Positions 1 to 64,000 of a stretch of DNA of 64,000 nucleotides are shown in pieces. The position numbers and the translations under genes were made by a program. Numbering within the stretch: the first letter of the stretch is position 1; each line of letters begins with the position of its first letter. The notes under the pieces were generated by a model. The model did not search any database and was not told where the DNA came from. It saw nothing but the letters and a program-made list of their open reading frames with translations. Source of the DNA: Patescibacteria group bacterium (GTDB lineage: Bacteria > Patescibacteriota > Minisyncoccia > Phycocordibacterales > UBA918); the NCBI GenBank assembly GCA_038061715.1, contig JBBTYP010000003.1, positions 12,034 through 76,033 on the forward strand, given 5' to 3'.

Positions 1-123
1 TCTGCACCATTTTTAGTAACAAAACATGTTCGCATTGAGCATCCTGCTCTTTGCTCATCTAATAATACCCCACTCCCCTCCTCCACAATAAAAGATTTCA
101 ACAGGGTCTCTCCAGACAGAAAT

Positions 124-160
124 AAAACAGGCCGGAAGCAACGCTTCCGGCCTGTTTTGT
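124..160. terminator. Intrinsic-terminator-like hairpin downstream of nrdA (16-bp perfect stem, A-run/T-run flanks)
   Basis: aaaacaggccggaagc-aacg-cttccggcctgtttt; lies just 3' of the minus-strand nrdA stop. Confidence 0.6.
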
Positions 161-321
161 TCTGTGAATTAAACTTTGTTAGCGTTTGACCAGTTCCAGG
201 AATTTGCCCTCGGAAATGGGCAAATTCGGAACTAAATGCACCCCAAGAGTACTTCCATTTTTATAGTCGACTTACGTCTCCTTAAAAATTAGGGCGCGCA
301 TAGTCGCTTGCGCTCGTTTGC

Positions 322-2043
322 TCATTTATTCTTCCCTTCGTTTTCAATCAGTTTCTTGCGGATCATTTGCTGGGCAGCGTTCATGGAGTGCTGATAGTAG
401 AGGCTTTTTACCCCTTGCTTCCAGGCTTGGATGTAGAGAGCGTTAATATCTTTCACTGGTGTGTCAGGAGCTACCATGATATTGAGTGATTGTGCTTGGT
501 CGATGTGCTTTTGTCTGTCTCCCGCTTGTTCGATTACTTTACTTTGATCAATCTCGGAGAAAGTACGATAAATCGCCTTCTCGTCGTCGGTTAGACAAGT
601 GAGATTTTGGACTGAGCCGTCGTTGTCACGAATACTGTCCCAAGTTACTTTGTCATCATGACCCTTCTCTTGAAGGAGTTTTTGTAAAGTAGGATTTTTG
701 ATAGTTACTTTCATCTTGGCGACGTCTTTCACATAACAGTTAGACCAAATCGGTTCGATACCTTGTGACACTTGTCCAAGAATGAAAGCCGAAGAAGTAG
801 TCGGTGCAATCGCAAGAAGGGTGGTGTTACGGCGACCATAACCCTTAAGCACTTCTGGTTCGCCTAGAGTCTTGGCTAGCTCAATAGTCGCAGCATCGGC
901 TTTGTCTTTAATAACTTTAAATACTTCGCGGTTGAGAGTAGCCGCTTCATCACTTTCAAAAGCCAGGCCTTTGGCTTGAAGTAGAGAGTGGTATCCAAGG
1001 ACACCAAGACCGAGAGCTCTATTTGATTTAGCGAAGTTGTACGCTCGCTGCATAAAGTCGAAGGCCCGACGCTTCTCCGGTTCGGTGTGATCGCGGAGAG
1101 TTTCGAGCTTAATGATAAATTCCTCCATCACAGCATCGAGGAAGGCCGTCATGGTTTCTACCAAGTCGGTGTCTTTCCAAGCATCGTAGTGAAGAAGATT
1201 GATAGATGACAAACAACACACGAATGACCAATCTTCTTTGCTTGGTAGCATGATTTCGCTACACATATTGCTAGCATGAATGCGAAGGTTTTTGTCTTTG
1301 TAGACATCAACAGTATTGTTGTTGGCGGTGTCGCTAAACATGATGTACGGATAGCCCATTTCACCTCGGCGTTGAATAATCCTGGCCCACACTTTACGTT
1401 TCTTCTCATCACCCGCAATCATTGCTTCCATCCAGTCGTCCCCTACCGTCACGCCGTGGGTAAGCTTCTGAATAGGGTTGCCTTCAGTACCGATATCAAG
1501 AAACTCCATGATGTCGTCGTGTTCCGCCGGCAAGTAGGGAGAGAAGTGCCCCCGGCGAACTGAACCTTGTGATACCACTACAACGAGAGTTTCAAACAGT
1601 TGCATGAAATGTACTGAGCCAGAAGAAAAACCATTGTCATTACCAATTGTGGCCCCTCGTGCTCGCAGAGCTCCGAAAAAACCCGAACAACCACCACCGT
1701 ACTTACTCATCATCCCTACTTCAGCATTGGTGTAGAGAATACTACCCATGTTGTCGTCGACATAAGAACCAAAACAACTAATCGGTAACCCTTTATCGTC
1801 GCCGAAGTTGGCCCAGACTGGCGAAGCCAACGATATCCAACCGCGCGACATGTAATCGACAAATTTATCAGCAAAACCTTCTTGCTTGAGGTACTTTTCC
1901 GCTGTTTCTGCAATCACACGAATGCGTTCTTCAGCAGTTTGTCCAGGGGCAAGATAACCTCGGGCTAGAAATCCGCGACTATTTTCGTTCAGCCAGTACC
2001 ATGGTTCCATATCAGTTGTTCGGTTATTAATTAATCGCGACAA
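322..2043 (-). CDS. nrdA: Ribonucleotide-diphosphate reductase class I alpha subunit, no N-terminal ATP-cone
   Basis: 573 aa; PISCFGSYVDDNM...KYGGGCSGFF and NMCSEIMLPS active-site-region motifs typical of class I R1; short N-terminus. Confidence 0.85.
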   Translation of the reverse strand: MSRLINNRTTDMEPWYWLNENSRGFLARGYLAPGQTAEERIRVIAETAEKYLKQEGFADKFVDYMSRGWISLASPVWANFGDDKGLPISCFGSYVDDNMGSILYTNAEVGMMSKYGGGCSGFFGALRARGATIGNDNGFSSGSVHFMQLFETLVVVVSQGSVRRGHFSPYLPAEHDDIMEFLDIGTEGNPIQKLTHGVTVGDDWMEAMIAGDEKKRKVWARIIQRRGEMGYPYIMFSDTANNNTVDVYKDKNLRIHASNMCSEIMLPSKEDWSFVCCLSSINLLHYDAWKDTDLVETMTAFLDAVMEEFIIKLETLRDHTEPEKRRAFDFMQRAYNFAKSNRALGLGVLGYHSLLQAKGLAFESDEAATLNREVFKVIKDKADAATIELAKTLGEPEVLKGYGRRNTTLLAIAPTTSSAFILGQVSQGIEPIWSNCYVKDVAKMKVTIKNPTLQKLLQEKGHDDKVTWDSIRDNDGSVQNLTCLTDDEKAIYRTFSEIDQSKVIEQAGDRQKHIDQAQSLNIMVAPDTPVKDINALYIQAWKQGVKSLYYQHSMNAAQQMIRKKLIENEGKNK

Positions 2044-2170
2044 TTATACTTTATCTTAATGACTTGTCTCTAAAAGTGCAGATTTCAAGGCGTGCTAGAG
2101 GTGGGTCGTGAGCCATACTGGACGTATGGTGAACGTCACACTTCGACGCACAACGCTGAAATATGTGCTT

Positions 2171-3484
2171 TTAGAACAAGTCGTCACTGGTGACACTAGC
2201 GGAACGCTTATTGTAGTTGATTGAACGCTTTTGAAAGAAGTCGACATGCTTAGTGGCAATCACTTCGGCGTCAAACCAATCGGTCTCCTCTAAGAGAGCG
2301 TCACTGACTTCGAAGATGCGCGGCATTCCAATAGAAGCCAATGAGTTGTTAAAGCGATGTTTAATGAACTCTTTTACGTTCGCCGCTGGCATGAAGCTGA
2401 GCTCGCCCGCCTCGTAAATCCAGTCAACAATACTACTCTCCGCTTCGTAGGCTTCCCTACAAGCAGTAACGACCCGGTCGCGACAGTCTTGATCAAACCA
2501 TTCGGGATGCTCTTCCTTAATGATGTTGATGACGTCAATCCCAAACATCCCGTGAAGGTTTTCTTCTTTTGAGGTAGCCTCTACCGCATTTGAAATACCC
2601 TTGAAGAGATTTCGGTGTTTGTTAAATGACATTATGATCAAAAACTGAGAAAAGAGTGACACGTGCTCGACAAATAGAGAGAAGAGCATGACTGATTGGA
2701 AATAATCCTTATTTTCTTGGGTTCGGGAGAGTTCAATCACCTTTTCTAAGTAGTCCATTCGTTGCTGAATGACTGGTATGTCTTTGATCTTTTTGAATTC
2801 GTCATTGAGGCCCAAGATCTCCAGCAAGTGGGCGTAGGCATCGGCGTGACGCACCTCCGATTCAGAGAAAGTGGCTCCGACGGCACCGATTTCTGGTTTT
2901 GGCATTTTTTTGTAGATGTCGCCCCAAAAAGTCTTCACTGCTACCTCAATCTGCGCAATCGCTAGCATAGCGTTTTTGATAGCGCCGCGCTCCGCTTCGT
3001 TTACATTAACGTGAAAGTCTTGCACGTCAGACGTGAAGTTAAACTCGGTATGTACCCAATATGAATGACGGATGGCGGTAGTATATTCATAGAGTTCTGG
3101 GTACTCGTAGGGCTTGAAGTTCTGGCGCTTGGCAAAGATATCACGCTCACGTAACTTCTTACGTTCGTTGCGATAGATGATGTAGGCCTTAGCCGTCATG
3201 AAAAAACCCTTCTCCATGAGAGCTTGTTCGACTAAGTCTTGAATTTCTTCCACCGCGGGACTTCCATCGATACATTTGTTGGCTAGTTCACTACCAGTTT
3301 CAGCTGTACCGGCTTGCACACACATGGCGACAACTTTTTTGTGGGCCAGTTCGGCTACTTCGATAGCTGCATCGCGATTGCCTTCGCCTGTTTCGGCCAG
3401 GGCTTTGGCGATGGCGTTCTCAATCTTCACGATATCAAAAGGCCGATGTGAGCCGTCACGCTTTCGAATAGTTTCGATGTTCAT
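2171..3484 (-). CDS. nrdB: Ribonucleotide reductase class I beta subunit (R2) with fused N-terminal ATP-cone domain
   Basis: N-terminus MNIETIRKRDGSHRPFDIVKIENAIAKA...AKAYIIYRNERKK matches ATP-cone (NrdR/NrdA-type); remainder has R2 diiron-site helices (FSESEVRHADAYAHLLE, FVEHVSLFSQF). Confidence 0.8.
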   Translation of the reverse strand: MNIETIRKRDGSHRPFDIVKIENAIAKALAETGEGNRDAAIEVAELAHKKVVAMCVQAGTAETGSELANKCIDGSPAVEEIQDLVEQALMEKGFFMTAKAYIIYRNERKKLRERDIFAKRQNFKPYEYPELYEYTTAIRHSYWVHTEFNFTSDVQDFHVNVNEAERGAIKNAMLAIAQIEVAVKTFWGDIYKKMPKPEIGAVGATFSESEVRHADAYAHLLEILGLNDEFKKIKDIPVIQQRMDYLEKVIELSRTQENKDYFQSVMLFSLFVEHVSLFSQFLIIMSFNKHRNLFKGISNAVEATSKEENLHGMFGIDVINIIKEEHPEWFDQDCRDRVVTACREAYEAESSIVDWIYEAGELSFMPAANVKEFIKHRFNNSLASIGMPRIFEVSDALLEETDWFDAEVIATKHVDFFQKRSINYNKRSASVTSDDLF

Positions 3485-3984
3485 ACCAATAAACTACGTT
3501 AGTAAAAGTAGGATCATCGCGCACGAACGTAATTGGTGGAAGACTGCTGTCTCTACTACAGGCAGCACAATTAGGTTCACAAGCGATGTGGTGAGCTAGC
3601 TAAATTTAATGAGTTGCGAAGAATCGGATGAAAATGACTTGGGTCGTACGATTTGTACGGCGAGGGTTATTTCACTGGACGATAACAAAGCAAATCGTAA
3701 ATTTATCTAGCGTAGGTCGCGACTAACACACCACCATAATGAAATATGGCGTTCTAAACTCGATAGGAGTTTGTGTGTCTTACCTCCGACACACGAGACC
3801 TCGTGTGGTTCCCTTACTATAGCACCGCTAGTTCCTGCTTGGCTATTTTTATGGGTGCCAAACGAGGGCTATTTTGCGTCAACGTATCCTCGAGTGTGTG
3901 GATAAGTTCGATCACCACTCCTATACAAAATAGTTTTGGTTTTTGCCTAGATTTTCAAGTCGCCGAAAGTGTTTCGTGGTATAG

Positions 3985-4022
3985 AAAGAGAGCAGCGAGC
4001 TTCGCTCGCTGCTCTCTTTTAC
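3985..4022. terminator. Hairpin terminator downstream of mscL
   Basis: aaagagagcagcgagc-ttc-gctcgctgctctcttt perfect 16-bp stem, T-run. Confidence 0.6.
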
Positions 4023-4412
4023 CTATCGACTAAGCCGATCGCGGATCTCGCGCAGGAGTAAGACTTCCTCGGAGGGACTCTTTGGCACTTCGGCTGCCAC
4101 TTCCTTTTTAACGACAGCTGCTTGTGCCTTATTAATACCTTTAACCACCATAAAGATAGCTAAAGCTACGATGATAAAATCGAGCACTGACTGAACGAAG
4201 ACACCGTAAGTCATGGTGGCATCGCCAAGCCGGTAGGCCAGACCAGAAAAGTTTATTCCTCCCATGAGCAGACCGATTAACGGAGTGATGATGTCGGTCA
4301 CTAGTGAAGACACTATCTTTCCAAATGCGCCGCCGATAACCACCGCCACCGCCAGGTCGAGGACATTGCCCTTCATCGCAAAGGCTTTAAATTCTGCAAC
4401 AAATGCTTTCAT
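4023..4412 (-). CDS. mscL: Large-conductance mechanosensitive channel
   Basis: 129 aa; N-terminal [27 protein letters not shown]... canonical MscL TM1 signature. Confidence 0.9.
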
Positions 4413-4463
4413 AACTACAAATTAGTACTTATCTCGTAAAATAGATAGGTAGAGTATAGCTTA

Positions 4464-5609
4464 TTAATGATGATGGTGGTGGTGAGGTAATGAATCAGAT
4501 TGACTGTCAACTTCATGCTTTTGGTAGTACCAGGCCGCGGCAGCAGTAGTAGCCGGCACCGCCATAATGAGTCCGATGCTACCAACAATAATGCGCGTGA
4601 GTTCGGCCGCCACCACTTCTTGATTGAAAATCGCGGACATATTACTCCCCGCTTTGGCATAAAGTAAAATTAGTGGCAACGAAACCCCGACATACGCGAG
4701 AGCGAGGGTATTTACGATTGAACCAATATGGTCGCGCCCTACTGCAATCGCGCGAGTATACAGTTCCTTAAAATTAAACAGTGGGTTGGCAGCCTTGAGT
4801 TGTGCGACCACAGAGGCTTGCGTAACTGCGACATCGTCAAGGATCCCTAAAATACCGATGATAATTCCTCCCAGTAGTAAACCCGCCAGATCAAGCGAGC
4901 CATTAGTCGCAAAGTTGAGATATACCGAGGCGTCATCACTAAAACCAGTCAATCGCATTCCCCTCACACATACATATGATAAGACGCAAGTAATAAGCAC
5001 CGCACTGAAAGTTCCAATAAACGAAATAGTCGAGCGGGCGTTAAACCCGTGTGTACCAAAGAGAGCAAAAGCTAAAATAATGGCGGCGATACCTAGGGTA
5101 GTTAGCGCTGGATCATATCCTGCTAAAAGCGCTGGGACTAGCACGAAGATAATCGCAGCAACGCTAATTGCTAGCGAGAGCAGTGCCCGCACCCCTTGCC
5201 ACTTGGAGATACAAAGTAGCATTGCTACAAAGAGTGCAAAAATACCAAGGAGCATCGGCCGTCTTTCATAAGTTGAGAAAGTGATGTACTCATCGCCATT
5301 GATAGTCACAACTCGATTAACAAAAACCTTATCGTCCACCTCAAGCTTTATCATCTCAACGGTCATTGGTACGACTTCCCCTTTCTTTTCACCTTCCTCT
5401 AGCAGTACCCTGACCTCTTGTACGCTGGTGGTGGTGTCGGTGCCAGTCACCTCCCGTTCTTCACTACTTACAATTTCAAGCACAGTCCCTGAGACCGTTT
5501 CTTTTACATCTTGATGGATCGTCTCCGCTAGAGAAAGAGCGGGAGAAAATAAAGCCAGGCTAGCGATAACACAAACCCTAGAAAATAAGCCGCGCAACAT
5601 AAAATCCAA
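4464..5609 (-). CDS. YibE/F-family multi-pass membrane protein with natural C-terminal His6 tail
   Basis: 381 aa; signal/TM N-terminus, ~6 TM helices, general YibE/F-like architecture; ends ...SLPHHHHHH. Confidence 0.55.
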   Translation of the reverse strand: MDFMLRGLFSRVCVIASLALFSPALSLAETIHQDVKETVSGTVLEIVSSEEREVTGTDTTTSVQEVRVLLEEGEKKGEVVPMTVEMIKLEVDDKVFVNRVVTINGDEYITFSTYERRPMLLGIFALFVAMLLCISKWQGVRALLSLAISVAAIIFVLVPALLAGYDPALTTLGIAAIILAFALFGTHGFNARSTISFIGTFSAVLITCVLSYVCVRGMRLTGFSDDASVYLNFATNGSLDLAGLLLGGIIIGILGILDDVAVTQASVVAQLKAANPLFNFKELYTRAIAVGRDHIGSIVNTLALAYVGVSLPLILLYAKAGSNMSAIFNQEVVAAELTRIIVGSIGLIMAVPATTAAAAWYYQKHEVDSQSDSLPHHHHHH

Positions 5610-5751
5610 CCCCAGCCGCTATCGCTAAAGTATAAAGCACCGTCAAAATAAATGATGGCTTATCCATTACCTTTAGTTTAGTGGAAAGTGGCACTATGAG
5701 CAAATGAAAACACAAAACACCGCGGCCAGTGGCCGCGGTGTTTTGTTAATT

Positions 5752-6108
5752 TTACTCTTTTGCCACAAATCCAGCGTACAAGGCTACAATTGCAACCAGG
5801 AGATGCAGGATGTTGTCTGCCCCATTAGTGTGGATGAGTCCGAGCACATCACCACCCATCGCAAAGCCGAGGATTGTCACAAGTGCGTACACCACACCGA
5901 ACACTTTGAAGAAAAGTTTCGCGTGAGCAAGCGAACATGCCGCCCAAATGGCAATCAGACCAGTCGCTAGGTGGATAATATTGTGCAAGGCATCGACCTC
6001 AAAGATACCGAGCAAGTGTCCATCGGTAGTTACTCCAGGCACAAACCCGAGTACTCCAATGAGCACAAACACGATTCCGAATAATTTAGCTAATTTCTGA
6101 ACGTTCAT
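5752..6108 (-). CDS. DUF4383-like small membrane protein
   Basis: 118 aa, 4 TM helices; FEVDALHNIIHLATG motif resembles DUF4383. Confidence 0.5.
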   Translation of the reverse strand: MNVQKLAKLFGIVFVLIGVLGFVPGVTTDGHLLGIFEVDALHNIIHLATGLIAIWAACSLAHAKLFFKVFGVVYALVTILGFAMGGDVLGLIHTNGADNILHLLVAIVALYAGFVAKE

Positions 6109-6260
6109 ACATTAATCTCTTAAATGATAAACCCTTCGCTTCTATATAAATTGTAGCAGTCCTGTTCTACTTGACTAGAGGGTTTAAGGACTATCTCGAC
6201 AAACCATCAAAAAACCATTAGTATGTCCCGCACGTGTCCTCGTGACACATATTATAGCAT

Positions 6261-6333
6261 GGCGGCTATAGTACAACGGTTAGTGCATCGGTTTGTGGTA
6301 CCGATAATTCGGGTTCGATTCCCGGTAGCCGCC
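6261..6333 (+). tRNA. tRNA-His (GTG) with genome-encoded G-1
   Basis: Cloverleaf folds with 8-bp acceptor (G-1:C73), D-stem GTAC/GTGC, anticodon stem TCGGT/ACCGA, loop TTGTGGT, T-arm TCGGG-TTCGATT-CCCGG; no CCA encoded. Confidence 0.85.
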
Positions 6334-6339
6334 CTCGTA

Positions 6340-6367
6340 GTAAGAATCCCCTCACGGGGATTCTTAC
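6340..6367. terminator. 12-bp perfect hairpin between tRNA-His and convergent minus-strand gene
   Basis: gtaagaatcccc-tcac-ggggattcttac; weak T-run, so terminator function is uncertain. Confidence 0.45.
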
Positions 6368-6379
6368 GTTCGTTGTCAT

Positions 6380-6853
6380 TTAAGACTCAAAATCGTTAAG
6401 TATTTTTAGGAAGCTTTGTTGTGTGGCTTTAGGAATTTGTGGATGGTTGAGCAATTCAATCTTTCCCTTGCGTTTAATGATTTCTTTTACCTCTCCGAAG
6501 TAAAACCCCTGAACAGTTGCCAGAAAAAGATAGGAAGGATTCCAGCTTTGACTCATGCGTTTTACGATACTGAGAACTTCACTATTTTTAAGTGTTTTTC
6601 GATATTTTACTTCGATCAGATGGACAACCTTTGTCTTGTTATTGATGACAGCGAAATCTGGTGCTGTTCGAAGAGCTTCCACCATCTCATCATTCTCGCC
6701 CTGCCCCCTACCTACCAACTCAGGAATTATCTTCTCATAGCCAAATTCCAGAACAGTAAACTGTCCAGTCGAACGAAGCATTTGAGCGAACACTGTCTCA
6801 GCAATTTTTCCTTTAACTAAATTCCTCGCAAAAGATACTTCGTTATTTTTCAT
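6380..6853 (-). CDS. Hypothetical protein with PD-(D/E)xK nuclease-fold-like motifs (YraN/Hjc-like), immediately downstream of the type IIG RM gene
   Basis: 157 aa; GKIAETVFAQML...PDFAV...HLIEVKYRK arrangement (E...D...E-x-K) reminiscent of restriction-endonuclease-like fold. Confidence 0.35.
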   Translation of the reverse strand: MKNNEVSFARNLVKGKIAETVFAQMLRSTGQFTVLEFGYEKIIPELVGRGQGENDEMVEALRTAPDFAVINNKTKVVHLIEVKYRKTLKNSEVLSIVKRMSQSWNPSYLFLATVQGFYFGEVKEIIKRKGKIELLNHPQIPKATQQSFLKILNDFES

Positions 6854-6872
6854 AGTATTTATTTATACTTTA

Positions 6873-9281
6873 TTACTTAAGAAAACCTAAGTCGAATACT
6901 TGCGGTCTTATCTTCTCAGACAACGACTTATACGCTAGCTCAAAATCTTCAAACGATGCTTCTGGTAAACTCGCAGTCTCATTACGTTTTTTAAGTGCAT
7001 TTCGAATCTGATACCATCCTACATCTGGACGATTGAGCTTAAGGGCTTCTCGCACAGTATAGGGGTCAGTGTGCTCAAAATAAGCAGACCAAAGTTTCCG
7101 ACCCTCCTCAAGTACCACTTTGGATTCTACTGACAAATTTTTATCTTTAAGATACTTAACCATAAAATCACTCTCGAAGCGCTCTGATGTTCCCACTTCA
7201 CTTTCAGTGAAAGGAATAAAGTGATTCACTATGCTCCATTTTTTTCCGTTCCATTCCAAATCATTTGCACTTGCAGTAAGGTTACTACCATTAAATAGCA
7301 TCCAAATTAAACAGTCATTTTTAAACTCTTCACTCAAATCTTCTGTCGGTTGCAAAAACTGGTCTCTGTCATTTTGCCAAGTTGGCTTAATGATGCGTCT
7401 AACGGTAAACATTACAGCCGCCTTCCACAAGTCTGTTGGTGTAACAAAAATCGTACCAGCACTTCCAAAACCAGAAGAATATATAGATGTTGTTTTGGAA
7501 TGTTGCACATCACTACCTTGGAATACTAAACATGCAATGGCATCGTTAGCCCACTTAGTACCGCGCAAATCCTTTGTGACAGTTGCTGGTGATACAGCAT
7601 TTTTAAGGGGTATAACTTCTAAATCATTTGCCTTCGGTCGAACTATCCAATTGCCCAATAAACTTTCCTTGGGCGCATTGTAAAAAATCTTCTTCCCAAT
7701 TGGTCGAGCGTCATTATCTAAGACTTCAGTAGAAATTTCTTCAAACTGACTTATTTGACCATCTCCATGACTAGTACGCCAAATAAGGAAACCAATCGGG
7801 AACACACCTTTAATCCCGTCGAAAGATTTACTAGGAACAATGAAGCCACCCATATAATCTGCATCCCACTGTTGGCGAAAATCTTCAAAATTTGGAGAAT
7901 TTACATATTTAAGTTTACTGAACATTGCTAATGTCGCATTTGGTAGTTCTTTAGCAAACCGCACCATAAACTGCACAAAAAGCTCGCGAGCTGCGTAACC
8001 TTGCTCATCCATCAATTCTGCAACTTTTGTTTTAGAAACATTTTTCTTTGACTCTGAACGTTCATTATCTGAAATGTTTTCTGCATTCATTGCTTCGGCA
8101 TATGGAGGATTTATCAGTACTAAAATTTTCTTACCACTTTTAATAGCTCGACGAAGTGACTCCGGCAGCTTATTTGTTAGAGTGTAATCAATTTCTCCTG
8201 AATCAGAAATATCATCATTTAGATAATCATACTGAAAACGTTCAGCTGCGACACATGTCTTAGTAGCCTTCATAACATCTATATCAGCTTGATCGAGCGT
8301 ACTCATATAGATATTACGATGGTTACTATGCTTTACCTCGAGGTTTCCTACCCCGCAACACATATCCCATACAATGTATTCATCTTGCCATCCCTCCCCA
8401 AGAGTCTCGGTGAGTTTATTGTACGCAGCATCTACAACATGGAGCGGGGTGTAATAAGCACCCTTAAAGCTACGCTCATCGAGAGGAATAAGACTATCTC
8501 GTCTCTCTAGAAGATAAGTACGGTACTGCTCTTTTGGTGGCTTGTGATAAATAGCCCAAAAGCGTCGGTATCCTTCTTTGTTACTCAATTCGTATAACTT
8601 TCCATTGAGCGAGAAGACCGGCATTCCATCCTTATGAAGAAGCTCAGCAGGCATATCCTTGATTGAGGAAACCGTACCGTCATGCATTATGTCTGCAAAA
8701 AACAAAAGAGCGTAGTCTTCTTCCTGAACCCCAGCCAGCTCACGACCAATCATTTCAACCCAACGATCAAACACTTGTTTTAGATTGCTTGGAGTAATCT
8801 GAGTTCGGACAATCTCTCCTTCCTGAATAGCATTTTTAACAGCATCAATGAATTCCTGTTCGTGTGTCTTTATATTAAATGACACCATATAGGTACCTAT
8901 GTGCGCTGATACAGCTGCAAGTGCCTCTGGAGTTACATCACTAGCTGACTTACCCCATTTAATATCTTTCCGCTCCAAGACAGGTAAAGCGTCGATAGTC
9001 TTCATGATTGCTGCCTTATTCGTATCAATAACAGCTAAAAAAGGTGGCAGCTCTTCTCCATGATTTAGCCACTCTTTTGCGTAGTGCAAAAGTTGAGTAA
9101 ACATTGAAAAGCTACTGCAGGCACTACCAGCTTTTGCTTCAAACCATATTTCCTTAGTTTGAATATCAATTAAGCCCTTTTGATAGGCTTTTAGTCCCAG
9201 CGCTTTAATATAAAAATCCTTAACGTCCTCTTCACTACTGGCATTCTGAAGCTTTTCGTATAAAGTCATACTGAAAAGCAT
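6873..9281 (-). CDS. Fused type IIG/IIL restriction endonuclease plus N6-adenine methyltransferase (MmeI-like)
   Basis: 802 aa; N-terminal D-x9-E-x-K (LIDIQTKEIWFEAKAG) as in MmeI nuclease; methyltransferase motif I VWDMCCGVGNLE, GAYYTP, motif IV LVLINPPYAEA; C-terminal ~300 aa putative TRD. Confidence 0.75.
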   Translation of the reverse strand: MLFSMTLYEKLQNASSEEDVKDFYIKALGLKAYQKGLIDIQTKEIWFEAKAGSACSSFSMFTQLLHYAKEWLNHGEELPPFLAVIDTNKAAIMKTIDALPVLERKDIKWGKSASDVTPEALAAVSAHIGTYMVSFNIKTHEQEFIDAVKNAIQEGEIVRTQITPSNLKQVFDRWVEMIGRELAGVQEEDYALLFFADIMHDGTVSSIKDMPAELLHKDGMPVFSLNGKLYELSNKEGYRRFWAIYHKPPKEQYRTYLLERRDSLIPLDERSFKGAYYTPLHVVDAAYNKLTETLGEGWQDEYIVWDMCCGVGNLEVKHSNHRNIYMSTLDQADIDVMKATKTCVAAERFQYDYLNDDISDSGEIDYTLTNKLPESLRRAIKSGKKILVLINPPYAEAMNAENISDNERSESKKNVSKTKVAELMDEQGYAARELFVQFMVRFAKELPNATLAMFSKLKYVNSPNFEDFRQQWDADYMGGFIVPSKSFDGIKGVFPIGFLIWRTSHGDGQISQFEEISTEVLDNDARPIGKKIFYNAPKESLLGNWIVRPKANDLEVIPLKNAVSPATVTKDLRGTKWANDAIACLVFQGSDVQHSKTTSIYSSGFGSAGTIFVTPTDLWKAAVMFTVRRIIKPTWQNDRDQFLQPTEDLSEEFKNDCLIWMLFNGSNLTASANDLEWNGKKWSIVNHFIPFTESEVGTSERFESDFMVKYLKDKNLSVESKVVLEEGRKLWSAYFEHTDPYTVREALKLNRPDVGWYQIRNALKKRNETASLPEASFEDFELAYKSLSEKIRPQVFDLGFLK

Positions 9282-9312
9282 AGCATAAACTAGAAATGCT
9301 GGTTATTTTAAG

Positions 9313-9768
9313 TTAGATAGCAGCTGACTCAAGACGGGCTTTGAATAAGCTTATGATTCCACTTTTCTCTAATTTATAATTCTTGCCGTTGAAAGCTATT
9401 GAAGTCCCCTCCTCTTTGGCTAAATAAACTAAAATTGGTACATATCTTACTGGTCCATCTTTACCGAAAAAAATTGCAGCTATTATCCTTAAGCCCCCTG
9501 ATTTATCGGATTTTGGTTTTGTAGTTACTTGTCGAAACTTACACACCTGCACTCTCCCGCCAGTCTCATCCACTTCTTCAAGTAAAACAGTTTTTGAGGT
9601 TGGCACATGGAATCTAGGGCTATTTCTTAATTCCCAAAACTTACCCACCAAAAATTTATGATGTGCTTTTACGTCGAGCTTAAGACTCTTTATCTTTTTT
9701 AAACGTTTTTCATCCAGCTTCAGGAACGGTCCTTCTGCAAATTCCATAAATTTAAGCAGCAAGCGCAA
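9313..9768 (-). CDS. Hypothetical protein, putative toxin partner (RelE/ParE-superfamily-like C-terminus), overlaps upstream gene by 17 nt
   Basis: 151 aa; GGLRIIAAIFFGKDGPVRYVPILVYLAK resembles RelE/HigB-type core; translational coupling with Panacea-like gene. Confidence 0.3.
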   Translation of the reverse strand: MRLLLKFMEFAEGPFLKLDEKRLKKIKSLKLDVKAHHKFLVGKFWELRNSPRFHVPTSKTVLLEEVDETGGRVQVCKFRQVTTKPKSDKSGGLRIIAAIFFGKDGPVRYVPILVYLAKEEGTSIAFNGKNYKLEKSGIISLFKARLESAAI

Positions 9769-10276
9769 ACAAACCTGTTTTCTGCAGTTTATTCAGAGAA
9801 ACCTCTTCGGGCTCCTCAGCAACATCCTCTTCATTAGAACGATATTGTGCGTTCTCAAAATCAACAAGGTGATGGTAATCAGCCATCAAATAAACTGGAT
9901 CCTGGTGAGCAAGGTGTACGATTTGATTAACATTCAATTCTGAATAGCGTAAACATGTATTTTCAATTGATTGAATTTTCTTTGCATCCAAAAACTTTAG
10001 CTCCATTTCTCCAGCACCTATAAAATTTCCATCTGTAATGGTGAGAAGATTCTCAGAAACTAACTCCTCGATTGCCTTTTGAGCAATTTTGTTTATTGGG
10101 GTTGGACCGAAGGTATTTTTAATATATGAAACACTAGTGAGTCTTTCATTAAATTTCTCAAAGTAATCAGCTTCACTGAAAAAGCACAATTTCCAAAGTT
10201 TTGTTTCTTTCAACATCCTTGGATGATTTGCTGCTATATACCAAATTAACTCTTTAAATTCTTCTTTCTTGCTCAT
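9752..10276 (-). CDS. Panacea-domain (DUF4065/SocA-like) putative antitoxin
   Basis: 174 aa; KLWKLCFFSEADYFEKFNERLTSVSYIKNTFGPTP matches KLqKLlYfa...GPv core of DUF4065. Confidence 0.45.
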   Translation of the reverse strand: MSKKEEFKELIWYIAANHPRMLKETKLWKLCFFSEADYFEKFNERLTSVSYIKNTFGPTPINKIAQKAIEELVSENLLTITDGNFIGAGEMELKFLDAKKIQSIENTCLRYSELNVNQIVHLAHQDPVYLMADYHHLVDFENAQYRSNEEDVAEEPEEVSLNKLQKTGLFALAA

Positions 10277-10452
10277 AGTTTTATTATACGCTAAATACTT
10301 AATAAGTTTTCAGCTTCTCCTGTTGACCCAACAGTACCATATAATTCATATTTGTCTAAGAAAAGCTTGGTATGTAGAGAGTTGGGTCATTTCTGTGCTC
10401 AAACATAGTTCTAACTTCCTCTGCACCGTCGTCCAACCTGGTGGTATGTTAT

Positions 10453-10491
10453 AAAAATACGGCCCCGTTCTCACAGGGCCGTTTTAGTTTA
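10453..10491. terminator. Bidirectional intrinsic terminator downstream of ParB-like gene
   Basis: aaaaat-acggccc-cgttctcaca-gggccgt-tttagttt. Confidence 0.6.
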
Positions 10492-10506
10492 AGATCAGGT
10501 TCCGAA

Positions 10507-11649
10507 TTACCTGGCGGCTCGTATGATACGAGCCGAGCGAGCAAGAATGGAAGCTATCCGCTCAAGATCGTCAGCGACAACTGCACCGTGTTGGATCGTA
10601 AGTTGTTTCAGATCACCGGTTATATTTTCGAGACTGAACAACGCTGTCACTCGTTGGGCTCGTTCGTCCAGGGTTAAGATCAAGCTTTTGCCCTGATCCC
10701 AGGAATCAGAAGGTTTCTTCTGCCTTGAAATACCTGAGGCTCGACGATGGTGACCAGCCCGGGCCATGAGTTTTTGAACTCCCAGATTACCTTTCTTGTA
10801 ATCAATAAATGCTTGTACTTGCTCTTCATCAGGGAGATCAGCGACTTGTTTGATGATCGAAAACGGAATTGATGGATTATCGGCAACATGTTCAAGAGCA
10901 TGTTGACACAATCGTTCGCCAGCAATTTTTCGATTCGATAACCACACCGAATTGTTTTGCCCCAGACTCTCGGACACCTGCGCCTGTGTAAAACGGACGC
11001 CAGTATCTGGACAGGGTTCAAGCAGCCGTCTTGCCAGATCGATTTCTTCCCAAGGAGTATGTCCTTCTCGATTGAAATTGGCCACTGCCGATGTGAGCAG
11101 AGCCTCGTTGCGACCCTTGTCCTTAGACGTCTGCACTGTCGCCCGGAAAGGAACGCCAGCGATCTTACAGGCTCGAAGCCGTCGTTCGCCATCTCGCAGC
11201 TCATACTTCCAATCAAGATCGGGAGTTTCAACAACCAAACCGGGTTGAACCTGCCCCCGATGTCTGATCGAATCTGCCAAGGCATTGATACGCTCCTGAT
11301 CAAAATGTTTCCGCGGCTGATCTGGCAGTGGTGCGATTTGATCAACGGGGATCTCCAGCACTCGATCACCAAGAGTGATGTGCTGAAGCGGCGTCTCCAC
11401 CTCCTCTATAACGACACCTCCATGGAATTCACATAAACCAGTTTCATAATCTAACTGACCTTTGCTCCGATCATTTTCAGGGAGCAATAAACACCTTCGA
11501 CACAAACGCCATTTTGATTTGCATTTGCTGCGGCAGCAACCGTCCTGGTTTTTAGAGACAATGCTTGTTAGTTGACGACAAATATCCAAAGTCGCCGGTA
11601 CATGTGTAAACACGCACTTATGTGTCTCAATAACTCTCTGTTCAGACAT
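10507..11649 (-). CDS. Stand-alone ParB-like nuclease-domain (ParB/Srx) protein with Cys-rich N-terminal region; gene is GC-rich relative to flanks
   Basis: 380 aa; IPVDQIAPLPDQPRKHFDQERINALADSIRHRGQVQPGLVV...LRDGERRLRACKIAG is the ParB N-terminal domain signature (GERRxRA); N-terminal ~90 aa has many Cys (CCRSKCKSKWRLCRRC). Confidence 0.7.
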   Translation of the reverse strand: MSEQRVIETHKCVFTHVPATLDICRQLTSIVSKNQDGCCRSKCKSKWRLCRRCLLLPENDRSKGQLDYETGLCEFHGGVVIEEVETPLQHITLGDRVLEIPVDQIAPLPDQPRKHFDQERINALADSIRHRGQVQPGLVVETPDLDWKYELRDGERRLRACKIAGVPFRATVQTSKDKGRNEALLTSAVANFNREGHTPWEEIDLARRLLEPCPDTGVRFTQAQVSESLGQNNSVWLSNRKIAGERLCQHALEHVADNPSIPFSIIKQVADLPDEEQVQAFIDYKKGNLGVQKLMARAGHHRRASGISRQKKPSDSWDQGKSLILTLDERAQRVTALFSLENITGDLKQLTIQHGAVVADDLERIASILARSARIIRAAR

Positions 11650-11809
11650 GTCAGCTCCTTTCGATTTGCTATTCCAGAGATACTTATACTCCCATCAATA
11701 TAGCGTGTCAACGTAACAGTAAACTAGTACTTAATTATTGCTTTAGCGCCAGTGGTAATGTTTGTTATCCAACCATACACTTCTGACAACCTCGTTGTAT
11801 ACTTTCACT

Positions 11810-12913
11810 ATGGAAAGATCCCGATTATTATTCCCGTTAGTAATTCTGAGCACCGTGGCCTTGCTCATGGGTGCTACAGTATATTTTTACTTCGAAGGCT
11901 TGGTCGAGCCAGCACCTACTCTAGAAGCTGTTCCCGTTCCATCATTAGAACTAAAAAAGCCTGGTGATTTAGATCTCGGCGGACTCTTTATGATTGGGCA
12001 CTGGGCTAACACACCAGTTGCGAGCACTACTGCTCTTATTAAAGAGCATCATTTTGGAGGAGTGATTATTATGAGCGGCCCAGGAGATCCACTGGAAATT
12101 GCAGAGTGGGTCAAGGAATGGAAGGCGGCAAGTGAGAGACCACTTATAATCGCTATTGACCAAGAGGGCGGCCCAGTTAGTCGACTTAAAGGGACTGGTT
12201 TTATCACAACTGGACAACGAGATATTGAAACGACTAAGGAAGCTTACCAAGTCGGGTTTAAGCGCGGGCAGGAGTTAGCCTCGCTTGGAATCAATATGAA
12301 CTTTGCTCCCGTGCTTGATACCGCTAAGAATCCTGATTCTTTTATGTTTGAGCGGGTGTTCCCAGACGGCAGCGAAGCTGCCGCCCTCGCCGTCGCCATG
12401 GGTAAAGGTATGGAAGATGCAGGAGTGACCCCCGTTGCCAAACACTTCCCCGGCCATGACGACACTACCGATGATTCTCACTTCACCCTACCAACCGTCT
12501 CGATTTCAAAAAACGAACTGCCAGATTTCACAACGAACTTCACCGACTATTTAAAAACTGAACCTTTGGCTCTAATGACGGCGCATGTACTTTTCCCCCA
12601 GATTGATAGCTACCCCGCCACTCTGTCTCACTTCTTTCTCACCGATTATCTGCGGGGTGAACTAAAATTCGCGGGTGTAATTGTGACAGACGACATGAGC
12701 ATGAACGCTATCGATAGTACGTGGTCAACCGACCAAGCTGCCTTAATTTCACTTCAGGCCGGCGCTGATCTTATCCTATTTGCGGCGGAGCCAAACTCGG
12801 CCCTAACCGCGCTGAAACGCCTTGAGTTTGCCGTCGCAACGGGCGAGCTAACGGCAGCTGACGCGGAAGCTAAAAACACTCGAATTGACTCTTTGCGTCA
12901 GCCTTTGGATTGA
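11810..12913 (+). CDS. nagZ: Beta-N-acetylhexosaminidase, glycoside hydrolase family 3 N-terminal domain (NagZ-like), membrane-anchored
   Basis: KHFPGHDDTTDDSH and VIVTDDMSM motifs of GH3/NagZ; start placed at in-frame ATG (MERSRLLFPL...) rather than upstream TTG at 11762. Confidence 0.75.
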   Translation: MERSRLLFPLVILSTVALLMGATVYFYFEGLVEPAPTLEAVPVPSLELKKPGDLDLGGLFMIGHWANTPVASTTALIKEHHFGGVIIMSGPGDPLEIAEWVKEWKAASERPLIIAIDQEGGPVSRLKGTGFITTGQRDIETTKEAYQVGFKRGQELASLGINMNFAPVLDTAKNPDSFMFERVFPDGSEAAALAVAMGKGMEDAGVTPVAKHFPGHDDTTDDSHFTLPTVSISKNELPDFTTNFTDYLKTEPLALMTAHVLFPQIDSYPATLSHFFLTDYLRGELKFAGVIVTDDMSMNAIDSTWSTDQAALISLQAGADLILFAAEPNSALTALKRLEFAVATGELTAADAEAKNTRIDSLRQPLD

Positions 12914-12985
12914 TCCTCCCATCTGGTGCTTAAAATCTAGAAAAAACAAAAGGCCCTAACAGGCCCCTTGTTTAGGTAGGCAAAC

Positions 12986-13192
12986 CTACTTACACATTGT
13001 GCAGCTCTTCTTGTGTGTGAGTAGTTCGTAAACAGCTGAGAGACCGACCAAAATGTAAATGGCTTTGGTAAGGTTACCTTCACCAAAAATAGTTGTGACT
13101 AGATTCAATTCGAATGCTCCGACCAGGAGCCAGTTAAGACCTCCCACCACCAACAGAATAAACGTTACCATGTGTAGAGCTTTACTATTCAT
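12986..13192 (-). CDS. DUF378-family small membrane protein
   Basis: 68 aa; VVGGLNWLLVGAF...IYILVGLSAVYEL typical of DUF378. Confidence 0.6.
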   Translation of the reverse strand: MNSKALHMVTFILLVVGGLNWLLVGAFELNLVTTIFGEGNLTKAIYILVGLSAVYELLTHKKSCTMCK

Positions 13193-13259
13193 AGATTATT
13201 ATTATCTAATTAAAGTCTGGTAAGACATATTAATTATACTCCTGGTCTAAAATAAAACA

Positions 13260-13733
13260 CTACTCCTGGTGCGTTTCCGTTAGAGGGAAGACTCTCCTAC
13301 CAAGCAGTACCGCCCTAACTTCAGCCAAAACCTGCTTGGAATTTTGGTGTGTAACTAGATCTTCAGCCTCACTAAGAGAGCACCAACGTAACTCCTTAAT
13401 TTCACGGGGTTGGGAAATATGAGTCTTTTGGTTTCGACAATAACCTAGATAATATTTGACGGTCTTTTCAATCTTTACCCCTTCGTGAATGAAAGAATAA
13501 CTGATGATATGGCTGCTTCCTTCGTCAAGAAGAATTTCAATCAGACCAGTTTCTTCTTGGAGTTCCCGCCTGGCGGCCTCGACCGGAGTTTCGTTTTCTT
13601 CGGCATGCCCTTTGGGGAAAATCCAAAAGTCATCGCCCCGATAAGACACTTGATGTACCAAGAGGACTTCCCAAACCCCGTCTTTTTCAAAGACTGGCAC
13701 TACGCCATAGGAGTTATCGATTTTAATTTCCAT
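13260..13733 (-). CDS. NUDIX hydrolase
   Basis: Nudix box GHAEENETPVEAARRELQEETGL (Gx5Ex7REUxEExGU). Confidence 0.85.
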   Translation of the reverse strand: MEIKIDNSYGVVPVFEKDGVWEVLLVHQVSYRGDDFWIFPKGHAEENETPVEAARRELQEETGLIEILLDEGSSHIISYSFIHEGVKIEKTVKYYLGYCRNQKTHISQPREIKELRWCSLSEAEDLVTHQNSKQVLAEVRAVLLGRRVFPLTETHQE

Positions 13734-13849
13734 CAGGTAAGTATAGCTGTTTTATTTTGTGGGGGTAAGTAACTAAGCGGAGATGGAGTTGGTCACGAAT
13801 CACTAAGTATATTTGTTCGGCTCCGCCTCCAAATCTACTAAGTGTTCTC

Positions 13850-13951
13850 GAATCTTACAGATTCTGTACACCTTGTCGCTATTTTATTTCTCCTCACTCA
13901 TAAAATTGCTGGCAAGGTCTTGCGAAATGGGTCCCACCCCATTTCTCACCC
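13850..13951. repeat. Copy 1 of a ~90-100 bp intergenic repeat family: palindrome GAATCTTACAGATTC, core ACAAAATAGCTGGCAAGG..CTTGCGAAA, second hairpin, terminal TCACCC
   Basis: Shares order and conserved blocks with 23498-23585 and 23905-23994; hairpin 2 here aaatggg-tcccac-cccattt. Confidence 0.7.
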
Positions 13952-14077
13952 AGCTCGTCTGTTCACTATCGCTCACATGACTGCGCTTTTCAACTCCAGC
14001 CGAACGACGCGCAGGCGTCGTTCTTCCTGGACACCATTAAAACAAAAGCCGCACATACGTGCGACTGATGTTTTATA

Positions 14078-14164
14078 TGGTGTCCAGGACTGGAGTTGAA
14101 CCAGCATGCCCGTGAAGGCGCTACCACCTCAAGGTAGTGCGTCTACCAATTTCGCCACCTGGAC
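14078..14164 (-). tRNA. tRNA-Leu (GAG), type II with long variable arm, CCA encoded
   Basis: RC folds: acceptor GTCCAGG/CCTGGAC, D-arm GCG-AAATTGGTAGA-CGC, anticodon stem CTACC/GGTAG loop TTGAGGT, T-loop TTCAACT. Confidence 0.85.
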
Positions 14165-14272
14165 ATTGGTACCTCTTTTCGAAGTGGCGCCATTATGGAC
14201 TACTATTTCAAATATTTCAACCTAAAATATTAAAAGCGGCGACCCTAAGAGTCGCCGCTTTTAATTAAGGTA

Positions 14273-14869
14273 TTAGTCCTTCTTCTCTTCTTCGGTTGTC
14301 TCTGGAGTTTCGATTACTTCAGTAGCTTCAGCTACTTCAGTTGTAAGTTCTTCAACTGCAGCTGCGGCTTCAGCCGCCTTAGCTTCTTCTGCTGCTAGCT
14401 TTGCTGCAGCGGCCTCTTCTGCTTCCTTAGCAGCGGCTGCAGCTTTCTTGGTTTCTTCGGCAGCACGAGCAGTTGACTCGATACCTGATTCGGTCGACAT
14501 TGAGACTAAACTCATACGACGCATTTGTCGTTTCACTTCACGCGCTACCTTCTCACGAATGTAGTAGAGCTTGGCACGACGTACCTTGGCGCGCTTGACA
14601 ATTTCTAGCTTGTCAATCATTGGTGAGTAAAGTGGATAGATCTTTTCGATTCCAATTCCACCCGACATTTTACGAACAGTAAAAGTGGCCCCTGGCTCAT
14701 CACCATGCTTGCGTGCCAATACGAGACCTTCAAAAATCTGAATGCGGGTCTTACCCTTATCTTGAATCTTTTGGTGCACTCGAACAGTATCTCCCGCGCG
14801 GAGGCCGAGAGATTGTCGCTCTTCCATATTTACCGGTGACACTGCCACCCCTTCCATGACTGCTTTCAT
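14273..14869 (-). CDS. rplS: 50S ribosomal protein L19 with C-terminal Ala/Glu-rich low-complexity extension
   Basis: GDTVRVHQKIQDKGKTRIQIFEGLVLARKH...TFTVRKMSGGIGIEKIYPLYSPMIDKLEIVKRAKVRRAKLYY is the L19 signature; ~80-aa acidic/alanine tail. Confidence 0.85.
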   Translation of the reverse strand: MKAVMEGVAVSPVNMEERQSLGLRAGDTVRVHQKIQDKGKTRIQIFEGLVLARKHGDEPGATFTVRKMSGGIGIEKIYPLYSPMIDKLEIVKRAKVRRAKLYYIREKVAREVKRQMRRMSLVSMSTESGIESTARAAEETKKAAAAAKEAEEAAAAKLAAEEAKAAEAAAAVEELTTEVAEATEVIETPETTEEEKKD

Positions 14870-14925
14870 AATAATAATTTAATCAATAGGTCCTTTAAAC
14901 GTGCCACAATCTACCACAAAGGACC

Positions 14926-15687
14926 TTATTCTGCAATACGCTCAGCAGCTTCCTCAAAAGCTTGAGGAACGGGGGCGATGAAGCGTTCGCTTTGACCGTT
15001 CGGGAGTGTTAATTCTAGCTGGTGGGCATGGAGCGCCATCCGCGACAACCCTAAATTGTTAGATTTTTCTATGACATGGGTGGCATACAGTTCATCTTGT
15101 ACAATTGGTCGGTCAATAGCACGTAAGTGCACTCGGAGCTGGTGGGTTCTCCCTGTTTTAGGAATCAATTTCAGGTACGAAAATGCCTCGCCTTCGTATT
15201 CACCCATGCCAATCCGTTCAATGTCAGTAATAGCTTCTCGCAACATGCCCTTGGCGCCCTTCATGGCGGAGCGCAAACGGTGATCCTTGGTACTGCGACC
15301 AATCGGACGATTAATTGTTCCCCAACGATCGTGAATCCGACCGTAAACAAAGGCTCTATATTCTTTATAGACATTCCTGTCTTTGAATTGCTGCTTTAGA
15401 AAAGTGTAGGCCGCTTGGTGTTTAGCCAAAATAAGCACGCCTGAAGTCTCACGATCGAGTCGGTGTACGATCCCCGAGCGGTCTAGAATTTCTCCCTTTA
15501 CTGAATAACCCGGTTCACCAACTCCAGCTGCTGCTGGCTCGCGACACAAAAACCACTCCACTACAGTGGGTGTATTTTCTGTCTTTCCGTCCCCATGCAC
15601 CATCCAGCCTTCGGGCTTATTGATAACCAGGACGTCGTTGTCTTCATATAAAATAGCTGGCTCTTTCATGATTGCCAGTATACGCAT
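14926..15687 (-). CDS. RluA-family pseudouridine synthase
   Basis: HRLDRETSGVLILAK catalytic-Asp motif of RluA/RluD family. Confidence 0.8.
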   Translation of the reverse strand: MRILAIMKEPAILYEDNDVLVINKPEGWMVHGDGKTENTPTVVEWFLCREPAAAGVGEPGYSVKGEILDRSGIVHRLDRETSGVLILAKHQAAYTFLKQQFKDRNVYKEYRAFVYGRIHDRWGTINRPIGRSTKDHRLRSAMKGAKGMLREAITDIERIGMGEYEGEAFSYLKLIPKTGRTHQLRVHLRAIDRPIVQDELYATHVIEKSNNLGLSRMALHAHQLELTLPNGQSERFIAPVPQAFEEAAERIAE

Positions 15688-15705
15688 TATTTTGTATTTG
15701 TCAGG

Positions 15706-15978
15706 TTAATGTCTTACCGAAAATTCAGAGTGAGTCCCGGACACACTACACCAATCAATCCCCACGCTCTCTACGTGAGCCAATGATGAGCCTTCGTTTA
15801 GATATTCCACAAACTCTTTTAAAACATCAGGCAGACCTTGGGCCAAGACGAACACCGTTCCGTCAGTATTATTTTTGACGTACCCCACTAGAGCCAGGTT
15901 GGTGGCCGCCTCTTGCACATAAGCTCGATAAGCTACTCCTTGAACCTTCCCTATAACTACCGCCTGTAATTCAATCAT
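15706..15978 (-). CDS. acyP: Acylphosphatase
   Basis: 90 aa; VIGKVQGVAYRAYV...GYVKNNTDGTV matches acylphosphatase signatures. Confidence 0.8.
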   Translation of the reverse strand: MIELQAVVIGKVQGVAYRAYVQEAATNLALVGYVKNNTDGTVFVLAQGLPDVLKEFVEYLNEGSSLAHVESVGIDWCSVSGTHSEFSVRH

Positions 15979-16330
15979 ATGAAGGTTAGTATAACCCTCG
16001 ACGAAATTTAATACAGAGTTCGGCCTTGCATTTTGCTTGAAACCGAACTATAAAAGATAAGGAGCCACCAGGGAGTACCAAAATGCAATACAATCCTCAT
16101 CTAGAGGTTATGTATCCTAGCCGCAAGGCTAAACGGGCAGAGCGGCGGCAGTTTCTCAAACAGCCTCCCCACCCCAGTCCACAATCCGATCGGCCTTGCA
16201 CACTACCAAACATTTCTCGCTCTTCTCGCTAAGAACTCGATCTTTTACGGCCGGTCCCTCCAGGATCGGCCGTCGCTATTGAATTATTTTTAAAAACCAG
16301 TACTATATTGCCACGCAAATACATTTATTT

Positions 16331-16403
16331 GCGCGATTAGCTCAGTTGGTAGAGCAGCGCATTTACACTGCGAAGGTCGGGAGTTCGAGCCTCTCATCGC
16401 GCA
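16331..16403 (+). tRNA. tRNA-Val (TAC)
   Basis: Acceptor GCGCGAT/ATCGCGC, D-arm GCTC-AGTTGGTA-GAGC, anticodon loop TTTACAC, T-arm GGGAG-TTCGAGC-CTCTC; one G-A mismatch at 27-43. Confidence 0.8.
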
Positions 16404-16410
16404 CTTCTAG

Positions 16411-16446
16411 AAAACAGTCGCGGGCCTTAGCCCGCGACTGTTTTCG
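16411..16446. terminator. Intrinsic terminator after tRNA-Val
   Basis: aaaacagtcgcgggc-ctta-gcccgcgactgtttt. Confidence 0.7.
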
Positions 16447-16479
16447 TTTTGTAACTTTTTTTGGTATGGTTATCCCACT

Positions 16480-16551
16480 GCTTCCATAGTTCAATGGATA
16501 GAACAGGAGACTTCTAAGCTCTTGATGTAGGTTCGATTCCTACTGGAAGCA
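16480..16551 (+). tRNA. tRNA-Arg (TCT)
   Basis: Acceptor GCTTCCA/TGGAAGC, D-arm GTTC-AATGGATA-GAAC, anticodon loop CTTCTAA, T-arm GTAGG-TTCGATT-CCTAC. Confidence 0.8.
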
Positions 16552-16604
16552 CAGTCTAGCGAGACCTACTGAGAGGCTACAAGGCCTCGTAAACAGCGAT
16601 ATGT

Positions 16605-16652
16605 CTACAAAACAAAACCGAACGCAGATTTGCGTTCGGTTTTGTTTTGTAG
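16605..16652. terminator. 22-bp perfect inverted repeat hairpin between convergent tRNA cluster and minus-strand cassette
   Basis: ctacaaaacaaaaccgaacgca-gattt-tgcgttcggttttgttttgtag. Confidence 0.55.
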
Positions 16653-16739
16653 ATGTCAGTCTATTGGTAAGTCTGAATAAAGTCCCAAACATCTTTGTTC
16701 ATCCAACCATGACGCAACCCCTCTAGAGAGGAGGGTTTG

Positions 16740-17513
16740 TTACCAAAGAATCCTTACAATTTCTCCCAGTAACACATCCATATCTTGAGAAAAATTTACT
16801 TGTGTTTTTGTTGGCAAAACCTCCTTCTTTTGAATTGTTGTGTGAAGGTGACCATCAGCTATTTTCCGTGAGGAATTTTGAAGGTGATTAAATGTTTCCT
16901 TAATACTTTTTGCAGTTTTGAAATTGTTTGCTACTTTAGTAAAAGTCTGATACCCAAATATCGGAGCAACATGGTCTAACACGGTTCGTACCAGAAGTAT
17001 CGTGGAAATGTAATTCTTGTTTGCATAGTTAAAATTAATTTCTTCGCAAATTCGAACTAAGCGACTCAAATCGAAATCGTTACTTTTTACTACCTTAAGT
17101 TGGTTAATACGCTCTGGATCAATATAAATAGAGTTGTGATCTGGTGTTTGTTTTTGGGTGAGTGACTTAGCTGCTTCTGGTCTAGCTAATTTTGCGGCAT
17201 CACAATCAGAAAGCGCTAACTCAATTTCAATTAATCGGAGCCTGTCCGTTGGGATCATCCACGTGTCCTTCCGTACCAATCGTACTCGGGTGTCTTTCTT
17301 TAAAGTTGCACGAACAAAATCACTACGGATATTACCCAGTCCAGCAGAGGCGTATGCAAATTTCAAATCTTTGAGTGCAGCGTTACCACCACCGTACTTC
17401 GAAAAAAAATACAAAAAGCAAAGAATGCGTTTAGCTCGAGTATCGACATACTCGAGTGCGCATTTTGTAAACTCTGCCAAATCGTAACTATCTTCCATAA
17501 AGCATGTTCTCAA
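16740..17513 (-). CDS. Hypothetical protein, possible HEPN-like C-terminal domain (Rx4H motif RTVLDH); last gene of 4-gene cassette
   Basis: 257 aa; no recognisable family; ...ISTILLVRTVLDHVAPIFG... fits HEPN Rx4-6H; overlaps upstream gene by 26 nt. Confidence 0.3.
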   Translation of the reverse strand: MRTCFMEDSYDLAEFTKCALEYVDTRAKRILCFLYFFSKYGGGNAALKDLKFAYASAGLGNIRSDFVRATLKKDTRVRLVRKDTWMIPTDRLRLIEIELALSDCDAAKLARPEAAKSLTQKQTPDHNSIYIDPERINQLKVVKSNDFDLSRLVRICEEINFNYANKNYISTILLVRTVLDHVAPIFGYQTFTKVANNFKTAKSIKETFNHLQNSSRKIADGHLHTTIQKKEVLPTKTQVNFSQDMDVLLGEIVRILW

Positions 17514-17964
17514 AGTATTTTATTCCCTGCCTGTTTAAACGATATGGGGTTGGCAGACCATTTTTCCTTACTTTTGCACTTTCAAGGTAGGATCGAAGTT
17601 CCTTGAGCTTAGTCGAAGCGTTGGATGATTTAACTTTTATGCCCAGCTCAGAGGTGATGTGCTCTATATTGCCACTAGTTAGCCATATGTTGTTGAAGTA
17701 TTTATGCGAAATGTATAAACACATTAAGACCTTGGCCTCCATACTTTTAGCATCCAACACCTTCTGTTGCAGTAACTCGCTCTCTTCACAGTCGTTCACT
17801 CTGTTTGCAATTGCCAGAGTCATGTCTTGTTCATCCCGGTTTTCTGTGTCGTCTTTATTTATTGCTGGTGTTGTAGAAGAAAGTCCTCCCTCGAGAAGAC
17901 TTACTCGTTGTTCAAGGTCTTCAAGTCGTTGAAGAAAATCTGCTGGGGTAGTCATAACTTTCAC
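17488..17964 (-). CDS. Hypothetical protein (N-terminal coiled coil, C-terminal winged-helix-like region)
   Basis: 158 aa; translationally coupled within cassette. Confidence 0.3.
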   Translation of the reverse strand: MKVMTTPADFLQRLEDLEQRVSLLEGGLSSTTPAINKDDTENRDEQDMTLAIANRVNDCEESELLQQKVLDAKSMEAKVLMCLYISHKYFNNIWLTSGNIEHITSELGIKVKSSNASTKLKELRSYLESAKVRKNGLPTPYRLNRQGIKYFENMLYGR

Positions 17965-17966
17965 AA

Positions 17967-18533
17967 TTACCCAAACAACGCGACGATTTCGTCACGAATC
18001 TTATCAATACCTCCGGGCGCAAGGGAGAACACTGGTTTTTTTCCTTTACCCACACCTTTAGCCTGAATACCCTTAGCTTCTTTTAGATTTCGGCCAAGAT
18101 TGGAATCCCGGATACCCCATTCATCAGCTGCAACAGTAAATACCGTAATGGGTACTTCTTTTATATCAAGTCCAAATTTATATCCGGCAATTAACGCGTA
18201 GGCGAGATTACGTTGTTGGTCAGCAACTCCTCTGCCGACGGGTTTTATCGCGACATGAAGTTCGTCACCCTTCATTTCGTACAACTCATTGACCTGTTCT
18301 ACTGAGATTCCTAGCTGCGTTGCTAAGCGTCCCGAATCAAGAGCGGAACCTGGTAACGACTCCACTTTTGACAGACCTCCTACAGCAACACCACTGCTCG
18401 ATGTCGAGCTTTGAGCTTTAAGGAGATGTTCAAGCACGACTTCAAAAGCCTTTTCCTTTAACTCGGGTGAAGCGACTCCAGCGGCGTTCTGCGCTGCAGT
18501 AATTGCTTCTTCTAGATATTTGCGATCATCCAT
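17967..18533 (-). CDS. Hypothetical protein
   Basis: 188 aa; 2-nt gap to downstream gene; no recognisable motifs. Confidence 0.3.
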   Translation of the reverse strand: MDDRKYLEEAITAAQNAAGVASPELKEKAFEVVLEHLLKAQSSTSSSGVAVGGLSKVESLPGSALDSGRLATQLGISVEQVNELYEMKGDELHVAIKPVGRGVADQQRNLAYALIAGYKFGLDIKEVPITVFTVAADEWGIRDSNLGRNLKEAKGIQAKGVGKGKKPVFSLAPGGIDKIRDEIVALFG

Positions 18534-18544
18534 ATTTTTAGATC

Positions 18545-18991
18545 TTATTTATTAAGTAATACTTCAAAAAAATCCTCGCCCGATTGAGTAAGATCGTAGG
18601 TATTTTTACCTTTTTGTCTGACTAATCCGTCCTTGATGGCACGACTAAGGTACACCGGAGCATATGCTCCGTGGAACTTACCTTCCTTCCAACCCTGCTG
18701 AATATCACTAACCTGCACGTCAGTTTTAATAAGGATTTTTTCGTTATAGCCTACGATTGCCGCTACACGCTCCTGACCGTTTTCTAATGAGTTATTTCTG
18801 GCTAATTCAGGCAGTGTGATTTTTTTCTGCGTCTGCCGTATTGTAGGGGTTGGAGACAAAGATTGTTCGCTCCCAGACGTGAGTGCGTCAATCTTTACAT
18901 GCAGTGCTTGTAAAGAGGCTTTTATTTCCTTAAGTGTTTGATTGATATTCTCCATACTGTTTTGTAATACTAGGTTTATAGGGTCCGACAT
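18545..18991 (-). CDS. Hypothetical protein (N-terminal coiled coil), first gene of cassette
   Basis: 148 aa; preceded by 458-bp non-coding region. Confidence 0.3.
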   Translation of the reverse strand: MSDPINLVLQNSMENINQTLKEIKASLQALHVKIDALTSGSEQSLSPTPTIRQTQKKITLPELARNNSLENGQERVAAIVGYNEKILIKTDVQVSDIQQGWKEGKFHGAYAPVYLSRAIKDGLVRQKGKNTYDLTQSGEDFFEVLLNK

Positions 18992-19450
18992 CGTGGATAT
19001 CTGTTCGATATATTCCTATTATATTCTTTTGTTTATGGTTGTAAAGTGCTACAAATTTTACTTACGATGTGGAAGGAGTGGATAACTTCGGACATAACAG
19101 AATTAAGCTCGATAATAACTTTAAAAATAAGGGTTTTTAATACTAGTTGTCTGTTCGTATTGTACCGCTTACTCCCCACTTCGCAAACAACTTATCTAGC
19201 TAAGGTACTGACTAATAGCCCCGTTTAGCCTATTATTGACGACACAATACCTAACCAGAGAGTAATCTCTAGCGTGGTTTGAAGAATTCTTTCGCCAACG
19301 CGAACTGGTAATTGGTCGTTAGACGTCAGATTTGTAACATTTCGTTTAAATTGACACTACCGAGAGGCCTTAATTGGTACAGCGAAAAGTCGCCAAGAAA
19401 CCCTTGTGGAGCTTGATGGCACAAATTCCGATACTGAGAGGGAGCACAAC

Positions 19451-19852
19451 TTACTCCGATATTAATGTGGTGGCATCTAGCGCAGTTTCCAAATCCGTAG
19501 AACTAGCAGTCACTTCGGTTTCGCTAACCTCTACTGGCGCATAATTTTTATTTAAGGAATTGAGCTTATCTTGACGCTGTTTAATAATCTCGAGCACTTG
19601 ATTGACCAAGGTTTCTCGGTACACGACCTCTGCTGTATCATCAGCCGCCACCGAGACATCGATGGCTTGATTTTTAAAGTAAATATAAACACTTATAAAA
19701 GTAGCGAAAATAAATAATCCTAGAGAAACCACTAACCCGATTACCCACTCGCGTTGCGGGTGCATTAGCTGTGGATCACGAAGCGAAACTCTCTTTTTAG
19801 ATAGTTTCTTGAGAACATTCTTAATGTGCAGCCTATTTTTCATAATTAGCAA
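19451..19852 (-). CDS. Membrane-anchored hypothetical protein in pilMNO operon (PilP-position)
   Basis: 133 aa; single N-terminal TM; overlaps pilO by 20 nt. Confidence 0.4.
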   Translation of the reverse strand: MLIMKNRLHIKNVLKKLSKKRVSLRDPQLMHPQREWVIGLVVSLGLFIFATFISVYIYFKNQAIDVSVAADDTAEVVYRETLVNQVLEIIKQRQDKLNSLNKNYAPVEVSETEVTASSTDLETALDATTLISE

Positions 19853-20360
19853 TAAACACTCTAATCGTCACCTTGGCTTCCCAATTATTTTCTGAACGAT
19901 CTGTCATCTGCAATGAAGTTATCTCCGAAACGTAAGGGAGGTTTTCGAGAATAGTAACGAATCGATCGACATCACTTTGCGTACCAGAAAGTGTGAACTG
20001 GGCATTGACCCATTTATCTTTAGTTTTTTTGTCACTTCCTTCCTCAAGAGCGTCGGTCTTTAGCGTAATTCCGTTTTGTGGAGCCAAGGCTTCAACCTGA
20101 TTAAGGAAAGTGATGCTTTCACTCACTTGGGGTAAAAAGTAGTTATTTAATTGTTCGCGATCTGATTTTGAATCTTCGGAAATCTTTTGCAGATGATGGT
20201 AGGTTTTCTCAAGTTCGTTGCCAATTTTGATGGCGGCTAGTTGTGTTTTGAGGGTTTCCTCTTTGTCACTTATCATTTTGTAGCTAAAGCCAGACACTCC
20301 TACAGTAGTAAGGAGACAGACTGAAGCGATCAAAAAATTTCTAAGGGTACTACGGCTCAT
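19833..20360 (-). CDS. pilO: Type IV pilus assembly protein PilO-like
   Basis: 175 aa; N-terminal TM plus coiled coil; position after pilN; overlaps neighbours by 4 nt. Confidence 0.55.
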   Translation of the reverse strand: MSRSTLRNFLIASVCLLTTVGVSGFSYKMISDKEETLKTQLAAIKIGNELEKTYHHLQKISEDSKSDREQLNNYFLPQVSESITFLNQVEALAPQNGITLKTDALEEGSDKKTKDKWVNAQFTLSGTQSDVDRFVTILENLPYVSEITSLQMTDRSENNWEAKVTIRVFIANYEK

Positions 20361-20902
20361 AGATTTTTTTCTTTAGCCATTGTGATGCTGAGATCAAATG
20401 GTATATCGCGATCTTTGGCTAAATTAGAAATTGGTAAATCTACCGTTTCGATCCTTTCATCATCGAGCATACGAGTGCGAAAAGCCGCAAGCGTACGCCT
20501 GTCTTCTGCTGTACCCGCTACTTTTACTTCTTTGATACCCGTTTCATCCCGTCGAAGAGAAATCTGTGTAATGCGTAGACTGTTTGATTCAAAACCACGA
20601 AACAGCGAAACGTACTCGGTCATTGACGGATGTGCAAATCGATCAGATAAGGCAACCGCGGTCTGGCTGGCTCGTTCAAGCTCCTTGGCTACGTTTTCGA
20701 AGCTGGCGTTTTTCTCGTCCGCTGTTTCGGCTGAGGCTGTGTATGCTTTTACCTGAAGATTGATGAGCACGTACGATGGTATTAAAATAACGATACCTAG
20801 TAGCAATACAAAAGACCAGAGGAAGAACCAGACTGTCACCGAACGAAGCCAGTACTCATGGACTAAATGCTTTTTTGCCTCAAAAGGAATTAAGTTAATC
20901 AT
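20357..20902 (-). CDS. pilN: Type IV pilus assembly protein PilN
   Basis: MINLIPFEAKK... (INLLP-type start), single TM, fimbrial assembly family architecture. Confidence 0.65.
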   Translation of the reverse strand: MINLIPFEAKKHLVHEYWLRSVTVWFFLWSFVLLLGIVILIPSYVLINLQVKAYTASAETADEKNASFENVAKELERASQTAVALSDRFAHPSMTEYVSLFRGFESNSLRITQISLRRDETGIKEVKVAGTAEDRRTLAAFRTRMLDDERIETVDLPISNLAKDRDIPFDLSITMAKEKNL

Positions 20903-20904
20903 AG

Positions 20905-21993
20905 TTAAATAATACTCTTTAGGGCGAGTCCTATCGCTCCAGCATATCCATACGAGTACCTTCTACCAATTGGCGGGACGGTTTCCTCCAACGAAAAAGC
21001 ATTCTCCCAGACATTACCACGCACAGTCGGAATGTTGAGGGTTTCGCTTAGATAATCGGGTAAGCCTTTTAAATTAGCGCTCCCCCCACAAAGGACGACT
21101 GTTGTGATCCTTCTGGCTTCATCGTTGTCACTCTTCAAGTGCCAATACTGCATGCGGGTAGCGATCTCATCCTTCACCACCGATAGGGTGGAGATAAGGG
21201 CATCGCGTACCAATGAAGAATCTGTCCCTCGGACCAGGCCAATTGTATTTTTGATTTTAGTTAGTTCTGGTTCTGGCTTGTCACCGAGAGCCTTACGTAG
21301 TACTTGAGACAGTTGTTCGCCTCCAATATCTACGGTCGAAGTATAGAGCAATGCCCCTTTATGAACGATACCGATTCCAGCACGGGTCTTTCCAAAGTCA
21401 ACCAACATCGCCGCTCCCGATAAATTTTTTGGGATAACGGCTCGGGCCATAGCTTGGGCCTCGATCTCAAAGGAAACTGGTCGCAAGTCTGCTTCTAGAC
21501 ACGCTTCGTAATAAGACTGTATGGTCTGCCGCGGATACGCTACCACTGACACATCAACATTAACCGCCTCTTCCTTTGCTGGCAGTATGGAGTAATCGAA
21601 GAATACTTCCCGAGCAGGAATAGGAACGTTTTCTTCCAGTTTAAATTCCAGCAGTCCCCTAATTTCTTTATGGGGTGTGTTATTTTTGATGGTTGTCTCA
21701 AATAGATACGCTTTCTCTTCCGGTAACGACAATCGTACAAACTCGGCCTTGGTTTTTTCTTTAAATTCTTTTAAGACAGAGGCCAACTGCTTAGCATCGG
21801 TCACTTCGCCCCTTGTCACCACTCCACTGGGGATTGTGATGTCGCCCCACTGTTCTATCTGACGCGTGTCGTTATCAAAAATAGTTGGTTTGAAGGAGAG
21901 ATACTTGAGAGAGGTATCAGAAATATCAACGCCAATACAGGGCATTGTTAGATAGGTTGGTGGTGGCACAATACGAAATAAACCCGAAAGCAT
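20905..21993 (-). CDS. pilM: Type IV pilus assembly ATPase-fold protein PilM (actin-like)
   Basis: 362 aa; IGVDISDTSLKYL N-terminus and actin-like fold blocks typical of PilM. Confidence 0.75.
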   Translation of the reverse strand: MLSGLFRIVPPPTYLTMPCIGVDISDTSLKYLSFKPTIFDNDTRQIEQWGDITIPSGVVTRGEVTDAKQLASVLKEFKEKTKAEFVRLSLPEEKAYLFETTIKNNTPHKEIRGLLEFKLEENVPIPAREVFFDYSILPAKEEAVNVDVSVVAYPRQTIQSYYEACLEADLRPVSFEIEAQAMARAVIPKNLSGAAMLVDFGKTRAGIGIVHKGALLYTSTVDIGGEQLSQVLRKALGDKPEPELTKIKNTIGLVRGTDSSLVRDALISTLSVVKDEIATRMQYWHLKSDNDEARRITTVVLCGGSANLKGLPDYLSETLNIPTVRGNVWENAFSLEETVPPIGRRYSYGYAGAIGLALKSII

Positions 21994-22048
21994 AGCTATC
22001 TAAGTATACCGTGCTTGGGTGCAAAAATATTTGCGCGAACTCACACGT

Positions 22049-22669
22049 TTAAAATGTAAGTAAGTAGGCTACGTACGCGAGTACTGCCAAAAAGGCAACT
22101 AGTGATATCTTTTTGAGGTGTTTTTTGGCTATTTCTAGCGCACTTTCTCCGAAGGTGTGCGTTAGGTATGCCACCACTCCAAAGCGTACTCCTCGTCCGG
22201 CTAGCGATCCGAGAATGAACATGAAAATATTTCCCTTCAACACACCCGCTGCGATTACTACAAATCCGTACGGAATTGGTGTAAAAGCGCCGAGAAAAGT
22301 AATCATGAAAGTACCTTGATCAAAATGTTTTACTATACTATTAAAGGCGACGGTTGATTCTGGTGAAAGCAGGGCCAGTAGTTGGTCAGTGAAGAAAGTT
22401 GCAAACAGATACAACATTACCCCACCAAGGACAGAGGCTGAAGTAGCGACCGCAAAACCTAGCCAAGCCCGTGAGCGATTGGCTATGATGTAGGCGGCCA
22501 AAAATGGATCGACTGGACCAGGAAAAGCCACCGCTGAGTCGACAAAACTAATCGCTCCCAGCACCCATAAGCCAAACTTCGAACGCAAAAGCTGCCCTGT
22601 CTTTTCGACAATACCGGCCACTTCTTTCTCATATTGCTCTTCGAGCTGATGTATTTCTTCTCTAATCAT
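22049..22669 (-). CDS. DedA/YqaA-family membrane protein
   Basis: 206 aa; multi-TM with G-rich re-entrant loop (GSLAGRGVRFG). Confidence 0.5.
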   Translation of the reverse strand: MIREEIHQLEEQYEKEVAGIVEKTGQLLRSKFGLWVLGAISFVDSAVAFPGPVDPFLAAYIIANRSRAWLGFAVATSASVLGGVMLYLFATFFTDQLLALLSPESTVAFNSIVKHFDQGTFMITFLGAFTPIPYGFVVIAAGVLKGNIFMFILGSLAGRGVRFGVVAYLTHTFGESALEIAKKHLKKISLVAFLAVLAYVAYLLTF

Positions 22670-22998
22670 TTTAATTTAGTTCCGTTTTTAAGTGGCACAC
22701 TGGGGTGAAGCAGAGCAAACGCTGCTTCAGTGTTGGCAGCCAGAATCATGCCGTTACTTTCTAGACCTCTAATCGTACGCGGTGCGAGGTTGGTCACAAA
22801 TGGACATTGTTTACCTACCAAAATTTGTGGATCTTCGTAGTATTCACGTATACCCGATAGGATTTGGCGTGGTGTTTCCTCTCCAAAATCAACTTCCAGT
22901 CGCAGAAGTTTATCTGCATCAGGCACTACCTCTACCGACAAAATAGTGCCAAGTGAAATTTCTATTTTCGCAAAGTCAGTGTAGCTAATTTTTTCCAT
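22666..22998 (-). CDS. tRNA-binding protein (CsaA/Trbp111/EMAP-like OB-fold domain)
   Basis: 110 aa; KIEISLGTILSVEVVPDADKLLRLEVDFGEE...ILSGIREYY typical of tRNA-binding domain. Confidence 0.7.
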   Translation of the reverse strand: MEKISYTDFAKIEISLGTILSVEVVPDADKLLRLEVDFGEETPRQILSGIREYYEDPQILVGKQCPFVTNLAPRTIRGLESNGMILAANTEAAFALLHPSVPLKNGTKLK

Positions 22999-22999
22999 A

Positions 23000-23401
23000 C
23001 TACTTTTTTCGAGTGATAAAACTATCTAAAATAATAGCGGCGGCGGCGGCATCGGTCTGTGCATTCCTCCCTTGAATTCTGATTGCCTGCTGGGTTGAAT
23101 ACTGCTCGGGTTCAAGGTGAATCGGAATACCTTCTGCTAAGGTAAGGTCTGCTATAAATTCTTCCACTGCAGTGTGAATCTTGTTGGCCTGACCAGTATA
23201 GCCAACCGAATGTCCGATGACGACTTCCTGTACGTTCCTCTCGATAATCAAAGACGTTATAGTTTCTAATAACTTACTGTCATTTTTTATCACCCCATGC
23301 GGAAAAGCCATACTGCCTGACTCGTCAGAGAAAGCAATACCAACGTTTTTATGACCATAATCAATACCCATTAATCGCATGTATATGTGACAGCATAGCA
23401 T
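23000..23401 (-). CDS. ruvX: Holliday-junction-resolvase-like YqgF/RuvX
   Basis: MGIDYGHKNVGIAFSD... RNase H-like YqgF signature; true start may be the internal Met (MRLMGIDYG, ~23380). Confidence 0.75.
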   Translation of the reverse strand: MLCCHIYMRLMGIDYGHKNVGIAFSDESGSMAFPHGVIKNDSKLLETITSLIIERNVQEVVIGHSVGYTGQANKIHTAVEEFIADLTLAEGIPIHLEPEQYSTQQAIRIQGRNAQTDAAAAAIILDSFITRKK

Positions 23402-23497
23402 GAAAACAGGCGCACAAAGTATGCATTTTTACGCTCACTTGCCGCATAATACATATGTGATTTTGTATCCTTACGTCACAAACTATCTCATTCGCTC

Positions 23498-23585
23498 GAA
23501 TCTTACAGATTCAGTTCAGGTTGTCGCCATTTTTACAAAATAGCTGGCAACCTCTTGCGAAATGATATTAAGTCATTTCTCACCC
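23498..23585. repeat. Copy 2 of intergenic repeat family (GAATCTTACAGATTC ... ACAAAATAGCTGGCAACCTCTTGCGAAA ... hairpin gaaatga-tattaag-tcatttc ... TCACCC)
   Basis: Conserved blocks identical to copy 1; both hairpins retained through compensatory changes. Confidence 0.7.
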
Positions 23586-23711
23586 CACTCGTTGCGGTCC
23601 TCGGCTACATTTCATTTCGCCTGCGGGCTTCGCCGCGACTCGGTTCAAATCCTATTAAAAGCTACAACGGCAAAGACCCAGAAAGAATGCTCTTTCTGGG
23701 TCTGCCATTGT

Positions 23712-23783
23712 GCTCTCACCAGGAATCGGACCTGGATCACCAATTCCGCAAACTGGTATTCTATCCATTAAACTATGAGAGCG
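23712..23783 (-). tRNA. tRNA-Arg-like with anticodon GCG and non-canonical T-loop (TCCGATT); possibly a pseudogene or unusual isoacceptor
   Basis: RC folds: acceptor GCTCTCA/TGAGAGC, D-arm GTTT-AATGGATA-GAAT (paralogous to tRNA-Arg TCT at 16480), anticodon stem CCAGT/ATTGG loop TTGCGGA; C at position 55. Confidence 0.5.
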
Positions 23784-23904
23784 ATGGGAGGGATGTTACC
23801 ACAAGAAATAAGGCGCGTCACCCCCTTACTTAGACAAATCAGTACTTATATGGAAGCCAGCTTATATGTATAGTGCGAATGCAGTTTAAGGATGTTTACA
23901 TACA

Positions 23905-23994
23905 GGGGGCAAGTACACCTTGTCGCTATGTTTGTTCGTAAACTCACAAAATAGCTGGCAAGGCCTTGCGAAAGTCTCCCAGACTTTCTCACCC
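23905..23994. repeat. Copy 3 of intergenic repeat family (lacks 5' palindrome; GTACACCTTGTCGCTATG ... ACAAAATAGCTGGCAAGGCCTTGCGAAA ... hairpin gaaagtc-tccca-gactttc ... TCACCC)
   Basis: Abuts stop codon of minus-strand gene 23994-24464. Confidence 0.65.
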
Positions 23995-24464
23995 TAGAAA
24001 CCGAATAATTCAAGCACCTTCAAAAACAAAGGTTCATGAATGACTTCTTCAGGCAGGCGCTGCTCTAAGATACTTTCCACGTCATCAATGTGTTCGGGTG
24101 GGATTGGTAATACTAAAAGTGGTATGGATTTGCGGTGAGTGCGAATTAAGAGTTGCGGCCCACGCGGATCTTCCTCATCAAGGTGGTAAGCGTCGAGAGT
24201 TGAATAAGGAAACAGCTCATCCTCTACCTTCACTCCTCGCACACTAACACCATAGGGCACAATCGACGGTCTTTGCGCTGCCGACATCCCTAACACTCCG
24301 CCGGCGAGTCCTAATAAAAGGGCAAACATAACATTATCAAGTAGAATCGCAGTAACGACACAAGCGATTACAACTACTGCCAACGCCAAAAACCAGTCGT
24401 TGCCTTTTTCGACATGGTGATGTTGCGGTGCTTCCCAAAATATTCCCCGAACAGCTGGTTCCAT
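23994..24464 (-). CDS. Hypothetical membrane protein (2 TM helices plus possible bacterial PH-like domain)
   Basis: Start moved to internal ATG (MEPAVRG...) because the longer ORF would run up to the tRNA-Ser gene; TATTAT box directly upstream. Confidence 0.4.
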   Translation of the reverse strand: MEPAVRGIFWEAPQHHHVEKGNDWFLALAVVVIACVVTAILLDNVMFALLLGLAGGVLGMSAAQRPSIVPYGVSVRGVKVEDELFPYSTLDAYHLDEEDPRGPQLLIRTHRKSIPLLVLPIPPEHIDDVESILEQRLPEEVIHEPLFLKVLELFGF

Positions 24465-24565
24465 TTGTTTTATAATATCACAAAGCCAGTGTACATTTTG
24501 ACCAAGTTCTGTTACTATCTCGCGACAAACGACCGCCAGCAACCACTGCTGTCGGAAGCACATAC

Positions 24566-24652
24566 GGAGGGATGGCTGAGTGGTTGAAGGCGGCGGTCTT
24601 GAAAACCGTTAAGGGTGAAAGCTCTTCGAGGGTTCGAATCCCTCTCCCTCCG
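24566..24652 (+). tRNA. tRNA-Ser (TGA), type II
   Basis: Acceptor GGAGGGA/TCCCTCC, D-arm GCT-GAGTGGTTGAA-GGC, anticodon loop CTTGAAA, long variable arm, T-arm GAGGG-TTCGAAT-CCCTC. Confidence 0.85.
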
Positions 24653-24837
24653 CGAGTACAAAATAGCGCCTTTAGGTGCTTTTTTGTTCGCGGAGGGAGG
24701 CCTAGCTTTTCTCTAGAAAAGTGTCAGGCGGATTCGAAAAGGTTGCCAGCCCGGTTATGAACGAAGTGAAATAACCGAGCGACAACCTGTACTGAACATG
24801 TAATGTTCGAATCCTGGACAGGCCGTGAGTACAAAAT

Positions 24838-24861
24838 AGCGCCCGTATGGGCGCTTTTTTG
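24838..24861. terminator. Bidirectional intrinsic terminator (agcgccc-gtat-gggcgct-tttttt) preceded by motif gagtacaaaatagcgcc that also occurs at 24655
   Basis: Perfect 7-bp GC stem with T6 on plus strand and A-tract on the other side. Confidence 0.65.
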
Positions 24862-24880
24862 TTTGCTTGTTTGAGCTGAA

Positions 24881-27529
24881 CTACTTTTGGTAAATTGTCA
24901 TTGTGCCAGCACTAGGAGCAGTGGTGGTGAGAATTTCGCCCGTCTTAATGGTTACATCAGATAGGTTTCCAGCTGTGACGGAAGCGGTTGAGTAAGAAAT
25001 TCCGTAGGTTCCAGCGGGAAGGTTCCCGACTGTGAAACTTCCTGATCCAGTTGTCTTGACCACAACCACATACTTACCGTCTTTGTTAATAAAGGCTATC
25101 GCTTGTTTACCACTATTAGTAGTAGTGGCTCCGATGCGAACGGCTCCTTTGCGCACGTACTTAAATACTTGGGCAAGTTGTGGGGTTGCGTTAGCTAGCG
25201 TAATAATCGCATTTTGTGGATTCGCAATATTTGCTCTTAGGTAGTAACCCCCGTTGTCTTGGAGCGTAGTTTTTTGGGCTAGACCCCATTGTTGCCAAGA
25301 AGAAACGTTACCGATTGTGAGATCCTCCCATAGCTGATCAATACCAGCTCCGACTTTTTCTAACATCGCTGTTTTTAAGTTACTTGCCTTAGCAGTATTA
25401 GCAATACTCTGAATAGTCGAAACCTGTTGTGAGCCGTAACGGTGATACGCCAGTACGTCGAGCGATGAGATAATCCCTGCCACCTTTATCATGTCGTTAA
25501 AATACGGCAAGGTGTTCGCTTCGTTGGTGACGGACGGAGCGATGTACTCTGGATTAAATCCATTCGCACTCAATTTGCTTTTTACTGCCATCATTCCGTC
25601 ACCGAGTTGTTTACCTCTCCAACTCAAACTGTTTTCTGGTTCAAGATTGACTTCAAACGCATCGGGGGTAATTCCATATTTGTCGCGCATGTGGATGAAG
25701 AAGGCGAGGATTAATTCTGCAAACTCGTTTGGGTTGTTGGCGTGACTCAAAGAACCTTGTGAGCCCGTACCAAAATCAACATAGTTAATGTTTACATAAG
25801 GTTTCTCACCCTGCTTAGCCAATTCAGTCTTCATTGGTAACAGCAGATGTTCTACTTGGTAATCAAAGTATGAGAACTGGATCCCTGCCGCCGAAAGTGA
25901 ATTTGGATCGTTGTTATCATTAATTTTTTCGTAGTAACGGCCTTGAGTCTCTGTGTATGTCATTTGACCGTTAACAAAGCGGGGCCAGTAATCAACTGGG
26001 TTCTCCATTCCGCTGGTTATCTCTAATCGAACTCCGTTGAGGCCAGCCTTATTTACGAGCGCTGCTGCTACTGCTGTGTCATTCGCTATTCGAGAACCAT
26101 CGTAACGGTTATTTGCTTTGTCGATATCCCAACCTCGGTTCATTACCATCCAGGTGTCTATGGTTTGGAATTTACTACTTGGATTTATGTTAATAGTGGC
26201 AGAAGTCGGAGTTGGTGTTGGGGTAGGTGTAGGGGTAGGTGTTGGTGTTGGTGTTGGAGTCGGTACTGGTGCAGGCGGAGTTGTGTTCCCTCCCGAGACC
26301 CGGGTGAGAAACTCTTCCGCACTCCAACCATCAAGTCCGGCAGCGTAGTCGATTTTCCACCACCAAATATTGTTGGCGTACGATGGGCCTCCAACTACTG
26401 TTCCTGTCGAGCCCTTTGGTTGATATCCGAGCCATTGTCCATAAGCAAGAGTACGAACCGAAAGCTGATTACTAGTTACGGTAACCTTGTCTTGAAGAGT
26501 AAACTTGGTACTCAAAGGAACTCTATCTGATGTTTGTGGGCTTTCTAACACTAAGGAAAGGAAGTTCTCGGCGCTCCAACCATCTGCTCCCGAATCGTAA
26601 TCGACTTTTCGCCACCATAGGTTGTTGGTGTAAGTTGGACCACCAACAATAGTTCCTCGCATATGCCGATTTTGAGATCCGATTTGATTACCGTTGGCCG
26701 CGTCACGCACCAAGAGCGGTGCGTCTACCGTGACCGCACGGTCGTTAAGTTGAAATTTACTGCTCCCGACTGGTGTAGTTGATGGTGGGGTATCAATAAC
26801 AGGGGGTAGTGTTGTCGGTGTTGGTTTTGGAGTTGGGGTTGGAGTTGGGGTTGGGGATGGGGTCTCTACTGGTACTGGTAATGGTGTCGGTTCTGGTGTC
26901 GGTTTCGGGGTTGGGGTCTCTGTTGGGGTTGGCGTAGCGGTAGGGCTAGGAGCTGGAGTTGTTTCTCCGATCTTTTCAAAGCGTACAGCATCAACCGACA
27001 CATTGGACATAGTGCCAGTTAAGGCCGTAAAGCTAACGCTGGCTTCCTTAGTAGCCGAAAAAGTGTAGTCGCCGTGGAGTATCCACTGCCCACCTCCACT
27101 GCGCTCTGAGAAGTTTTTTTCTGCCACACCGTTGGCGTGAGTCACTGAAACCGGCACTTTATCAGCATATTTTTCGTTGCTCACGTAACGTACCGATACT
27201 CGGTAAAGACCGTCGCTTGGAAGGGTGGTGAAGAAAGTAAAGTTCCGCGTTGGGTTACTTCCAACCCACTCGGTATAAAAGTCGGAACCATAGTAACCCG
27301 AGGAAGGGGTATCATTACTCTCCCATTTCCCACCGTCTCTTCTAGTGTGAGCGGTATCGTTGTTATCAATAACAATGGGTGAGGATTGAGAATTAGAAAC
27401 GGCAGCCGCCTGGGTATTTGTGTCATCGGTAACAGTCAGCGGCGCTGTGTCAGTCTTAAAGAAGACATAGGCTCCGACCGCAATCAGAACGAGAACAAAT
27501 AATAATAGGCTGATGGTTTTTTTACTCAT
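24881..27529 (-). CDS. Large secreted multi-domain protein: N-terminal beta-rich domain, PT-rich linkers, two SH3-like ~45-aa repeats, C-terminal GH-A clan glycoside-hydrolase-like domain (NEP motif)
   Basis: 882 aa; signal peptide; repeats GTIVGGPTYTNNLWWRKVDYDSGADGWSAENFL and GTVVGGPSYANNIWWWKIDYAAGLDGWSAEEFL; PTPTPT linkers; FEVNLEPENS. Confidence 0.5.
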   Translation of the reverse strand: MSKKTISLLLFVLVLIAVGAYVFFKTDTAPLTVTDDTNTQAAAVSNSQSSPIVIDNNDTAHTRRDGGKWESNDTPSSGYYGSDFYTEWVGSNPTRNFTFFTTLPSDGLYRVSVRYVSNEKYADKVPVSVTHANGVAEKNFSERSGGGQWILHGDYTFSATKEASVSFTALTGTMSNVSVDAVRFEKIGETTPAPSPTATPTPTETPTPKPTPEPTPLPVPVETPSPTPTPTPTPKPTPTTLPPVIDTPPSTTPVGSSKFQLNDRAVTVDAPLLVRDAANGNQIGSQNRHMRGTIVGGPTYTNNLWWRKVDYDSGADGWSAENFLSLVLESPQTSDRVPLSTKFTLQDKVTVTSNQLSVRTLAYGQWLGYQPKGSTGTVVGGPSYANNIWWWKIDYAAGLDGWSAEEFLTRVSGGNTTPPAPVPTPTPTPTPTPTPTPTPTPTSATININPSSKFQTIDTWMVMNRGWDIDKANNRYDGSRIANDTAVAAALVNKAGLNGVRLEITSGMENPVDYWPRFVNGQMTYTETQGRYYEKINDNNDPNSLSAAGIQFSYFDYQVEHLLLPMKTELAKQGEKPYVNINYVDFGTGSQGSLSHANNPNEFAELILAFFIHMRDKYGITPDAFEVNLEPENSLSWRGKQLGDGMMAVKSKLSANGFNPEYIAPSVTNEANTLPYFNDMIKVAGIISSLDVLAYHRYGSQQVSTIQSIANTAKASNLKTAMLEKVGAGIDQLWEDLTIGNVSSWQQWGLAQKTTLQDNGGYYLRANIANPQNAIITLANATPQLAQVFKYVRKGAVRIGATTTNSGKQAIAFINKDGKYVVVVKTTGSGSFTVGNLPAGTYGISYSTASVTAGNLSDVTIKTGEILTTTAPSAGTMTIYQK
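26821..26960. repeat. Tandem imperfect hexanucleotide repeats (ggtgtt/ggggtt units) encoding PT linker; similar tract at 26207-26268
   Basis: Direct reading of sequence; encodes PTPTPTP on minus strand. Confidence 0.8.
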
Positions 27530-27644
27530 AAGTAAGGTGCGAAAATTAATAGTGGGCTTTTTATAAGGTACTTTACTATTGTATCAGCTCAATATAGCAC
27601 CAAAACTGAGTCTGTGAGCAACAGCCGCCCCCTTACTTTAATCT

Positions 27645-28409
27645 TTACTGACTTTTCGCCTCAAAGTGGCTGATAGTACCGTCACTATGGGTAAGCGTAA
27701 GTGTGGCACCTAAGTGGGTCACGCTCAGAGTACCTACAAACTGTTGGGTAAACTCCATCTCTTGCGAACCTTCACAAAACATTTTGGTCATGGCTAGAGC
27801 ACCAATCGAAATTGTCCCATCAGTCTCGGTATAATTGCCTTTAAAGCCATTGCAGTCAGTAGCGCCGCTAATGGTGCCATCGGTAAAAGTGACCGCGAAC
27901 ACACCTGGCTGCTTGGGTGTTAGGCTATGGTCTTCTTTAATTGTTTCAATCCAAACATAGGTACCTGACAAACTACCCACTGGGGTGGTAGTGGACATTT
28001 CCAGTGTCGAGCTGGCAGCGTCACTTGGTAGATAAATTTCTTGATTCTGGCCAACAAAAAGTGTTCTTCGGCCGCGTTGTAATGTCACTTCATCGCCTTT
28101 GTTCCAAAGCGAGAGATTTTCGCTTTGGTTTTCATACTTAGCGCCAGAAGCGGCTTCAACTTGCATAAATAACAAGTTGCTGTAACCCTTACCATTTAGG
28201 AGCGCCGTGCTAGTACCGAAGGTCACAAATATAGAATCGCCAGTTTCGGTAGAAATGAACGCCACCGGAGTCGGAGAAATAGCTGGCGGAGCTGCTATTT
28301 CTTGTTCGCTTAAGTCCTGTATGTTTGGTCTGGTGATTAACCAGGCAACACAGATAGTCCCAAAGAGTAGCAGGCCTCCTAATACTGTTGCTTTTACGAA
28401 ACTGCTCAT
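27645..28409 (-). CDS. Secreted protein with MliC-like and META/HslJ-like (DUF306) domains
   Basis: 254 aa; signal anchor; GATDCNGFKGNYTETDGTISIGALAMTKMFC resembles the META-domain GCN...G...M.C pattern. Confidence 0.4.
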   Translation of the reverse strand: MSSFVKATVLGGLLLFGTICVAWLITRPNIQDLSEQEIAAPPAISPTPVAFISTETGDSIFVTFGTSTALLNGKGYSNLLFMQVEAASGAKYENQSENLSLWNKGDEVTLQRGRRTLFVGQNQEIYLPSDAASSTLEMSTTTPVGSLSGTYVWIETIKEDHSLTPKQPGVFAVTFTDGTISGATDCNGFKGNYTETDGTISIGALAMTKMFCEGSQEMEFTQQFVGTLSVTHLGATLTLTHSDGTISHFEAKSQ

Positions 28410-28554
28410 ACCTGAATAATGGCCTATTTTAAGTAATTTTCCAAGTTCAATTATGCCTATTTATTGACTTTTTGTCTAAAATATGATATCATTCAAAGTT
28501 GGGAGAATACTTATATGGCGATCAAAATGACGCCGTTCAACAATAAGGGGTACC

Positions 28555-30066
28555 TTGAAAATGAACCATATAATCAAACGTCCCCGGCTATCGCTGTGGG
28601 ACAAAGTCAAGGCTGCCACCCGTTGGTGCCTTGTCCCTCCAATCCCTGAAGAGGTGTTAGTCCGTGAAGCCGACTATCGTCGCGGCCTGGATAACTTCGG
28701 CCCAATCTACGGCCGATGGCTCGCTCTGCGAGCAGTCGTAGAAGCTGAAATCGAAGCTTTTTTGAGTGCGATCTACGTCCGCCGGCAATATCAGCCGGTG
28801 CGACACGTCTTGTTCGCACGAGAACGCAGGCTATTTGTAGTTCTCATCGGCACAGTTGTGCTGATATTTGCTGCTAATGCCAACGCGGAAAAGCGGCTGC
28901 TGCCGCAATTCTCCGTCTCGATTGATGAGTTGTCGGCTTCGGTGACTGATTTCCTAATCAAACCAGACAATTGGCTGAGTGGTCCGGCTTCCCTCACGGG
29001 CAGTCGAGCCTCCGTCCTCGGTGCGTTTCATTACGCTAAAGAGGCTCGCTATGCTTTTGCTGCCAATAATGCTGAACGCGACCGCTTGGTCGCCAACGGC
29101 ACTTTGGTAAAGCTTGAGGGTCCATACCTTGAGCTGATTGACGTGTCGAGCCCTTACGTCTTGCCGGTGGTGGCGAAATCCACCAATCGACTCGGACAGC
29201 AATACGCTGAGCAGGGTTGTGGCAAATTGAAAGTTTCAAGCGGCATGAGACCGCTCGATTTTCAAAAGACAATCAAACACGGCTCCAGCCTATCGGTTCA
29301 TCCGACTGGTATGGCGGTTGACTTGCGTCGAATCGTCCCCGAGAACAAAGAGCAAATCACTTGCCTTAACTGGCTCGCGAAAACGCTCCAAGCCATCGAG
29401 GCCGACGGTCGAGTCGACGCCACAGCCGAGACAAGACCGGAGCGACACTTTCATGTGGTCGCCGTGCCGCATGTCTACGAAGCCTGGCTGGCGACTTTAC
29501 CGCCACAACTCGATCCTGACGTGAAATGGTTGGCAACGACGCTTCATTTTGAAGCCGCACCAAACGAACTAACGGAAGGCTATCGGGCCATCGCGTGGGT
29601 AATCCGCAATCGGGTGCGTTCGAGCGAATTCCCCAACACCACCATCGAGGTGGTAGCTGAGGGAGCCGCTGGTCTTAGTACCGGTGGTTGCCAGTTCAGC
29701 TTCATGTGTGACGGTAAGCAGGAGGATATCTATGAACCCTGCAAGACGCCGAACCCGCTCATGACGCGGTATTGGTTAAATAAATGCGCTGAACGTTGGG
29801 AGGTGGTGGTCAACATCGCCAAACAAGTTCTCGCTGAACCAGAAACCAATGACCCGACTGGGGGTGCGGTATTGTATTACGCCGCATCCATGCCAAAGGC
29901 ACCCGCTTGGTCAATGCGGAGGGTTGAGACAAGGAGGCGTGAAGACGGTTCCAAGTATCAAATCGCGCTTGCTAATGGGGACTTGAAAACAGGAACCATC
30001 AAGCAAATCGGTAGCCATATTTTTGGCTGCTCGATTTTCCGTGGCAAAGACGCCTGTCGATCATAA
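28555..30066 (+). CDS. Membrane-anchored two-domain peptidoglycan hydrolase: peptidase M15 (VanY-like) plus SleB-like cell-wall hydrolase domain; GC-rich (~58%) gene
   Basis: 503 aa; SSGMRPLDFQKTIKHGSSLSVHPTGMAVDLRR (SxHxxGxAxD zinc-site pattern of M15); C-terminal YRAIAWVIRNRVRSSEFPNTTIEVV...QFSFMCDG...GGAVLYY matches SleB family blocks. Confidence 0.65.
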   Translation: MKMNHIIKRPRLSLWDKVKAATRWCLVPPIPEEVLVREADYRRGLDNFGPIYGRWLALRAVVEAEIEAFLSAIYVRRQYQPVRHVLFARERRLFVVLIGTVVLIFAANANAEKRLLPQFSVSIDELSASVTDFLIKPDNWLSGPASLTGSRASVLGAFHYAKEARYAFAANNAERDRLVANGTLVKLEGPYLELIDVSSPYVLPVVAKSTNRLGQQYAEQGCGKLKVSSGMRPLDFQKTIKHGSSLSVHPTGMAVDLRRIVPENKEQITCLNWLAKTLQAIEADGRVDATAETRPERHFHVVAVPHVYEAWLATLPPQLDPDVKWLATTLHFEAAPNELTEGYRAIAWVIRNRVRSSEFPNTTIEVVAEGAAGLSTGGCQFSFMCDGKQEDIYEPCKTPNPLMTRYWLNKCAERWEVVVNIAKQVLAEPETNDPTGGAVLYYAASMPKAPAWSMRRVETRRREDGSKYQIALANGDLKTGTIKQIGSHIFGCSIFRGKDACRS

Positions 30067-30077
30067 GGAGAAGGAGT

Positions 30078-30767
30078 ATGAAGAAGCAGTTCCTCATCAT
30101 TGCTGGTGTTTTTTTCGCTGGCGTGGGAGCTATCCCAACCTACCAGCACCTGACCACCCCATTGGTGGTGCCAGTGCCGGTTTTCACCCCGAATGAAAAA
30201 CCAATCTTGGTCTCGGCCGAGGAAATCGCGGCGGCGGTGCGGGCGGATGCCTTCTTGGTGTCATCCCGCAGCAAAGCCACTGCGGTGGCGGTGGTGAAGT
30301 CGGGTGTCGACATCAGTTCCGACACTCCGACTGACGGCTGGGGGGCTTGGTTGCGACAATGGTGGAATTACCACACTACGCGCGACCGATTGACGGCTGA
30401 AGTGAGTGGTGAGGTGCTGGCGGGTTTCGACCTCAAGCAAATCACTGCCGCCAATGTCGTCAAAAATACCGACGACGAGGTGGTCTTCAATCTGGGTACG
30501 CCAGAATTCATGGGCGTGCTCAACGACGAGATGGCCACCAAGACCATCAAGCGGGAGACCGGTTGGTTTCGTCTCAAGGATGAGACCCTGCTGCTGGCCG
30601 CCCAGGCTTTGGGTGAACCAGCACTGCAGTCAAGCGCCTGCCACGACGGTGCTCTTCGCACCGCCGGTGAGTCGGGGACGGAAGTCGTGCGACGCATCAA
30701 CAATTATTTGCGTTTGCGAGGCTCTCGCCGAAGCGTTCAAGTGATCTTTACGCCACGCTCATGCTAA
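30078..30767 (+). CDS. Hypothetical exported protein co-located with the GC-rich hydrolase (same atypical composition)
   Basis: 229 aa; N-terminal TM/signal; 12-nt gap to upstream gene. Confidence 0.35.
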   Translation: MKKQFLIIAGVFFAGVGAIPTYQHLTTPLVVPVPVFTPNEKPILVSAEEIAAAVRADAFLVSSRSKATAVAVVKSGVDISSDTPTDGWGAWLRQWWNYHTTRDRLTAEVSGEVLAGFDLKQITAANVVKNTDDEVVFNLGTPEFMGVLNDEMATKTIKRETGWFRLKDETLLLAAQALGEPALQSSACHDGALRTAGESGTEVVRRINNYLRLRGSRRSVQVIFTPRSC

Positions 30768-30786
30768 ATGGGCTGGCGAAACTTTC

Positions 30787-30840
30787 AAGGGCTCCGCCTC
30801 GACTTTATGTCGTGCGGAGCCCTTTCTTTTATGTTTTCTA
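30787..30840. terminator. Intrinsic terminator after GC-rich two-gene unit
   Basis: aagggctccgc ... gcggagccctt followed by tcttttatgtttt. Confidence 0.65.
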
Positions 30841-30850
30841 TAGGACCTTC

Positions 30851-30872
30851 TCACTATCATATATGATAGTGA
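30851..30872. promoter_or_regulatory. 22-bp perfect palindrome TCACTATCATATATGATAGTGA (copy A); putative operator or recombination site
   Basis: 20-bp core repeated exactly at 38265-38284. Confidence 0.5.
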
Positions 30873-30882
30873 CCGATTATTT

Positions 30883-31377
30883 TTATTTCAGATAACTGTC
30901 GAAATAGATTGCATGGCAAGTATACCCTCCCGCATTTTTTTGCAAGTAATCCTGGTGGTAATCTTCAGCTGGCCAAAAGCGAGTTAATGGTTCTAGGGTA
31001 GTCACGACTGGACCTTGCCACCGCTCTGATTCGTTTACAATCTCTATCATCTCTTCCGCTGTTTTTTTCTCTTCATCGTTGGCATAGAAAATGGCCGACC
31101 GATATGAAGTTCCTTTGTCGTTTCCTTGTTGATTGAAAGTAGTTGGATTATGAATCTGAAAAAAGAAATCCAGAAGATTTTTGTATGAAGTTACTGTCGG
31201 GTCATAGGTAATCTCCACTGCCTCGGCGTGCCCAGGATGAAATTCGTAAGTTGGGTTTTCATTTTTCCCTCCGGCGTAGCCAGCTTCCGTGTCGATGACC
31301 CCGGGTTGGGTGCGAAGGAGATCTTCGAGTCCCCAGAAGCAGCCGCCAGCCAGTACAGCTTTTTTGAGTTCAGTCAT
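30883..31377 (-). CDS. msrA: Peptide methionine sulfoxide reductase A
   Basis: [15 protein letters not shown] active-site motif. Confidence 0.9.
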
Positions 31378-31380
31378 AAC

Positions 31381-31785
31381 TTATTTATTATTCATTTCTA
31401 GAGAAATACCGTTAATGCAGTAGCGGTCGTGTCGACCAAAATCGCGTTCGCCTTCACCCTTCCGCTCTGGTCCATCAGGGAACACGTGTCCGAGATGAGC
31501 TTTGCAATTGGCACAACGTACTTCGGTACGACGCATACCGTGACTGCTGTCATGAACCAAAATCACCGCCTTTTTGTCTACCGGGTCGGTAAATGACGGC
31601 CAGCCCGAGCCGGAGTCAAACTTTGTATCAGAATCAAATAGCACCGCCTGACAGATCGCACAATGAAACATCCCTTCATCGTCAATGTGGAGTAAGTCAC
31701 TGGAGTGCGGAGCCTCTGTACCACCCTCCCTAGCCACGCGATATAACTCTGGATTGTCTTTCTTCAATTGTTCATCTGTCTTCAT
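31381..31785 (-). CDS. msrB: Peptide methionine sulfoxide reductase B
   Basis: CxxC...CxxC zinc site and RCANCKAHLGHVFPDGP catalytic motif. Confidence 0.9.
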   Translation of the reverse strand: MKTDEQLKKDNPELYRVAREGGTEAPHSSDLLHIDDEGMFHCAICQAVLFDSDTKFDSGSGWPSFTDPVDKKAVILVHDSSHGMRRTEVRCANCKAHLGHVFPDGPERKGEGERDFGRHDRYCINGISLEMNNK

Positions 31786-31854
31786 AGATATGTATAATTA
31801 GATGTTAAGTCGACTTTACTACGAATAGTTTACATCTTTATTTCAAATTGACAA

Positions 31855-31886
31855 AGAAAAAGTCCCCTAGCGGGGACTTTTTCTTT
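31855..31886. terminator. Bidirectional terminator downstream of rpsT
   Basis: aaaaagtcccc-tagc-ggggactttttc. Confidence 0.7.
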
Positions 31887-31890
31887 GGTT

Positions 31891-32154
31891 TTATTGAGCT
31901 TTCTTAATACGAGCGCTGAGACGAGACTTTTTGCGAGCGGCAGTGTTGTCCTTGATGACGCCCCGCTTGGCGGCCTTGTCGATGGCTTTGTAGGCGGCTG
32001 GAAGAAGTTCCTTAGCCTTGGTAACATCACCAGCTACCACCGCTTTGTTGATGTCCTTGGTTACATCTTTCATGGCAGTCTTGCGGCGAAGGTTGAACAC
32101 CTGCTTGCGCTTAGACCCTCGTAGTGCTTTTTCTGCTCCTTTAGTGATTGGCAT
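31891..32154 (-). CDS. rpsT: 30S ribosomal protein S20
   Basis: 87 aa, basic, KAIDKAAKRGVIKDNTAARKKSRL typical of S20. Confidence 0.85.
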   Translation of the reverse strand: MPITKGAEKALRGSKRKQVFNLRRKTAMKDVTKDINKAVVAGDVTKAKELLPAAYKAIDKAAKRGVIKDNTAARKKSRLSARIKKAQ

Positions 32155-32247
32155 AATAATTTAAATTTGAAGTGGGCATACTGTACCCCAGGACCAGAAA
32201 AATGGCAAGTATTCGCCTATTCCCTTTTTGGCTTGTACAATACTCAC

Positions 32248-32820
32248 ATGATTCGAATGTTAGTGGGGGAAATTGTGGTGGTGGCTGATGGATATGTCAC
32301 GGTGCTGGTGGGAGGGGTGGGATATCTTGTCGGAACCAATACTAAAGGAGTGGCGTTTCGCGTCGGCGACCCTGTCACTCTGCACACTCACCTAGCCGTC
32401 CGCGAAACAGCGCTCGACCTTTATGGATTCGTATCGATTTCTGAACTCGATATTTTCGAACTCCTTATGCAGGTACCAAAGATTGGTCCGAAGTCATCAC
32501 TGCAGATAATGAATCAGGCAAGCCCGACCCTTCTACTTGAAGCGATTGGCAAAAAGGACGCCGCTTATCTGCACAAGTTGTCTGGTATTGGAAAGAAAAC
32601 CTGTGAAAACATTGTGCAGTTCCTGCATGACAAGGTAGAGGGAATGGCCTTTGCTATGGACCTTGATGTCACTAGTGGCCTGACTGAAGCCCAAACCGAC
32701 GCGATTGATGCGCTGGTTTCACTCGGCTACGATCTGACCTCAGCCCGGACTTCAGTGAAGGATCTAGCTGGTGAAACCGCAAACGACCTCATCAGACAAG
32801 CTCTCAAACAAATGCCTTAA
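32248..32820 (+). CDS. ruvA: Holliday junction DNA helicase subunit RuvA
   Basis: MIRMLVGEIVVV...VLVGGVGYLV N-terminus and HhH motifs; start chosen at internal ATG (ORF-track start 32167 gives a non-conserved 27-aa extension). Confidence 0.8.
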   Translation: MIRMLVGEIVVVADGYVTVLVGGVGYLVGTNTKGVAFRVGDPVTLHTHLAVRETALDLYGFVSISELDIFELLMQVPKIGPKSSLQIMNQASPTLLLEAIGKKDAAYLHKLSGIGKKTCENIVQFLHDKVEGMAFAMDLDVTSGLTEAQTDAIDALVSLGYDLTSARTSVKDLAGETANDLIRQALKQMP

Positions 32821-32947
32821 CCCTTCCTTACCTTGTCATACAGGTTCTGCAAACTTCGGTTTCTAGATTAATAAATGACATAAGGCTCACACTGCCTAGT
32901 TATTTTCAAACGCTGCCCATCATATAATAAAAGGACCGTTTTATTTT

Positions 32948-34222
32948 ATGGACAACATTCGAACTTTCATCAAAAAATATTTACCTGTTTCACTTTTTCG
33001 AGTACTCCAGCCACACTACCATCTGGCGTTAGCTTGGTGGGGCGCAGTGAAGTACAATCACCCTTCACGACAAATCACTGTCATTGCAATAACTGGCACT
33101 AAAGGCAAATCCACTACTACCGAACTCATCGCTCACATTCTTCGTGGTAGTGGAAAGAAAGTTGCTTCCCTCTCAACTATTCAATTTGTGATTGGCGACT
33201 CCGCGTCCCGCAATCTGTTTAAGATGACAACCCCTGGCCGCTTTTTCGTGCAGAAGTTTTTGCGACAAGCAGTTACGGCTGGCTGTACGTATGCGGTGCT
33301 CGAAATGTCCTCTGAAGGTGCTCGGCAGTTCAGGCACAGATTCATCGACTTTGATGCGTTAGTGTTTACCAACCTCTCACCTGAGCACATCGAATCCCAC
33401 GGCTCATTTGAAAAATACAAAGCGGCCAAGCTCTCGATTGCACACGCAGTATCACAATCAACCAAACGACCGCGTATCATCGTCTCTAACGTTGACGATG
33501 TACATGGAGACGATTTTCTTAATCTTGAAGCCGAAAAGAAAATTCCTTATGCCCTGGCAAATCTATCGCTACACACACTACACAAAGACAGTGTTAGTCT
33601 GGTTCTTGATGGCGTAACTATTCGGGTACCGATTGTTGGTCTATTTAATGTCTACAACACTCTAGCCGCTATTAAGCTCGCTCGAGCTTTGGGGGTTACG
33701 CTCGAAGCTGCGGCCGAAATCCTACGTACTATCCCTCCGATTAAAGGCCGGGTTGAACAATTTGAAAGTGGTAAGGATAAGTCGAAGCAACTAACTGCGG
33801 TCGTCGATTATGCCCATACGGTCGACTCACTTGAAAAGCTCTATCAGGCCTTTCCCGACCAACCGAAGGTGTGTGTCCTTGGTAACACTGGCGGCGGGCG
33901 CGACACTTGGAAGCGCCCCGAGATGGCAGCGGTAGCGGAAAAGTATTGTGACCATGTAATCCTTACCAATGAAGACCCTTACGATGAAGACCCGAAAAAA
34001 ATTATTGATGACATGGTCAAGGGGATGTCGAGTACAGAGAAACTAACCATTATCATGGACCGTCGTGAAGCCATCAAAAAAGCGCTTGAGCTGGCTCCTC
34101 CAGGTGGTTACGTCCTGGTCTCTGGCAAGGGCACCGACCCCTACATTATGGAAGCCGGGGGCAAGAAGACTCCTTGGAGTGATGCGGAAGTAGTGAAAGA
34201 ATTATTGGCTGAATTAAAGTAA
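32948..34222 (+). CDS. Mur-ligase family protein (MurE/MurF-like, short form)
   Basis: ITGTKGKSTT P-loop of Mur ligases; VVDYAHTVDSL block; 424 aa without a clear N-terminal domain. Confidence 0.65.
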   Translation: MDNIRTFIKKYLPVSLFRVLQPHYHLALAWWGAVKYNHPSRQITVIAITGTKGKSTTTELIAHILRGSGKKVASLSTIQFVIGDSASRNLFKMTTPGRFFVQKFLRQAVTAGCTYAVLEMSSEGARQFRHRFIDFDALVFTNLSPEHIESHGSFEKYKAAKLSIAHAVSQSTKRPRIIVSNVDDVHGDDFLNLEAEKKIPYALANLSLHTLHKDSVSLVLDGVTIRVPIVGLFNVYNTLAAIKLARALGVTLEAAAEILRTIPPIKGRVEQFESGKDKSKQLTAVVDYAHTVDSLEKLYQAFPDQPKVCVLGNTGGGRDTWKRPEMAAVAEKYCDHVILTNEDPYDEDPKKIIDDMVKGMSSTEKLTIIMDRREAIKKALELAPPGGYVLVSGKGTDPYIMEAGGKKTPWSDAEVVKELLAELK

Positions 34223-34295
34223 ATTACCGAGCAACAAGTTGACGAGGTCTTCTGAACAAACGAGCAAAGAACGGCGGCCTTCGGCTGCCGTTCTT

Positions 34296-34844
34296 TTAAG
34301 TTATCCCATGGTAGAGAACAATCCCTGCCGTTACCGACACATTTAGCGACTCCTTTTGACCAAGCATTGGCAACTCTATGATCACATCAGCCAACTCAAG
34401 GGTCTCTTTTGAAACACCTTCAATTTCGTTGCCGACAATGTAGGCAACATGTTCTGGCTCTTTAAAGTCCTTGAGTAATATACTCCCCTTTGCTAGCTCG
34501 ACAGCTGCCACGGTTACACCGCTTATTTGTAGCTTCTCTATCACTTCCTTTGTGGTCGCCATCTGCTCCCACAGCATGGTTTCGCTGGCACCAAGCGACG
34601 TCTTTTTAATTTCTGATTGCACTCGCCCAAATCTATCTATTGGCGTTGGTGTATAGCCCACCAAAAATATCTTCGCCACTCCGGCGGCATCGGCAGTCCG
34701 AAAAATCGCTCCGACATTGTACGCACTTCTGATGTCTTCGAGGATTATGTATTTCACAATGGTAGCGTAGCAAAGAAAAATAACTTTTACGAGATGTTTG
34801 ATTTTTAAGACTAAAATGTTATAGTTTTGCCACTTTGGAAACAA
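34296..34844 (-). CDS. SpoU/TrmH-family RNA 2'-O-methyltransferase
   Basis: NVGAIFRTADAAGV and IVGNEIEGVS motifs of SPOUT methyltransferases. Confidence 0.75.
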   Translation of the reverse strand: MFPKWQNYNILVLKIKHLVKVIFLCYATIVKYIILEDIRSAYNVGAIFRTADAAGVAKIFLVGYTPTPIDRFGRVQSEIKKTSLGASETMLWEQMATTKEVIEKLQISGVTVAAVELAKGSILLKDFKEPEHVAYIVGNEIEGVSKETLELADVIIELPMLGQKESLNVSVTAGIVLYHGIT

Positions 34845-34866
34845 AGAATTAACCGAGCAAAAATAT

Positions 34867-34940
34867 CCGCCCTTAGCTCAGTCGGTAGCTTGGGGAGCAT
34901 CCCATGCTTCCCAACCCTTGATTAAGGAGATGGGTCGATA
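34867..34940 (+). pseudogene. Truncated/rearranged copy of tRNA-Lys 5' half (22 nt identical to tRNA-Lys 5' end, 26-nt hairpin insertion, retained anticodon-loop segment, no T-arm)
   Basis: ccgcccttagctcagtcggtag + cttggggagcatcccatgcttcccaa + cccttgattaaggagatgg, compared with the intact gene 27 bp downstream. Confidence 0.6.
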
Positions 34941-34960
34941 TAAATTAAGGAAGAATATTT

Positions 34961-35033
34961 CCGCCCTTAGCTCAGTCGGTAGAGCGGCTCCCTTTTAAGG
35001 AGATGGTCCCAGGTTCGAGCCCTGGAGGGCGGA
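34961..35033 (+). tRNA. tRNA-Lys (TTT)
   Basis: Acceptor CCGCCCT/AGGGCGG (C1-G72), D-arm GCTC-AGTCGGTA-GAGC, anticodon loop CTTTTAA, T-arm CCAGG-TTCGAGC-CCTGG. Confidence 0.8.
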
Positions 35034-35050
35034 CAAGTGAAAAGCCCCAG

Positions 35051-35087
35051 ACTTATGTCTGGGGCTTTTCTTTTTTCGTCCCCCTTA
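35051..35087. terminator. Intrinsic terminator after tRNA-Lys
   Basis: aaagccccagac-ttat-gtctggggcttt-tcttttttc. Confidence 0.75.
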
Positions 35088-35108
35088 GTAACAAGAGGTG
35101 AGTTTGAG

Positions 35109-37655
35109 CTACGGATTACTTGGTACTGGAACCAGTCTTGGGTTCGCTAACCAAGAGAAGCTAGAATACATTCTGATCTGTTGGCCGTTTCCTAGATCAC
35201 CGCCCGAACAATTGAGCAAATTATCGATGCAATTTTTACTCCATATATCCATCACGGTATGATCCCAGGCGCCAAACCAATCGGAGTGTAAGGTAGATCC
35301 TGGCGTCATCATGGTTCCGTTGGACATTTTGTCAGAAGACAGATACCAGCTTGGCAGATTGGCATCACTGGTATACCAGGCACCCAGGGTGAAGGTTGGA
35401 ATTACGTAAGGGTGGGTTGATGGACACTGGGCATAACCCTGACCAATGTAGCTTGAGTAGGCGACGTGAGAACGGTGGTTAGCACTATCGAGGTTTTTAC
35501 CGTCCCAACATTCTGGTGCGCTCAGTACCGCACCGATCTGGCTTCCAACGGGGCAGTTAAGTCTAGCTTTGTCGAGATCCGCATAGTGTCCTGACACCGC
35601 ACCGTTACCAATACAATTGAAGTAGCCAGCTCCTGTTGGTTTGGTGCCGCTGACCATGTCGTATCCGAAGACAAAACGTAGTCCACGAGGCAGGTCTACA
35701 CAACCCATCGCTCCAATCTTGGTACAAAGGGGATCAGTCTTAGGTCGTCGTTTGTAGTAAATACTGATGTAATCAGGTTTTACTACATTACCCTTACCAT
35801 CAAGCATGGCCGGCATCCAGTAGGCTGACCGGTTGAGTGGACTCATACAGGTACTATTACCAGTTCTCCGCAAGCTGTCATAAGTTGAGTTTGCATTGGC
35901 CAGAGTATTACCAAAGAATTGATGTAGGTGTGACTTACCGGGTTGTCCAGGGTAGACAATTGGATCATCGTAAATGAGTTGTCCAGCATTACAGATAAAA
36001 CGGAAGGCTCCAACTACGTCTGGTTTTGCGCTGGCTGGGATAGCTCCCGTTCCCCAAGAGGGGACCAGTTCAGAGCTCACGGTAAAGTTACTAGCAATTG
36101 CTGCCAGCTCAACCCCAGGAGGGATTCCACTAGGAGTTGGCGTCGGAGTAGGGGTTGGGGTTGGGGTGGGTTCTGGTGTCGGGGCTGGGATTGGGGTTGG
36201 GGTAGGAGTTGGAATTGGAGTACCCGCCAACAAGGCGTCAATGACTGGCTTGTAGACACGTGAGAGTTTTACCTGACCTCCTTCACCAACTCCTTGGGTA
36301 CTGTCAGTCGGATGAACTCCATCTTGGTAGAGGGTCTTATCTGCTGCCGCCACATCTGGTCCCATCGGGGTAGTACCGCCAAAATCAATAACGGCATCAA
36401 TCTTTTTTCCAACTTGGGCTTTCAGCAAAAGATTGACCTCGGCTCTCCTTTTATTAAAATTGGTATTGTTTAGAGTATTGTTTGTCCCTGGGACAGCTTG
36501 TGGCAATACTGTTCCCACGGCCACCTTGGCCCCTCCAGTCTTAATCGGTTCGATGTATGTAAGGAGTGCGTCAACGTAGGCTTGTGCGCTGGAATAGTTA
36601 AGTAATCCGTTGGCACCGACCAAAACCGAGAATACCTTGGGTTTCGCATTAAGAACTAGTTGCCGTCTGGCAGTCATAGCATTTATATCCGAACCGCCGA
36701 CAGCCAGTCCTTTGAAGGTGATGTCAGTTCGGGAACTAGAGTAAATCCCCGTGTAATTACCTCCCCAAAAAACCGATATACTGTCACCTTCCGCTACCAC
36801 TACTGGCTTACCAGAAGTAGTCGGGGCTGGTTCTGGAGCTGGAGCTGGAGTCGGGGTAGGAGTTGGAGTTGGATCTGGGTCCGGATTAGGTAGTGGGGTC
36901 GGTGTAGGGGCTGGTTTTGAGGAGCCTCCTCCTCCGCCGCCTGTACTAGTGCTGTCATTTGTTACCGTCACCTTGGTTGACCTAACTACAGTAGTGCCTT
37001 TAGCCAGACAACTTAGAGTATAAGTGAAAGTGCCCACTCTTCGCGCCTTGATTGTTTTGCTGCCGCTTTTAGGTTGGGTTCTGGACCAACTTCCAGAAGC
37101 CTTGCAAGAACTTACATTGAAGGCATTCCAACGTAGGACGAAGTTTTTACCTTTCTGAACGGTAGCTGGTGAAGCATATATTACAATTAAGGGCTCAGCT
37201 GTAATCCCGGCCGTCAAGGCTCTCATGGAGGCACTGTACGGTACGTTATAGGCTTGATCTGGAGATTTCGCCAAGTATTGGGAGTGTTCTTGGGTTAAGA
37301 AAAAAGCTGTTTGCTCATCAATAGCTCCTGACACCCTAATATTGTTATCGGTTTGGAACTTACGGACAGCGGCTTCGGTAAGTGGGCCGAAGTACCCCGT
37401 CGGAGAAACTCTTAGATAGTCCAAGTTGTGGAGAAACAACTGCATTCGAGCCACCTCAGTCGTTTCAAAACCAAAGGAAATCGGAAGTGCTTGTATGCCT
37501 TCAGATGTATCAAGTGCAACCGGTTCGGTGTGAACCACGCCGTTGTGGGCAAACGCAACCGAACTAGTAAGGAAGGACAAAAGAACAAAAGTTACAATCC
37601 TATTACTTAGAGTCTTCATGTAAATAAGCTTTATTTTAATAGTAATTAACAGCAT
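35109..37655 (-). CDS. Large secreted multi-domain protein: peptidoglycan-binding domain, SGNH/GDSL-type hydrolase domain, PT linkers, Cys/Trp-rich C-terminal domain of unknown function
   Basis: 848 aa; signal peptide; PG_binding_1-like [27 protein letters not shown]; [15 protein letters not shown] (GDS block I of SGNH hydrolases); PTPTPT linkers. Confidence 0.5.
36133..36225. repeat. Tandem imperfect hexanucleotide repeats encoding PT linker (second tract at 36828-36950)
   Basis: ggggttggggttggggtgggttctggtgtcggggctggga... direct reading. Confidence 0.8.
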
Positions 37656-37674
37656 TATACCCTTTTATCCACAG

Positions 37675-38367
37675 CTAAATCCCCAATATCCACTCCTCCA
37701 GCGCCCCGTCCAAATCCCGCTTCCCTTGGTGGGCTAGGTGGTAGAGTTCAAGCAGTGACCGTGACAAGGCCTCGACTTCCCCATCTTTAAAATTACGGAG
37801 CGACTGAGTAGCCTTTTTGTAGGGGTAGTCTTTCATACCAGCCTCCTTTGCACTTCTGCTTAACTTCGCTAGTCGAAGCGATTTGAGCTGCCACCAGAGC
37901 AGGCCGATGGTTTCTTCGTCGCGGACTCCGGCCGCACGAGCTTCCTGGAGCAAGACCCATAGTTGTTTTTTGTCCTTCTTCGCCAGAGCTTCGGTGATAG
38001 CAAAGCGATTGAAATCAGTGGCCTTCGTGGCGGTAAATTCTTCAATCTCAGTGGCCTGCTTGGAATACTTCTTTTTTTTGTCGGCGAGAAGCGGACCTTC
38101 AAGGACGATGAAGATATTATGTGAAGCAGCCAGCTCGGCCAGGGTGCCAAAAATCTCTGATTCAAAATCCTCATCACCAGATGGTGTGTCGAGCAAAAAA
38201 CACTCCTTACCGCCAAACAGCGAACTGGCGCCCACCGCGCTTGCCACCAAGCCTAGTTTATATTCACTATCATATATGATAGTGGGAGATACTTCGAATT
38301 TATCTATCTCGGTTTGAGCTCTGTCCCTAATTGCCCTTCTGTCTGTTCCGTAAAAAACTGCGAGCAT
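37675..38367 (-). CDS. holA: Putative DNA polymerase III delta subunit (HolA-like, short)
   Basis: N-terminus MLAVFYGTDRRAIRDRA... resembles HolA LYLLYGEE... start; located 1 nt after polA stop; only 230 aa. Confidence 0.4.
   Translation of the reverse strand: MLAVFYGTDRRAIRDRAQTEIDKFEVSPTIIYDSEYKLGLVASAVGASSLFGGKECFLLDTPSGDEDFESEIFGTLAELAASHNIFIVLEGPLLADKKKKYSKQATEIEEFTATKATDFNRFAITEALAKKDKKQLWVLLQEARAAGVRDEETIGLLWWQLKSLRLAKLSRSAKEAGMKDYPYKKATQSLRNFKDGEVEALSRSLLELYHLAHQGKRDLDGALEEWILGI
38264..38284. promoter_or_regulatory. Second copy of palindrome TCACTATCATATATGATAGTG, inside holA N-terminal coding region
   Basis: Exact 21-nt match to 30851-30871. Confidence 0.5.
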
Positions 38368-38368
38368 A

Positions 38369-40756
38369 CTATATTCTTACTTTCAACTTCTCCATGTCGC
38401 GCCAATTTTGACCGACTTTTACTTCGGCTACAATTGGCACTTCGAAAGTCTCTTTACCCTCTAATACTCCTTCCATAATTGAGAGTAAGATTGGTACTTG
38501 TTTATCTACTTCTCCCTTCTTAATTTCAAACACCAGTTCGTCGTGAATCTGCAAGAGCAAGTGTACTCTCTCTTCGAGTTTATTTTTCTTTAAATGCTCA
38601 GCAATGCGCACCATCGCAATGCGCACAATGTCAGCTGCCGTACCTTGAATCGGAGCATTGATAGCCATACGTTCGGCAGCAGCACGAATAAACGGCACGC
38701 TTGAAGCAATACCGGCAAAGTGCCTACGACGACCAAAAAGAGTTTCGGTGTACCCGAGCTTGCGCGCTTGAGTCTTCGTATCTTCTAGGTATTCCGCCAA
38801 GCGGGTGAAGGTTTGGAAATAAGCATTGAGGAAAGCTTGAGCGTCTTCACGAGTAGTATCTTCACCGAGATTGGTACGTAAGGCATTGACTCCCATGCCG
38901 TAAAGAATCCCGAAGTTAATCACCTTGGCCTTGCGGCGCATACTAGGCGTCACCTCCTCGCTCTCCACTCCAAAAACTCTCATCGCTACCCCGTGGTGAA
39001 CATCCTCCGCTTTACGGAAAATTTCAATCATGTTTTTGTCTTGCGACATTATCGCAGCAATCCGTAGCTCAATTTGAGAATAGTCGATAGCCACGAGCTC
39101 GTAGCCAGATGAGGCGGTAAAGGCCGCCCGAATGGCCATCCCCTCGGTACTCTTTACTGGAATGTTTTGAATGTTTGGGTCTTTACTTCCCATGCGACCA
39201 GTGACGGTTCCAGTTTGCAAAAAGGTGGTGTGGATCTTGCCGTCGTCTTTAACCAACGTCGGCAACGTATCAATATAGGTGGAGACGAGTTTTTGTAATT
39301 CACGATAACGAAGAATTTCTTCAATAATTGGATGTTCGCCTTTGAGCTTTTCGAGTTCCGACTCTTTAGTGGAGCGTTGCCCGCCAGCAGTCTTTTTGGC
39401 ATTTTTCACCTTAAGGCCCAGGGTATCAAACAAGATGTCGCCCAGCTGTTTGGGTGAGTTGATGTTAAATTCTACTCCTGCCTGTTTGTAGATGCGTTTT
39501 TCAAGTCCAGTCAATTCTTTGTGAAAATCTTTTGAAAGGGTTGCTAAGTATTTCACATCAAGAGTAATGCCTGTCTGTTGCATTGTTTCAATCACAGGAA
39601 TTAGTGGCTGTTCGATATCGGTAAAGATAGGCTCTAGACCGGTGTGGATTACTTTTTCGCGCAAAGCCTTTACCGTTTCGTCCCACCCGTTCACTTTAAG
39701 GAAAGACCGTCCGTAGTCGACAATATCGTCGTACGAAGCGTTGGTGCGTTCACTTTCAAGGAGCCAGAGTAAAATGGCTGCTTCCTTGAGCGCCTGTGGC
39801 GACACCTCTGATTCGTCGCCGCCACCTTCTTCAGCTTTAAGTTCAAACAGCTTTCGCACACGGTCAGTGACGGTACGAAAACCAAATTCTGAGAAAAGAT
39901 TAAGAATAGCGGTGGTATCAGCTCGCTCCCGCCACTTGGTACCTGTCACATCAAATGAATCGAGTGCGTCAGTGCGAATCGTAGCGAGCATTTTAGAAAA
40001 CTCAGCTTCTTCTTTTCCGTCTTTCAAAAGACCGATAATGCGCGGAGAGAGGCCAAGTTCTTTAAACTGCGTTTCATCTTTTTGTAGGGCCTTATACATC
40101 TTTTCAATCGTGCCAAATTTTGAAATTAGAGTGGTGCCAGTTTTTTCTCCAATGCCGACAATCCCGGGAATATTATCTGAGGTATCACCCCGCAAGCCTT
40201 TATAGTCTGGTACAGAGGTCGGCGAAAATCCAAATCGCTCTTTCACCATCGCTTCATCATACAAAATAGTATCCTTGATACCCTTTTTAAGCGTATAAAC
40301 CTGTACGCGTTTTTTATCGACACACTGAAGGGTATCCATATCGCCCGAAGCAATAATGACCCGCACGTGTGAGTGCTCTTTCATGTAGTGAGCGATACTT
40401 CCGAGCATGTCGTCAGCTTCAAAACCGGGCTTCTCAAAAATCGGAATACCAAACGCCGCAAAGATATCGCGCGAGCGTTCAATCTGGGCTACTAGTGCAT
40501 CGTCAGTCTTTTTACGTCCTGATTTGTATCCGTCAAAAGCAGTATGGCGATAGGTTGGCTCTGGTAAGTCAAAACACGCCACCATATAATCTGGACGAAA
40601 ATCTTCGATGATCTTTAGCAACATCGTTACCACTCCATAGAGAGCACCAGTCGGTTCGCCAGTCGGTGAAGAAAAATCTGGTAGGGCGTGAAAAGCGCGG
40701 TGCAAAATCGCATGAGCGTCGAGAATGACTAGAGTTTCTTCTGTTTGCTTGGTCAT
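38369..40756 (-). CDS. polA: DNA polymerase I (5'-3' exonuclease plus family-A polymerase; reduced 3'-5' exonuclease region)
   Basis: 795 aa; DYSQIELR (motif A), RRKAKVINFGILYGMG (motif B), LLQIHDELVFE (motif C); N-terminal FEN-like domain. Confidence 0.9.
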   Translation of the reverse strand: MTKQTEETLVILDAHAILHRAFHALPDFSSPTGEPTGALYGVVTMLLKIIEDFRPDYMVACFDLPEPTYRHTAFDGYKSGRKKTDDALVAQIERSRDIFAAFGIPIFEKPGFEADDMLGSIAHYMKEHSHVRVIIASGDMDTLQCVDKKRVQVYTLKKGIKDTILYDEAMVKERFGFSPTSVPDYKGLRGDTSDNIPGIVGIGEKTGTTLISKFGTIEKMYKALQKDETQFKELGLSPRIIGLLKDGKEEAEFSKMLATIRTDALDSFDVTGTKWRERADTTAILNLFSEFGFRTVTDRVRKLFELKAEEGGGDESEVSPQALKEAAILLWLLESERTNASYDDIVDYGRSFLKVNGWDETVKALREKVIHTGLEPIFTDIEQPLIPVIETMQQTGITLDVKYLATLSKDFHKELTGLEKRIYKQAGVEFNINSPKQLGDILFDTLGLKVKNAKKTAGGQRSTKESELEKLKGEHPIIEEILRYRELQKLVSTYIDTLPTLVKDDGKIHTTFLQTGTVTGRMGSKDPNIQNIPVKSTEGMAIRAAFTASSGYELVAIDYSQIELRIAAIMSQDKNMIEIFRKAEDVHHGVAMRVFGVESEEVTPSMRRKAKVINFGILYGMGVNALRTNLGEDTTREDAQAFLNAYFQTFTRLAEYLEDTKTQARKLGYTETLFGRRRHFAGIASSVPFIRAAAERMAINAPIQGTAADIVRIAMVRIAEHLKKNKLEERVHLLLQIHDELVFEIKKGEVDKQVPILLSIMEGVLEGKETFEVPIVAEVKVGQNWRDMEKLKVRI

Positions 40757-40802
40757 AAGTTCCAGTATATCGCGAAACGAAGCGCTGCCCTATGTACAAA
40801 CT

Positions 40803-41273
40803 CTAGTCTATTTGCACAGTACGAGTTGTTTGGTCTTTAATAGAAAAAGTGAGGTGGAGCGCCTCAGGCGGAAGAGCCCCTTTTACTAGTTCCGCCCACT
40901 CCACTACCACTAAAGTTTGGGGGTTCTTTAGAATTTCTTTAAAGTGTAAAGGAATGAGCTCTTCTTCGCTCTCAATACGATAAGCATCCATATGAATAAG
41001 TTGGGTGAAAGTGTCATCAAACGTTTCGTAACTTTTCATAATTGTGAAAGTGGGGCTAGTGATGTTTTCGTTGATATGCAAGCATCGACCAAGCGCTTGG
41101 GTAAAGGTGGTCTTGCCTGAGCCAAGATCACCATAAAGTGCCAGTGTCGTGGCGCTCGTAGACAATTTAGCTTTGAGTAAAACAAGTACCTCTCCCGCAA
41201 AGGTGTCGAGTTCGTCCTTATTGATATCGCGCACCACTCTTTCAGTCATGCCATGACTGTACCAAACCTCCAT
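40803..41273 (-). CDS. tsaE: tRNA t6A37 biosynthesis ATPase TsaE (YjeE)
   Basis: ALYGDLGSGKTTFTQAL P-loop and SPTFTIMKSYE block. Confidence 0.8.
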   Translation of the reverse strand: MEVWYSHGMTERVVRDINKDELDTFAGEVLVLLKAKLSTSATTLALYGDLGSGKTTFTQALGRCLHINENITSPTFTIMKSYETFDDTFTQLIHMDAYRIESEEELIPLHFKEILKNPQTLVVVEWAELVKGALPPEALHLTFSIKDQTTRTVQID

Positions 41274-41308
41274 CCTCCTGAAAAGGTACGTGTTATCATT
41301 TTCATATC

Positions 41309-43045
41309 ATGGTCCAGTTCAACGATGTGTTTGGCGGTAATCGCGCGGTTGATATGCGTGCGGGAGAAGAAGAACGTTACGTGCAAGCCATGGCACCACG
41401 TTTTGGTTTCCCTTACATCTATCTCCGCGGCTACACCATTAATCCTGAAGCCCTCTTACTGGTGCCAGAACAAACCTCCAGAGCGGCCGAGGCGGTGTGT
41501 TTTGAGATACGACAGAAAGTCGTATCTCTGGCGTCCAAAAACCCAACTACCCCGGCGGTCACGACTCTAATCGAAAACTTAGTAAAACGAAAATACACCG
41601 TACAGCTTTACCTCTGTTCCACTCAGAGTCTCGAACATGTCTGGGCTCGGTACAAAGACGTTGTGGCTTCGACTACCGAGCGAAAGGGTGTTTTTGAAAT
41701 CAGCCCAGAAGACATTCTCAAACTGAAGGAGACAATAAAAGTAAAAGAAGACATTCCGGCTCTCATGGCCGCTATTAGCACCGCTAATAATATCCGCCGC
41801 ATTTCGGCCCCCCTCGAACTTATCTTTGCCGGGGCTCTCGCATTAAGAGTTTCTGATATTCATATTGAGCCTGAAGAATCTGGTATTCGCCTACGCTATC
41901 GCTTCGATGGTGTCCTACATGATATTGTCGACCTCGACTCATATATATATCAACGCCTGATGTCACGCTTGAAGCTACTCTCAGGTATGACCCTAAACGC
42001 CAAGAAGATTGCCCAAGACGGCCGCTTCACCTTTGACACCGGTGAGAAAGAAGTGGAAATCCGCTCTTCGATTATTCCTGGGGCAGTTGGCGAATCAATT
42101 GTGATGCGAATTCTCGATCCGAGTGTGGCCAGTTTTACAATGGAAAACCTTCGTCTCAATGAATACATCAAAGCTGCTATCTGCCAGCAAATAAAAAAAC
42201 CAAATGGTCTCATTGTTACTACCGGTCCAACTGGCTCAGGAAAGACGACTGCCCTCTACGCTTTCTTACGCGAAGCACACAACGAAGGGGTAAAAATCAT
42301 CACTATAGAAAACCCAGTGGAGTATAGACTCGATGGTATCGTTCAGACCCAAGTAGAAGGCGATTATACTTTTGCTACTGGACTAAGAGCGGTTCTTCGC
42401 CAAGACCCTGACATAATTATGATTGGTGAAATGCGCGACTTGGAAGTAGCCGAAACTGCTATCCACGCCGCTCAGACCGGCCACTTAGTATTTACTACCC
42501 TTCACACTAATAGTGCGGCGGCGGGCTTTTCTCGCTTAATGGACATGGGTATTGATCCGCGTTCATTTGGCACTTCGATAAATATTTTGCTGGGACAACG
42601 CCTGGTTCGCATTTTGTGTAGTGAATGTAGAGAAGCGTATACTCCAAGTGCAGATGAGGTTAAAGTAATGAAAGCTGCCCTGATTAATCATCCCCATCAA
42701 TTAGCCGTCCCCGAAGGAGCCACCATTTACCGAGCTACTGGCTGTGTGTTATGTGGTGGCACAGGCTATAAAGGTCGAGCTGGGATCTTCGAAGGTATTA
42801 TTATGGATGAGTCGGTGGAAGAAGCTGTCTTACGCGACCCTCGTGAACATGTGATTCTAGAGGCCGCCAAACCCCAGCGGATTCCTTCTATACTGGAGGA
42901 CGGGATCGAAAAAGTCATTCTTGGCATCACTTCCCTAGCTGAGCTTGCGCGTGTGGTGGAGCTACCGCCACCACACGCACTGGATAAAGTGGCTACAAAA
43001 AAACCCGAACTTTCTGAAGATGATTTCAATTCTCATATCGTGTAA
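41309..43045 (+). CDS. pilB: Type IV pilus / type II secretion assembly ATPase (PilB/GspE family)
   Basis: TGPTGSGKTT Walker A, VLRQDPDIIMIGEMRD, HLVFTTLHTN His box, C-terminal CxxC...CxxC zinc motif. Confidence 0.85.
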   Translation: MVQFNDVFGGNRAVDMRAGEEERYVQAMAPRFGFPYIYLRGYTINPEALLLVPEQTSRAAEAVCFEIRQKVVSLASKNPTTPAVTTLIENLVKRKYTVQLYLCSTQSLEHVWARYKDVVASTTERKGVFEISPEDILKLKETIKVKEDIPALMAAISTANNIRRISAPLELIFAGALALRVSDIHIEPEESGIRLRYRFDGVLHDIVDLDSYIYQRLMSRLKLLSGMTLNAKKIAQDGRFTFDTGEKEVEIRSSIIPGAVGESIVMRILDPSVASFTMENLRLNEYIKAAICQQIKKPNGLIVTTGPTGSGKTTALYAFLREAHNEGVKIITIENPVEYRLDGIVQTQVEGDYTFATGLRAVLRQDPDIIMIGEMRDLEVAETAIHAAQTGHLVFTTLHTNSAAAGFSRLMDMGIDPRSFGTSINILLGQRLVRILCSECREAYTPSADEVKVMKAALINHPHQLAVPEGATIYRATGCVLCGGTGYKGRAGIFEGIIMDESVEEAVLRDPREHVILEAAKPQRIPSILEDGIEKVILGITSLAELARVVELPPPHALDKVATKKPELSEDDFNSHIV

Positions 43046-43064
43046 TCGCTAGAACACGCAAACT

Positions 43065-43105
43065 AAAAAACGTCACTTGCAAAATACTGCAAGTGACGTT
43101 TTTTG
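43065..43105. terminator. Intrinsic terminator after pilB
   Basis: aaaaaacgtcacttgc-aaaatact-gcaagtgacgttttttg. Confidence 0.75.
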
Positions 43106-43171
43106 TTGGGTCAATATAACAAAAAAAATATTTGTGTTATTTTTGAAAAAGTTCCCGGTACTTTCCAGACT

Positions 43172-43296
43172 ATAACTCTCTAAGCAAGGCTTCCGCATTG
43201 AAAGTGAATGCCGCGCTAAGGTAACCTTTCGCACTCCCATTCCAGGATGGGCGCCAAAAATCCCTCGCAACGCATCCAAGTTGCTTAGAGAGTTAT
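43172..43296. repeat. 125-bp element closed by a 16-bp perfect inverted repeat (ATAACTCTCTAAGCAA ... TTGCTTAGAGAGTTAT); candidate structured ncRNA or MITE-like element
   Basis: Direct reading; internal sub-hairpin gcatt-gaaagtg-aatgc; lies in 390-bp intergenic gap between pilB and ruvB. Confidence 0.5.
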
Positions 43297-43437
43297 ATTC
43301 TTGAAGTAATTGTAAAAGCGTGGGGCACCAACCAAGTTGGCGCAAGAGGAACGTAACGGGTACATACTAGCATATCTAAACTATTTGTCAACCCCACTCT
43401 AGGCCTTATTTAATGGCTTTTTTGCTATAATTACCTC

Positions 43438-44424
43438 ATGACAAAGACTCCATCGATTACTCGTGAGGAAGCAACCAATGGGCTGGACCGGACTTTACGG
43501 CCTCAGACTTGGGATGAATATGTGGGGCAGCGTAAAATCAAGGAGAATTTACGGATTCTCCTTACCGCTGCGCGCGAGCGGGGACATGCAGCCGAACACA
43601 TCCTTCTCTACGGCCCCCCCGGACTAGGTAAGACGACTCTGGCGAACTTGGTCGCCAAGACTCTTGGCACCAACATGAAGGTGACTTCTGGTCCAGCGAT
43701 TGAGCGGGTCGGGGATCTCGCCGCGATTCTAACCAACCTATCTCCAGGCGATGTTCTCTTCATCGATGAGATTCACCGTCTCTCTAAAAGTATTGAGGAA
43801 GTGCTCTACCCAGCGATGGAGTCGGGTGTGCTTGATATCATCATCGGTAAGGGTCCGTCAGCGCGCACTGTCCAGCTTGAACTCCCGCCGTTTACAATGG
43901 TGGCCGCTACCACTCGCATTTCTCTACTCTCTTCCCCTTTACGCTCACGCTTTTCGGGTGGAACTTTCCGTTTAGAGTTTTATGCTGATGACGAAATCGC
44001 GACTATTCTAGAACGCTCCGCTTCACTGCTTGGCGTATCCACTAACCGCGAAATCCTAGAACGCATCGCCAAGCGCTGTCGCGCCACTCCTCGTACCGCC
44101 AACTATCTTCTCAAGCGTTGCCGCGACTTAGCCCAACTTGAGGGTGGGGAACTCACGAGTGAAATTGTCGACAAGACTTTTGCTCTGCTTGAAATTGATA
44201 ACCTAGGCCTAAGTGCTCCTGATCGCGCCGTGCTCGAAGCCATCATTCACAAGTTCAACGGTGGCCCCGTCGGACTAAACACTATTGCGGCCGCCACTGG
44301 CGAAGAACCCTCGACTATCGAGGATGTAATTGAGCCTTATCTCATTCGCCACGGCCTCCTCGAACGTACTCCCCGCGGCCGCACCGTCAGCCACAACGCT
44401 TATGAGCATATTAAAAATCTGTAA
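43438..44424 (+). CDS. ruvB: Holliday junction DNA helicase RuvB
   Basis: LLYGPPGLGKTTLANLVA Walker A, LFIDEIHRL sensor region. Confidence 0.9.
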   Translation: MTKTPSITREEATNGLDRTLRPQTWDEYVGQRKIKENLRILLTAARERGHAAEHILLYGPPGLGKTTLANLVAKTLGTNMKVTSGPAIERVGDLAAILTNLSPGDVLFIDEIHRLSKSIEEVLYPAMESGVLDIIIGKGPSARTVQLELPPFTMVAATTRISLLSSPLRSRFSGGTFRLEFYADDEIATILERSASLLGVSTNREILERIAKRCRATPRTANYLLKRCRDLAQLEGGELTSEIVDKTFALLEIDNLGLSAPDRAVLEAIIHKFNGGPVGLNTIAAATGEEPSTIEDVIEPYLIRHGLLERTPRGRTVSHNAYEHIKNL

Positions 44425-44432
44425 TCACTACT

Positions 44433-44981
44433 ATGTCCGGACATAATAAATGGTCAAAAATTAAACATAAGAAAGCAGCGACTGACGCGCAGAAGAGTAA
44501 GCTATTTTCTAAACATGCCATGATGATTACCATGGAGGCCCGTAAAGCGGCTGGGGATGCCACCTCAGCGGGGGTGCTGGCAGCGATTGAACGAGCCAAG
44601 AAAGACTCCATGCCAAAGGAGAATATTGACCGAGCGGTAGCTAAAGGTTCAGGCGCTGGAGCGGCAGCTCTTGAAGAAGTCATCTTCGAAGCTTTCGGCC
44701 CAGGTGGAGTCGGAATAATTATTACTGCCGTCACCGACAACAACAATCGCACCTCGCCCGAAATAAAACACATTTTTCATAAAGCTGGTCTACAGCTCGG
44801 TGCTCCCGGCTCCGCCATGTGGGCCTTTACCAAAACCGTCGACGGCTATACACCACAGAACCCTTTAGAAATTAGTGATGCTGACGGTGAGAAGCTAGCC
44901 AACTTGATAGAAGCCCTAGAAGACCAAGATGACGTCCAAGAAATCTTCACCACAACCGACACGCAAGAGGAGGTAGAATAA
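44433..44981 (+). CDS. yebC: YebC/PmpR(TACO1)-family probable transcriptional regulator (short)
   Basis: MSGHNKWSKIKHKKAATDAQKSKLFSK N-terminus characteristic of YebC family. Confidence 0.75.
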   Translation: MSGHNKWSKIKHKKAATDAQKSKLFSKHAMMITMEARKAAGDATSAGVLAAIERAKKDSMPKENIDRAVAKGSGAGAAALEEVIFEAFGPGGVGIIITAVTDNNNRTSPEIKHIFHKAGLQLGAPGSAMWAFTKTVDGYTPQNPLEISDADGEKLANLIEALEDQDDVQEIFTTTDTQEEVE

Positions 44982-44984
44982 AGT

Positions 44985-45464
44985 ATGAGAGTTATTGCAG
45001 TAGATCCTGGTTACGACCGTTTGGGGGTAGCGATTATGGAAAACTCTTCCGGTGCAGAAGTACTGCTGCACTCTTGCTGTATTGAATCCAGCCGTACCAA
45101 CTACTTGCCTGACCGATTATTGACTATCGGCACTGAATTTGAGCGACTCCTTGATGAATACAAACCCGATGCCATGGGTATCGAGACGTTATTTTTTAAT
45201 AAAAATATCAAAACTGCAATCGGAGTTGCCCAGGCACGCGGCATCCTGCTTTACCTGGCGAAGCAAGCGAGCTGCGCTGTATATGAGTTTGGTCCTCAAG
45301 AAATTAAGTCGGCGGTCACTGGGTATGGCAAAAGCGATAAACAATCAGTGATTGACATGATCATGCGTCTCGTAAAAAATGCTCCCGTCCAAGCTCTTGA
45401 CGACGAGTACGATGCAATTGCTGTTGGGGTTACTTGCCTTGCAACCTATGGCAGAACTCGGTAA
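44985..45464 (+). CDS. ruvC: Crossover junction endodeoxyribonuclease RuvC
   Basis: MRVIAVDPGYDRLGVAIME RNase H-like start; 159 aa. Confidence 0.8.
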   Translation: MRVIAVDPGYDRLGVAIMENSSGAEVLLHSCCIESSRTNYLPDRLLTIGTEFERLLDEYKPDAMGIETLFFNKNIKTAIGVAQARGILLYLAKQASCAVYEFGPQEIKSAVTGYGKSDKQSVIDMIMRLVKNAPVQALDDEYDAIAVGVTCLATYGRTR

Positions 45465-45541
45465 AATCCCCACGTAAAGAAGCGAGAGGGTTGAATAAAT
45501 CGCATTTCTTTGTTAAAAAATAAATGTAATTTTAATATAGT

Positions 45542-45805
45542 ATGACTTACATCAACGATGATATTGAAGGAGAGGAAGAGGAAATAGAAGATGACGATAC
45601 CGTCTCTCTTGCCGACGATGTCCTAGATGAAGTTGATGGTGACGACGATGAGCTAGCGGCGGATATGGAAGGATTTGGTCTCCTAGAAGAGGTAGCCGAA
45701 AAGGAAGAAGTGGAGGAAGAGGAAGATTTAGATGGAGACGAGAGTTTGGAGGAGGACGCAGAAGATGTCGACTACGACAGCTTCGATGACATTGACGAAA
45801 TGTAA
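45542..45805 (+). CDS. Extremely acidic small protein (87 aa, ~55% Asp/Glu)
   Basis: Composition only; AT-rich putative promoter upstream, hairpin terminator downstream. Confidence 0.4.
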   Translation: MTYINDDIEGEEEEIEDDDTVSLADDVLDEVDGDDDELAADMEGFGLLEEVAEKEEVEEEEDLDGDESLEEDAEDVDYDSFDDIDEM

Positions 45806-45810
45806 GACTT

Positions 45811-45838
45811 TTTAAAAAACTCCCTAAAGGAGTTTTTT
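45811..45838. terminator. Bidirectional hairpin terminator between acidic-protein gene and tyrS
   Basis: aaaactcc-ctaaa-ggagtttt. Confidence 0.6.
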
Positions 45839-45841
45839 AAA

Positions 45842-47080
45842 TCACATCTTTAAAATACACAACTGTTTCTTGCCGCGCCTTAAAATGGCCAAACCATTTT
45901 CAAATTGCAGCGGTTGCAATACAGTTTCTATGTCCATTACTTTAGACCCATCAAGGTTGACTGCTCCGCTTACAATGAACTCTCTAGCCTCTCGCTTACT
46001 AGCAGCTAGGCCAGCTTGAACCAAGACTTCAACCAAGAGGGTATCTTCCTTCACAATTTGAAGGGGCGCGTTATTTAGCACAAGCGCTCGTGCTGTCTCA
46101 TCAAGATTTCCTAATTTGCCTTCCCCAAACAGTACATCTGATGCCGTCTTTACCGCCATAGCCACCGTCGATCCATGAACAATCTCAGTAACAGCAGCCG
46201 CTAGTTTCTTCTGAGCTAAACGCTCGTTAGGGCTTTGCTTGAAAGCAGTTTCAATCTCAGCAATTTGCTCTAAGCTGTAAAGAGTGAAAATTTTCAAGTA
46301 GTCAACCGCATTTTCATCACTGGTATTTAGCCAAAACTGATAAAAAGCAAAGGGAGATGTTTTATGCGCATCGAGCCAGACTGAATTACCCTCACTCTTA
46401 CCCAATTTCCTGCCTGTCGATTTATCTACAATTAGTGGAATCGTGATGGCATGCACGGTCTTTTGTTCTTTCTTTCGAATCAACTCTACTCCAGCAATAA
46501 TGTTGCCCCATTGGTCTGAGCCTCCCACCTGCACATCGCAGCCAAATTTTTTGTTAAGTTCAAGGTAGTCGTAACCTTGTAAAAGCGGATAAGCAAACTC
46601 TGTGTAAGAAATACCATTTTCACTTGAAAGCCGCGTTGCGATTGCCTCCTTTTTGATAAGTTCATTGACTGTGAAATGCTTACCAATGTCGCGCAAGAAG
46701 TCAATTAATTTGAGTTCACCCAACCAGTCGTGGTTATTAACAAAAGTCACCTCTGCCCCAAGCAACCGTTTGGCTTGAGCTTGGAGCTTAATCACTCGCG
46801 CCGCCACCTCCTCTGGTGGTGTTAGAGGGCGCTCGACATCAGGCTTTGGATCACCAATCATGCCAGTACCGCCGCCAATAAGAAGTATGATGGTGTGCCC
46901 TGCCTCCTTAAGATGCCGCAAAAGCATCCAGGCGGCAAAGTTGCCCGCCTGAATTGAATCCGCACTCGGGTCAACGCCATGATAAATTACCCTTTTCTCC
47001 CCATCGAGAATTTCCCCTAGGTTTTCAGCAGAAATTTGATGGATAAATCCCCTATTTTTAAGCTCATCTGATAACTTCAT
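45842..47080 (-). CDS. tyrS: Tyrosine--tRNA ligase
   Basis: Class I synthetase; KLGKSEGN (KMSKS-type); C-terminal S4-like domain. Confidence 0.9.
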   Translation of the reverse strand: MKLSDELKNRGFIHQISAENLGEILDGEKRVIYHGVDPSADSIQAGNFAAWMLLRHLKEAGHTIILLIGGGTGMIGDPKPDVERPLTPPEEVAARVIKLQAQAKRLLGAEVTFVNNHDWLGELKLIDFLRDIGKHFTVNELIKKEAIATRLSSENGISYTEFAYPLLQGYDYLELNKKFGCDVQVGGSDQWGNIIAGVELIRKKEQKTVHAITIPLIVDKSTGRKLGKSEGNSVWLDAHKTSPFAFYQFWLNTSDENAVDYLKIFTLYSLEQIAEIETAFKQSPNERLAQKKLAAAVTEIVHGSTVAMAVKTASDVLFGEGKLGNLDETARALVLNNAPLQIVKEDTLLVEVLVQAGLAASKREAREFIVSGAVNLDGSKVMDIETVLQPLQFENGLAILRRGKKQLCILKM

Positions 47081-47153
47081 AATGAAATAACTTTAGCACA
47101 TATTCGTATTAAATCGTCTAGACAAGCCATGCTACTATTGGCTATATACTGGT

Positions 47154-49394
47154 ATGAAAAAACGATTATCACTGAAGCGAAATCCGCGCGAAATTTTAGT
47201 TGATGTCCTTATTTTTGGATTTGCTGGCTTAATATTGCTCATGGCAGCCGTACTAACCTGGCTCTCAACCCTAGAAATACCAGATCTATCCTCATTTGAA
47301 GAAAGGCGTGTTCAACAATCGACCAAAATTTACGATAAGACTGGAGAAATAATGCTTTACGACCTCCACCAAGATGTCCGCCGAACTGTTGTTCCTTTCG
47401 ATCAAATTTCCCATCACGTGAAAAATGCGACAGTAGCGATCGAAGACGAGCAGTTTTATGACCACTTTGGAGTTGATGTAAAGGCAATCATCAGAGCGGC
47501 TATTTCAAATGTACAGGAGGGGGGCCTTGGTCAGGGTGGTTCTACTATTACTCAACAAGTAATTAAAAACTCTGTGCTTCAGCGTGAAAAAACCTTTACA
47601 CGAAAAGCCAAAGAGGCCATTCTTGCACTCAAGCTAGAACAACTAAAAACCAAGGACGAAATTTTAGAAATCTATCTCAACGAGTCGCCATATGGTGGGA
47701 CCATCTACGGAGTTGAGGAAGCTTCGCAAGCGTTCTTCCGTACCGCAGCGAAAGACCTAACTATTGGCGAGGCTGCCTACCTGGCTGCCATTCCCCAGGC
47801 TCCCACCTACCTATCACCGTACGGCAACAATCGCGCCGACTTGGATGCACGCCAAAAACTTGTGCTTGATAAAATGCGCAACAACGGCTATCTCACAGTG
47901 GAAGAATACGAAGCAGCCAAAAATGAAGTGGTGGAGTTTGAACCCCAAATTGTTAGTGGTATCAAAGCCCCTCACTTTGTGATGTATGTCCGTGAACTGT
48001 TGGCCGAGAAATACGGTGAGGAAGCGTTAGCGGAACGTGGTTTTAAAGTTATATCTACCCTAGACTATGAACTTCAAGCGGAGGCCGAAAGAATCGTGTC
48101 TGAAAAAGTGGCCATTAACACAGAAAAATTCAACGCTTCGAACGCTGGCTTGGTGGCCACGGACCCAAAAACCGGAGATCTTTTGGTGATGGTTGGTTCG
48201 CGAGACTACTTCAGTACCGAAGTTGAGGGTAATTTCAATATCGCTTTAGCCAACCGCCAGCCTGGTTCTTCAATCAAACCTTTTGTCTATGCTGCTGCTT
48301 GGCGCGACGGTTACCTCCCCACGACTATTCTTTATGACGTACAAACTCAATTCTCAACTAGTTGTGAGCCGAATGACTTTAGTAACGAGTCACCCTGCTA
48401 CGCCCCCAACAACCACAACAACAAATTCCTAGGGCCAGTTAGTATGCGTAATGCTCTAGCCCAATCACTAAACATTCCAGCGGTAAAAACACTTTACTTA
48501 GTTGGGATTCGTGACGCCTTAAAATTGGCGGCTGACATGGGGCTCACCACCCTTAGCAACCCCGACCGCTACGGACTAACCCTGGTGCTTGGTGGTGGTG
48601 AAGTGAAGCTACTTGATATGACTAATGCCTACGGTGTATTTGCCAATAAGGGTGTCCGCGCCGAACCAAGGGCCATCCTACGGATTGAAGACAGTCAAGG
48701 CAACGTCGTCGAAGAAACCCCAGTTAAAGAGGAGCGTATTCTTGACGAGAATACAGCCAATATGATCAGTGACGTTCTTTCCGACAACGTAGCTCGTACA
48801 CCGCTCTGGGGAGCCAACAACCAGCTCTACTTCCCTGACCGCGATGTAGCTGGTAAGTCTGGTAGTACCAACAACTTCAGAGATGCTTGGATTATGGGCT
48901 ACGCACCAAACATCGCTGTGGGTGCTTGGTGTGGCAACAATGACAACTCTACAATGAAAGGGCTCTCTGGTCTCATTACCACCCCGATGTGGCGTGAATT
49001 TATGGATTTGGCCTTGTCTAAGCTTCCCGAGGAGTCATTTACCCAACCTTACATTCCAACCGACGTAAAACCGGTATTGGCTGGAGCCTACACCGATGCC
49101 TACACTTTGGAATTAGCCCTCGCTTCCTCCAGCGATCCCGCCACTGAATTCAACAATGCTTATAACGGAATTCATAGTATTCTCCATTATGTAAACAAAA
49201 ATGACCCGCGTGGGCCCTATCCAGAAAATCCTGGTTCTGATGAACAATACCGTTTCTGGGAATATGGCGTTCAATTATGGAAACAGAGTACCCTTGGTAT
49301 CTACGCCTCCAGTTCCCTTATTACCAGCTCGTCTACTGACGAGGATGAGAACGACGAAAATCCAAAACCCCGTAATCGTCGCACTAGAAACTAA
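47154..49394 (+). CDS. Class A penicillin-binding protein (glycosyltransferase GT51 plus transpeptidase), PBP1A-like
   Basis: IEDEQFYDHFGVDVKAI (GT51 motif), SGSSIKPF (SxxK), AGKSGST (KTG-type). Confidence 0.85.
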   Translation: MKKRLSLKRNPREILVDVLIFGFAGLILLMAAVLTWLSTLEIPDLSSFEERRVQQSTKIYDKTGEIMLYDLHQDVRRTVVPFDQISHHVKNATVAIEDEQFYDHFGVDVKAIIRAAISNVQEGGLGQGGSTITQQVIKNSVLQREKTFTRKAKEAILALKLEQLKTKDEILEIYLNESPYGGTIYGVEEASQAFFRTAAKDLTIGEAAYLAAIPQAPTYLSPYGNNRADLDARQKLVLDKMRNNGYLTVEEYEAAKNEVVEFEPQIVSGIKAPHFVMYVRELLAEKYGEEALAERGFKVISTLDYELQAEAERIVSEKVAINTEKFNASNAGLVATDPKTGDLLVMVGSRDYFSTEVEGNFNIALANRQPGSSIKPFVYAAAWRDGYLPTTILYDVQTQFSTSCEPNDFSNESPCYAPNNHNNKFLGPVSMRNALAQSLNIPAVKTLYLVGIRDALKLAADMGLTTLSNPDRYGLTLVLGGGEVKLLDMTNAYGVFANKGVRAEPRAILRIEDSQGNVVEETPVKEERILDENTANMISDVLSDNVARTPLWGANNQLYFPDRDVAGKSGSTNNFRDAWIMGYAPNIAVGAWCGNNDNSTMKGLSGLITTPMWREFMDLALSKLPEESFTQPYIPTDVKPVLAGAYTDAYTLELALASSSDPATEFNNAYNGIHSILHYVNKNDPRGPYPENPGSDEQYRFWEYGVQLWKQSTLGIYASSSLITSSSTDEDENDENPKPRNRRTRN

Positions 49395-49397
49395 CCG

Positions 49398-49709
49398 TTA
49401 GATAAATTCCACCGGGTGATTTTTTTCACCCAACCGCTCCTTGAGCGCCGCAATGATGATTGTTTTATTTTTAATGATTTCAGTTCGCAAAAGACTGGAG
49501 GTTTTTATATAAACTGTCTTTGAGGAGACGTTATATGTGAACTGCGAAGAAATTACTCCCACTCCTACCACCTTACCAACCACCTCAACCACCTCATTTA
49601 TTACAGATTGTTGGGGTGGTTTTATTAGTTTCTTATAGCGCAGTAGAAGATTGCCTAGTTGTTGATTGTTGTGTGTTGGATCTTTTTTCTTCATACAAGA
49701 CTTGTGCAA
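49398..49709 (-). CDS. DUF721-like small protein downstream of dnaN (candidate DciA-type helicase operator)
   Basis: 103 aa; genomic position typical for DUF721/DciA; sequence-level assignment is weak. Confidence 0.4.
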   Translation of the reverse strand: MHKSCMKKKDPTHNNQQLGNLLLRYKKLIKPPQQSVINEVVEVVGKVVGVGVISSQFTYNVSSKTVYIKTSSLLRTEIIKNKTIIIAALKERLGEKNHPVEFI

Positions 49710-49824
49710 ATGGCACCCTTCTTCGTTGTCCGGCGCAAAATACTCCTCAATGTACCAATGTACACCTCGTCGTATTTTGCTTGTACGCCTCGAATTGCAC
49801 TCATTTGTACAAGTCTCGTCATAC

Positions 49825-50919
49825 CTATTTATTCATCGGCATCACCAGATAGCGGAGTGATTTGTCAGACAAACCCTCAAGCACCAACGCTCTCCCTATC
49901 CCAGCAAAATGTAGCAAGATCGAATCATCTTCTATGTGTTGGAGAGGATCCATAACATATTGTTGGTTGAAATTAAGTGCTAGCTCGTCACCATCAACTT
50001 CAGCCTTGATGGTGTCGGTAGTGTGTCCGATTTCATTGTTGTTTGAGGCGATTGTGAGGTTAGTATCAGTGATTGTTAGGGTTACTTGTCTGAATTTGTT
50101 TAAGAATATGTTAGTCCTCTTAAACGAGCGAATGAGGTCTTCTTTTAGAACTGTCACATGAGAGACATATTCTTTAGGTATAATCTGCGCGTAGTCTGGG
50201 AAATTTCCTGTCACCAAACGGGATGACATATAGAGCCCGTTCTCAAATTTAAGAGCACAGTGGTTTTCTGTCACAATTAGTTTAGCTTTGCCTCCAACCG
50301 CATCACTTACGCGCGCCAACTCAACAGCATTCTTACTTGGAATCATAAAAGACTGATCAAGGGTGAAACTTTTTTGGGCTACTGTTTTTTCCATCAAACG
50401 AAACGAGTCGGTAGCGACAAAGGTGATGGTGTGCTCCTTTTTTTGTTGTACAAAAACACTCCCTAGTTCTGGTTTAATTGAAGTTACTGACGCAGCAAAA
50501 GCGACACTTTTAATACCGTAGGAGAATGTTTCTGGGTTGATTGAAATTTCCTCACCTTGAATTTGATGAAGAGTAGGAAAATCATCAACTGGAAAAAGTT
50601 TTATAGAAGTGTTTGATGTACTGGTTTCAATTAAAAGTACTTGATCTTCGGTTCTAAGAGTTATTTCTTTTTGTGATAGAAATTGAATGCTTTGTAAGAG
50701 GGTTTGAGCTGGCACTGCCACTACTCCTGGTTCAACCACTACACCTGTTAGTGGTGTCATTACACTTATCTCCAAGTTGGTGGCCTGTAGGGTAATGCCT
50801 GTATCGTTAGCTTCGATACGAACGCATTGAAGTACTGGCAAGGTGGCGCTTTTTGTACTTGTTTTACTAACAAGTTCTAGTGTTTGAAGTAAGCTGTTGT
50901 GTGGAATTAATATTTCCAT
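49825..50919 (-). CDS. dnaN: DNA polymerase III beta subunit (sliding clamp)
   Basis: 364 aa; three-domain clamp architecture, position next to dnaA. Confidence 0.85.
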   Translation of the reverse strand: MEILIPHNSLLQTLELVSKTSTKSATLPVLQCVRIEANDTGITLQATNLEISVMTPLTGVVVEPGVVAVPAQTLLQSIQFLSQKEITLRTEDQVLLIETSTSNTSIKLFPVDDFPTLHQIQGEEISINPETFSYGIKSVAFAASVTSIKPELGSVFVQQKKEHTITFVATDSFRLMEKTVAQKSFTLDQSFMIPSKNAVELARVSDAVGGKAKLIVTENHCALKFENGLYMSSRLVTGNFPDYAQIIPKEYVSHVTVLKEDLIRSFKRTNIFLNKFRQVTLTITDTNLTIASNNNEIGHTTDTIKAEVDGDELALNFNQQYVMDPLQHIEDDSILLHFAGIGRALVLEGLSDKSLRYLVMPMNK

Positions 50920-51236
50920 ATTTTTTATTTATACACTATTTTAGTCTTTATTATTAGGGGTGTGGAAGTGTGCAAAAGACAATTCTATGCTCTATTTTTA
51001 CTACTATTTTATTAACAATTAATTCTTAAACATAGGGACGACACACTTATATTGTGGGCATAAGTTGTGTTTAGTATACAAGTTGAAATTTTGGGTGGGT
51101 ATAAGTCGAATTTAAATCCCCAGTTTAATGCCCTTACCACCAATTATTTACAGGTTTATTTATACCTGATACACAACCTATACATAAGTTTTCCTCTCGG
51201 TTTGAAAGAAATAAAAAATGCCCAACTGGGCATTTT
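50920..51236. promoter_or_regulatory. dnaA-dnaN intergenic region, candidate oriC (AT-rich tracts plus DnaA-box-like TGTGGAA/TTGTGGG/TACACAA motifs)
   Basis: Conserved dnaA-dnaN context; motif GGGTGTGGAAGTGTGC at 50957-50978 recurs upstream of dnaA. Confidence 0.5.
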
Positions 51237-52640
51237 TTATTTCAACAACATTCTTACTTGGGTAATCTCTTCTTCAATCTCTCCTCCTCTTTTAATCTCC
51301 CCTTTAATTTTCTCACAAGAGTGGATAACAGTGGTGTGGTCTCGTCCACCCAGCTTCTTACCAATAGCGGGGTAAGAAATTTGGAAATCCTCTCGCAAAA
51401 TATACATAATTATTTGGCGTGGCTTCACCACCTCTTTACGACGTGTCTTTTCGTAGATACTAGTTGGTTCTATATCGTAGTAACGAGCAATTTTATCAAC
51501 CACATCAGTAATAGCCAATGTTTTGCGTGGCCTAGAGCTGTTTTTGATAATTAAACGCACTTCCTCAACAGTAAGGGTCTTACCCAAAAGTTGTGATTGG
51601 CACATGATGGTGTTGAGAGCCCCCTCCAATTCACGCACATTACCCTCAATACTTTGGGCGAGATAATCAACCACATCATCGTAAAGTACGATACTATTTT
51701 GAGCTGCCTTCGCTCTCAAAATAGCAGCCCGGGACTCCAGGTCTGGCGCGGGTAGGTCAACAATCATTCCTTGCCCAAAGCGAGACTGTAAACGTTCCTC
51801 TAAACCAGAGAGAAGGGCGGGATGAATATCGCTTGAGAAGACAATTTGTTTGTTGTTGTCATGGAGGGCATTGAAAAGGTGGAATAGTTCCTCCTGAGTC
51901 TTTTCTTTTGAAGCTAAAAATTGAACGTCGTCCATCACAAGAACGTCATACTGACGGTATTTATCTTTAAAACTATTAGCAGTGCCGTTTTGGAGTGAGT
52001 TAAAATAATCTACAGCAAAACGTTCACTAGTGACATAAAAAACTTTTTTACCAGTTTTTTTAATCTGATTGCCTACCGCCTGTATGAGGTGGGTTTTACC
52101 ATGGCCAGTTTTTCCATAGATAAAGAGAGGGTTGTAGGTAATGCCGGGCTTTTCACTAACCGTTCTCGCCGCCGCGTGTGCCAGTGCGTTGTAAGGACCA
52201 ACCACAAAGTTCTCAAAAGAATATTTAGGGTTAAGATTGTCGCTTTTGTTGACGTAGTAATCCTCAAGTGGAAGAGCGGCGTTGATGGTTTGGTTTTTGT
52301 TGGCCTCTTGCTTCTTTTCATTTCGTTGCACTACAACATACTCGATGCTGCGGATGTGTGGGGTGAGGTCACGCAAGGTCTTCAAGATCATGGTTTGAAA
52401 TTTATCCTGAAGCCAATCTTTTACAAATACACTGGGGACTCCAATGGTAGAAGTTCCGTCTTCGATTGAGACAATATGAGTGTCGCGAAACCAAGTTTTA
52501 AAGTTAGCAGCGGTTATAGATAATTCAATTTTGACGAGAGCGTCATCCCAGAGCTGTTTTACATCAATTTGTTTGGTTTGTAAGATGCGGTTTTGAGTAG
52601 TTTGGTGTGAAGCGATATTCATAAGATGTACGGAATGCAT
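51237..52640 (-). CDS. dnaA: Chromosomal replication initiator protein DnaA
   Basis: AAA+ Walker A GKTGHGKTHL, VLVMDDVQFL box, C-terminal DnaA-box-binding helix; start set at internal ATG (52640 or 52622) because the upstream ORF extension is non-conserved and contains a DnaA-box-like motif. Confidence 0.85.
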   Translation of the reverse strand: MHSVHLMNIASHQTTQNRILQTKQIDVKQLWDDALVKIELSITAANFKTWFRDTHIVSIEDGTSTIGVPSVFVKDWLQDKFQTMILKTLRDLTPHIRSIEYVVVQRNEKKQEANKNQTINAALPLEDYYVNKSDNLNPKYSFENFVVGPYNALAHAAARTVSEKPGITYNPLFIYGKTGHGKTHLIQAVGNQIKKTGKKVFYVTSERFAVDYFNSLQNGTANSFKDKYRQYDVLVMDDVQFLASKEKTQEELFHLFNALHDNNKQIVFSSDIHPALLSGLEERLQSRFGQGMIVDLPAPDLESRAAILRAKAAQNSIVLYDDVVDYLAQSIEGNVRELEGALNTIMCQSQLLGKTLTVEEVRLIIKNSSRPRKTLAITDVVDKIARYYDIEPTSIYEKTRRKEVVKPRQIIMYILREDFQISYPAIGKKLGGRDHTTVIHSCEKIKGEIKRGGEIEEEITQVRMLLK

Positions 52641-52875
52641 GACGTAACAAGCATTATACCTGGGTGTGGAAAAGTGTAAATAAGTTCGGAAAATCAGGGG
52701 AATTTTCAGTACCAAATTTTGATTCAAAAAACGCAACTGTGCACAAGCTGTGTATAAGAGTGCGTAACTTTTGCACCACTCCAAGGGTGAGTTTGGTGGG
52801 AGGGGCTACCCAGCCGGGCCCCTTAAGCCAGACACTATTGAAATATTTTTGAGTTCATGTATAGTAGTGCCACTT

Positions 52876-53025
52876 ATGTCAAAACGAACGTACCAACCAA
52901 GTAAGCGCAAGCGAGCCACTACTCACGGGTTTTTGGTTCGTACCGCTACTACTTCGGGCAAGAAAATCATCCAAGCCCGCCGCCGCAAAGGTCGAGCACA
53001 ACTGACTGTAAAAAAAGCTCGCTAG
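52876..53025 (+). CDS. rpmH: 50S ribosomal protein L34
   Basis: [19 protein letters not shown]... canonical L34. Confidence 0.9.
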
Positions 53026-53052
53026 AGCTTTTTTTGTTATTATTACCCTACT

Positions 53053-53382
53053 ATGTTAAAGCGAGCAGAGAGACTTAGTCGAGAACAGTTTGCGTACTAT
53101 GGCAAAGCGGGGAAGAAGCTGCACGGCGAACATGCCTCAATCAACCGCAGTCATTCCCCCACCTTTCATGCCTCCGTGGTAGTGAGTAAAAAAGTAGCCA
53201 AGTCGGCGGTGGTTCGCAACACTTTGCGCCGCTTGGTGTACGCCCAACTCTATGCCCTAAAGGTTACTGGAGAAACTGGAGTGTTTATCATATTCTTAAA
53301 ACCGGGAGCGGCGGCTATTTCCAAAGCAGCACTTCGTGTTGCAGTAGCAGAACTGATTGAACGAACGCTAAAAGCTGCGTAG
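53053..53382 (+). CDS. rnpA: Ribonuclease P protein component
   Basis: 109 aa basic protein; RNTLRRLV (RNR motif region); rpmH-rnpA-yidC synteny. Confidence 0.8.
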   Translation: MLKRAERLSREQFAYYGKAGKKLHGEHASINRSHSPTFHASVVVSKKVAKSAVVRNTLRRLVYAQLYALKVTGETGVFIIFLKPGAAAISKAALRVAVAELIERTLKAA

Positions 53383-53404
53383 AATAGGCCCATCATTTAT
53401 ATTT

Positions 53405-54133
53405 ATGTTTTCTTACATCTGGCACACCATTTTCTTTGATCCAATTTACAACGCCCTTATCTTTTTTGTCGACACCGTCAGGGGAGGCGATGTGGGATTA
53501 GCGATTATTGCGACGGTGGTGGTGGTGAAATTGCTATTACTACCACTTTCTATCAAAGCCGCCAAAACGCAAAAAATCATGCGTGATATTGAGCCGAAGT
53601 TACGGGAGATTAAAGAAAAGCATAAAGACGATCGTCAAGCCCAAGCCCAAGCGATGCTGACAGTTTATAAAGATTACAAACTCAATCCGTTTGCCAGCAT
53701 TTTCCTTATTTTTTTACAGATTCCGATCGTCTTCGCCCTCTACTTCGCTGTCTATAAAGGCGGCGGTATTCCTCTCCCTGAGGTCAACACGGCTTTGCTT
53801 TATAGTTTTGTGGCTGTGCCAGTGCAGGTTTCTACCATGTTCCTCGGTATTGTTGATGTAACCGGCCGGAGTATTCTCTTGGCGCTGGGAGCCGGTGTGA
53901 CACAGTACATCTATACCAATATGACCTTACCCAAATTAGCGGCGCGTGACCCAGAAGCGACACCAAGTTTCAAAGATGACTTCGCGCGCAACATGCATAT
54001 CCAAATGAAGTACGTCATGCCGGTATTAATTGTCTTCATCGCCTACACAATCTCCGCCGCTATCGCCCTTTACTTCTTCGTTAGCAACCTAATCATGGTC
54101 GCCCAAGAGTTTTACGTTCGTAAGCATCGTTAG
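53405..54133 (+). CDS. yidC: Membrane protein insertase YidC (short, Gram-positive-type)
   Basis: 242 aa; LLLLPLSIKAAKTQKIM...LNPFASIFLIFLQIPIVFALYFAV conserved YidC/Oxa1 core. Confidence 0.8.
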   Translation: MFSYIWHTIFFDPIYNALIFFVDTVRGGDVGLAIIATVVVVKLLLLPLSIKAAKTQKIMRDIEPKLREIKEKHKDDRQAQAQAMLTVYKDYKLNPFASIFLIFLQIPIVFALYFAVYKGGGIPLPEVNTALLYSFVAVPVQVSTMFLGIVDVTGRSILLALGAGVTQYIYTNMTLPKLAARDPEATPSFKDDFARNMHIQMKYVMPVLIVFIAYTISAAIALYFFVSNLIMVAQEFYVRKHR

Positions 54134-55231
54134 TTATTTGAAGAATAAACAAGTATTATCCGTTCCATTCTCATCATAGAAAGTGCCACCGGCGTACCTT
54201 TCACACAGTTCTTCTTCTTGTGAAAGGCCAAGCTTGCTGAAGGTGTCGTATTTTCTACTAGGGTCTGCGGCCTTATAAGCCTCGAAGGCATCCGTAAGTT
54301 CTGAGACTGGTTTCTTTGTGTCGGGTAGTTGGCAGGTTACAGCATTGGTATTGGATCCAGTGTAATTACCGTATTTAGATGAGCACTCAGATTTTATACT
54401 ACCTAGTAAATTAGTCATACATATACTATGTTGACCTTTCTGGCTTTCAGCGGGTAAATCTTTAACATTATTATCACACGCGCCTGCTACATTTGTCGTA
54501 ATAGTTGCCCCTGATTGCCCCACATATAGAGCACCAACTGGTTGGGTGGTATTAATTATTTTTTTATTTGCTATTGAATTGGCAAGTGAGGCGGCCTCAG
54601 CGGCTCCTTCTGAAAGAAAGCCACAACCAGCAATTAGATTATTTCTTTGACCAAACTGTATGGATCCTTTGGCGGCATTACATTTTCTAACAAAGTCACC
54701 CAGCGCAGCAGACGGGTCATCACATATGGTCGCATCGAGAATCACTGTTGAGCCTCCTCCAGTTTTTGTTTCGGATCTTTTTCCGCAACCTGTCTGAAGC
54801 TCGTTAATGTTTTTTTGGACAGCCACAGCCAATATCGGTGCCTGTAAGTCCGGACGTTTCCGTAGTTCGTCAAATTTTATTTCTTTATTAATTAGTTCAG
54901 GATTAATTAGTTCTAGGATTATTACCGCACTGAGAATGAGGAGAAGGCCGAGGACGGCGCCTTGGATGTCTTTGATGGCCTCGCTCTTGTTGCTGATTAT
55001 ATCGCTCAACATGTACTTAGTTCCAGCGATGATAATTTTGATGACCGCTAAGAGGGCGGCGACGGCAATGGACATACCGTAAAGGAAGTTGATGTAGCCT
55101 TCAAATGTTTGAACGTCATTTCCCGCCCCAGCGTTACTGAGGTCAACTAGCGGCGAATACACCTTGCCTTGCGCAAAGACAAATATCGGTAGTGACAGAA
55201 AAGTGATGAGGGGGAGTAAGAGTAATTTCAT
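54134..55231 (-). CDS. Putative VirB2/TrbC-like pilin fused to a ~230-aa Cys-rich extracellular domain
   Basis: 365 aa; signal peptide plus two hydrophobic helices (FLYGMSIAVAALLAVIKIIIAGTKYML, AVLGLLLILSAVIILELI) typical of T4SS pilins; 14 Cys in C-terminal part. Confidence 0.35.
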   Translation of the reverse strand: MKLLLLPLITFLSLPIFVFAQGKVYSPLVDLSNAGAGNDVQTFEGYINFLYGMSIAVAALLAVIKIIIAGTKYMLSDIISNKSEAIKDIQGAVLGLLLILSAVIILELINPELINKEIKFDELRKRPDLQAPILAVAVQKNINELQTGCGKRSETKTGGGSTVILDATICDDPSAALGDFVRKCNAAKGSIQFGQRNNLIAGCGFLSEGAAEAASLANSIANKKIINTTQPVGALYVGQSGATITTNVAGACDNNVKDLPAESQKGQHSICMTNLLGSIKSECSSKYGNYTGSNTNAVTCQLPDTKKPVSELTDAFEAYKAADPSRKYDTFSKLGLSQEEELCERYAGGTFYDENGTDNTCLFFK

Positions 55232-55234
55232 AGG

Positions 55235-56401
55235 CTAATTATCAGGGAGAGCTACTGTAAAGTCACGGTCATACACCCACAAACTGCTATCATTGTGGTT
55301 CACAAAGTATAGTACTTGAGACTTGGTTGTAAGCAGTGTCGCGTCAAGACTTCGGCCAGCGGTTTCGCTTAACGGTTCAATTTGAGTGGTGAATTTTGTA
55401 TCAGGTTTAGTGTACCAAAGTGCGTCGCTGAAGATGGTTTCACCGCGGTACCAGCTTTCAACACTACCGCTATAAATCGAAGCTACATCAGTGGCGCAGC
55501 TGATACCACTGTCAACCACAAGGCACTTTTCTGGAATAAATAGAAAATTAACCGGCGCTGTTTCACTCGAGGCCTTATTGTAAGTGTAACTCTTGTATAC
55601 GCCATTTTCGGTTATTGAATAAATTATTGATGTATCGTTAGCGATTGCGGATAGACCAAAACCAGAGACAGGTAACCGAGCCAGCGTGTCAGATTTTATC
55701 TCATAGAGATAGCCTTCTAAGTCGGCGGCGGTTTTAGGATAGGTGTAGTGGGTTCCAGCCACTGTGTCTCCCCAGAGAACTACCGCTTCACGAAAGGGCA
55801 CAATGAAAATGTTAGTCGTATCAGTAGTTTTTAGGTTGTAGGAATAACCACGAACCGACCGACCTTCTTTCACCGCATACAAAAGGGTGTCGTCAGAAGT
55901 GAATGAAGTACTAATCGGGTTTATATTTAACACCCTTGAAGACAGAGTCGTACTACCACTTGGTAGAGTGATTACAGTTACTAACTCGCTCCCGACTGAT
56001 ATTGCAGCGTAGGCTCCATCTCTAGACAGGACAGCAGTTTCGGCTGAGGGTACGGTGATATTGGAAAGTCGCTCTTCAGTACCGTCTTCAACATTTACAC
56101 TATAGACGTGACCAGTACCGGCCTCTACAAAGCGGACCGTGCGTGGCGTACTACTACTAGCATCAAGCGCCACGTACCCAATAGTCTGTCGAAGCGATAA
56201 TTGTCTCAAGTAAGGTGAGGTAGAAGTAGCTTGATCGTCGAAGACATCACCTAAGTCAAACTGTAGTTCGTCGCCGACTAGACCAAACGTATTGTAAAGG
56301 TCTTCCTTGGCTTCATCGCCCCCAAAGAATAGATAAAGCCATAACCCGATTAGAGTAATTAATATTATTGCCGCCAGAATTAGTAGCCAAGGTTTTTTCA
56401 T
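55235..56401 (-). CDS. Membrane-anchored hypothetical protein in T4SS-like cluster
   Basis: 388 aa; N-terminal TM; beta-rich, Ser/Thr-rich. Confidence 0.3.
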   Translation of the reverse strand: MKKPWLLILAAIILITLIGLWLYLFFGGDEAKEDLYNTFGLVGDELQFDLGDVFDDQATSTSPYLRQLSLRQTIGYVALDASSSTPRTVRFVEAGTGHVYSVNVEDGTEERLSNITVPSAETAVLSRDGAYAAISVGSELVTVITLPSGSTTLSSRVLNINPISTSFTSDDTLLYAVKEGRSVRGYSYNLKTTDTTNIFIVPFREAVVLWGDTVAGTHYTYPKTAADLEGYLYEIKSDTLARLPVSGFGLSAIANDTSIIYSITENGVYKSYTYNKASSETAPVNFLFIPEKCLVVDSGISCATDVASIYSGSVESWYRGETIFSDALWYTKPDTKFTTQIEPLSETAGRSLDATLLTTKSQVLYFVNHNDSSLWVYDRDFTVALPDN

Positions 56402-57378
56402 ATAACATCAATGGTGAGCTCCCCTTTAGTGCCTTGTAGTAATTTCTGGGTACTCTGAACGCGGAAAACAACATCCACCAGTCCGGTCTGTTCGGTCCGT
56501 TCCAAAGTTATATCGTAGGGGTTGTTACCACTGGGGGCATTTATGGTAGCTATATTCCAAGCTGTTACACTGGGACTATTAAATACTTCAGAGTCGAGAT
56601 AATAAGGCTCAGCCCGCAGAGTCGTGCTGTTACTCAAAAAAACAAAAGGACTCGTAAGTGCCCGAGGGACTACGCCGTAGAGTGTACTTACTTCATAAAA
56701 TAAAAGTCTCGGAGCGGCGACAGGGAGCGCGAGGGTACGTTTGGCCACCACGGAACCATCAAGCTTGGTGACAGTGAGAGAAAGTATCGAAGAACTATCT
56801 TGAGGCATAGTGAAGGAAACACGATTACCACCACGCAGTGGGCCCCCCTGTAATACCGTGTTATTGAGACGCCAGGTATATAGGTATTCATTAGAAAGAA
56901 TGACAGCGGTACTTAAAAGTGCGGTGGCATTGACGGTACTGTCTGGAGTCGCCAGCGCGCGACCCTTATAAAAAGCCGGAACATGAGTTTGGGGTTCGAA
57001 TATAATATCGAGATAAATCGGAGTGATGATTCTAGATACGGTTTCGCTTGAGCCGCTTGGCTTGCTGAGCAGGACTTTTACCACCGCACTCTCACCAGCG
57101 TCAGGGGAGACAAGGGTTATAGAACGCTGGTTGTACGCCCAGTCCATTTTAGTGTCGTTGTAGTACCAATCGATAGTGGCACCAAAGGCCCCTCCGGCGT
57201 AGTCGTTGAGGTCAATTGTGAACGATTGGTTTGGTGAGGGGTAGCTGGGGGAGAGCTCCAGTGAGAGGTTGGTATTTAAAAAATCTTCACCGCTCGTTTG
57301 AGCACCAGAAAAGCCGGGTGTTAGTAGTAGGAGTAAGCCAAAAAGAAATAGCCGCATACTAGTATGATACCAGACCAA
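56398..57378 (-). CDS. Secreted hypothetical protein in T4SS-like cluster
   Basis: 326 aa; signal peptide MRLFLFGLLLLLTPGFSGAQ. Confidence 0.3.
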   Translation of the reverse strand: MVWYHTSMRLFLFGLLLLLTPGFSGAQTSGEDFLNTNLSLELSPSYPSPNQSFTIDLNDYAGGAFGATIDWYYNDTKMDWAYNQRSITLVSPDAGESAVVKVLLSKPSGSSETVSRIITPIYLDIIFEPQTHVPAFYKGRALATPDSTVNATALLSTAVILSNEYLYTWRLNNTVLQGGPLRGGNRVSFTMPQDSSSILSLTVTKLDGSVVAKRTLALPVAAPRLLFYEVSTLYGVVPRALTSPFVFLSNSTTLRAEPYYLDSEVFNSPSVTAWNIATINAPSGNNPYDITLERTEQTGLVDVVFRVQSTQKLLQGTKGELTIDVI

Positions 57379-57396
57379 AAGAGCTAGAATCAGCGG

Positions 57397-58236
57397 TTAT
57401 TTGGGATAGCGCCAGACCACAATCCCCCACAAGATAAACCAAGGAAGAATGTTAAGAACAGGCATTAAATAACCAAGTAAGGCAAAGATAAAAGTTCCTG
57501 ATTTAATTACAGCATGTTTGCCCATAAAACAATGCACTCCAGAGAGGATATACATAGCTGCCATAAAGCCAAGGGTAAAGATACCAATAAAGAATACAAG
57601 CATAGTGAGCCCACTAAATAGAGCATTACTAAAACCAGTCCAGCTCTCTATAACATTTAAATTTACACCAGATACAGCTTCGATAACGTTAGTGGCGGCA
57701 TCATAGATGCCATAGATGATCGCTGTGAACCTACCTTTCATAAGAGTTTCGGCGACCCCTTCCCCAGCTCCAGCGAGACCCAGTGCCACAATTGCCATTA
57801 GTGCTAGTGGTAATTGTAAGCTAAACCAAATGGGAGTAGCGAAAGATAAAACAGTAATATTTACTCGGGTGGCCGAGATGGTGCCTTTAATACTTTTGCT
57901 AAGATCTTTAACGCCACTAGCACGTAACAACTTCTTACCCTCAGTTGCAGCTCCACCCACGCTTCGCATCGCCGCGCTAGTCGCCATCATTGGAACACCC
58001 GCTACTGCTCCAGCACCAGTTCGACTCAGTACCGCGCCAGTTCTCATTACTTTACCGCCAGACCTTTTAAGGCCTCCTCCTTTGCGCAAACTTATACTTG
58101 TCACTCTAGTAGCGGCACTGCCAAATTGACGAGCGCCTTCAAGGGGAATTTGCTCGCGTTCTCCCGTCGACGGCTGTAAGCCAGCGCCTGCATATGCGCG
58201 TTCATTGAACTCTTCGTCTGTGGTCGGGTACGCCAT
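57397..58236 (-). CDS. Hypothetical polytopic membrane protein in T4SS-like cluster
   Basis: 279 aa; Gly/Ala-rich N-terminal region, 4-5 C-terminal TM helices. Confidence 0.3.
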   Translation of the reverse strand: MAYPTTDEEFNERAYAGAGLQPSTGEREQIPLEGARQFGSAATRVTSISLRKGGGLKRSGGKVMRTGAVLSRTGAGAVAGVPMMATSAAMRSVGGAATEGKKLLRASGVKDLSKSIKGTISATRVNITVLSFATPIWFSLQLPLALMAIVALGLAGAGEGVAETLMKGRFTAIIYGIYDAATNVIEAVSGVNLNVIESWTGFSNALFSGLTMLVFFIGIFTLGFMAAMYILSGVHCFMGKHAVIKSGTFIFALLGYLMPVLNILPWFILWGIVVWRYPK

Positions 58237-58250
58237 GTACCCCGATTATA

Positions 58251-60041
58251 CTATACGCGGGTGGCTTGAAGTTCGGCCCTAGCTTGGCGGATTTGGAGGA
58301 GTTGGGACGGGTCGGAAGTAATAATTTGGTCTTCAGTGTAGGAAGCGATGACCTTGATCGCAACATGTTTAAGGCCGACGAAAAATATACCCTCACCAAC
58401 ATTTGATTCAAGCAATAGGAACTTTTCCTCGTCAGTTAGATTGAAGGTCCGTTGTATATTATCAATCGCCGTTGGCGACTGCTTCATCAGAAGCTGGATG
58501 GAAGAGTTGGTTATCATTGGAACTCCGTAAGGAGAACGAAGGAAGTCGTCCACATCTTGGGTTATGGTCGCGATTCCTAAATAGTATTTACGTCCTCGCT
58601 TGGCTAGACTAAAAAGGAAAGAGGCGGTGTCTTCACTCTTCATCATCCACCAGGCTTCATCGATAACGAGTAGCCGCTTGGCCAGACGGCGCCTAACTGA
58701 ACCCCAAATAAAGTTGGTCACAATATACATGGCGACAGTTTTGAGCTCGTCTTCCATATCACGTAGCGAGAACACCACAAACTTCTGATTGATGTCGACA
58801 TTCGACGGCTTATTCATAAAACCCGACCAAGTACCACCAGTGTACTTCTGGAGACGATTGATAAGCGACTGACTACCCTCCATTCCCGCTAACACCATTT
58901 CAAAGTCAGACAAAAGTGGTGGTTCAAGATCAGCAAAGTTTGTGTCGCCAGTAATGTCTTTTAGGGCGTAAGTTTCTTGGATGGCAATGTCGATGAGTGT
59001 TTCTTCTTCAGGTGCTAGGCCACCAAGCATAAGCCTAAAGAGACCAACTAGCTCAATGATGTGGGTCCTAAGAACGTCTTTAGGGTCCTCGTCACTTTGT
59101 GGCGCAGGCAAATCAAACGGGTTAATGTGGTGACTGGAAGAAAGAGAGATATTAAAGAAACGCCCACCGGTGGCTTCAGCTAAGTATTCGTATTCACGCT
59201 CTGGGTCAATCACAATCACCTCAGTACCAAACATGAGTGAGCGTAGAATCTCCAGTTTAAGGCCATATGATTTTCCAGCCCCCGAGGTAGCGAAAGTGAC
59301 GGAGTTGTAGTTGGTAAGTGAGTAACGGTCGAAAAGGACGAGGGAGGAGTTATGACGGTTGATACCGTAGAGAATCCCAGTGTCGGAAGTGAGATCAAAA
59401 GAAGTGAAGGGGAAGAAGCTAGAAAGCGGTGAAGAATTAAACTTACTGTGTACCAAAAGCTCATCATTTCCAAGGGGAATCATGCTTTTAAAACCTTGTT
59501 CCTGTTGAAAGAGCGCCGGCTTCATGGAAATCATTCGGGAGTCAAGAATACCCCTAATATCGTTCTCAGCTTTGTTGATGTGAGCCTCGTCTTCGCCGTA
59601 AATTGCTAGATAGAACCCGACATCAAACAGTTTTTCTTCGGCTTGTTGCAGCTTGTCGCGCAGATCTTCCAGGTTCATGTACGCGGCTTCGAGCTGTGGA
59701 TCACGCACTTCGCCACGCTCTTCCTTGATGTTAATTTGGCTCTGGACTTCCGCTACTTTCTTTTGAAATTTCTTCAGAGTATCGGCTGTATCAATCGGAT
59801 GAATAAAGATAGAAACATCAATTTCGCGAGCCAGGTTTAAGACTGGTTCGAGCCAGCCGTCATTTAGGTAGCGCGGATAAGAAACAGCGTAGTATACGCG
59901 CGCATTAACACCACTGATGTTAATGCTGCGCGGTGAAATACTCACCGCCGAAGGAGCGATGACATCGGTCAAGGTCATCAACTGTTCCTTGAAGGAAATA
60001 CCGGTTGGTTTTTTTGGCTGTAGTGCGTCTAGTATTCCCAT
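58251..60041 (-). CDS. VirB4/TrbE-family T4SS ATPase, C-terminal ~600 aa (ATPase domain)
   Basis: FATSGAGKSY Walker A, LLVIDEAWWMM Walker B; start codon 1 nt after stop of upstream ORF encoding the VirB4 N-terminal domain. Confidence 0.8.
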   Translation of the reverse strand: MGILDALQPKKPTGISFKEQLMTLTDVIAPSAVSISPRSINISGVNARVYYAVSYPRYLNDGWLEPVLNLAREIDVSIFIHPIDTADTLKKFQKKVAEVQSQINIKEERGEVRDPQLEAAYMNLEDLRDKLQQAEEKLFDVGFYLAIYGEDEAHINKAENDIRGILDSRMISMKPALFQQEQGFKSMIPLGNDELLVHSKFNSSPLSSFFPFTSFDLTSDTGILYGINRHNSSLVLFDRYSLTNYNSVTFATSGAGKSYGLKLEILRSLMFGTEVIVIDPEREYEYLAEATGGRFFNISLSSSHHINPFDLPAPQSDEDPKDVLRTHIIELVGLFRLMLGGLAPEEETLIDIAIQETYALKDITGDTNFADLEPPLLSDFEMVLAGMEGSQSLINRLQKYTGGTWSGFMNKPSNVDINQKFVVFSLRDMEDELKTVAMYIVTNFIWGSVRRRLAKRLLVIDEAWWMMKSEDTASFLFSLAKRGRKYYLGIATITQDVDDFLRSPYGVPMITNSSIQLLMKQSPTAIDNIQRTFNLTDEEKFLLLESNVGEGIFFVGLKHVAIKVIASYTEDQIITSDPSQLLQIRQARAELQATRV

Positions 60042-60042
60042 A

Positions 60043-60684
60043 TTAATTTGTTTCTTCGGTTAAGGGAGCAAAGCCAGTCGGGTCGTTTGGATTATAGGTA
60101 TGGTAGAAAAGTTCGACCAATTCATCCTTCCCGAGCGTGACCGTCTTGACCCCGATTCGAGCCAGACCTTCTGTCACTAAGGAGACCCGTTGTTCGAGCT
60201 GAGTCCGCTCTTCTTCAAAGATACCGTCACTAATAGTGGCTGCACCACTCTTGGCCCGAAAAAGGCCACTAAGACCACGGGTAATATTGACCTTGGTTGG
60301 ACTGTACGACACAATCACGAAGAAATTCTTGCTCATAACATCAACCTGAGCGGTAAAGGTACGAATGAACTCCACATATTCCCTAAGTTGTATTCGCATT
60401 AGATCATTATCCTGCTTGTCTTCAAGAGTGCCAAGCACAGCTAAGTAGGGTTCGATATTTAGTCGCCGCGAACGTAGTTGGATTTGAATCGAAAAATCCA
60501 GCGTATTAAGGAATTGTTGAAATTGCTGCAAAATAGCGCGCTGCTCATCATATGATTTAAGTGCGAAGTTGATAGACGAAGCCAAGACCACCATTGTCAT
60601 CTGGCCACTTTTTTGAATCACCACATTATCTCTAATGTCGCGTACGGCTACAAAGTTTTGACTGGCGGCGTGGTTTGGTGTCAT
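60043..60684 (-). CDS. VirB4-family N-terminal domain as a separate 213-aa ORF (split virB4)
   Basis: VAVRDIRDNVVIQKSGQMTMVVLASSINFALKSYDEQRAILQQFQQFLNTLDFSIQIQLRS matches N-terminal region of Gram-positive-type VirB4 (PrgJ/TraE-like); 213+596 aa equals typical VirB4 length. Confidence 0.55.
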   Translation of the reverse strand: MTPNHAASQNFVAVRDIRDNVVIQKSGQMTMVVLASSINFALKSYDEQRAILQQFQQFLNTLDFSIQIQLRSRRLNIEPYLAVLGTLEDKQDNDLMRIQLREYVEFIRTFTAQVDVMSKNFFVIVSYSPTKVNITRGLSGLFRAKSGAATISDGIFEEERTQLEQRVSLVTEGLARIGVKTVTLGKDELVELFYHTYNPNDPTGFAPLTEETN

Positions 60685-61094
60685 GATTTTTTCTCGATAG
60701 CTTGTAACTCTAGTCGGCGCGCAAGAGATGATAAGTCACCGTTCCTCTTTGTGCGAATGTGTGGTTCAAATAATTCAGGAGTGTTGAGTTTATCCTCGGG
60801 GATTTTGTAAAGCATTTCTTCTTTGCGCCATAAATAGAGACGTTTGCCAGAGAAATAGTTAACAATTGCTTCCAAAAAGTATGAGAAAGGCCGGCTGTTG
60901 ACTGGGTAAAAGGCCAAAGCACCTGCGAATACTGCTAGCGGTATACCAAAAGCGACAAACAAAAGAAACGGTAAGCGCAAGAAAAGTACCACTGCCATAC
61001 CAATACCACCACCGAGGTACAAAAATTGTCTCCAGGTTAAAGGGCCGAAAATTTTGTCTTCGATTTCGATAAATTGAGGCACCTCAAACCGCAT
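60681..61094 (-). CDS. PrgI/VirB3-like small two-TM T4SS protein
   Basis: 137 aa; MRFEVPQFIEIEDKIFGPLTWRQFLYLGGGIGMAVVLF... pattern of PrgI family; overlaps virB4-N by 4 nt. Confidence 0.45.
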   Translation of the reverse strand: MRFEVPQFIEIEDKIFGPLTWRQFLYLGGGIGMAVVLFLRLPFLLFVAFGIPLAVFAGALAFYPVNSRPFSYFLEAIVNYFSGKRLYLWRKEEMLYKIPEDKLNTPELFEPHIRTKRNGDLSSLARRLELQAIEKKS

Positions 61095-61145
61095 ACTCTA
61101 CCATTATACACAAAGAAAATGGCCGCTTTCGCGGCACATCCCCTA

Positions 61146-62009
61146 CTATTTTGTTTCGCTGTCCCATTGCGGAGATGGAGGCGCCGCACTTACCGCCTCC
61201 GCATGTACTATCAAGTCTTCTTTCTGCAAAATGTCAGCCTGACTACTAGCTTGATAAACCACATCCGACCCAGGTTTAATCGCCGCCATATCATGCGACA
61301 TGGTACGTACAGTTTGCAACGAAGCCAGTTCATTTTCCGCTGTTGAAATTTCTGAAAAGATATTTTGAGCAGTAAAGGCAGGTAGAACCGCCGCCTGACT
61401 ATCAGGGTAGATAAATTCATATAAGTGACTTTCTATGTCATTTTGTTCATACGGACCAGAAATTTTTAGGTTGTGATATAGGAATGGAATAAAATCTGTT
61501 GGTTTGTATATACCTAAATTAATATCACCGCAGAACTCAGCAATTGTTATACAAGATATTTCTTCAAGTCCCAGTCCCCGGGCCTTTCTTACAGCACCTA
61601 CTTTAAGCTCAATGTAATTTATAAGCTCATCTTTGGTCAACGATTCTAAAACGGTGTTTCTTTGCATGGCCTCAATTGAATGGCTCATTTCCTTGTAGGC
61701 TGTTCCAATGGAGGTCCTTATGTCAGTAGGGGTTGATTCAAGTATACTCAAAACACAAGTTACTGCTGCGTAGGCAGGCACGGAGCATTCGGTGGCTATA
61801 AACTCCATTAGCTCAAATTCATTTATGAAAAGAAACAAATACATTGTGTATCCGTTTGCAAAGACACCTTTCTGGTCTTCGTCAAGTAATAACAAGTCAG
61901 CATAAATAGCTATTGTCGTAGATGGCATGTCACCTAACACAAAGTCCTGGTAGTCTGGTGTCAGCGTTAGTAGTCGTTCTTTAATTAGTGTGTCGCTTAT
62001 ATCAGGCAT
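61146..62009 (-). CDS. Hypothetical cytoplasmic protein in T4SS-like cluster
   Basis: 287 aa, no motifs recognised. Confidence 0.3.
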   Translation of the reverse strand: MPDISDTLIKERLLTLTPDYQDFVLGDMPSTTIAIYADLLLLDEDQKGVFANGYTMYLFLFINEFELMEFIATECSVPAYAAVTCVLSILESTPTDIRTSIGTAYKEMSHSIEAMQRNTVLESLTKDELINYIELKVGAVRKARGLGLEEISCITIAEFCGDINLGIYKPTDFIPFLYHNLKISGPYEQNDIESHLYEFIYPDSQAAVLPAFTAQNIFSEISTAENELASLQTVRTMSHDMAAIKPGSDVVYQASSQADILQKEDLIVHAEAVSAAPPSPQWDSETK

Positions 62010-62011
62010 AG

Positions 62012-63961
62012 CTATTCTTCTTTTTTCTTATCGTCGTCTTTCTTGTCATCGAGCTCTTTAAGCAATGCAGCTTGCTCCTTCATGGCGTCTTGTTCTTTTT
62101 TGGATTTTTTCTTTTTACTGCCATCAAAACCATACTTTTTCCGTAACTCTTTTACTACATTCTTATCTTTGTACCATTCACCACCCAAAGCACCAGCTAC
62201 TAGGACACCTCCCACGGCACCTGTTGTTCCGCCGATTGCCGCCGTGCCGATAATTCCCGTTGAAGCACCACCACCACCAGCCTCTGAACCTCTCAACCAT
62301 TTATTCTTCGTCTCCTTTTCTCTGCGATCCAAGTAAGAAAGCTGGTGTTTGTACTGAGCTTTCGTCGCATTTTTCTCTAGCAAATCCTCGGCTTCTTTTT
62401 TAGCTGCTGCATGAGCAGCTGCAAGTCTGTCAGTTTCTTCCTTCAGAGAATCTTCAATTGCCTTCATGGCCAGCTGTTGCTCTACAATTTTCTTAGCCAG
62501 AATTTGTCGCTTAGCGGCATCTGTTTCGCCTACAAGTTTAGTATTGAGTTTCTTAATTTCATCACGATAAGGTCTTCTGGCCGTGCTCAACCTTGTGTTA
62601 TGAGCATCGAGATTCGTTGCAGCTATATTCTGAGCGTCTTTCAGGTCTGTATACTCCTTCGTTCCCATCACCTCAGCTTTTGCTTCGTCTTCATTCTTTG
62701 TTCCTAGCGAGTCCATGAACTTCTCCTCGTCTTTCACCGCTGCTTTTTGCCTAGTTACAAACCCCCCCTTGCTACTTTCGCCAAGACCAAGTCCTTTGCC
62801 CACTCCTCCCACGTTTCGGACATCCCAGGTCGAGTCGGCCGCTTTTCCTGCGGCTTTGTACGCAAGTTTACCGAATCGGCTATTTACTGCCCTAGTCTTT
62901 CCAAATTCGGACTCAGTGTAACGATTCGCTAGTGCTCCGGCTGTGTTCCTTCCAATTCTCGCTCCGACTCCTAGAGTTCCACCACCTACTGCACCGCGGA
63001 CTTTTCTTTCAAACGACTTACCCAGACTCATCGCTTTTTTGCCGCCGTCAGCACCGAGTTTGTCAGCGGCCCAGACAGAGAGGCCAAGGAAAATACAGAC
63101 TAAGATAAAGAAAGGAAATGTTCCTAGTTGTCCGGCGGCTTTGCCGCCTACTACTGTCTGAGCTCCCTGGAAAGTTCCTGCCCAGTCAGGGTTGGCAAAA
63201 CCATTACCCTTTTCTCCCACACTTACTTGTAGTCCAGAAATAATTTGAAGTGAGAAATAAATAAAGAGTAAATAAATTGGCGCCACTAAGGCTCGACCTA
63301 TAAACATTGACCAAAATCTTTCGAAAGTGTCTTTGATTGCAGGAATAATCCAACTCAGAAACATAATTGGTGATAGCACCATAAAGAGGTTTAGGACAGC
63401 AAAGCGCATTATCAACATGATTCCGCCAGCTGCGAACACAAACATGGCAGTAAGCATAAGCATAGCGGTGCCAAAGATATAACCCCAACCTTTGCCGTCA
63501 ACCTGTCCGACAGTCAGTCCAAAAGAATTGTTTATTCCCAAGCGAGCCATGAACTCTGTGGCCAGATCAATTTGCTGCAGACCGTCTTTGGTAGTACAGC
63601 CCTCACAAGTTGATCCTAAGCCATTAATAGCGATTTGGGCGGCAAGCTGGTTACTCATGTCGATAGCAAACTTTACAACAAAAAGACTGAAATTGACCAA
63701 TAAGGCAGCTAAAATTATATTAACAAGCCAACGACGAGTATTAGAATCGGAGGAATTTAATATCATCTTGAAACCGATATAGACGAAACCGAAGATAAAG
63801 CCAAGGTTTACAAAATCACGGACAATAATCCAAGTGTTATCAACTGCCACTCCAATACCAGTGTTAACAAAAGCATCGCCAAAACCAAGTACAAAGCTGT
63901 TCACAGCAAAGCTAAGGAGCGAAGCAGCCAAGGCCACAAACAATCCAAGTATTCCCATCAC
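62012..63961 (-). CDS. VirB6/TrbL-like polytopic membrane protein with charged/coiled-coil C-terminal tail
   Basis: 649 aa; >=6 TM helices in N-terminal 320 aa, Gly-rich linker, Lys/Glu-rich C-terminus. Confidence 0.45.
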   Translation of the reverse strand: MMGILGLFVALAASLLSFAVNSFVLGFGDAFVNTGIGVAVDNTWIIVRDFVNLGFIFGFVYIGFKMILNSSDSNTRRWLVNIILAALLVNFSLFVVKFAIDMSNQLAAQIAINGLGSTCEGCTTKDGLQQIDLATEFMARLGINNSFGLTVGQVDGKGWGYIFGTAMLMLTAMFVFAAGGIMLIMRFAVLNLFMVLSPIMFLSWIIPAIKDTFERFWSMFIGRALVAPIYLLFIYFSLQIISGLQVSVGEKGNGFANPDWAGTFQGAQTVVGGKAAGQLGTFPFFILVCIFLGLSVWAADKLGADGGKKAMSLGKSFERKVRGAVGGGTLGVGARIGRNTAGALANRYTESEFGKTRAVNSRFGKLAYKAAGKAADSTWDVRNVGGVGKGLGLGESSKGGFVTRQKAAVKDEEKFMDSLGTKNEDEAKAEVMGTKEYTDLKDAQNIAATNLDAHNTRLSTARRPYRDEIKKLNTKLVGETDAAKRQILAKKIVEQQLAMKAIEDSLKEETDRLAAAHAAAKKEAEDLLEKNATKAQYKHQLSYLDRREKETKNKWLRGSEAGGGGASTGIIGTAAIGGTTGAVGGVLVAGALGGEWYKDKNVVKELRKKYGFDGSKKKKSKKEQDAMKEQAALLKELDDKKDDDKKKEE

Positions 63962-64000
63962 AATAGAGTAGACAACTTCTTGAGCGGCGCAATTTATCGT

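What the first reader, a model, noticed from the sequence alone, without database searches (positions are those of the whole stretch)
2171..3484. ATP-cone fused to the radical-generating (beta) RNR subunit while the alpha subunit lacks one
The NrdB homolog starts with a clear ATP-cone (VxKRDG...F...KI..AI.KA; AKAYIxYR). The adjacent NrdA homolog (322-2043) is only 573 aa and begins directly in the catalytic region. Allosteric overall-activity control through an ATP-cone on R2 rather than R1 is a rare arrangement reported for a few lineages. It implies dATP-induced oligomerisation of the beta subunit. Seeing it in a reduced-genome episymbiont-like organism is notable.
Basis: partly seen in the sequence, partly recalled or inferred. 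Interest (0 to 1): 0.55.

Follow-up and report, generated by a model that had tools for sequence, protein, structure and literature searches.

The report
ATP-cone on ribonucleotide reductase beta subunit
The small subunit of this bacterium's DNA-precursor enzyme does carry the ATP/dATP on-off sensor that normally sits on the large subunit, an arrangement described in 2018, but this lineage's version also lacks the large subunit's usual recycling cysteines and sits behind an undescribed folded RNA leader.

Summary
ORF 2171-3484 (-) encodes a 437-aa NrdB with an N-terminal ATP-cone (PF03477, E 2e-19) and an R2 core (PF00268, E 2e-62). The downstream NrdA (322-2010, 562 aa) has no cone.

The pair is a class Id (NrdAi/NrdBi) reductase. 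Its closest solved relative is the ATP-cone NrdB of Leeuwenhoekiella blandensis (5OLK). In that enzyme dATP drives the beta subunit into inactive tetramers. All interface and metal-site residues named for it are conserved here. The architecture is therefore already known.

What is new is the host range. The fusion is widespread in Patescibacteria (Paceibacteria), with at least 186 species genomes.

Three further features were found, all confined to the window's clade:
- NrdA has lost the C-terminal CxxC redox tail that the literature calls universal in class I (43 tail-less loci against 27 sister loci that keep it).
- The cone carries an ordered 13-aa insertion with two invariant cysteines.
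- The operon follows a conserved DnaA box and a roughly 200-nt structured leader RNA. The leader has covariation support, no Rfam match, and is found only upstream of this nrdB.

The cone itself is ordinary; the clade-specific extras deserve follow-up.

The parts
2171..3484 (-). nrdB, 437 aa: ATP-cone fused to a class Id (NrdBi) radical-generating subunit
   Evidence: ORF; Pfam hits. Best solved relative is 5OLK, E 1.5e-165 over residues 3-437. Foldseek also ranks 5OLK first.
3155..3472 (-). ATP-cone domain, residues 5-110
   Evidence: PF03477 E 2.2e-19. It is 42% identical to the L. blandensis cone over 90 aligned positions. K8, R9, D10 and AKAYIIYR are present. The interface residues D83, E86, M90, K99, I102, I103 and R105 correspond to Lb D73, 76, M80, K89, I92, I93 and R95. 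AF2 pLDDT is 76-92 for residues 1-100.
3260..3322 (-). Clade-specific segment of the cone (residues 55-75): a roughly 13-aa insertion relative to 5OLK with two invariant cysteines, C55 and C71
   Evidence: Alignments. C55 and C71 are invariant in 33 aligned homologs. They are present in 100% of 43 clade-1 loci against 4-7% of 27 clade-2 loci. The segment is modelled as ordered, with helix 37-60 and pLDDT 85-92.
2306..3127 (-). Ferritin-like R2 core, residues 120-393, with the class Id metal site
   Evidence: PF00268 E 1.7e-62. It is 64% identical to the L. blandensis core. E180, E210, H213, E273, E308 and H311 are present and invariant, as are K184, W187, Y217, T304 and W143. These map to Lb E170, K174, W177, Y207, E263 and T294.
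2174..2272 (-). Disordered C-terminal tail of NrdB, residues 405-437, ending ...SINYNKRSASVTSDDLF. It contains Y424 and is inferred to be the alpha-binding and radical-transfer tail.
   Evidence: pLDDT is below 50 for residues 405-437. The tail is near-identical to the L. blandensis tail and invariant among homologs.
322..2010 (-). nrdA, 562 aa from the ATG (the ORF reaches a TTG at 2043): minimal class Id catalytic subunit without an ATP-cone
   Evidence: TIGR02510 at 740.8 bits. Best solved relatives are the class Id alphas 6DQX and 6DQW. A 100% identical 562-aa protein, P0121, is annotated in a Patescibacteria MAG. The active-site motifs PISCFG (C79), SNMCSEI (C250), FVCCLSS (C265/266) and LYYQ (537) are present.
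325..402 (-). C-terminal end of NrdA (LYYQHSMNAAQQMIRKKLIENEGKNK) with no cysteine; the last Cys in the protein is C472
   Evidence: All 120 closest homologs have no Cys in their last 40 residues. 43 clade-1 loci are tail-less and 27 clade-2 loci end in C-x-x-C-E-[AG]. Nearly all diverse NrdAi representatives end in CxxC. The loss is not a recoding artefact.
124..158 (-). Intrinsic terminator that closes the nrdBA operon
   Evidence: 16-bp stem followed by a T-run; sequence read.
2043..2170 (-). nrdB-nrdA spacer containing a promoter-like TAGAGA-18-TATAAT; no terminator
   Evidence: This is a consensus match only.
3816..3824 (-). Extended -10 element TGCTATAGT; inferred promoter of the leader-nrdBA transcript
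   Evidence: The pattern TGnTAnnnT is invariant in 24 aligned leaders.
3703..3812 (-). Leader RNA domain 1. It comprises hairpin P1 (CACACGA/UCGUGUG), a UCGGAGGUAA linker, and a three-way junction closed by GACACAC/GUGUGUU holding two variable hairpins.
   Evidence: CM R1 hit of 102.6 bits, E 1e-24. On 46 leaders 92.7% of cells are paired and 12 of 22 pairs show compensatory changes, against 23-58% paired in the slid controls.
3588..3712 (-). Roughly 125-nt extra hairpin inserted between the two leader domains. Most relatives lack it.
   Evidence: Alignment. It folds alone at -29.4 kcal/mol, z -4.0. There is a single copy in the window.
3516..3587 (-). Leader RNA domain 2: a long irregular hairpin P3 (AUCGC...GCGAU) with a conserved internal loop GUCUUCCACC
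   Evidence: RNAalifold. On a MAFFT alignment of 24 leaders, 93.6% of cells are paired and 12 of 17 pairs show compensatory changes. The window copy folds the same way.
3897..3905 (-). Perfect DnaA-box consensus TTATCCACA upstream of the promoter
   Evidence: One of only 2 exact boxes in 64 kb. An exact box occurs in 32 of 48 clade-1 loci and a box with at most 1 mismatch in 46 of 48. Background is about 0-0.03 exact boxes per 270 nt.
3837..3875 (-). Two AAAATAGCC direct repeats, 26 bp apart, overlapping the -35 region
   Evidence: These are the only two copies in the window. They are conserved in close relatives. Function is unknown.

Best explanation
The region is a two-gene operon, nrdB then nrdA, for a class Id (NrdAi/NrdBi) aerobic ribonucleotide reductase of a Patescibacteria (Paceibacteria) organism. 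The overall-activity switch sits on the radical-generating subunit. By homology with the L. blandensis enzyme, the mechanism would run as follows. The beta subunit holds a dimanganese centre that serves as the radical initiator without a stable tyrosyl radical. Its N-terminal ATP-cone binds ATP or two dATP molecules. With ATP, beta is a dimer and forms active alpha2beta2 with the cone-less, minimal alpha. With dATP, cones from two dimers pair through their last two helices and give a beta4 tetramer. That tetramer binds alpha2 only in non-productive alpha2beta4 or alpha4beta4 complexes, which shuts down dNTP synthesis. Shown here: domain architecture, gene order, family membership, and conservation of every named interface, metal-site and radical-path residue. 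Inferred: nucleotide binding, tetramerisation, Mn chemistry. The window's clade adds three peculiarities. Alpha has no C-terminal cysteine pair. The cone carries an ordered insertion with two invariant cysteines. Expression is preceded by a DnaA box and a structured leader RNA.
For: Pfam finds ATP-cone plus R2 on one polypeptide and no cone on NrdA. NrdA passes the NCBIfam equivalog TIGR02510. Full-length alignment to 5OLK gives E 1.5e-165; alignments to the class Id betas 6SF4, 8DQ3 and 6CWO give E 5.2e-149 (6SF4) to 1.3e-100 (6CWO). NrdA matches the class Id alphas 6DQX and 6DQW. Foldseek also ranks 5OLK first for the model. The residues reported for the L. blandensis tetramer interface and metal site are identical here and invariant in 33 homologs. 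The beta-then-alpha gene order is the order reported to accompany beta-borne cones (PMC9669993). The architecture is fixed across thousands of homologs and at least 186 species genomes at 62-93% identity, which indicates purifying selection on the fusion.
Against: No biochemistry is available for any Patescibacteria enzyme. The cone is only 42% identical to the characterised one and carries a 13-aa insertion next to helix alpha3, which forms part of the tetramer interface. The oligomeric outcome could therefore differ. The F. ignava cone, only 28% identical to the L. blandensis cone, still gives beta4, which argues for robustness of the mechanism. The missing alpha C-terminal cysteines show that this enzyme departs from the model enzyme in at least one mechanistic step. 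The AF2 model is of moderate quality overall (mean pLDDT 68).
Confidence: 0.85

Rival explanations
1. The cone is retained but has been repurposed in this clade. For example, it could act as a redox-gated module, or as the carrier of the electron-shuttle cysteines (C55/C71) that replace the lost C-terminal CxxC of NrdA, rather than or in addition to being a dATP off-switch.
For: C55 and C71 are invariant in all 43 tail-less loci and essentially absent from the 27 tail-bearing sister loci. One intermediate locus, L058, has both the cone cysteines and the tail, so the cysteines arose before the tail was lost. A redoxin domain fused to the N-terminus of NrdB can serve NrdA in F. ignava (PMC6187632).
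Against: The two clades are each monophyletic-looking groups, so the co-occurrence may reflect a single evolutionary event. The insertion is modelled as an ordered extension of helix 2 with the highest confidence in the protein, not as a flexible arm that could reach the buried active site. All nucleotide-binding and interface motifs of a working cone are intact. Other clade-specific cysteines also exist: NrdB C334 and NrdA C108.
Confidence: 0.1
2. The fusion is an annotation or assembly artefact: a separate ATP-cone gene, such as an nrdR fragment, joined to nrdB by a frameshift or mis-assembly.
For: None was found, beyond the fact that the window comes from a metagenome-type genome.
Against: The reading frame is continuous and uninterrupted. 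The same 437-aa architecture occurs in essentially all of the 120 best hits, drawn from independent NCBI, JGI, ENA and Logan assemblies, and in 80 of 80 genome loci inspected. The homologous fusion has been crystallised (5OLK).
Confidence: 0.01
3. The conserved upstream block is a set of DNA operators, for example NrdR-box-like palindromes such as ACACGAGGTCTCGTGT, rather than a structured RNA.
For: P1 is a DNA palindrome with ACAC...GTGT ends like an NrdR box, and it lies at the inferred transcription start. The stems P1 and P2 are almost invariant in sequence. Real DNA sites, a DnaA box and AAAATAGCC repeats, lie just upstream.
Against: The spacing between the P1 arms varies from 3 to about 12 nt among loci, which a dimeric DNA-binding protein would not tolerate. 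There is no second box at 31-32 bp. Helices P2a, P2b and P3 change sequence but keep pairing, with compensatory changes at 8 of 8 pairs and 12 of 17 pairs respectively. That pattern only makes sense at the RNA level.
Confidence: 0.1

Closest known systems
Leeuwenhoekiella blandensis NrdAi/NrdBi class Id RNR with an N-terminal ATP-cone on NrdB (PDB 5OLK; eLife 2018, PMC5794259; SAXS/cryo-EM PMC8350387)
   Same: Same domain order on beta and a cone-less minimal alpha. The core is 64% identical and the cone 42% identical. Tetramer-interface, metal-site and C-terminal tail residues are identical, and the gene order is beta then alpha.
   Different: The window's cone has an ordered 13-aa insertion with two invariant cysteines. 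Its NrdA lacks the C-terminal CxxC, whereas L. blandensis NrdA ends ...VSCEA (primer sequence). The host is a Patescibacteria organism rather than a flavobacterium. Whether another RNR coexists, as reported for all 2018 cases, could not be checked.
Facklamia ignava Grx-ATP-cone-NrdB fusion (J Biol Chem 2018, PMC6187632)
   Same: It is an NrdBi with an ATP-cone on beta, nrdA lies just downstream, and dATP induces beta4.
   Different: F. ignava carries an extra N-terminal glutaredoxin that reduces the C-terminal cysteines of NrdA. The window protein has no redoxin domain and its NrdA has no such cysteines.
Flavobacterium johnsoniae, Actinobacillus ureae and Aggregatibacter class Id RNRs (PDB 6CWO/6CWP/6CWQ, 8DQ3-5, 6DQW, 6DQX)
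   Same: Same NrdAi/NrdBi subclass, the same minimal alpha of about 560 aa, and the same metal-ligand set.
   Different: Those beta subunits have no ATP-cone. From my own recollection of the literature, those enzymes are reported as insensitive to dATP.
Pseudomonas aeruginosa NrdA ATP-cone (binds two dATP, forms an alpha4 ring)
   Same: According to PMC5794259, the beta-borne cone binds two dATP and pairs through helices 3 and 4 in the same way. The window keeps those residues.
   Different: In P. aeruginosa the cone is on the catalytic subunit, so the oligomer formed is alpha4 rather than beta4.
Known cis-regulation of nrd genes: NrdR boxes, DnaA boxes at E. coli nrdAB, cobalamin riboswitches, and the 2'-deoxyguanosine riboswitch upstream of RNR genes in Mesoplasma
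   Same: A conserved DnaA box precedes the operon, and a structured leader RNA lies between the promoter and nrdB.
   Different: The leader matches none of the 4227 Rfam 15 families even at E up to 10. No tandem NrdR boxes are present. Its conserved nucleotides lie mainly in stems and in a GGAGGUAA linker rather than in junctions, unlike purine-type aptamers.

Membership tests
ATP-cone domain (Pfam PF03477) | Profile match above the curated gathering score | tested here: met
   70.2 bits against a cutoff of 25.8, E 2.2e-19, residues 5-110 covering profile positions 2-88 of 88.
ATP-cone domain (Pfam PF03477) | Conserved nucleotide-binding motifs: N-terminal hairpin [VI]xKRDG, the KI motif of helix 1, and the AKAYIxYR motif of helix 4 | tested here: met
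   IRKRDG at 6-11, K20-I21 and AKAYIIYR at 98-105. All are identical to 5OLK and invariant in homologs.
ATP-cone domain (Pfam PF03477) | Binds ATP and dATP | not testable with these tools
   This needs ITC or filter binding on purified protein.
Class Id RNR, beta subunit (NrdBi) | Sequence groups with characterised NrdBi proteins rather than with other R2 subclasses | tested here: met
   Class Id betas score E 1e-100 to 1e-165. The next subclasses score E 5e-25 or worse. Foldseek gives the same order.
Class Id RNR, beta subunit (NrdBi) | Metal site E/E-H/E/E-H with Glu as first ligand, a Lys reaching the site, the NrdBi-specific Trp on helix 1, and a Tyr at the radical position that is not H-bonded to the site | tested here: met
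   E180, E210, H213, E273, E308, H311, K184, W187 and Y217 are present and invariant. They map to Lb E170, K174, W177, Y207 and E263. Geometry was not tested.
Class Id RNR, beta subunit (NrdBi) | Mn2(III/IV) oxidant formed with superoxide, with no stable tyrosyl radical | not testable with these tools
   This needs EPR and activity assays.
Class Id RNR, alpha subunit (NrdAi) | Minimal alpha of about 560 aa without an ATP-cone, matching the NrdAi equivalog model | tested here: met
   TIGR02510 at 740.8 bits against a cutoff of 602.25, and no PF03477 hit. 6DQX scores E 1e-208.
Class I RNR in general | [quoted passage not shown] | tested here: not met
   No Cys occurs after residue 472 of 562. 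All 120 closest homologs lack Cys in their last 40 residues. 43 tail-less genome loci contrast with 27 sister loci that end in CxxC. There is no downstream CxxC in any frame, and stop codons are TAA/TAG/TGA at 27/15/2.
Class I RNR in general | Catalytic cysteines and the tyrosine pair of the radical path in alpha; C-terminal Tyr and binding tail in beta | tested here: met
   NrdA C79, C250, C265/266 and Y538-Y539 in LYYQ; NrdB W143, Y424 and ...DDLF.
Beta-borne ATP-cone switch of the L. blandensis type | Cone at the N-terminus of NrdBi, cone absent from NrdAi, and genes ordered beta then alpha | tested here: met
Beta-borne ATP-cone switch of the L. blandensis type | Residues of the cone-cone (helix 3/helix 4) tetramer interface | tested here: met
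   D83, E86, M90, K99, I102, I103 and R105 equal Lb 73, 76, 80, 89, 92, 93 and 95.
Beta-borne ATP-cone switch of the L. blandensis type | dATP-induced beta4 and inhibition of the holoenzyme | not testable with these tools
   This needs activity assays and SEC, GEMMA or cryo-EM.
Any Rfam 15 RNA family (for the leader) | Covariance-model match | tested here: not met
   There are no hits at gathering scores in the window. Only chance-level hits appear at E up to 10 in window 3400-4100 and in L003 5740-6010.
NrdR operator | Two 16-bp AT-rich palindromes (acaCwAtATaTwGtgt) about 31-32 bp apart (consensus from my own knowledge) | tested here: not met
   Only one ACAC-N8-GTGT palindrome lies upstream of nrdB. 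It has a GC-rich centre, and arm spacing varies among relatives.

The most novel reading that the evidence does not exclude
This Paceibacteria clade may be the first class I ribonucleotide reductase whose catalytic subunit has no C-terminal redox-shuttle cysteines. If so, the active site must be re-reduced by an undescribed route: the clade-specific Cys55/Cys71 pair in the insertion of the beta-borne ATP-cone, a dedicated trans-acting reductant, or direct small-molecule reduction. In addition, the operon may be governed by a new class of structured leader RNA, a riboswitch or attenuator candidate specific to nrdBA, acting together with DnaA. The tail loss and the RNA structure are observed facts. 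The novel reading is that they reflect a new reduction pathway and a new ligand- or protein-responsive RNA.
Probability: 0.3. Interest if true: 0.75.

Novelty: new variant of a known kind. Interest (0 to 1): 0.4.

Why it matters
The ATP-cone on NrdB is textbook-level knowledge for RNR specialists since 2018, so that part matters little on its own.

It does extend the known range of the arrangement. In 2018 it stood at 93 RefSeq sequences, mostly flavobacteria. It now covers a large part of the Paceibacteria, organisms with tiny genomes that depend on hosts for many precursors yet keep a tightly regulated dNTP supply.

The clade-specific features matter more:
- A class I alpha subunit without the C-terminal cysteine pair contradicts a stated generalisation. 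It poses a concrete, testable question about how the enzyme turns over.
- The leader is a well-supported, unannotated structured RNA tied to a single essential operon, in a phylum where almost no cis-regulatory RNAs are characterised.
- Together with the conserved DnaA box and the ATP-cone, it indicates three stacked layers of control over dNTP synthesis.

Tried and rejected
**An ATP-cone on NrdA upstream of the ORF.** Rejected. The ORF is bounded by a stop codon, the spacer is 127 nt, and the DNA beyond it codes for the NrdB C-terminus.

**Stop-codon recoding or read-through restoring a Cys tail.** The window has TGA followed by ANERKRLCAP. Rejected. Long ORFs are intact with table 11. Tail-less homologs end in TAA 27, TAG 15 and TGA 2, with no conserved CxxC downstream.

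**A redoxin gene next to the operon that could explain the tail loss.** Regex scans for Trx, Grx and NrdH motifs in 80 loci found nothing conserved. None was found in the window either.

**A second ATP-cone protein (NrdR) or another RNR in the window.** A motif scan found none. The whole genome could not be examined.

**NrdR boxes.** Only the P1 palindrome matched, and it is better explained as an RNA hairpin.

**Rfam.** Three scans found no family.

**A pseudoknot between GGAGG and the P3 internal loop CUUCC.** Considered, but it is not conserved across leader subtypes, so I make no claim.

**The alternative hairpin GUGUGUC-GGAGGUAA-GACACAC.** It competes with P2, and in the window's leader type also with P1. 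It is plausible, and a few divergent leaders show compensatory changes (GCGUGUC/GACACGC). It is invariant in most sequences, so covariation cannot decide.

**Distance between C55 and C71.** Not measurable, because the structure tool returns no coordinates.

**Literature.**
- No paper in the held library combines Patescibacteria or CPR with ATP-cone or with an RNR riboswitch.
- The class Id alpha structure paper (PMC6456427) is not held.
Full report
**1. Observation**

The window's first 4 kb holds two long ORFs on the minus strand: 2171..3484 (437 aa) and 322..2043 (573 aa from a TTG).

Pfam places an ATP-cone (PF03477, residues 5-110, E 2.2e-19, 70.2 bits against a cutoff of 25.8) in front of a ribonucleotide reductase small-chain domain (PF00268, residues 120-393, E 1.7e-62) on the first ORF. 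On the second ORF it finds only the large-chain barrel and a weak all-alpha domain, with no cone.

NCBIfam assigns the second protein to TIGR02510 (740.8 bits against a cutoff of 602). The NrdA ORF cannot be extended. It starts after a stop codon, only 127 nt separate it from nrdB, and the DNA beyond that encodes the NrdB C-terminus. A 100% identical annotated protein starts at the ATG at 2010, giving 562 aa.

nrdB lies upstream of nrdA.

**2. What it is**

The best solved relative of the 437-aa protein is the ATP-cone-containing NrdB of Leeuwenhoekiella blandensis (5OLK). It aligns end to end with E 1.5e-165. The next best are cone-less class Id beta subunits (6SF4, 8DQ3, 6CWO and others). 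Other R2 subclasses are far weaker.

NrdA is closest to the class Id alpha subunits 6DQX and 6DQW. An AlphaFold model (mean pLDDT 68; cone residues 1-100 at 76-92) again retrieves 5OLK first.

The core is 64% identical and the cone 42% identical to the L. blandensis protein. The residues the eLife 2018 paper names are all present in the window protein and invariant in 33 aligned homologs:

| Role | L. blandensis | Window |
|---|---|---|
| Cone-cone tetramer interface | D73, 76, M80, K89, I92, I93, R95 | D83, E86, M90, K99, I102, I103, R105 |
| Metal site | E170, K174, W177, Y207, E263, T294 | E180, K184, W187, Y217, E273, T304, plus E210, H213, E308, H311 |

The catalytic cysteines and the YY pair of NrdA are intact, as are W143, Y424 and the ...DDLF tail of NrdB.

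**3. How it most likely works**

The mechanism is taken by homology from PMC5794259, PMC8350387 and PMC6187632.
- With ATP, beta is a dimer and forms active alpha2beta2.
- With dATP, two molecules bind per cone. Cones pair through helices 3 and 4, beta becomes a tetramer, and alpha2 binds only non-productively.

The beta-then-alpha gene order seen here is the order reported to accompany beta-borne cones (PMC9669993). These steps are inferred, not shown. I put 0.85 on this explanation.

**4. Is it new?**

The architecture is not new. It was described, crystallised and assayed in 2018. The host range is new.

All 120 best NrdB homologs carry both domains, and nearly all are exactly 437 aa. Where named, they come from Parcubacteria, Paceibacteria, Kaiserbacteria or Nomurabacteria. 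A scan of one genome per GTDB species found 186 genomes with a relative. The 80 inspected are essentially all Patescibacteria MAGs, including a complete 0.99-Mb chromosome.

The window itself matches a Hainich groundwater assembly. The 2018 census counted 93 RefSeq sequences, mainly from Flavobacteriales. I found no paper in the held library that links CPR or Patescibacteria with ATP-cones.

**5. Noticed while checking: the alpha subunit has lost its redox tail**

NrdA ends ...LYYQHSMNAAQQMIRKKLIENEGKNK. Its last cysteine is residue 472 of 562. None of the 120 closest homologs has a Cys in the last 40 residues. In contrast, nearly all diverse NrdAi representatives at 38-58% identity end in C-x-x-C-x-x. 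L. blandensis NrdA ends VSCEA (primer).

Within Patescibacteria the 80 loci split cleanly:

| | Clade 1 | Clade 2 |
|---|---|---|
| Complete loci | 43 | 27 |
| NrdB length | 437 aa | mostly 421-434 aa |
| NrdA C-terminus | no tail | ends C[VIL][SG]CE[AG] |

The loss is not a recoding artefact. Stop codons are TAA, TAG and TGA at 27, 15 and 2, and no conserved CxxC lies downstream.

RNR specialists state that all class I RNRs have this cysteine pair (PMC6187632). Tail-less sequences have so far been remarked on only for class II.

**6. Noticed: cysteines in the cone**

Relative to 5OLK, the window's cone has a roughly 13-aa insertion between helices 2 and 3. It contains C55 and C71.

Both are present in 100% of clade-1 loci and in 4-7% of clade-2 loci. 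NrdB C334 (70% against 0) and NrdA C108 (86% against 0) are also clade-specific. One locus, L058, has both the cone cysteines and the NrdA tail, so the cysteines arose before the tail was lost.

The model shows the insertion as an ordered extension of helix 2 with the highest confidence in the protein. This argues against a floppy shuttle arm. Because each clade may represent one evolutionary event, the co-occurrence is suggestive only. No redoxin gene is conserved next to the operon.

**7. Noticed: upstream control region**

The 540 nt between mscL and nrdB is conserved across relatives. It contains four elements:
- A perfect DnaA box at 3897-3905. An exact box occurs in 32 of 48 clade-1 loci and a box with at most one mismatch in 46 of 48. 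Background is about 0-0.03 per 270 nt.
- Two AAAATAGCC repeats.
- An invariant extended -10 element, TGnTAnnnT, at 3816-3824.
- A roughly 200-nt leader with RNA-level conservation.

Domain 1 of the leader (3703-3812) consists of hairpin P1, a UCGGAGGUAA linker and a three-way junction. A covariance model built from it finds exactly one hit per locus. In total there are 46 hits in 1.0 Mb, each falling in the stretch just upstream of nrdB where the leader had been located, and none in clade-2 loci. On that alignment 92.7% of cells pair, and 12 of 22 pairs show compensatory changes. Slid controls give 23-58% pairing.

Domain 2 (3516-3587) is a long hairpin. On an ordinary MAFFT alignment it shows 93.6% pairing and compensatory changes at 12 of 17 pairs.

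An exact 21-mer of the leader occurs in 27 metagenome contigs. In all 22 that extend far enough, the downstream gene is the ATP-cone nrdB. No Rfam family matches.

Four near-invariant segments (CACACGA, UCGUGUGUC, GACACAC, GGUGUGUU) allow mutually exclusive pairings. This is the hallmark of a switch, but covariation cannot discriminate between them.

The window's copy carries an extra 125-nt hairpin (3588-3712, z -4.0) between the two domains. I read the leader as a cis-regulatory RNA. My estimates are about 0.85 that it is a real structured RNA and about 0.3 that it senses a metabolite.

**8. Verdict**

As a member of the L. blandensis type it passes every sequence-level test. It fails one general class I feature, the alpha C-terminal cysteine pair.

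I therefore file it as a new variant of a known kind. The cone itself is of modest interest. The tail-less alpha, the cysteine-bearing cone insertion and the undescribed leader RNA are of higher interest.

Noticed in passing
window 325-402 (-), C-terminus of nrdA: NrdA has no C-terminal CxxC redox pair; its last Cys is residue 472 of 562. The same holds for the 120 closest homologs and for 43 genome loci. A sister Patescibacteria clade (27 loci) and nearly all other NrdAi proteins end in CxxC. The literature calls the pair universal in class I.
   Followed up: yes
window 3260-3322 (-), residues 55-75 of NrdB: The ATP-cone has an ordered insertion of about 13 aa with two invariant cysteines, C55 and C71. 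They are found only in the clade whose NrdA lost its Cys tail. Locus L058 has both features. Further clade-specific cysteines are NrdB C334 and NrdA C108.
   Followed up: partly
window 3516-3812 (-), upstream of nrdB: A conserved structured leader RNA: hairpin P1, a GGAGGUAA linker, a three-way junction and a long hairpin P3. It has strong covariation, no Rfam match, and is found only upstream of ATP-cone nrdB in clade-1 Patescibacteria and in metagenomes. It is a riboswitch or attenuator candidate.
   Followed up: yes
window 3588-3712 (-): A 125-nt self-folding hairpin with arms GCTAGATAAATTTA/TAAATTTAGCTAGC, inserted between the two leader domains. Most relatives lack it; L091 has a shorter insert at the same point. 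There is a single copy in the window.
   Followed up: partly
window 3897-3905 (-): A perfect DnaA box, TTATCCACA, about 75 nt upstream of the -10 element. A box at this location is conserved with at most 1 mismatch in 46 of 48 clade-1 loci and is exact in none of the clade-2 loci. It suggests DnaA-coupled nrd transcription as in E. coli.
   Followed up: partly
window 3837-3875 and 3920-3959 (-): Two AAAATAGCC direct repeats, the only copies in the window, overlap the -35 region. Further upstream lies a conserved promoter-like block, CTTGAAAATCTAGGCAAAAACCAAAACTATTTTGTATAGG. Function is unknown.
   Followed up: no
protein P0254, not in the window: A 1019-aa metagenomic protein is a single-chain fusion of ATP-cone, NrdB and NrdA, and ends in CTSCEA. 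It is an alpha-beta fusion of the same subclass.
   Followed up: no
proteins P0241-P0390: Many NrdAi cluster representatives are 650-1650 aa long with 2-4 matched stretches, meaning they are interrupted by one to three intein-like insertions at recurring sites. The window's NrdA has none.
   Followed up: no
window 2010-2048 (-): The nrdA ORF opens with a TTG at 2043, but homologs start at the ATG at 2010. A TATAAT hexamer at 2043-2048 in the nrdB-nrdA spacer could be an internal promoter.
   Followed up: no
window 4464-5609 (-): The YibE/F-family membrane protein upstream ends in a natural hexahistidine run (...SLPHHHHHH).
   Followed up: no
L001 18133-21689 (beyond the window's left edge): About 6-10 kb downstream of nrdA the same genome clusters DHFR, a CYTH protein, dCTP deaminase, thymidylate synthase and SHMT. 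This is a dTMP-synthesis neighbourhood close to the RNR operon.
   Followed up: no

Follow-up and report, generated by a model that had tools for sequence, protein, structure and literature searches.

A probable composite defense cassette carrying a fused restriction-modification enzyme and a PanAT pair beside tRNA-His in a Patescibacteria group bacterium

Introduction

A run of AT-rich minus-strand genes beside tRNA-His in a Patescibacteria group bacterium raises the question of what these genes amount to together and how they came to lie there. The window, as we call the whole stretch of DNA analyzed, is 64,000 nt long (GCA_038061715.1, contig JBBTYP010000003.1, positions 12,034 to 76,033). 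An earlier note had described a defense-type, horizontally acquired mosaic cluster spanning 6380-11649. Its five minus-strand ORFs agree exactly with the ORF listing; its extent has been revised, the compositional island being 6367-10436. This island is probably a composite, horizontally acquired defense cassette made of independently moving modules, and that degree of confidence applies to the explanation as a whole: the modules, the enzyme mechanism, the role of the PanAT pair, recombination at junctions, and the separateness of a neighboring ParB-like gene. What the sequences show directly is anatomy, composition, conserved motifs, folds and the independent spread of the modules; enzyme activities, defense function, toxicity and the route of assembly are inferred.

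Layout and composition of the cassette

The four genes at 6380-10276 have GC contents of 38.8% (157-aa protein), 39.7% (802-aa enzyme), 37.9% (151-aa ORF, PanT) and 35.2% (PanA), compared with 45.4% for the window (backbone about 46%) and 47-49% for the flanking genes; relative to the 55 other window ORFs, their z-scores run from -1.7 to -2.8 for GC and from -1.3 to -2.4 for GC3. The restriction-modification (RM) and toxin-antitoxin (TA) genes are thus AT-rich as had been claimed, at 35-40% GC and below the local backbone, and in a tetranucleotide check 8-11 kb stands out as a distance outlier. The genes are separated by gaps of 4, 31 and 19 nt and terminators flank both ends, an operon-like layout; 6367-10436 appears to be one co-directional minus-strand transcription unit.

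Module 1 would consist of a degenerate small-ORF element followed by the PanA and PanT genes with their own conserved promoter; module 2 would be a self-contained single-polypeptide RM enzyme of type IIG/IIL architecture; and module 3 would be a 157-aa PD-ExK-motif protein, which in these bacteria accompanies RM genes in general on their 3′ side. These modules are found apart elsewhere (related loci L012, L100-L104, L111-L119), which bears out the mosaic, acquired character of the cluster. L012 has the 802-aa and 157-aa genes without the TA pair, its element, 802-aa gene and 157-aa gene being contiguous (77% nucleotide identity); the window has PanAT between element and 802-aa gene. The TA pair adjoins other RM systems in L100-L104, and in L111-L119 the 157-aa gene is found after an XhoI-type RM and after a true MmeI enzyme. 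No island-free relative was found, as all 11 of 11 contigs with identical flanking proteins share the same arrangement, so we infer insertion from composition and module distribution.

The 802-aa restriction-modification enzyme

The 802-aa single-chain RM-type enzyme is encoded at 6873..9281 on the minus strand; its true start is probably M5 at 9269, giving 798 aa. Along the chain lie a PD-ExK nuclease (residues ~1-135), a helical/beta linker (~135-265), a gamma-class N6-adenine methyltransferase with NPPY (~265-500) and a C-terminal recognition domain (~500-802). D39/E48/K50, FYTP, DxxxGxG and NPPY are invariant in the family over 25-78% identity, with complete or near-complete invariance of E17 and Q63 over the same range. 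The nearest folds are DrdV, MmeI and BpuSI, with DrdV matched at 3.6e-6 in a PDB profile search. The previous label, "MmeI-like fused type IIG RM enzyme", stands as to fused type IIG, by architecture, catalytic motifs and fold. It fails as to MmeI family membership: MmeI_N, MmeI_hel, MmeI_Mtase, MmeI_TRD and MmeI_C were matched by none of 48 diverse family members, and the genuine MmeI homologue in L117 matches all five of these Pfam models.

The family has no significant sequence match to the type IIL single-chain enzymes MmeI/DrdV, and the 802-aa protein shares 8-13% sequence identity with them in fold alignments. It is about 120-230 residues shorter than MmeI/DrdV family enzymes (919 and 1029 aa), its D-to-E spacing is 8 residues rather than 9, and Q63xxxY67 is conserved in its family, unlike in MmeI/DrdV. 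With respect to BpuSI/Eco57I-type IIG enzymes, the Pfam models Eco57I and N6_Mtase give the family either sub-threshold matches or none, and PADLOC yielded only weak type I/II methyltransferase models (E 6e-5 to 9e-3), none of them for a fused enzyme. Eco57I-type systems usually have a separate methyltransferase, which is absent from the cassette.

The family is large, with over 5,000 proteins from at least 582 species in several phyla, yet has no Pfam model and is labelled "hypothetical". Its distribution is patchy and includes plasmids, viral contigs and defense-island contexts; some ~10-kb plasmids carry it as their sole RM-type gene. It is mostly stand-alone: 32 of 84 loci lack any same-strand neighbor within 120 bp. 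No family is common to the 61 close neighbors. Members of a core clade share 70-76% identity within and between phyla, recognition region included, and their GC follows host GC (r=0.90). This conservation is unusually high for an RM enzyme, and far exceeds that of MmeI homologues, each of differing specificity. Together with the host-tracking GC it is more readily reconciled with long residence under strong constraint than with a rapidly evolving defense gene.

As to mechanism, the C-terminal recognition domain would bind a specific site, the gamma-class methyltransferase would N6-methylate adenine at the recognized site and so mark host DNA, and the N-terminal PD-ExK domain (E17, D39, E48-x-K50, Q63) would cut unmodified incoming DNA, with predicted cleavage resembling that of MmeI, DrdV and BpuSI. 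Because the cassette has no second methyltransferase, host protection probably needs the 802-aa protein alone.

The 157-aa companion and alternative readings of the enzyme

The 157-aa protein (6380..6853, minus strand) had been called PD-(D/E)xK; the call persists in weak form, from a sub-threshold HSDR_N_2 match (E=0.002) and from a PD...EVK motif that can be read in the sequence. At 90% identity the protein falls into a cluster of 23 members. Copies at least 90% identical sit 6-19 nt past three unrelated restriction systems: the 802-aa gene (window, L012), R.XhoI (L111-114) and the true MmeI enzyme (L117-119). The blastn match between L111 and the window (87% nucleotide identity) is confined to this gene.

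Two other views of the enzyme were weighed. It is unlikely that the 802-aa protein acts as a lone DNA (or RNA) methyltransferase whose role is epigenetic or housekeeping-like and not restriction, its N-terminal nuclease-like domain being non-catalytic and serving DNA binding or regulation: the invariance of D39, E48 and K50, and the full or near invariance of E17 and Q63, is not expected of a dead domain, the best fold matches of the full protein and of the N-terminal domain alike are active fused RM enzymes, and the patchy spread over plasmids, viral contigs and defense-island contexts also argues against it. It is highly improbable that the 802-aa and 157-aa proteins make up a two-component RM system, with the 157-aa PD-ExK protein acting as the actual endonuclease or as an indispensable subunit. 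The two genes are co-oriented with 19 nt between them, both are kept in L012 (86% identity for the 802-aa and 90% for the 157-aa protein), and the PD...EVK motif is intact; against this, only one of 84 loci of the 802-aa family (L012) has the 157-aa gene, whose copies also follow an XhoI-type RM with its own REase and a complete MmeI enzyme, and occur in L115/116 without any RM.

The PanAT toxin-antitoxin pair

PanA (9752..10276, minus strand) is a 174-aa putative antitoxin with a Panacea domain, as had been assigned: PF13274 SocA_Panacea matches at 1.9e-7 and, with 32.4 bits, exceeds its cut-off of 25.7. In NCBI the protein carries the name SocA-domain antitoxin, and it is 84% identical to PanA of L100 and L102. 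PanT (9313..9747, minus strand) is a 144-aa putative toxin. The mechanical ORF is 151 aa long (9313-9768) and opens with TTG; the overlap of the two genes reported before depends on that start, and the ATG at 9747, used by 9 of 9 homologues and by all gene callers, leaves a 4-nt gap instead. We found no match to PanT in Pfam, PADLOC, PHROG or NCBIfam, and only 9 homologues among 5.8 billion proteins. It directly follows a 174-aa Panacea gene in every context examined, and the adjacency is kept in 5 of 5 independent loci, beside other RM genes. A conserved promoter sequence, TAGCGTATAAT, lies 8-10 nt upstream of the PanA start codon (ATG) in the window as well as in L100 and L102; in the window its TATAAT -10 box is at 10283..10288 on the minus strand.

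PanA and PanT are a conserved mobile pair, resembling known PanAT systems in that a small unrelated protein is encoded directly downstream of the Panacea gene and that the pair has a conserved promoter, is mobile and keeps antitoxin-first order. In a survey antitoxin-first order was the commoner (943 systems vs. 325) (PMC8832971), and it is the order in the window. By our own reading of the alignment, a candidate GP(T) occupies the expected place of the Panacea GPV signature. The window pair differs from known PanAT in its putative toxin partner, a rare family without detectable similarity to known toxins, and in a conserved small ORF ahead of window-type pairs at every locus. Eight of 25 PanTs assayed were non-toxic in E. 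coli (PMC8832971). The pair would probably act as an addiction or abortive-infection module stabilizing the cassette.

Junctions and assembly

A ~75-nt small-ORF element marks the left boundary of the AT-rich cassette; the window copy (10360..10436, minus strand; E=1.8e-18 by nhmmer profile) is degenerate, frameshifted and has a TTG start. We found 13 distinct copies, only in related cassettes and co-oriented with the cassette genes in 13 of 13 cases (four in L012; two each in L011, L111 and L117). The element shows a codon-like substitution pattern; no RNA covariation, hairpin or Rfam match was found. Directly 5′ of the RM gene lies the conserved motif TTTATGCTATGCTTTTCA (9272..9289, minus strand), a promoter or 5′-UTR-like junction, which also precedes 802-aa homologues (L011, L012), an HsdR-like gene (L100) and the true MmeI gene (L117); L012 homology starts at 9289. 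The slot from this motif to the 157-aa gene holds the 802-aa enzyme, a genuine MmeI-family enzyme or an M+R.XhoI pair. At the other end, a GC-rich hairpin of 12 bp separates tRNA-His from the 157-aa gene stop (6340..6367; about -21 kcal/mol, z -6, both strands); it came from a terminator scan and is a probable terminator; position 6367 is also the end of homology to other 157-aa loci, the L111 blastn match stopping there.

Integron arrays, dif modules and defense-island hotspots are similar in having co-oriented short element copies between unrelated gene cassettes, and unrelated RM payloads swapped between conserved junctions. Differences from this group are that the small-ORF element has coding-type substitutions without hairpin or covariation, and that no integrase or Xer-type site was found. 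The cassettes also sit at different places from genome to genome and hence are not flanked by host core genes. Most likely the cassette would have been assembled by recombination at shared junctions: the 75-nt element, the 20-nt motif TATGCTATG and the 157-aa gene.

The right-hand neighbor is tRNA-His (GTG; 6262..6334, plus strand; ARAGORN, Rfam tRNA 60.3 bits), and the cassette does adjoin it, ending 45 nt away. A "tRNA-adjacent hotspot" had been proposed, and the classical form of that idea has an integrase-mediated element entering the tRNA-His 3′ end, with more DNA, including the ParB-like gene, accreting later. The short distance and the shift of composition at that point favor it, and RM-bearing islands are known in groundwater Patescibacteria (PMC12455944). 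Several observations make it very unlikely. Pfam annotations show no integrase, recombinase or transposase within 10 kb either side (absence of an integrase had been noted before); no repeat of the tRNA-His 3′ end occurs within 5900-12200; tRNA and cassette are convergent, with the hairpin between them; no tRNA lies near the related cassettes L011, L012, L100-L104, L111 and L115-L117; and the ParB-like gene is compositionally native. With neither an integrase nor a tRNA-derived repeat, recombination at shared junctions is likelier than tRNA-directed integration.

The ParB-like neighbor

The gene at 10507..11649 (minus strand) encodes a 380-aa ParB/Spo0J/Noc-type protein (ParB_N 3e-15, TIGR00180 3.7e-22) with a conserved Cys/His-rich N-terminal extension. 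Residues 94-235, aligning over ParB_N and the HTH, match PDB structures of Spo0J, ParB and Noc, and the protein retains an intact GERRLRA arginine patch, as in the chromosomal ParB/Spo0J/Noc CTP-dependent clamps. It differs from these in lacking a ParA partner in the window, in the 90-residue extension with its nine invariant residues (H10, C12, C24, C38, C43, C50, C53, C73 and H76), in C-terminal 140 residues without a match, and in belonging to a rare, non-syntenic family. Its Rho-independent terminator (10459..10482, minus strand; a 10-bp stem then ATTTTTAT; -20 kcal/mol, z -5.5) separates it transcriptionally from the cassette.

The gene had been regarded as GC-rich (~52%), distinct from the backbone and encoding a ParB-like nuclease domain. 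Its GC is 48.8-48.9% (GC z +0.78, GC3 z -0.28), equal to that of nagZ (48.9%) and mscL (49.0%), and 51.4% is reached in one 500-nt window only. Given its native composition, own terminator and ParB/Spo0J/Noc-type N-domain and HTH, the gene is not a GC-rich second acquisition, nor is the nuclease label supported. That it is nevertheless a functional part of the island (e.g. a ParB-family DNA-sensing or nuclease protein) acquired separately from a higher-GC donor is rather improbable. It adjoins the cassette, ParA is absent, PADLOC gave a weak match (PD-Lambda-5_A, E=0.007), and the rare family (about 9 close homologues) occurs in varying contexts, one homologue lying near a MutH and C5-MTase pair. 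Yet GC and GC3 match the backbone, the terminator is its own, the best matches are to chromosomal Spo0J, ParB and Noc over the CTP-binding N-domain and HTH, and in no other locus does it co-occur with the 802-aa, 157-aa or PanAT modules. Native in composition, the ParB-like gene is probably a separate neighbor of the cassette.

Judged from sequence, PanT may be a toxin of a new family, and the 802-aa enzyme belongs to a large unannotated family.

Locus layout and composition

Five minus-strand ORFs lie beside tRNA-His(GTG), itself at 6262-6334 (+) by ARAGORN, exactly where the earlier note had placed them: a 157-aa ORF (6380-6853), an 802-aa ORF (6873-9281), a 151-aa ORF (9313-9768), a 174-aa ORF (9752-10276) and the 380-aa ParB-like ORF (10507-11649). 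The window genes come from a groundwater Patescibacteria MAG (Hainich contigs) and have NCBI locus tags AAB618_00245-00255. The four genes nearest the tRNA are AT-rich, at 38.8, 39.7, 37.9 and 35.2% GC respectively in a window of 45.4% (z -1.7 to -2.8 against 55 other window ORFs). This part of the compositional mosaic proposed earlier stands; the other part, a GC-rich ParB-like gene unlike its backbone, does not. That gene has 48.8% GC next to neighbours nagZ (48.9%) and mscL (49.0%), with z of +0.78 for GC and -0.28 for GC3 against 55 other window ORFs. Gaps among the AT-rich genes are 4, 31 and 19 nt, so that they look like a single transcription unit; an extra promoter-like motif is found inside the cluster. 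The ParB-like gene is followed by a strong terminator hairpin (10482-10459, -20 kcal/mol, z -5.5), and a second hairpin is located between tRNA-His and the 157-aa gene (6340-6367).

Elsewhere in the window, a cell-wall hydrolase/DUF5715 protein and a DUF4230 protein are encoded by a high-GC pair at 28555-30767 (+; 54-58%, z +2.1 and +3.3). Low GC was seen for a 257-aa ORF without family match at 16740-17513 (-; 38%) and for dnaN with its adjoining 103-aa ORF at 49398-50919 (-; 39-40%); the lowest-GC stretch of the window (50.0-52.0 kb, 36-40%) is next to dnaN. Ribosomal protein L19 (14273-14869, -) has a C-terminal tail of ~70 residues rich in Ala, Glu and Lys.

The ParB-like gene

The 380-aa protein matches ParB_N (3e-15) and TIGR00180 (3.7e-22), its residues 94-235 match the N-domain and HTH of Spo0J, ParB and Noc structures, and the GERRLRA box (GxxRxxA) is retained; the domain set of ParB/Spo0J proteins (CTP-binding N-domain, GxxRxxA box and HTH) is complete. 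The protein had been described as having a ParB-like nuclease domain, the name under which Pfam formerly listed this domain. We saw no sign of nuclease activity in what is a Spo0J/ParB/Noc-type N-domain with HTH. Its 90-residue N-terminal extension, conserved in the ~9 known homologues, has invariant H10, C12, C24, C38, C43, C50, C53, C73 and H76, a Cys/His pattern that looks like a zinc-binding module. The cognate ParA of a ParB/Spo0J partition system is missing from the 64-kb window, which has no Walker-A ParA (KGGxGK[ST] ORF), and no ParA adjoins the homologues at L105 or L108, two loci of other genomes. Close homologues number only about nine, in non-syntenic contexts. The protein appears to be an orphan variant of ParB, unusual in kind and confined to a few Patescibacteria. 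We argue that its gene is outside the cassette because its composition is native, it has its own terminator and it does not occur together with the other modules elsewhere; as the gene is rare, this conclusion is not entirely firm.

A predicted single-chain RM-type enzyme outside the MmeI family

Library scans of the 802-aa protein gave a sub-threshold N6_Mtase match, weak methyltransferase models only from PADLOC and PHROGs, and no NCBIfam match; phmmer found no match in the PDB, and there a family profile reached only the methyltransferase core of DrdV (3.6e-6). Alignment of 48 members with 25-78% identity showed invariant residues at the catalytic motifs: D39, E48 and K50 (PD-ExK triad), G274 and T278 within FYTP (methyltransferase motif X), D306 and G310 (motif I), and N391-P392-P393 within NPPY (motif IV). 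In the N-terminal alignment E17 and Q63 are also invariant and Y67 nearly so. The AlphaFold model (pLDDT 88 for the full protein, 90.7 for residues 1-268) was matched as a whole by Foldseek to DrdV (5e-12), BpuSI (2e-9), M.BseCI and MmeI (6e-9); the N-terminal fold is nearest the nuclease domains of BpuSI and DrdV. A gamma-class N6-adenine methyltransferase and then a C-terminal TRD follow in the same chain, and no further methyltransferase gene is nearby. Restriction and modification domains thus share one polypeptide with the catalytic motifs of both intact, as in type IIG enzymes. The motifs and the DrdV, BpuSI and MmeI folds bear out the fused type IIG architecture claimed from the first reading, and we predict RM activity for this type IIG/IIL candidate.

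The same claim had likened the protein to MmeI. Enzymes of the MmeI family modify one strand only and cut about 20 nt from their site, and membership has been defined as full-length similarity to MmeI at BLAST E<1e-20 (PMC2731913). Like them, the 802-aa protein has a PD-ExK triad (D70, E80 and K82 in MmeI; PMC2731913), at D39/E48/K50, and a gamma-methyltransferase and TRD in one chain. Unlike them, its family matches none of the Pfam models by which such similarity is now judged: when the window protein and 48 diverse relatives were tested against MmeI_N, MmeI_hel, MmeI_Mtase, MmeI_TRD and MmeI_C, neither the window protein nor any of the 48 matched any of the five, whereas the control, a 910-aa enzyme from L117 (a locus with the 157-aa gene), matched all five. 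Membership in the MmeI family was therefore rejected. BREX (PglX), type ISP and type IIB were also considered and discarded; they rank under DrdV and MmeI, and no ATPase/helicase domain, S subunit or BREX genes go with the 802-aa protein.

Distribution and conservation of the 802-aa family

In a protein collection clustered at 90%, we found more than 5,000 relatives. The best 120 of these have 67-88% identity over essentially full length, and none of those 120 has a precomputed Pfam domain. Relatives are 'hypothetical' in every naming source, RefSeq plasmid records included, and no model in Pfam, NCBIfam or PADLOC covers the family. When representatives at 50% identity were searched exhaustively with HMMER, E<=1e-30 gave 603 clusters and E<=1e-3 gave 1,895. 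With one genome scanned per species, relatives occur in at least 582 species, cultured isolates included. Isolates with a family member include Fluviibacter phosphoraccumulans SHINM1, Acinetobacter sp. SH20PTE14, Kaistella gelatinilytica G5-32, Dyadobacter psychrotolerans AR-3-6, Limnohabitans sp. Rim47 and Pedobacter miscanthi. Hosts include Patescibacteria, Bacteroidota, alpha-, beta- and gamma-Proteobacteria, Sulfurimonas, Leptospiraceae and Ignavibacteria; eight viral contigs also have a relative. Some members of ~520 aa are missing the first 270 residues.

Two homologues are on ~10-kb plasmids, Acinetobacter pYUSHP14-3 (6846-9242, 63% identity) and Fluviibacter pSHINM1 (1106-3493, 58% identity). 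Each is annotated 'hypothetical protein' and is the only RM-like gene of its plasmid, where no other methyltransferase or endonuclease gene was found. These plasmids of cultured bacteria are convenient experimental material for the family.

We examined the neighborhood of the gene at 84 loci. No same-strand gene is within 120 bp at 32 of them, and the 61 close neighbors have no common family, so that a conserved partner was rejected. These neighbors are housekeeping genes mixed with assorted mobile and defence genes (Mrr_cat and IS200 twice each, zeta, HipA, Fic, PemK, AbiU2, DUF4411 and DUF559). MmeI homologues are alike in this respect, having no consistent neighbors and no extra methyltransferase (PMC2731913). 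At one Candidatus Nomurabacteria locus (L005 11003-13507, JACKGC010000001.1) two successive pairs of HTH-Panacea antitoxin and small ORF are just downstream of the 802-family gene, which is preceded by the gene of an Mrr_cat plus Zn-ribbon nuclease; RM genes here associate with PanAT of different lineages.

Within the core clade the most conserved part is the methyltransferase motif I region and the most variable is residues 500-650, expected to be the recognition domain. Pairs from the core clade are 72-76% identical when drawn from one phylum and 70-73% when drawn from two. The top cross-phylum values are 91% (Bacteroidota-Proteobacteria) and 85% (Bacteroidota-Patescibacteria), and for several Patescibacteria copies the nearest relative belongs to a different phylum; transfer between phyla has clearly happened. 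Recent transfer from one low-GC donor might account for such conservation, and was rejected because gene GC tracks that of the flanking host DNA (r = 0.90, slope 0.62, range 32-58%). Most copies are compositionally host-adapted yet ~70% identical over 800 residues, which is unusual for an RM enzyme.

The candidate PanAT pair

The 174-aa protein (PanA) matches PF13274 with 32.4 bits (Pfam cut-off 25.7), which upholds its earlier assignment to Panacea. It is not a SocA orthologue, since the NCBIfam SocA equivalog scores only 19 bits against a cut-off of 190. Its partner PanT has no family match in library scans; the only PDB matches, weak ones to designed HEAT-like repeats (E about 1e-3), were treated as noise. 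Nine homologues of PanT were found among 5.8 billion sequences, and all but two fragments measure 144-146 aa, so its true start is taken as the ATG at 9747, giving 144 aa. PanT is encoded directly after PanA in the window, and likewise in all the independent contexts that were retrieved (L100-L104 of other genomes). At those loci the pair adjoins other restriction genes, either an HsdR-like helicase with a fused MTase/S protein or DUF4268; identity to the window proteins is 84% for PanA and 81-87% for PanT, and the promoter TAGCGTATAAT is conserved.

Published PanAT systems combine a promiscuous antitoxin domain with many toxin families, the antitoxin-first order being commoner (PMC8832971). 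The window pair is alike in its Panacea domain, conserved bicistronic partner and antitoxin-first order. It fits PanAT toxin-antitoxin systems, and by this analogy PanT is a putative toxin.

The 157-aa protein

The 157-aa protein is a candidate member of the PD-(D/E)xK nuclease superfamily, which is characterized by a core fold with an E...(P)D...(D/E)xK motif. An APDF...LIEVK motif is visible in it, HSDR_N_2 scores 18.6 bits (E=0.002; cut-off 25), and no match was found by sequence in the PDB. Comparison with the N-terminal domain of the 802-aa protein by hhalign was not significant. The 90% cluster has 23 members, and no homologues were found on plasmids. Among 802-family loci the gene occurs only at L012, a Saccharibacteria locus (90% identity). 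Other copies with at least 90% identity lie 6 nt after R.XhoI in an operon with an Eco57I-family methyltransferase (L111-114), at the same 6-nt distance behind a bona fide MmeI-family enzyme (L117-119), or after two small ORFs with no RM gene at all (L115/116). Because it follows XhoI-type, MmeI-type or no RM genes, and only one other 802 locus has it, the 157-aa protein is a generic RM-gene companion rather than a partner dedicated to the 802-aa enzyme. Between the window and L111, nucleotide homology (87%) is limited to this gene and about 20 nt on each side.

L111 (1-14474; GCA_043771035.1, JAYVHQ010000063.1) is a dense defence island in another MAG. It encodes Fic, zeta toxin, APH, the M.Eco57I-family, R.XhoI and 157-aa genes, a Gabija-like pair (UvrD helicase and AAA_15/OLD-TOPRIM) and a large serine recombinase.

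Shared junctions and the tRNA-His site

By blastn, the 802+157 pair of L012 is 77% identical in nucleotide sequence to window 9289-6372. In L012 the 802 gene is immediately preceded by a 74-nt segment that in the window lies upstream of PanA (10434-10361), so that PanAT in the window has this segment on one side and the RM gene on the other. In the 1.38 Mb of DNA that was fetched, a profile search found 13 distinct copies of this repeated ~75-nt element: in the window (10360-10436, -), at L012 (131-206, 927-1001, 4589-4664 and 5864-5938), at L011, where two flank the 802 gene (929-1002 and 4136-4210), at the PanAT loci L100 (3599-3674) and L102 (7308-7382), and at the 157-aa gene loci L111 (1875-1929 and 4432-4505) and L117 (458-532 and 4425-4492). 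All copies are at loci that have either this PanAT, the 157-aa gene or one of the nearest relatives of the 802 gene, and viral contigs have none. They are always co-oriented with the cassette genes and mark the 5′ side of accessory or defence cassettes; every PanAT locus has one about 75 nt upstream of PanA.

The element has an abrupt 5′ homology boundary at GGGCGACGTCG. Intact copies encode a 37-aa ORF, MGDVVEDVRTVFEQLNDTTIYIPTFYMDKEQSYGIVS, annotated by gene callers and without a Pfam match. Its substitution pattern is coding-like, with codon differences numbering 162 synonymous to 254 non-synonymous in the ORF frame, as compared with 47/410 and 59/406 in the two alternative frames; several copies, the window's included, have no start codon or are frameshifted. 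A structured RNA was rejected for now: RNAalifold gave no compensated pairs (-6.4 kcal/mol), and Rfam no match. L012 also has a LOOT RNA (Rfam) at 12701-12816 (+; 60.2 bits, gathering score 46.4).

Another junction motif, T(T/C)TATGCTA(T/C)G(C/A)TTTT, ~20 nt, directly precedes the start codon in RM genes that are unrelated to one another: the 802 gene in the window (9272-9289, -), its homologues at L011 (~1605) and L012 (~5993), an HsdR-like gene at L100 (~4743) and the true MmeI gene at L117 (~5245). Its position suggests a shared promoter or 5′-UTR junction. Because it precedes RM start codons, the true start of the 802-aa ORF is probably M5 (9269), giving 798 aa. These results show that unrelated RM payloads fill the same slot between shared junctions, and that the window cassette is composite. 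This is the strongest support for the piecemeal assembly put forward in the earlier note, whose general view of a mosaic, horizontally acquired defence cluster is upheld.

That note had also proposed a tRNA-adjacent hotspot without an integrase. The lack of an integrase was confirmed, with no recombinase or transposase either within 10 kb on either side of the cassette. The hotspot is not supported: a tRNA-targeted integrative island has an integrase and a distal repeat of the tRNA 3′ end, no direct repeat of the tRNA-His 3′ end was found, and related cassettes elsewhere are not near any tRNA. Shared junctions, with no related cassette near a tRNA, make recombination at common sequences a likelier route of assembly than integration directed by a tRNA. 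No island-free relative was found, identical ParB-like and DUF4383 proteins being only on contigs of the same population in identical arrangement; ParB homologues at 50-73% identity are in non-syntenic contexts, and a metagenome scan with the ParB-like protein gave one weak match. For this reason we infer, rather than observe, insertion of the cassette at this tRNA-His-proximal site.

A broader proposal, which we hold to be unlikely, is that the ~75-nt element, the TATGCTATG junction motif and the 157-aa protein form an undescribed cassette-exchange system of Patescibacteria. Payloads (802-aa, MmeI-type, XhoI-type or type I-like enzymes) and PanAT modules would be swapped between conserved 'bookends' with no integrase, and the small putative nuclease may act as a homing or recombination-initiating enzyme. 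The 802-aa family would be a large class of single-chain RM enzymes, so far uncharacterized, whose unusual conservation would reflect shared or constrained specificity.

Significance

Defence islands and RM-bearing islands are already known in Patescibacteria, and the island as such is ordinary. What is new is, first, a family of one-protein RM-type enzymes that is very large, unusually conserved and so far unannotated, and second, a modular cassette architecture in Patescibacteria whose marks are the repeated small-ORF element, the 5′ motif common to RM genes and the small putative nuclease gene. The 802-aa family has all the hallmarks of a one-protein RM enzyme, a function predicted from motifs, folds and genomic behaviour. 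Its characterization would fill an annotation gap and might give new MmeI-type restriction specificities; for that type, the shared recognition domain has already provided the framework on which new specificities were engineered (PMC4833311). The apparent swapping of unrelated RM systems between the same short junctions and the same small putative nuclease gene is a concrete, testable handle on how defence genes are shuffled in streamlined, integrase-poor bacteria.

Follow-up and report, generated by a model that had tools for sequence, protein, structure and literature searches.

The gene at positions 6873–9281 (minus strand) of the window, the 64,000-nucleotide stretch of a Patescibacteria group bacterium contig analysed here, encodes a protein of 802 aa that we regard, with a probability of about 0.65, as an enzyme that needs no partner to cut and methylate DNA. 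It would belong to a large, unnamed family remotely related to MmeI and DrdV, and the adjacent gene for a 157-aa protein would be functionally separate from it. The system is of an ordinary kind, but the sequence family is new. Both ORFs were found where the first-pass annotation had located them, the smaller one at 6380–6853 on the same strand, separated from the larger one by a gap of 19 nt.

Domain Architecture of the 802-aa Protein

The true start of the 802-aa gene is probably at 9269, which gives a protein of 798 aa, because the homologues and the NCBI call (P0001, 798 aa) begin at M5 of the ORF. The N-terminal part (aa 1–155; 8817–9281, minus strand) is a predicted PD-(D/E)xK nuclease domain, recognised by residue conservation and containing E17, D39, E48 and K50. 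A D-x9-E-x-K nuclease motif had been described here before; the motif is present and conserved, but its spacing is one residue shorter, D39-x8-E48-x-K50 (LIDIQTKEIWFEAK). In the AF2 model, the triad sits in an alpha-beta-beta-beta-alpha-beta context; the nuclease domain of MmeI itself is disordered in 5HR4. The nuclease fold of this domain is predicted from the motif, the order of the secondary-structure elements and whole-chain alignments rather than from a domain-level structural match.

The nuclease domain is followed by a connector (aa 156–270; 8472–8816, minus strand), which is mainly helical in the AF2 model (helices 164–177, 187–198, 235–244 and 251–273) with a small beta sheet at 212–232, and which occupies the same position as the helical "arm" of MmeI and DrdV. 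A gamma-class N6-adenine DNA methyltransferase domain (aa 271–500; 7782–8471, minus strand) was recognised by its motifs, a weak match to Pfam N6_Mtase and a profile alignment to DrdV. Its motifs are GAYYTP (X, 274–279), DMCCGVGN (I, 306–313, with CGVGN at 309–313), NPPY (IV, 391–394) and F487; they follow the gamma-class order X, I, IV (NPPY), VIII and align to DrdV. The putative target-recognition domain (TRD; aa 501–690; 7212–7781, minus strand) is the least conserved segment in the close clade and ends at NHFIPF (686–691). The remainder (aa 691–802; 6876–7211, minus strand) is a C-terminal domain modelled as helices by AF2 with pLDDT mostly above 90 (blocks 85–99); MmeI, too, has conserved terminal helices after its FPFP motif. 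Nuclease, methylase and TRD are arranged in that order in one chain, which is the type IIL/IIG architecture, and BpuSI and Eco57I-type IIG enzymes are likewise single-chain nuclease–methylase–TRD proteins.

Conservation and Predicted Fold

Among 60 diverse relatives (26–78% identity), E48, K50, D306, G310, N391-P392-P393 and F487 were invariant, and D39 and E17 were kept in at least 90%. The gamma-class motifs CGVGN and NPPY, which the first-pass annotation had pointed out, were confirmed in the protein and were conserved in the same relatives. This motif conservation is far above chance.

A structure prediction, suggested earlier as a check, was obtained with AF2 from the 60-sequence diverse alignment and reached pLDDT 89.9 and pTM 0.79, while a shallow alignment of sequences 69–88% identical to the query gave pLDDT 55. 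When the model was compared with the PDB by Foldseek, DrdV (E 5.6e-13, 763 columns), MmeI and BpuSI (seventh, 902 aligned columns) ranked among the top matches. The top-ranked fold matches were bifunctional enzymes aligned over 739–902 columns, their N-terminal domain included. The A3 family profile matched DrdV with E 2.3e-6 across motifs X/I and from IV onward. PDB searches with a single sequence or a shallow profile gave no match for either the 802-aa or the 157-aa protein, and PADLOC, NCBIfam and PHROGs returned nothing for the 802-aa protein beyond weak generic methylase matches.

Distribution and Probable Self-Sufficiency of the 800-aa Family

Homologues of the 802-aa protein (the 800-aa family) form more than 5,000 clusters at 90% identity and 1,895 at 50%, and were found in at least 582 species-level genomes. 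They occur across many phyla, in cultured strains and on small plasmids. Carriers include Kaistella gelatinilytica G5-32, Dyadobacter psychrotolerans AR-3-6, Chryseobacterium piscium CCUG 51923, Limnohabitans sp. Rim47, the Acinetobacter plasmid pYUSHP14-3 and the Fluviibacter plasmid pSHINM1. All sources in the results that give the members a name use "hypothetical", since the family is not covered by any Pfam, NCBIfam or PADLOC model. If its members were recognised as compact type IIL-like enzymes, an annotation gap in defence-system censuses would be filled, and the family could yield new restriction specificities. Since homologues are present in cultured strains and on small plasmids, the prediction is directly testable.

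No recurrent partner of the gene was found in 82 distinct loci and on two small plasmids. The commonest families among 52 same-strand neighbours were Mrr_cat, IS200-type transposase (Y1_Tnp) and AAA_33, with two occurrences each, and the loci shared no flank similarity. On plasmids of 9.8–16 kb, the gene is a main cargo, the downstream genes are unrelated, and no annotated methylase or nuclease partner was detected. By this measure, members would need no separate methylase or nuclease gene. The earlier proposal of a single-chain nuclease–methylase–TRD enzyme that works without partner subunits is supported by the lack of a recurrent neighbour and by the fold matches to DrdV and MmeI. The family travels alone, as one gene, between phyla and on small plasmids.

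The 157-aa Gene

The 157-aa gene (6380–6853, minus strand) is a candidate for the PD-(D/E)xK fold, on its conserved motif and weak clan matches. Its family has 924 members. In 20 homologues, E19, P65-D66, E81 and K83 were invariant and V82 was kept in at least 90%, so the E...D...ExK motifs read from the single sequence (E19, PD65-66, E81-V-K83) were upheld. Matches to nuclease-clan Pfam models were consistent but all below threshold (TnsA_N in 18 of 20 homologues, HSDR_N_2 in 15 and REase-ARP in 11). A TATAAAT −10-like box lies some 8 nt ahead of the ATG; most loci have a promoter-like box at a constant distance, and nucleotide homology among the loci is limited to about −24 to +13 around the ORF. 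The protein is not a free copy of the enzyme's nuclease domain (hhalign between the two families, probability 5%), and a free copy of a neighbour's domain was also rejected on testing.

A 157-aa homologue was present in one of the 82 distinct loci with an 800-aa homologue, and an 800-aa homologue in one of the 85 loci with a 157-aa homologue. Conserved co-occurrence of an 802-aa enzyme with a 157-aa accessory was not found. A conserved partner of any other kind was also sought among the 157-aa loci, and the largest neighbour cluster covered 6 of 85. Synteny with the window extends, in L090 and L178, over the 157-aa gene, tRNA-His, YibE_F and RNR, yet neither locus has the 800-aa gene. In L175–177, an XhoI-type methylase and nuclease occupy the same position, beside a 157-aa protein 96% identical to that of the window. 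The 157-aa gene is therefore most likely an independent gene and not a partner of the 802-aa enzyme; the idea that it is a dedicated accessory fails on the co-occurrence counts, the empty site and the near-identical protein beside a different restriction-modification (R-M) system. The first-pass annotation had also weighed an unrelated housekeeping protein. An unrelated gene is essentially what was found, but it resembles defence-island cargo and not a housekeeping gene. Our best guess is that the protein may be a solitary DNA nuclease of the defence island.

Small subunits of heterodimeric type IIS enzymes supply the catalytic centre that cuts the second strand, and they are a precedent for reading the 157-aa protein as a generic add-on to R-M enzymes, especially single-chain ones, that would provide a second catalytic centre for the other strand or process restricted DNA. 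Of 60 distinct 157-aa loci, 5 have an R-M gene as the immediate upstream neighbour on the same strand, and so do the window, L009 and L104. In L093 the upstream gene encodes a true MmeI-family enzyme, 6 nt away; in L099, an Eco57I/TaqI_C type IIG enzyme at 14 nt; and in L175, an XhoI-type R-M system at 6 nt. L122 and L133 have a DPPY methylase and a C5 methylase, respectively. Because R-M genes of several unrelated families are followed immediately, after 6–22 nt, by a 157-aa gene, a generic functional link is still conceivable. However, most members have no upstream R-M gene, many neighbours are helicase-nucleases, unrelated enzymes or proteins without a Pfam match, and the gene is almost never carried by 800-aa homologues. 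The 157-aa protein does not co-vary with its neighbour, since proteins 96% identical adjoin entirely different R-M enzymes, and XhoI-type systems are already complete. A promoter-like box of its own precedes the gene, and the sites beside it that are empty or hold other cargo agree with an insertion hotspot. We consider a generic add-on unlikely and prefer the reading of an independent gene.

A Proposed Insertion Slot between a Mini-ORF and the 157-aa Gene

The 802-aa and 157-aa genes lie in a low-GC island bordered by a tRNA-His gene (6262–6334, plus strand; ARAGORN), which the syntenic loci L090 and L178 also carry. Two further genes precede the 802-aa gene. One encodes a SocA/Panacea antitoxin (9752–10276, minus strand; Pfam SocA_Panacea, E 1.9e-7) and the other a 151-aa protein with no assigned family (9313–9768, minus strand), which overlaps the SocA gene by 17 nt. 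Together (9313–10276, GC 0.35–0.38) they may form a toxin-antitoxin-like pair that is a second cargo of the same slot. The pair is missing from L009, where the 800-aa gene comes directly after a mini-ORF. The GC content of the four island genes is 0.35–0.40, compared with 0.46–0.49 in the flanks.

A remnant of the same mini-ORF (LDDGAEEVRTMFEHRNDPTLYIPSFS, then a stop; 10356–10436, minus strand) marks the upstream edge of the slot in the window and was recognised by a 74-nt match to L009, located upstream of the 800-aa gene of that locus. The mini-ORF is multi-copy. It was confirmed upstream of the XhoI-type R-M module in L175, and in the empty site L088 an intact mini-ORF overlaps the start of the 157-aa gene at TAATG. 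The 74-nt element appears to be a coding sequence, as judged from its substitution pattern. Searches ruled out a tRNA or an Rfam family, no attC-type core motif of an integron was evident by eye, and the element was absent from the viral contigs searched.

From the empty site and the XhoI-type R-M system in related genomes, R-M cargo appears to enter a hotspot upstream of the 157-aa gene. This gene and the mini-ORF would flank a slot for the insertion of defence cargo, and the slot in the window would have received the 802-aa gene and the SocA-type toxin-antitoxin pair, giving a four-gene low-GC island beside tRNA-His. The surroundings of the 802-aa gene showed no integrase, transposase or long target duplication. 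That R-M genes behave as mobile units at hotspots of insertion is known (Furuta et al. 2010, PMC2853133). The present case resembles those described there in that one locus holds different R-M systems in related genomes, insertions lie at gene starts or stops and composition is biased; it differs in the borders of the slot, which are a multi-copy mini-ORF and a small putative nuclease-fold gene. It is also quite unlikely, in our view, that these two elements form a conserved Patescibacteria docking platform that takes up and exchanges R-M and toxin-antitoxin cargo and in which the 157-aa protein acts with the docked enzyme, for example as a trans-acting second nuclease or a recombination nuclease. 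The slot would be a small, concrete case of defence-cargo exchange in streamlined Patescibacteria genomes.

Relationship to Characterised Enzymes and Proposed Mechanism

In sequence terms, the 802-aa protein resembles the characterised type IIL enzymes only marginally, and only in its methylase motifs. Identity to DrdV (type IIL, PDB 7LO5/7LVV), which has 1029 residues against 802 here, is 10–13%, and sequence similarity is detectable in the methylase motifs only. The Pfam Eco57I model gave a weak match in 4 of 60 family members.

The protein could also be a methyltransferase only, either an orphan or a specificity/modification subunit, for example of BREX, with an inactive nuclease-like domain. 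Sequence methods detect just the methylase part, and BrxX/PglX and CamA/M.BseCI are among the fold matches. However, the nuclease triad is invariant or nearly so throughout a wide family, neither BREX genes nor other conserved neighbours were found in the 82 distinct loci or on the plasmids, and the best fold matches are bifunctional enzymes that align with the N-terminal domain included. A methyltransferase-only role is thus distinctly improbable. True membership of the MmeI family (type IIL; Morgan et al. 2009; PDB 5HR4), as claimed in the first-pass annotation, with cutting about 20 bp from the site and methylation of one strand, is scarcely credible: the five Pfam MmeI domains (MmeI_N, MmeI_hel, MmeI_Mtase, MmeI_TRD and MmeI_C) matched 0 of 60 members at E up to 1, whereas the protein of L093, a genuine MmeI-family member, gets 1e-23 to 1e-90 from the same models, no NCBIfam match was found, MmeI in the PDB was not reached by phmmer or profile hmmsearch, the full-length similarity with E < 1e-20 by which Morgan et al. 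2009 defined the family was not observed, MmeI is longer by about 120 residues, and the motif spacing of the 802-aa protein is x8, not x9 as in D70-x9-E80-x-K82 of MmeI.

For a self-contained cutting and methylating enzyme, the DrdV and MmeI papers provide the template of the mechanism, and cleavage, methylation, modification of one strand and the need for oligomerisation are proposed by analogy with them. The C-terminal TRD would bind an asymmetric DNA site. The gamma-class methylase would turn an adenine out of the helix and transfer a methyl group to it from SAM. Cleavage of unmethylated DNA at a fixed distance would fall to the PD-(D/E)xK domain, which the connector arm carries, and would probably require that several DNA-bound molecules first associate, as is the case for DrdV and MmeI.

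Within the close clade, conservation of the TRD is fairly high, with a majority-residue frequency of 0.55–0.75. This departs from the strongly diversifying pattern that is expected of a TRD. Swapping of the TRD in the wider family was considered and rejected, since 98 of 99 full-length representatives could be aligned over this domain, with an identity of about 31%.

Sequence family and predicted structure of the 802-aa protein

Both ORFs were found exactly where the first-pass annotation had placed them, the 802-aa ORF at 6873..9281(-) and the 157-aa ORF at 6380..6853(-), on the same strand with a gap of 19 nt. The real start of the 802-aa gene is probably at 9269, because the homologues and the NCBI gene call begin at M5. 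The methylase motifs CGVGN (309-313) and NPPY (391-394) were both present, as reported. The N-terminal nuclease motif was also present, but its spacing was D39-x8-E48-x-K50, one residue shorter than the D-x9-E-x-K proposed. Among 60 family members (26-78% identity), E48, K50, G274, T278, D306, G310, S327, N391, P392, P393 and F487 were invariant, and D39 and E17 were conserved in at least 90%. Given this conservation, both the nuclease and the methylase active sites of the family look maintained.

The 802-aa protein had a sub-threshold N6_Mtase match alone in Pfam (E 0.0015), no match in NCBIfam, and weak, generic methylase matches in PADLOC. It had been assigned to the MmeI family. The five Pfam MmeI domain models, the defining test of that family, gave 0 matches at E values up to 1 among the 802-aa protein and 60 diverse relatives, so the protein lies outside the MmeI sequence family. 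On a protein of comparison locus L093 that does belong to the MmeI family, the same models scored from 1e-23 to 1e-90. For the 802-aa protein, searches of the PDB with phmmer and a shallow profile found nothing. A profile of 60 diverse members matched the type IIL enzyme DrdV in the PDB (E 2.3e-6), and the alignment spanned motif X/I (GxFYTP...DxxxGxG) and motif IV onward (NPPY...).

The AlphaFold2 model of the 802-aa protein, made with a diverse alignment, was confident (pLDDT 89.9, pTM 0.79). Foldseek against the PDB placed DrdV at the top (E 5.6e-13, 763 aligned columns), followed by BpuSI (type IIG) and MmeI (type IIL), and later by the methylase-TRD enzymes CamA, M.BseCI, BrxX/PglX, BsaXI and LlaBIII. 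The structure prediction proposed in the first-pass annotation thus returned type IIL/IIG enzymes as the best fold matches. The model falls into five predicted parts, including a mostly helical connector with a small beta sheet up to about residue 270, a methylase domain (271-500), a beta-rich putative target-recognition domain (TRD; 501-690) ending in NHFIPF, and C-terminal helices after the TRD; a C-terminal TRD had been expected. MmeI has a D70/E80/K82 nuclease motif, a helical arm, a gamma-class methylase, a TRD with an FPFP end and C-terminal helices (PMC2731913). The predicted layout is parallel to this and to the published description of DrdV (bioRxiv 10.1101/2021.01.06.425610). We regard the 802-aa protein as type IIL/IIG-like, a known kind of enzyme, but as the representative of a sequence family that is new and unannotated.

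By analogy with DrdV and MmeI, its action would be type IIL/IIG-like as well. An asymmetric target would be bound by the TRD. In the methylase, N391/Y394, Y276/Y277 and F487 would form a pocket that takes up a flipped-out adenine, which would then be methylated, probably on a single strand. Cleavage of DNA lacking the modification would fall to the nuclease domain on the connector, at a constant distance from the site, and would follow the association of several enzymes bound at their sites.

Distribution and autonomy of the family

Clustering of the family at 90% identity gave more than 5,000 clusters, and at 50% identity 1,895. The family occurred in at least 582 species-level genomes and was "hypothetical" in every naming source among 120 clusters listed. 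One clade with 65-88% identity was found in Patescibacteria, Bacteroidota, Pseudomonadota, Spirochaetota, Ignavibacteria and Campylobacterota, an identity level that implies spread by horizontal transfer.

Besides its architecture and conserved residues, the genetic autonomy of the family was observed. The flanks of the 800-aa homologues were unrelated between loci, and the shared unit is therefore essentially the 800-aa ORF. Mrr_cat, the IS200-type transposase (Y1_Tnp) and AAA_33 were the commonest families among 52 same-strand neighbours, with 2 each; the absence of a recurrent neighbour supports the proposal that the enzyme works without partner subunits. Small plasmids carried a homologue as a main cargo with unrelated genes downstream; the homologues of Acinetobacter pYUSHP14-3 and Fluviibacter pSHINM1 were 63% and 58% identical to the 802-aa protein, respectively. 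No homologue was found in phage records, and the whole fold was common to one metagenomic phage protein. The TRD could be aligned across almost every full-length representative, with an identity of about 31%, indicating gradual divergence rather than TRD swapping. A few distant relatives carried extra domains, namely an N-terminal TIR domain in P0299 (1068 aa) and an LPD3 polyvalent-protein domain in P0312; P0388 had a weak LAGLIDADG-like insertion.

The 157-aa gene is not a dedicated partner

The E...D...ExK motif described for the 157-aa ORF was present as E19, P65-D66 and E81-V-K83; among 20 homologues E19, P65-D66, E81 and K83 were invariant and V82 was at least 90% conserved. TnsA_N, HSDR_N_2 and REase-ARP matched the members consistently, all below threshold. 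We consider a stand-alone DNA nuclease with the PD-(D/E)xK fold the most likely identity of the protein. hhalign showed no relation to the nuclease domain of the 802-aa protein (probability 5%), and an HMM of the 157-aa family found a related domain in none of the neighbouring proteins.

A partnership of the 802-aa enzyme with the 157-aa ORF, as had been suggested, is not supported. The 157-aa gene was present at one of 82 distinct loci with an 800-aa homologue (L009, whose enzyme is 86% identical), and an 800-aa homologue at one of 85 loci chosen via the 157-aa family (L104); it was absent from all 44 such loci whose upstream sequence extended for 2.5 kb or more. At L090 and L178 the 157-aa gene, tRNA-His, YibE_F and ribonucleotide reductase lay in synteny with the window, yet the 800-aa gene was missing, and homology between the window and L090 ended 6 nt ahead of the 157-aa ATG. 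Outside the interval of about -24..+13 around the ORF, the 157-aa loci shared no nucleotide homology. Most loci had an extended -10-like box, TGnTAnAAT (TATAAAT in the window), whose end lay about 7 nt before the ATG, which makes the 157-aa gene look like a transcription unit of its own, probably leaderless.

A generic functional link of the 157-aa protein to neighbouring R-M enzymes is unlikely. R-M components of unrelated families made up 5 of 60 distinct upstream neighbours: a true MmeI-family enzyme (L093 17-3226, gap 6 nt), an Eco57I/TaqI_C type IIG enzyme (L099 816-4474, gap 14 nt), R.XhoI of an XhoI-type pair (L175 2561-5474, gap within 6-14 nt), a DPPY methylase (L122) and a C5 methylase (L133). 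Many of the other neighbours were helicase-nucleases, and both kinds are expected from a defence-island hotspot. Near-identical 157-aa proteins adjoin unrelated enzymes, which argues against a specific subunit interaction.

Extended TGnTAnAAT boxes also ended about 7-12 nt before start codons on both strands of a repeated intergenic element of about 80 nt (L088 3943-4023 and 4823-4903; L008 18-109 and 4594-4685). These sequences suggest that the Patescibacteria studied here have compact promoters arranged back to back that give leaderless transcripts.

Insertion slot and mini-ORF

A 74-nt stretch of the window, 10361-10434(-), matched L009 immediately upstream of its 800-aa gene. The stretch is a mini-ORF reading ...EEVRTMFEHRNDPTLYIPSFS up to its stop; judged from its copies, which differ mostly by synonymous or conservative changes, it is coding. 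At L088, the empty site of the slot, an intact mini-ORF (MLGDVVEDVRTVFEDRNDVTLYIPMFNCVSVATIS and stop) overlaps the 157-aa start at TAATG. The slot is occupied by the 800-aa gene in L009; in the window it contains the 802-aa gene together with a SocA/Panacea toxin-antitoxin pair. In L175-177, an XhoI-type methylase and nuclease were directly followed by the 157-aa gene, whose product is 96% identical to that of the window; in L175 the mini-ORF lay upstream of this module, and a Gabija-like UvrD and OLD pair converged from the other side past the 157-aa gene. The four genes of the window from 6380 to 10276 had a GC content of 0.35-0.40, against 0.46-0.49 in the flanks, and abut tRNA-His. There is published documentation of R-M genes that act as mobile units and undergo allelic substitution at one locus (PMC2853133).

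Copies of the mini-ORF were located at window 10356-10436(-), L009 145, 941, 4603 and 5878, L008 942 and 4150, L088 4242 and 4912, L098 2253, L109 1199 and L175 2446. This multi-copy family (M(L/P)GDVVEDVRTxFE...D.T.YIP.F, 26-35 aa) always shared the strand of the cargo genes, its DNA core GGGCGACGTCGTAGAGGATGTTCGAAC contained two 8-nt palindromes, and no match was found in Rfam or viral contigs. We take its motif to be similar to the N-terminus of AbrB/VapB-type antitoxins. Several copies were interrupted straight after ATG-YTG-GGC, by a 205-nt GC-rich segment between GGGCG flanks at L088 4026-4229 and at L008 110-929 by one of 820 nt that contains a 93-aa HNH-like ORF, suggesting that small mobile elements in turn target the start of the mini-ORF.

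Other features of the region

At window 9313-10276(-), the gene for a SocA/Panacea-domain antitoxin (174 aa) shares 17 nt with the next gene downstream. The 151-aa product of the latter matched nothing in Pfam, PADLOC, NCBIfam or PHROGs and is a candidate for a new toxin paired with a Panacea antitoxin. A ParB_N / parB_part-domain protein of 380 aa at 10507-11649(-) had an unusual Cys-rich N-terminus of about 90 residues, and its gene was followed by a strong terminator-like hairpin (10459-10482). The YibE/F-family membrane protein at 4464-5609(-) ended in a natural hexahistidine tail (...LPHHHHHH). A LOOT RNA (Rfam RF03000, 60.2 bits) was located at L009 12701-12816(+), about 4 kb downstream of the 800-aa gene.
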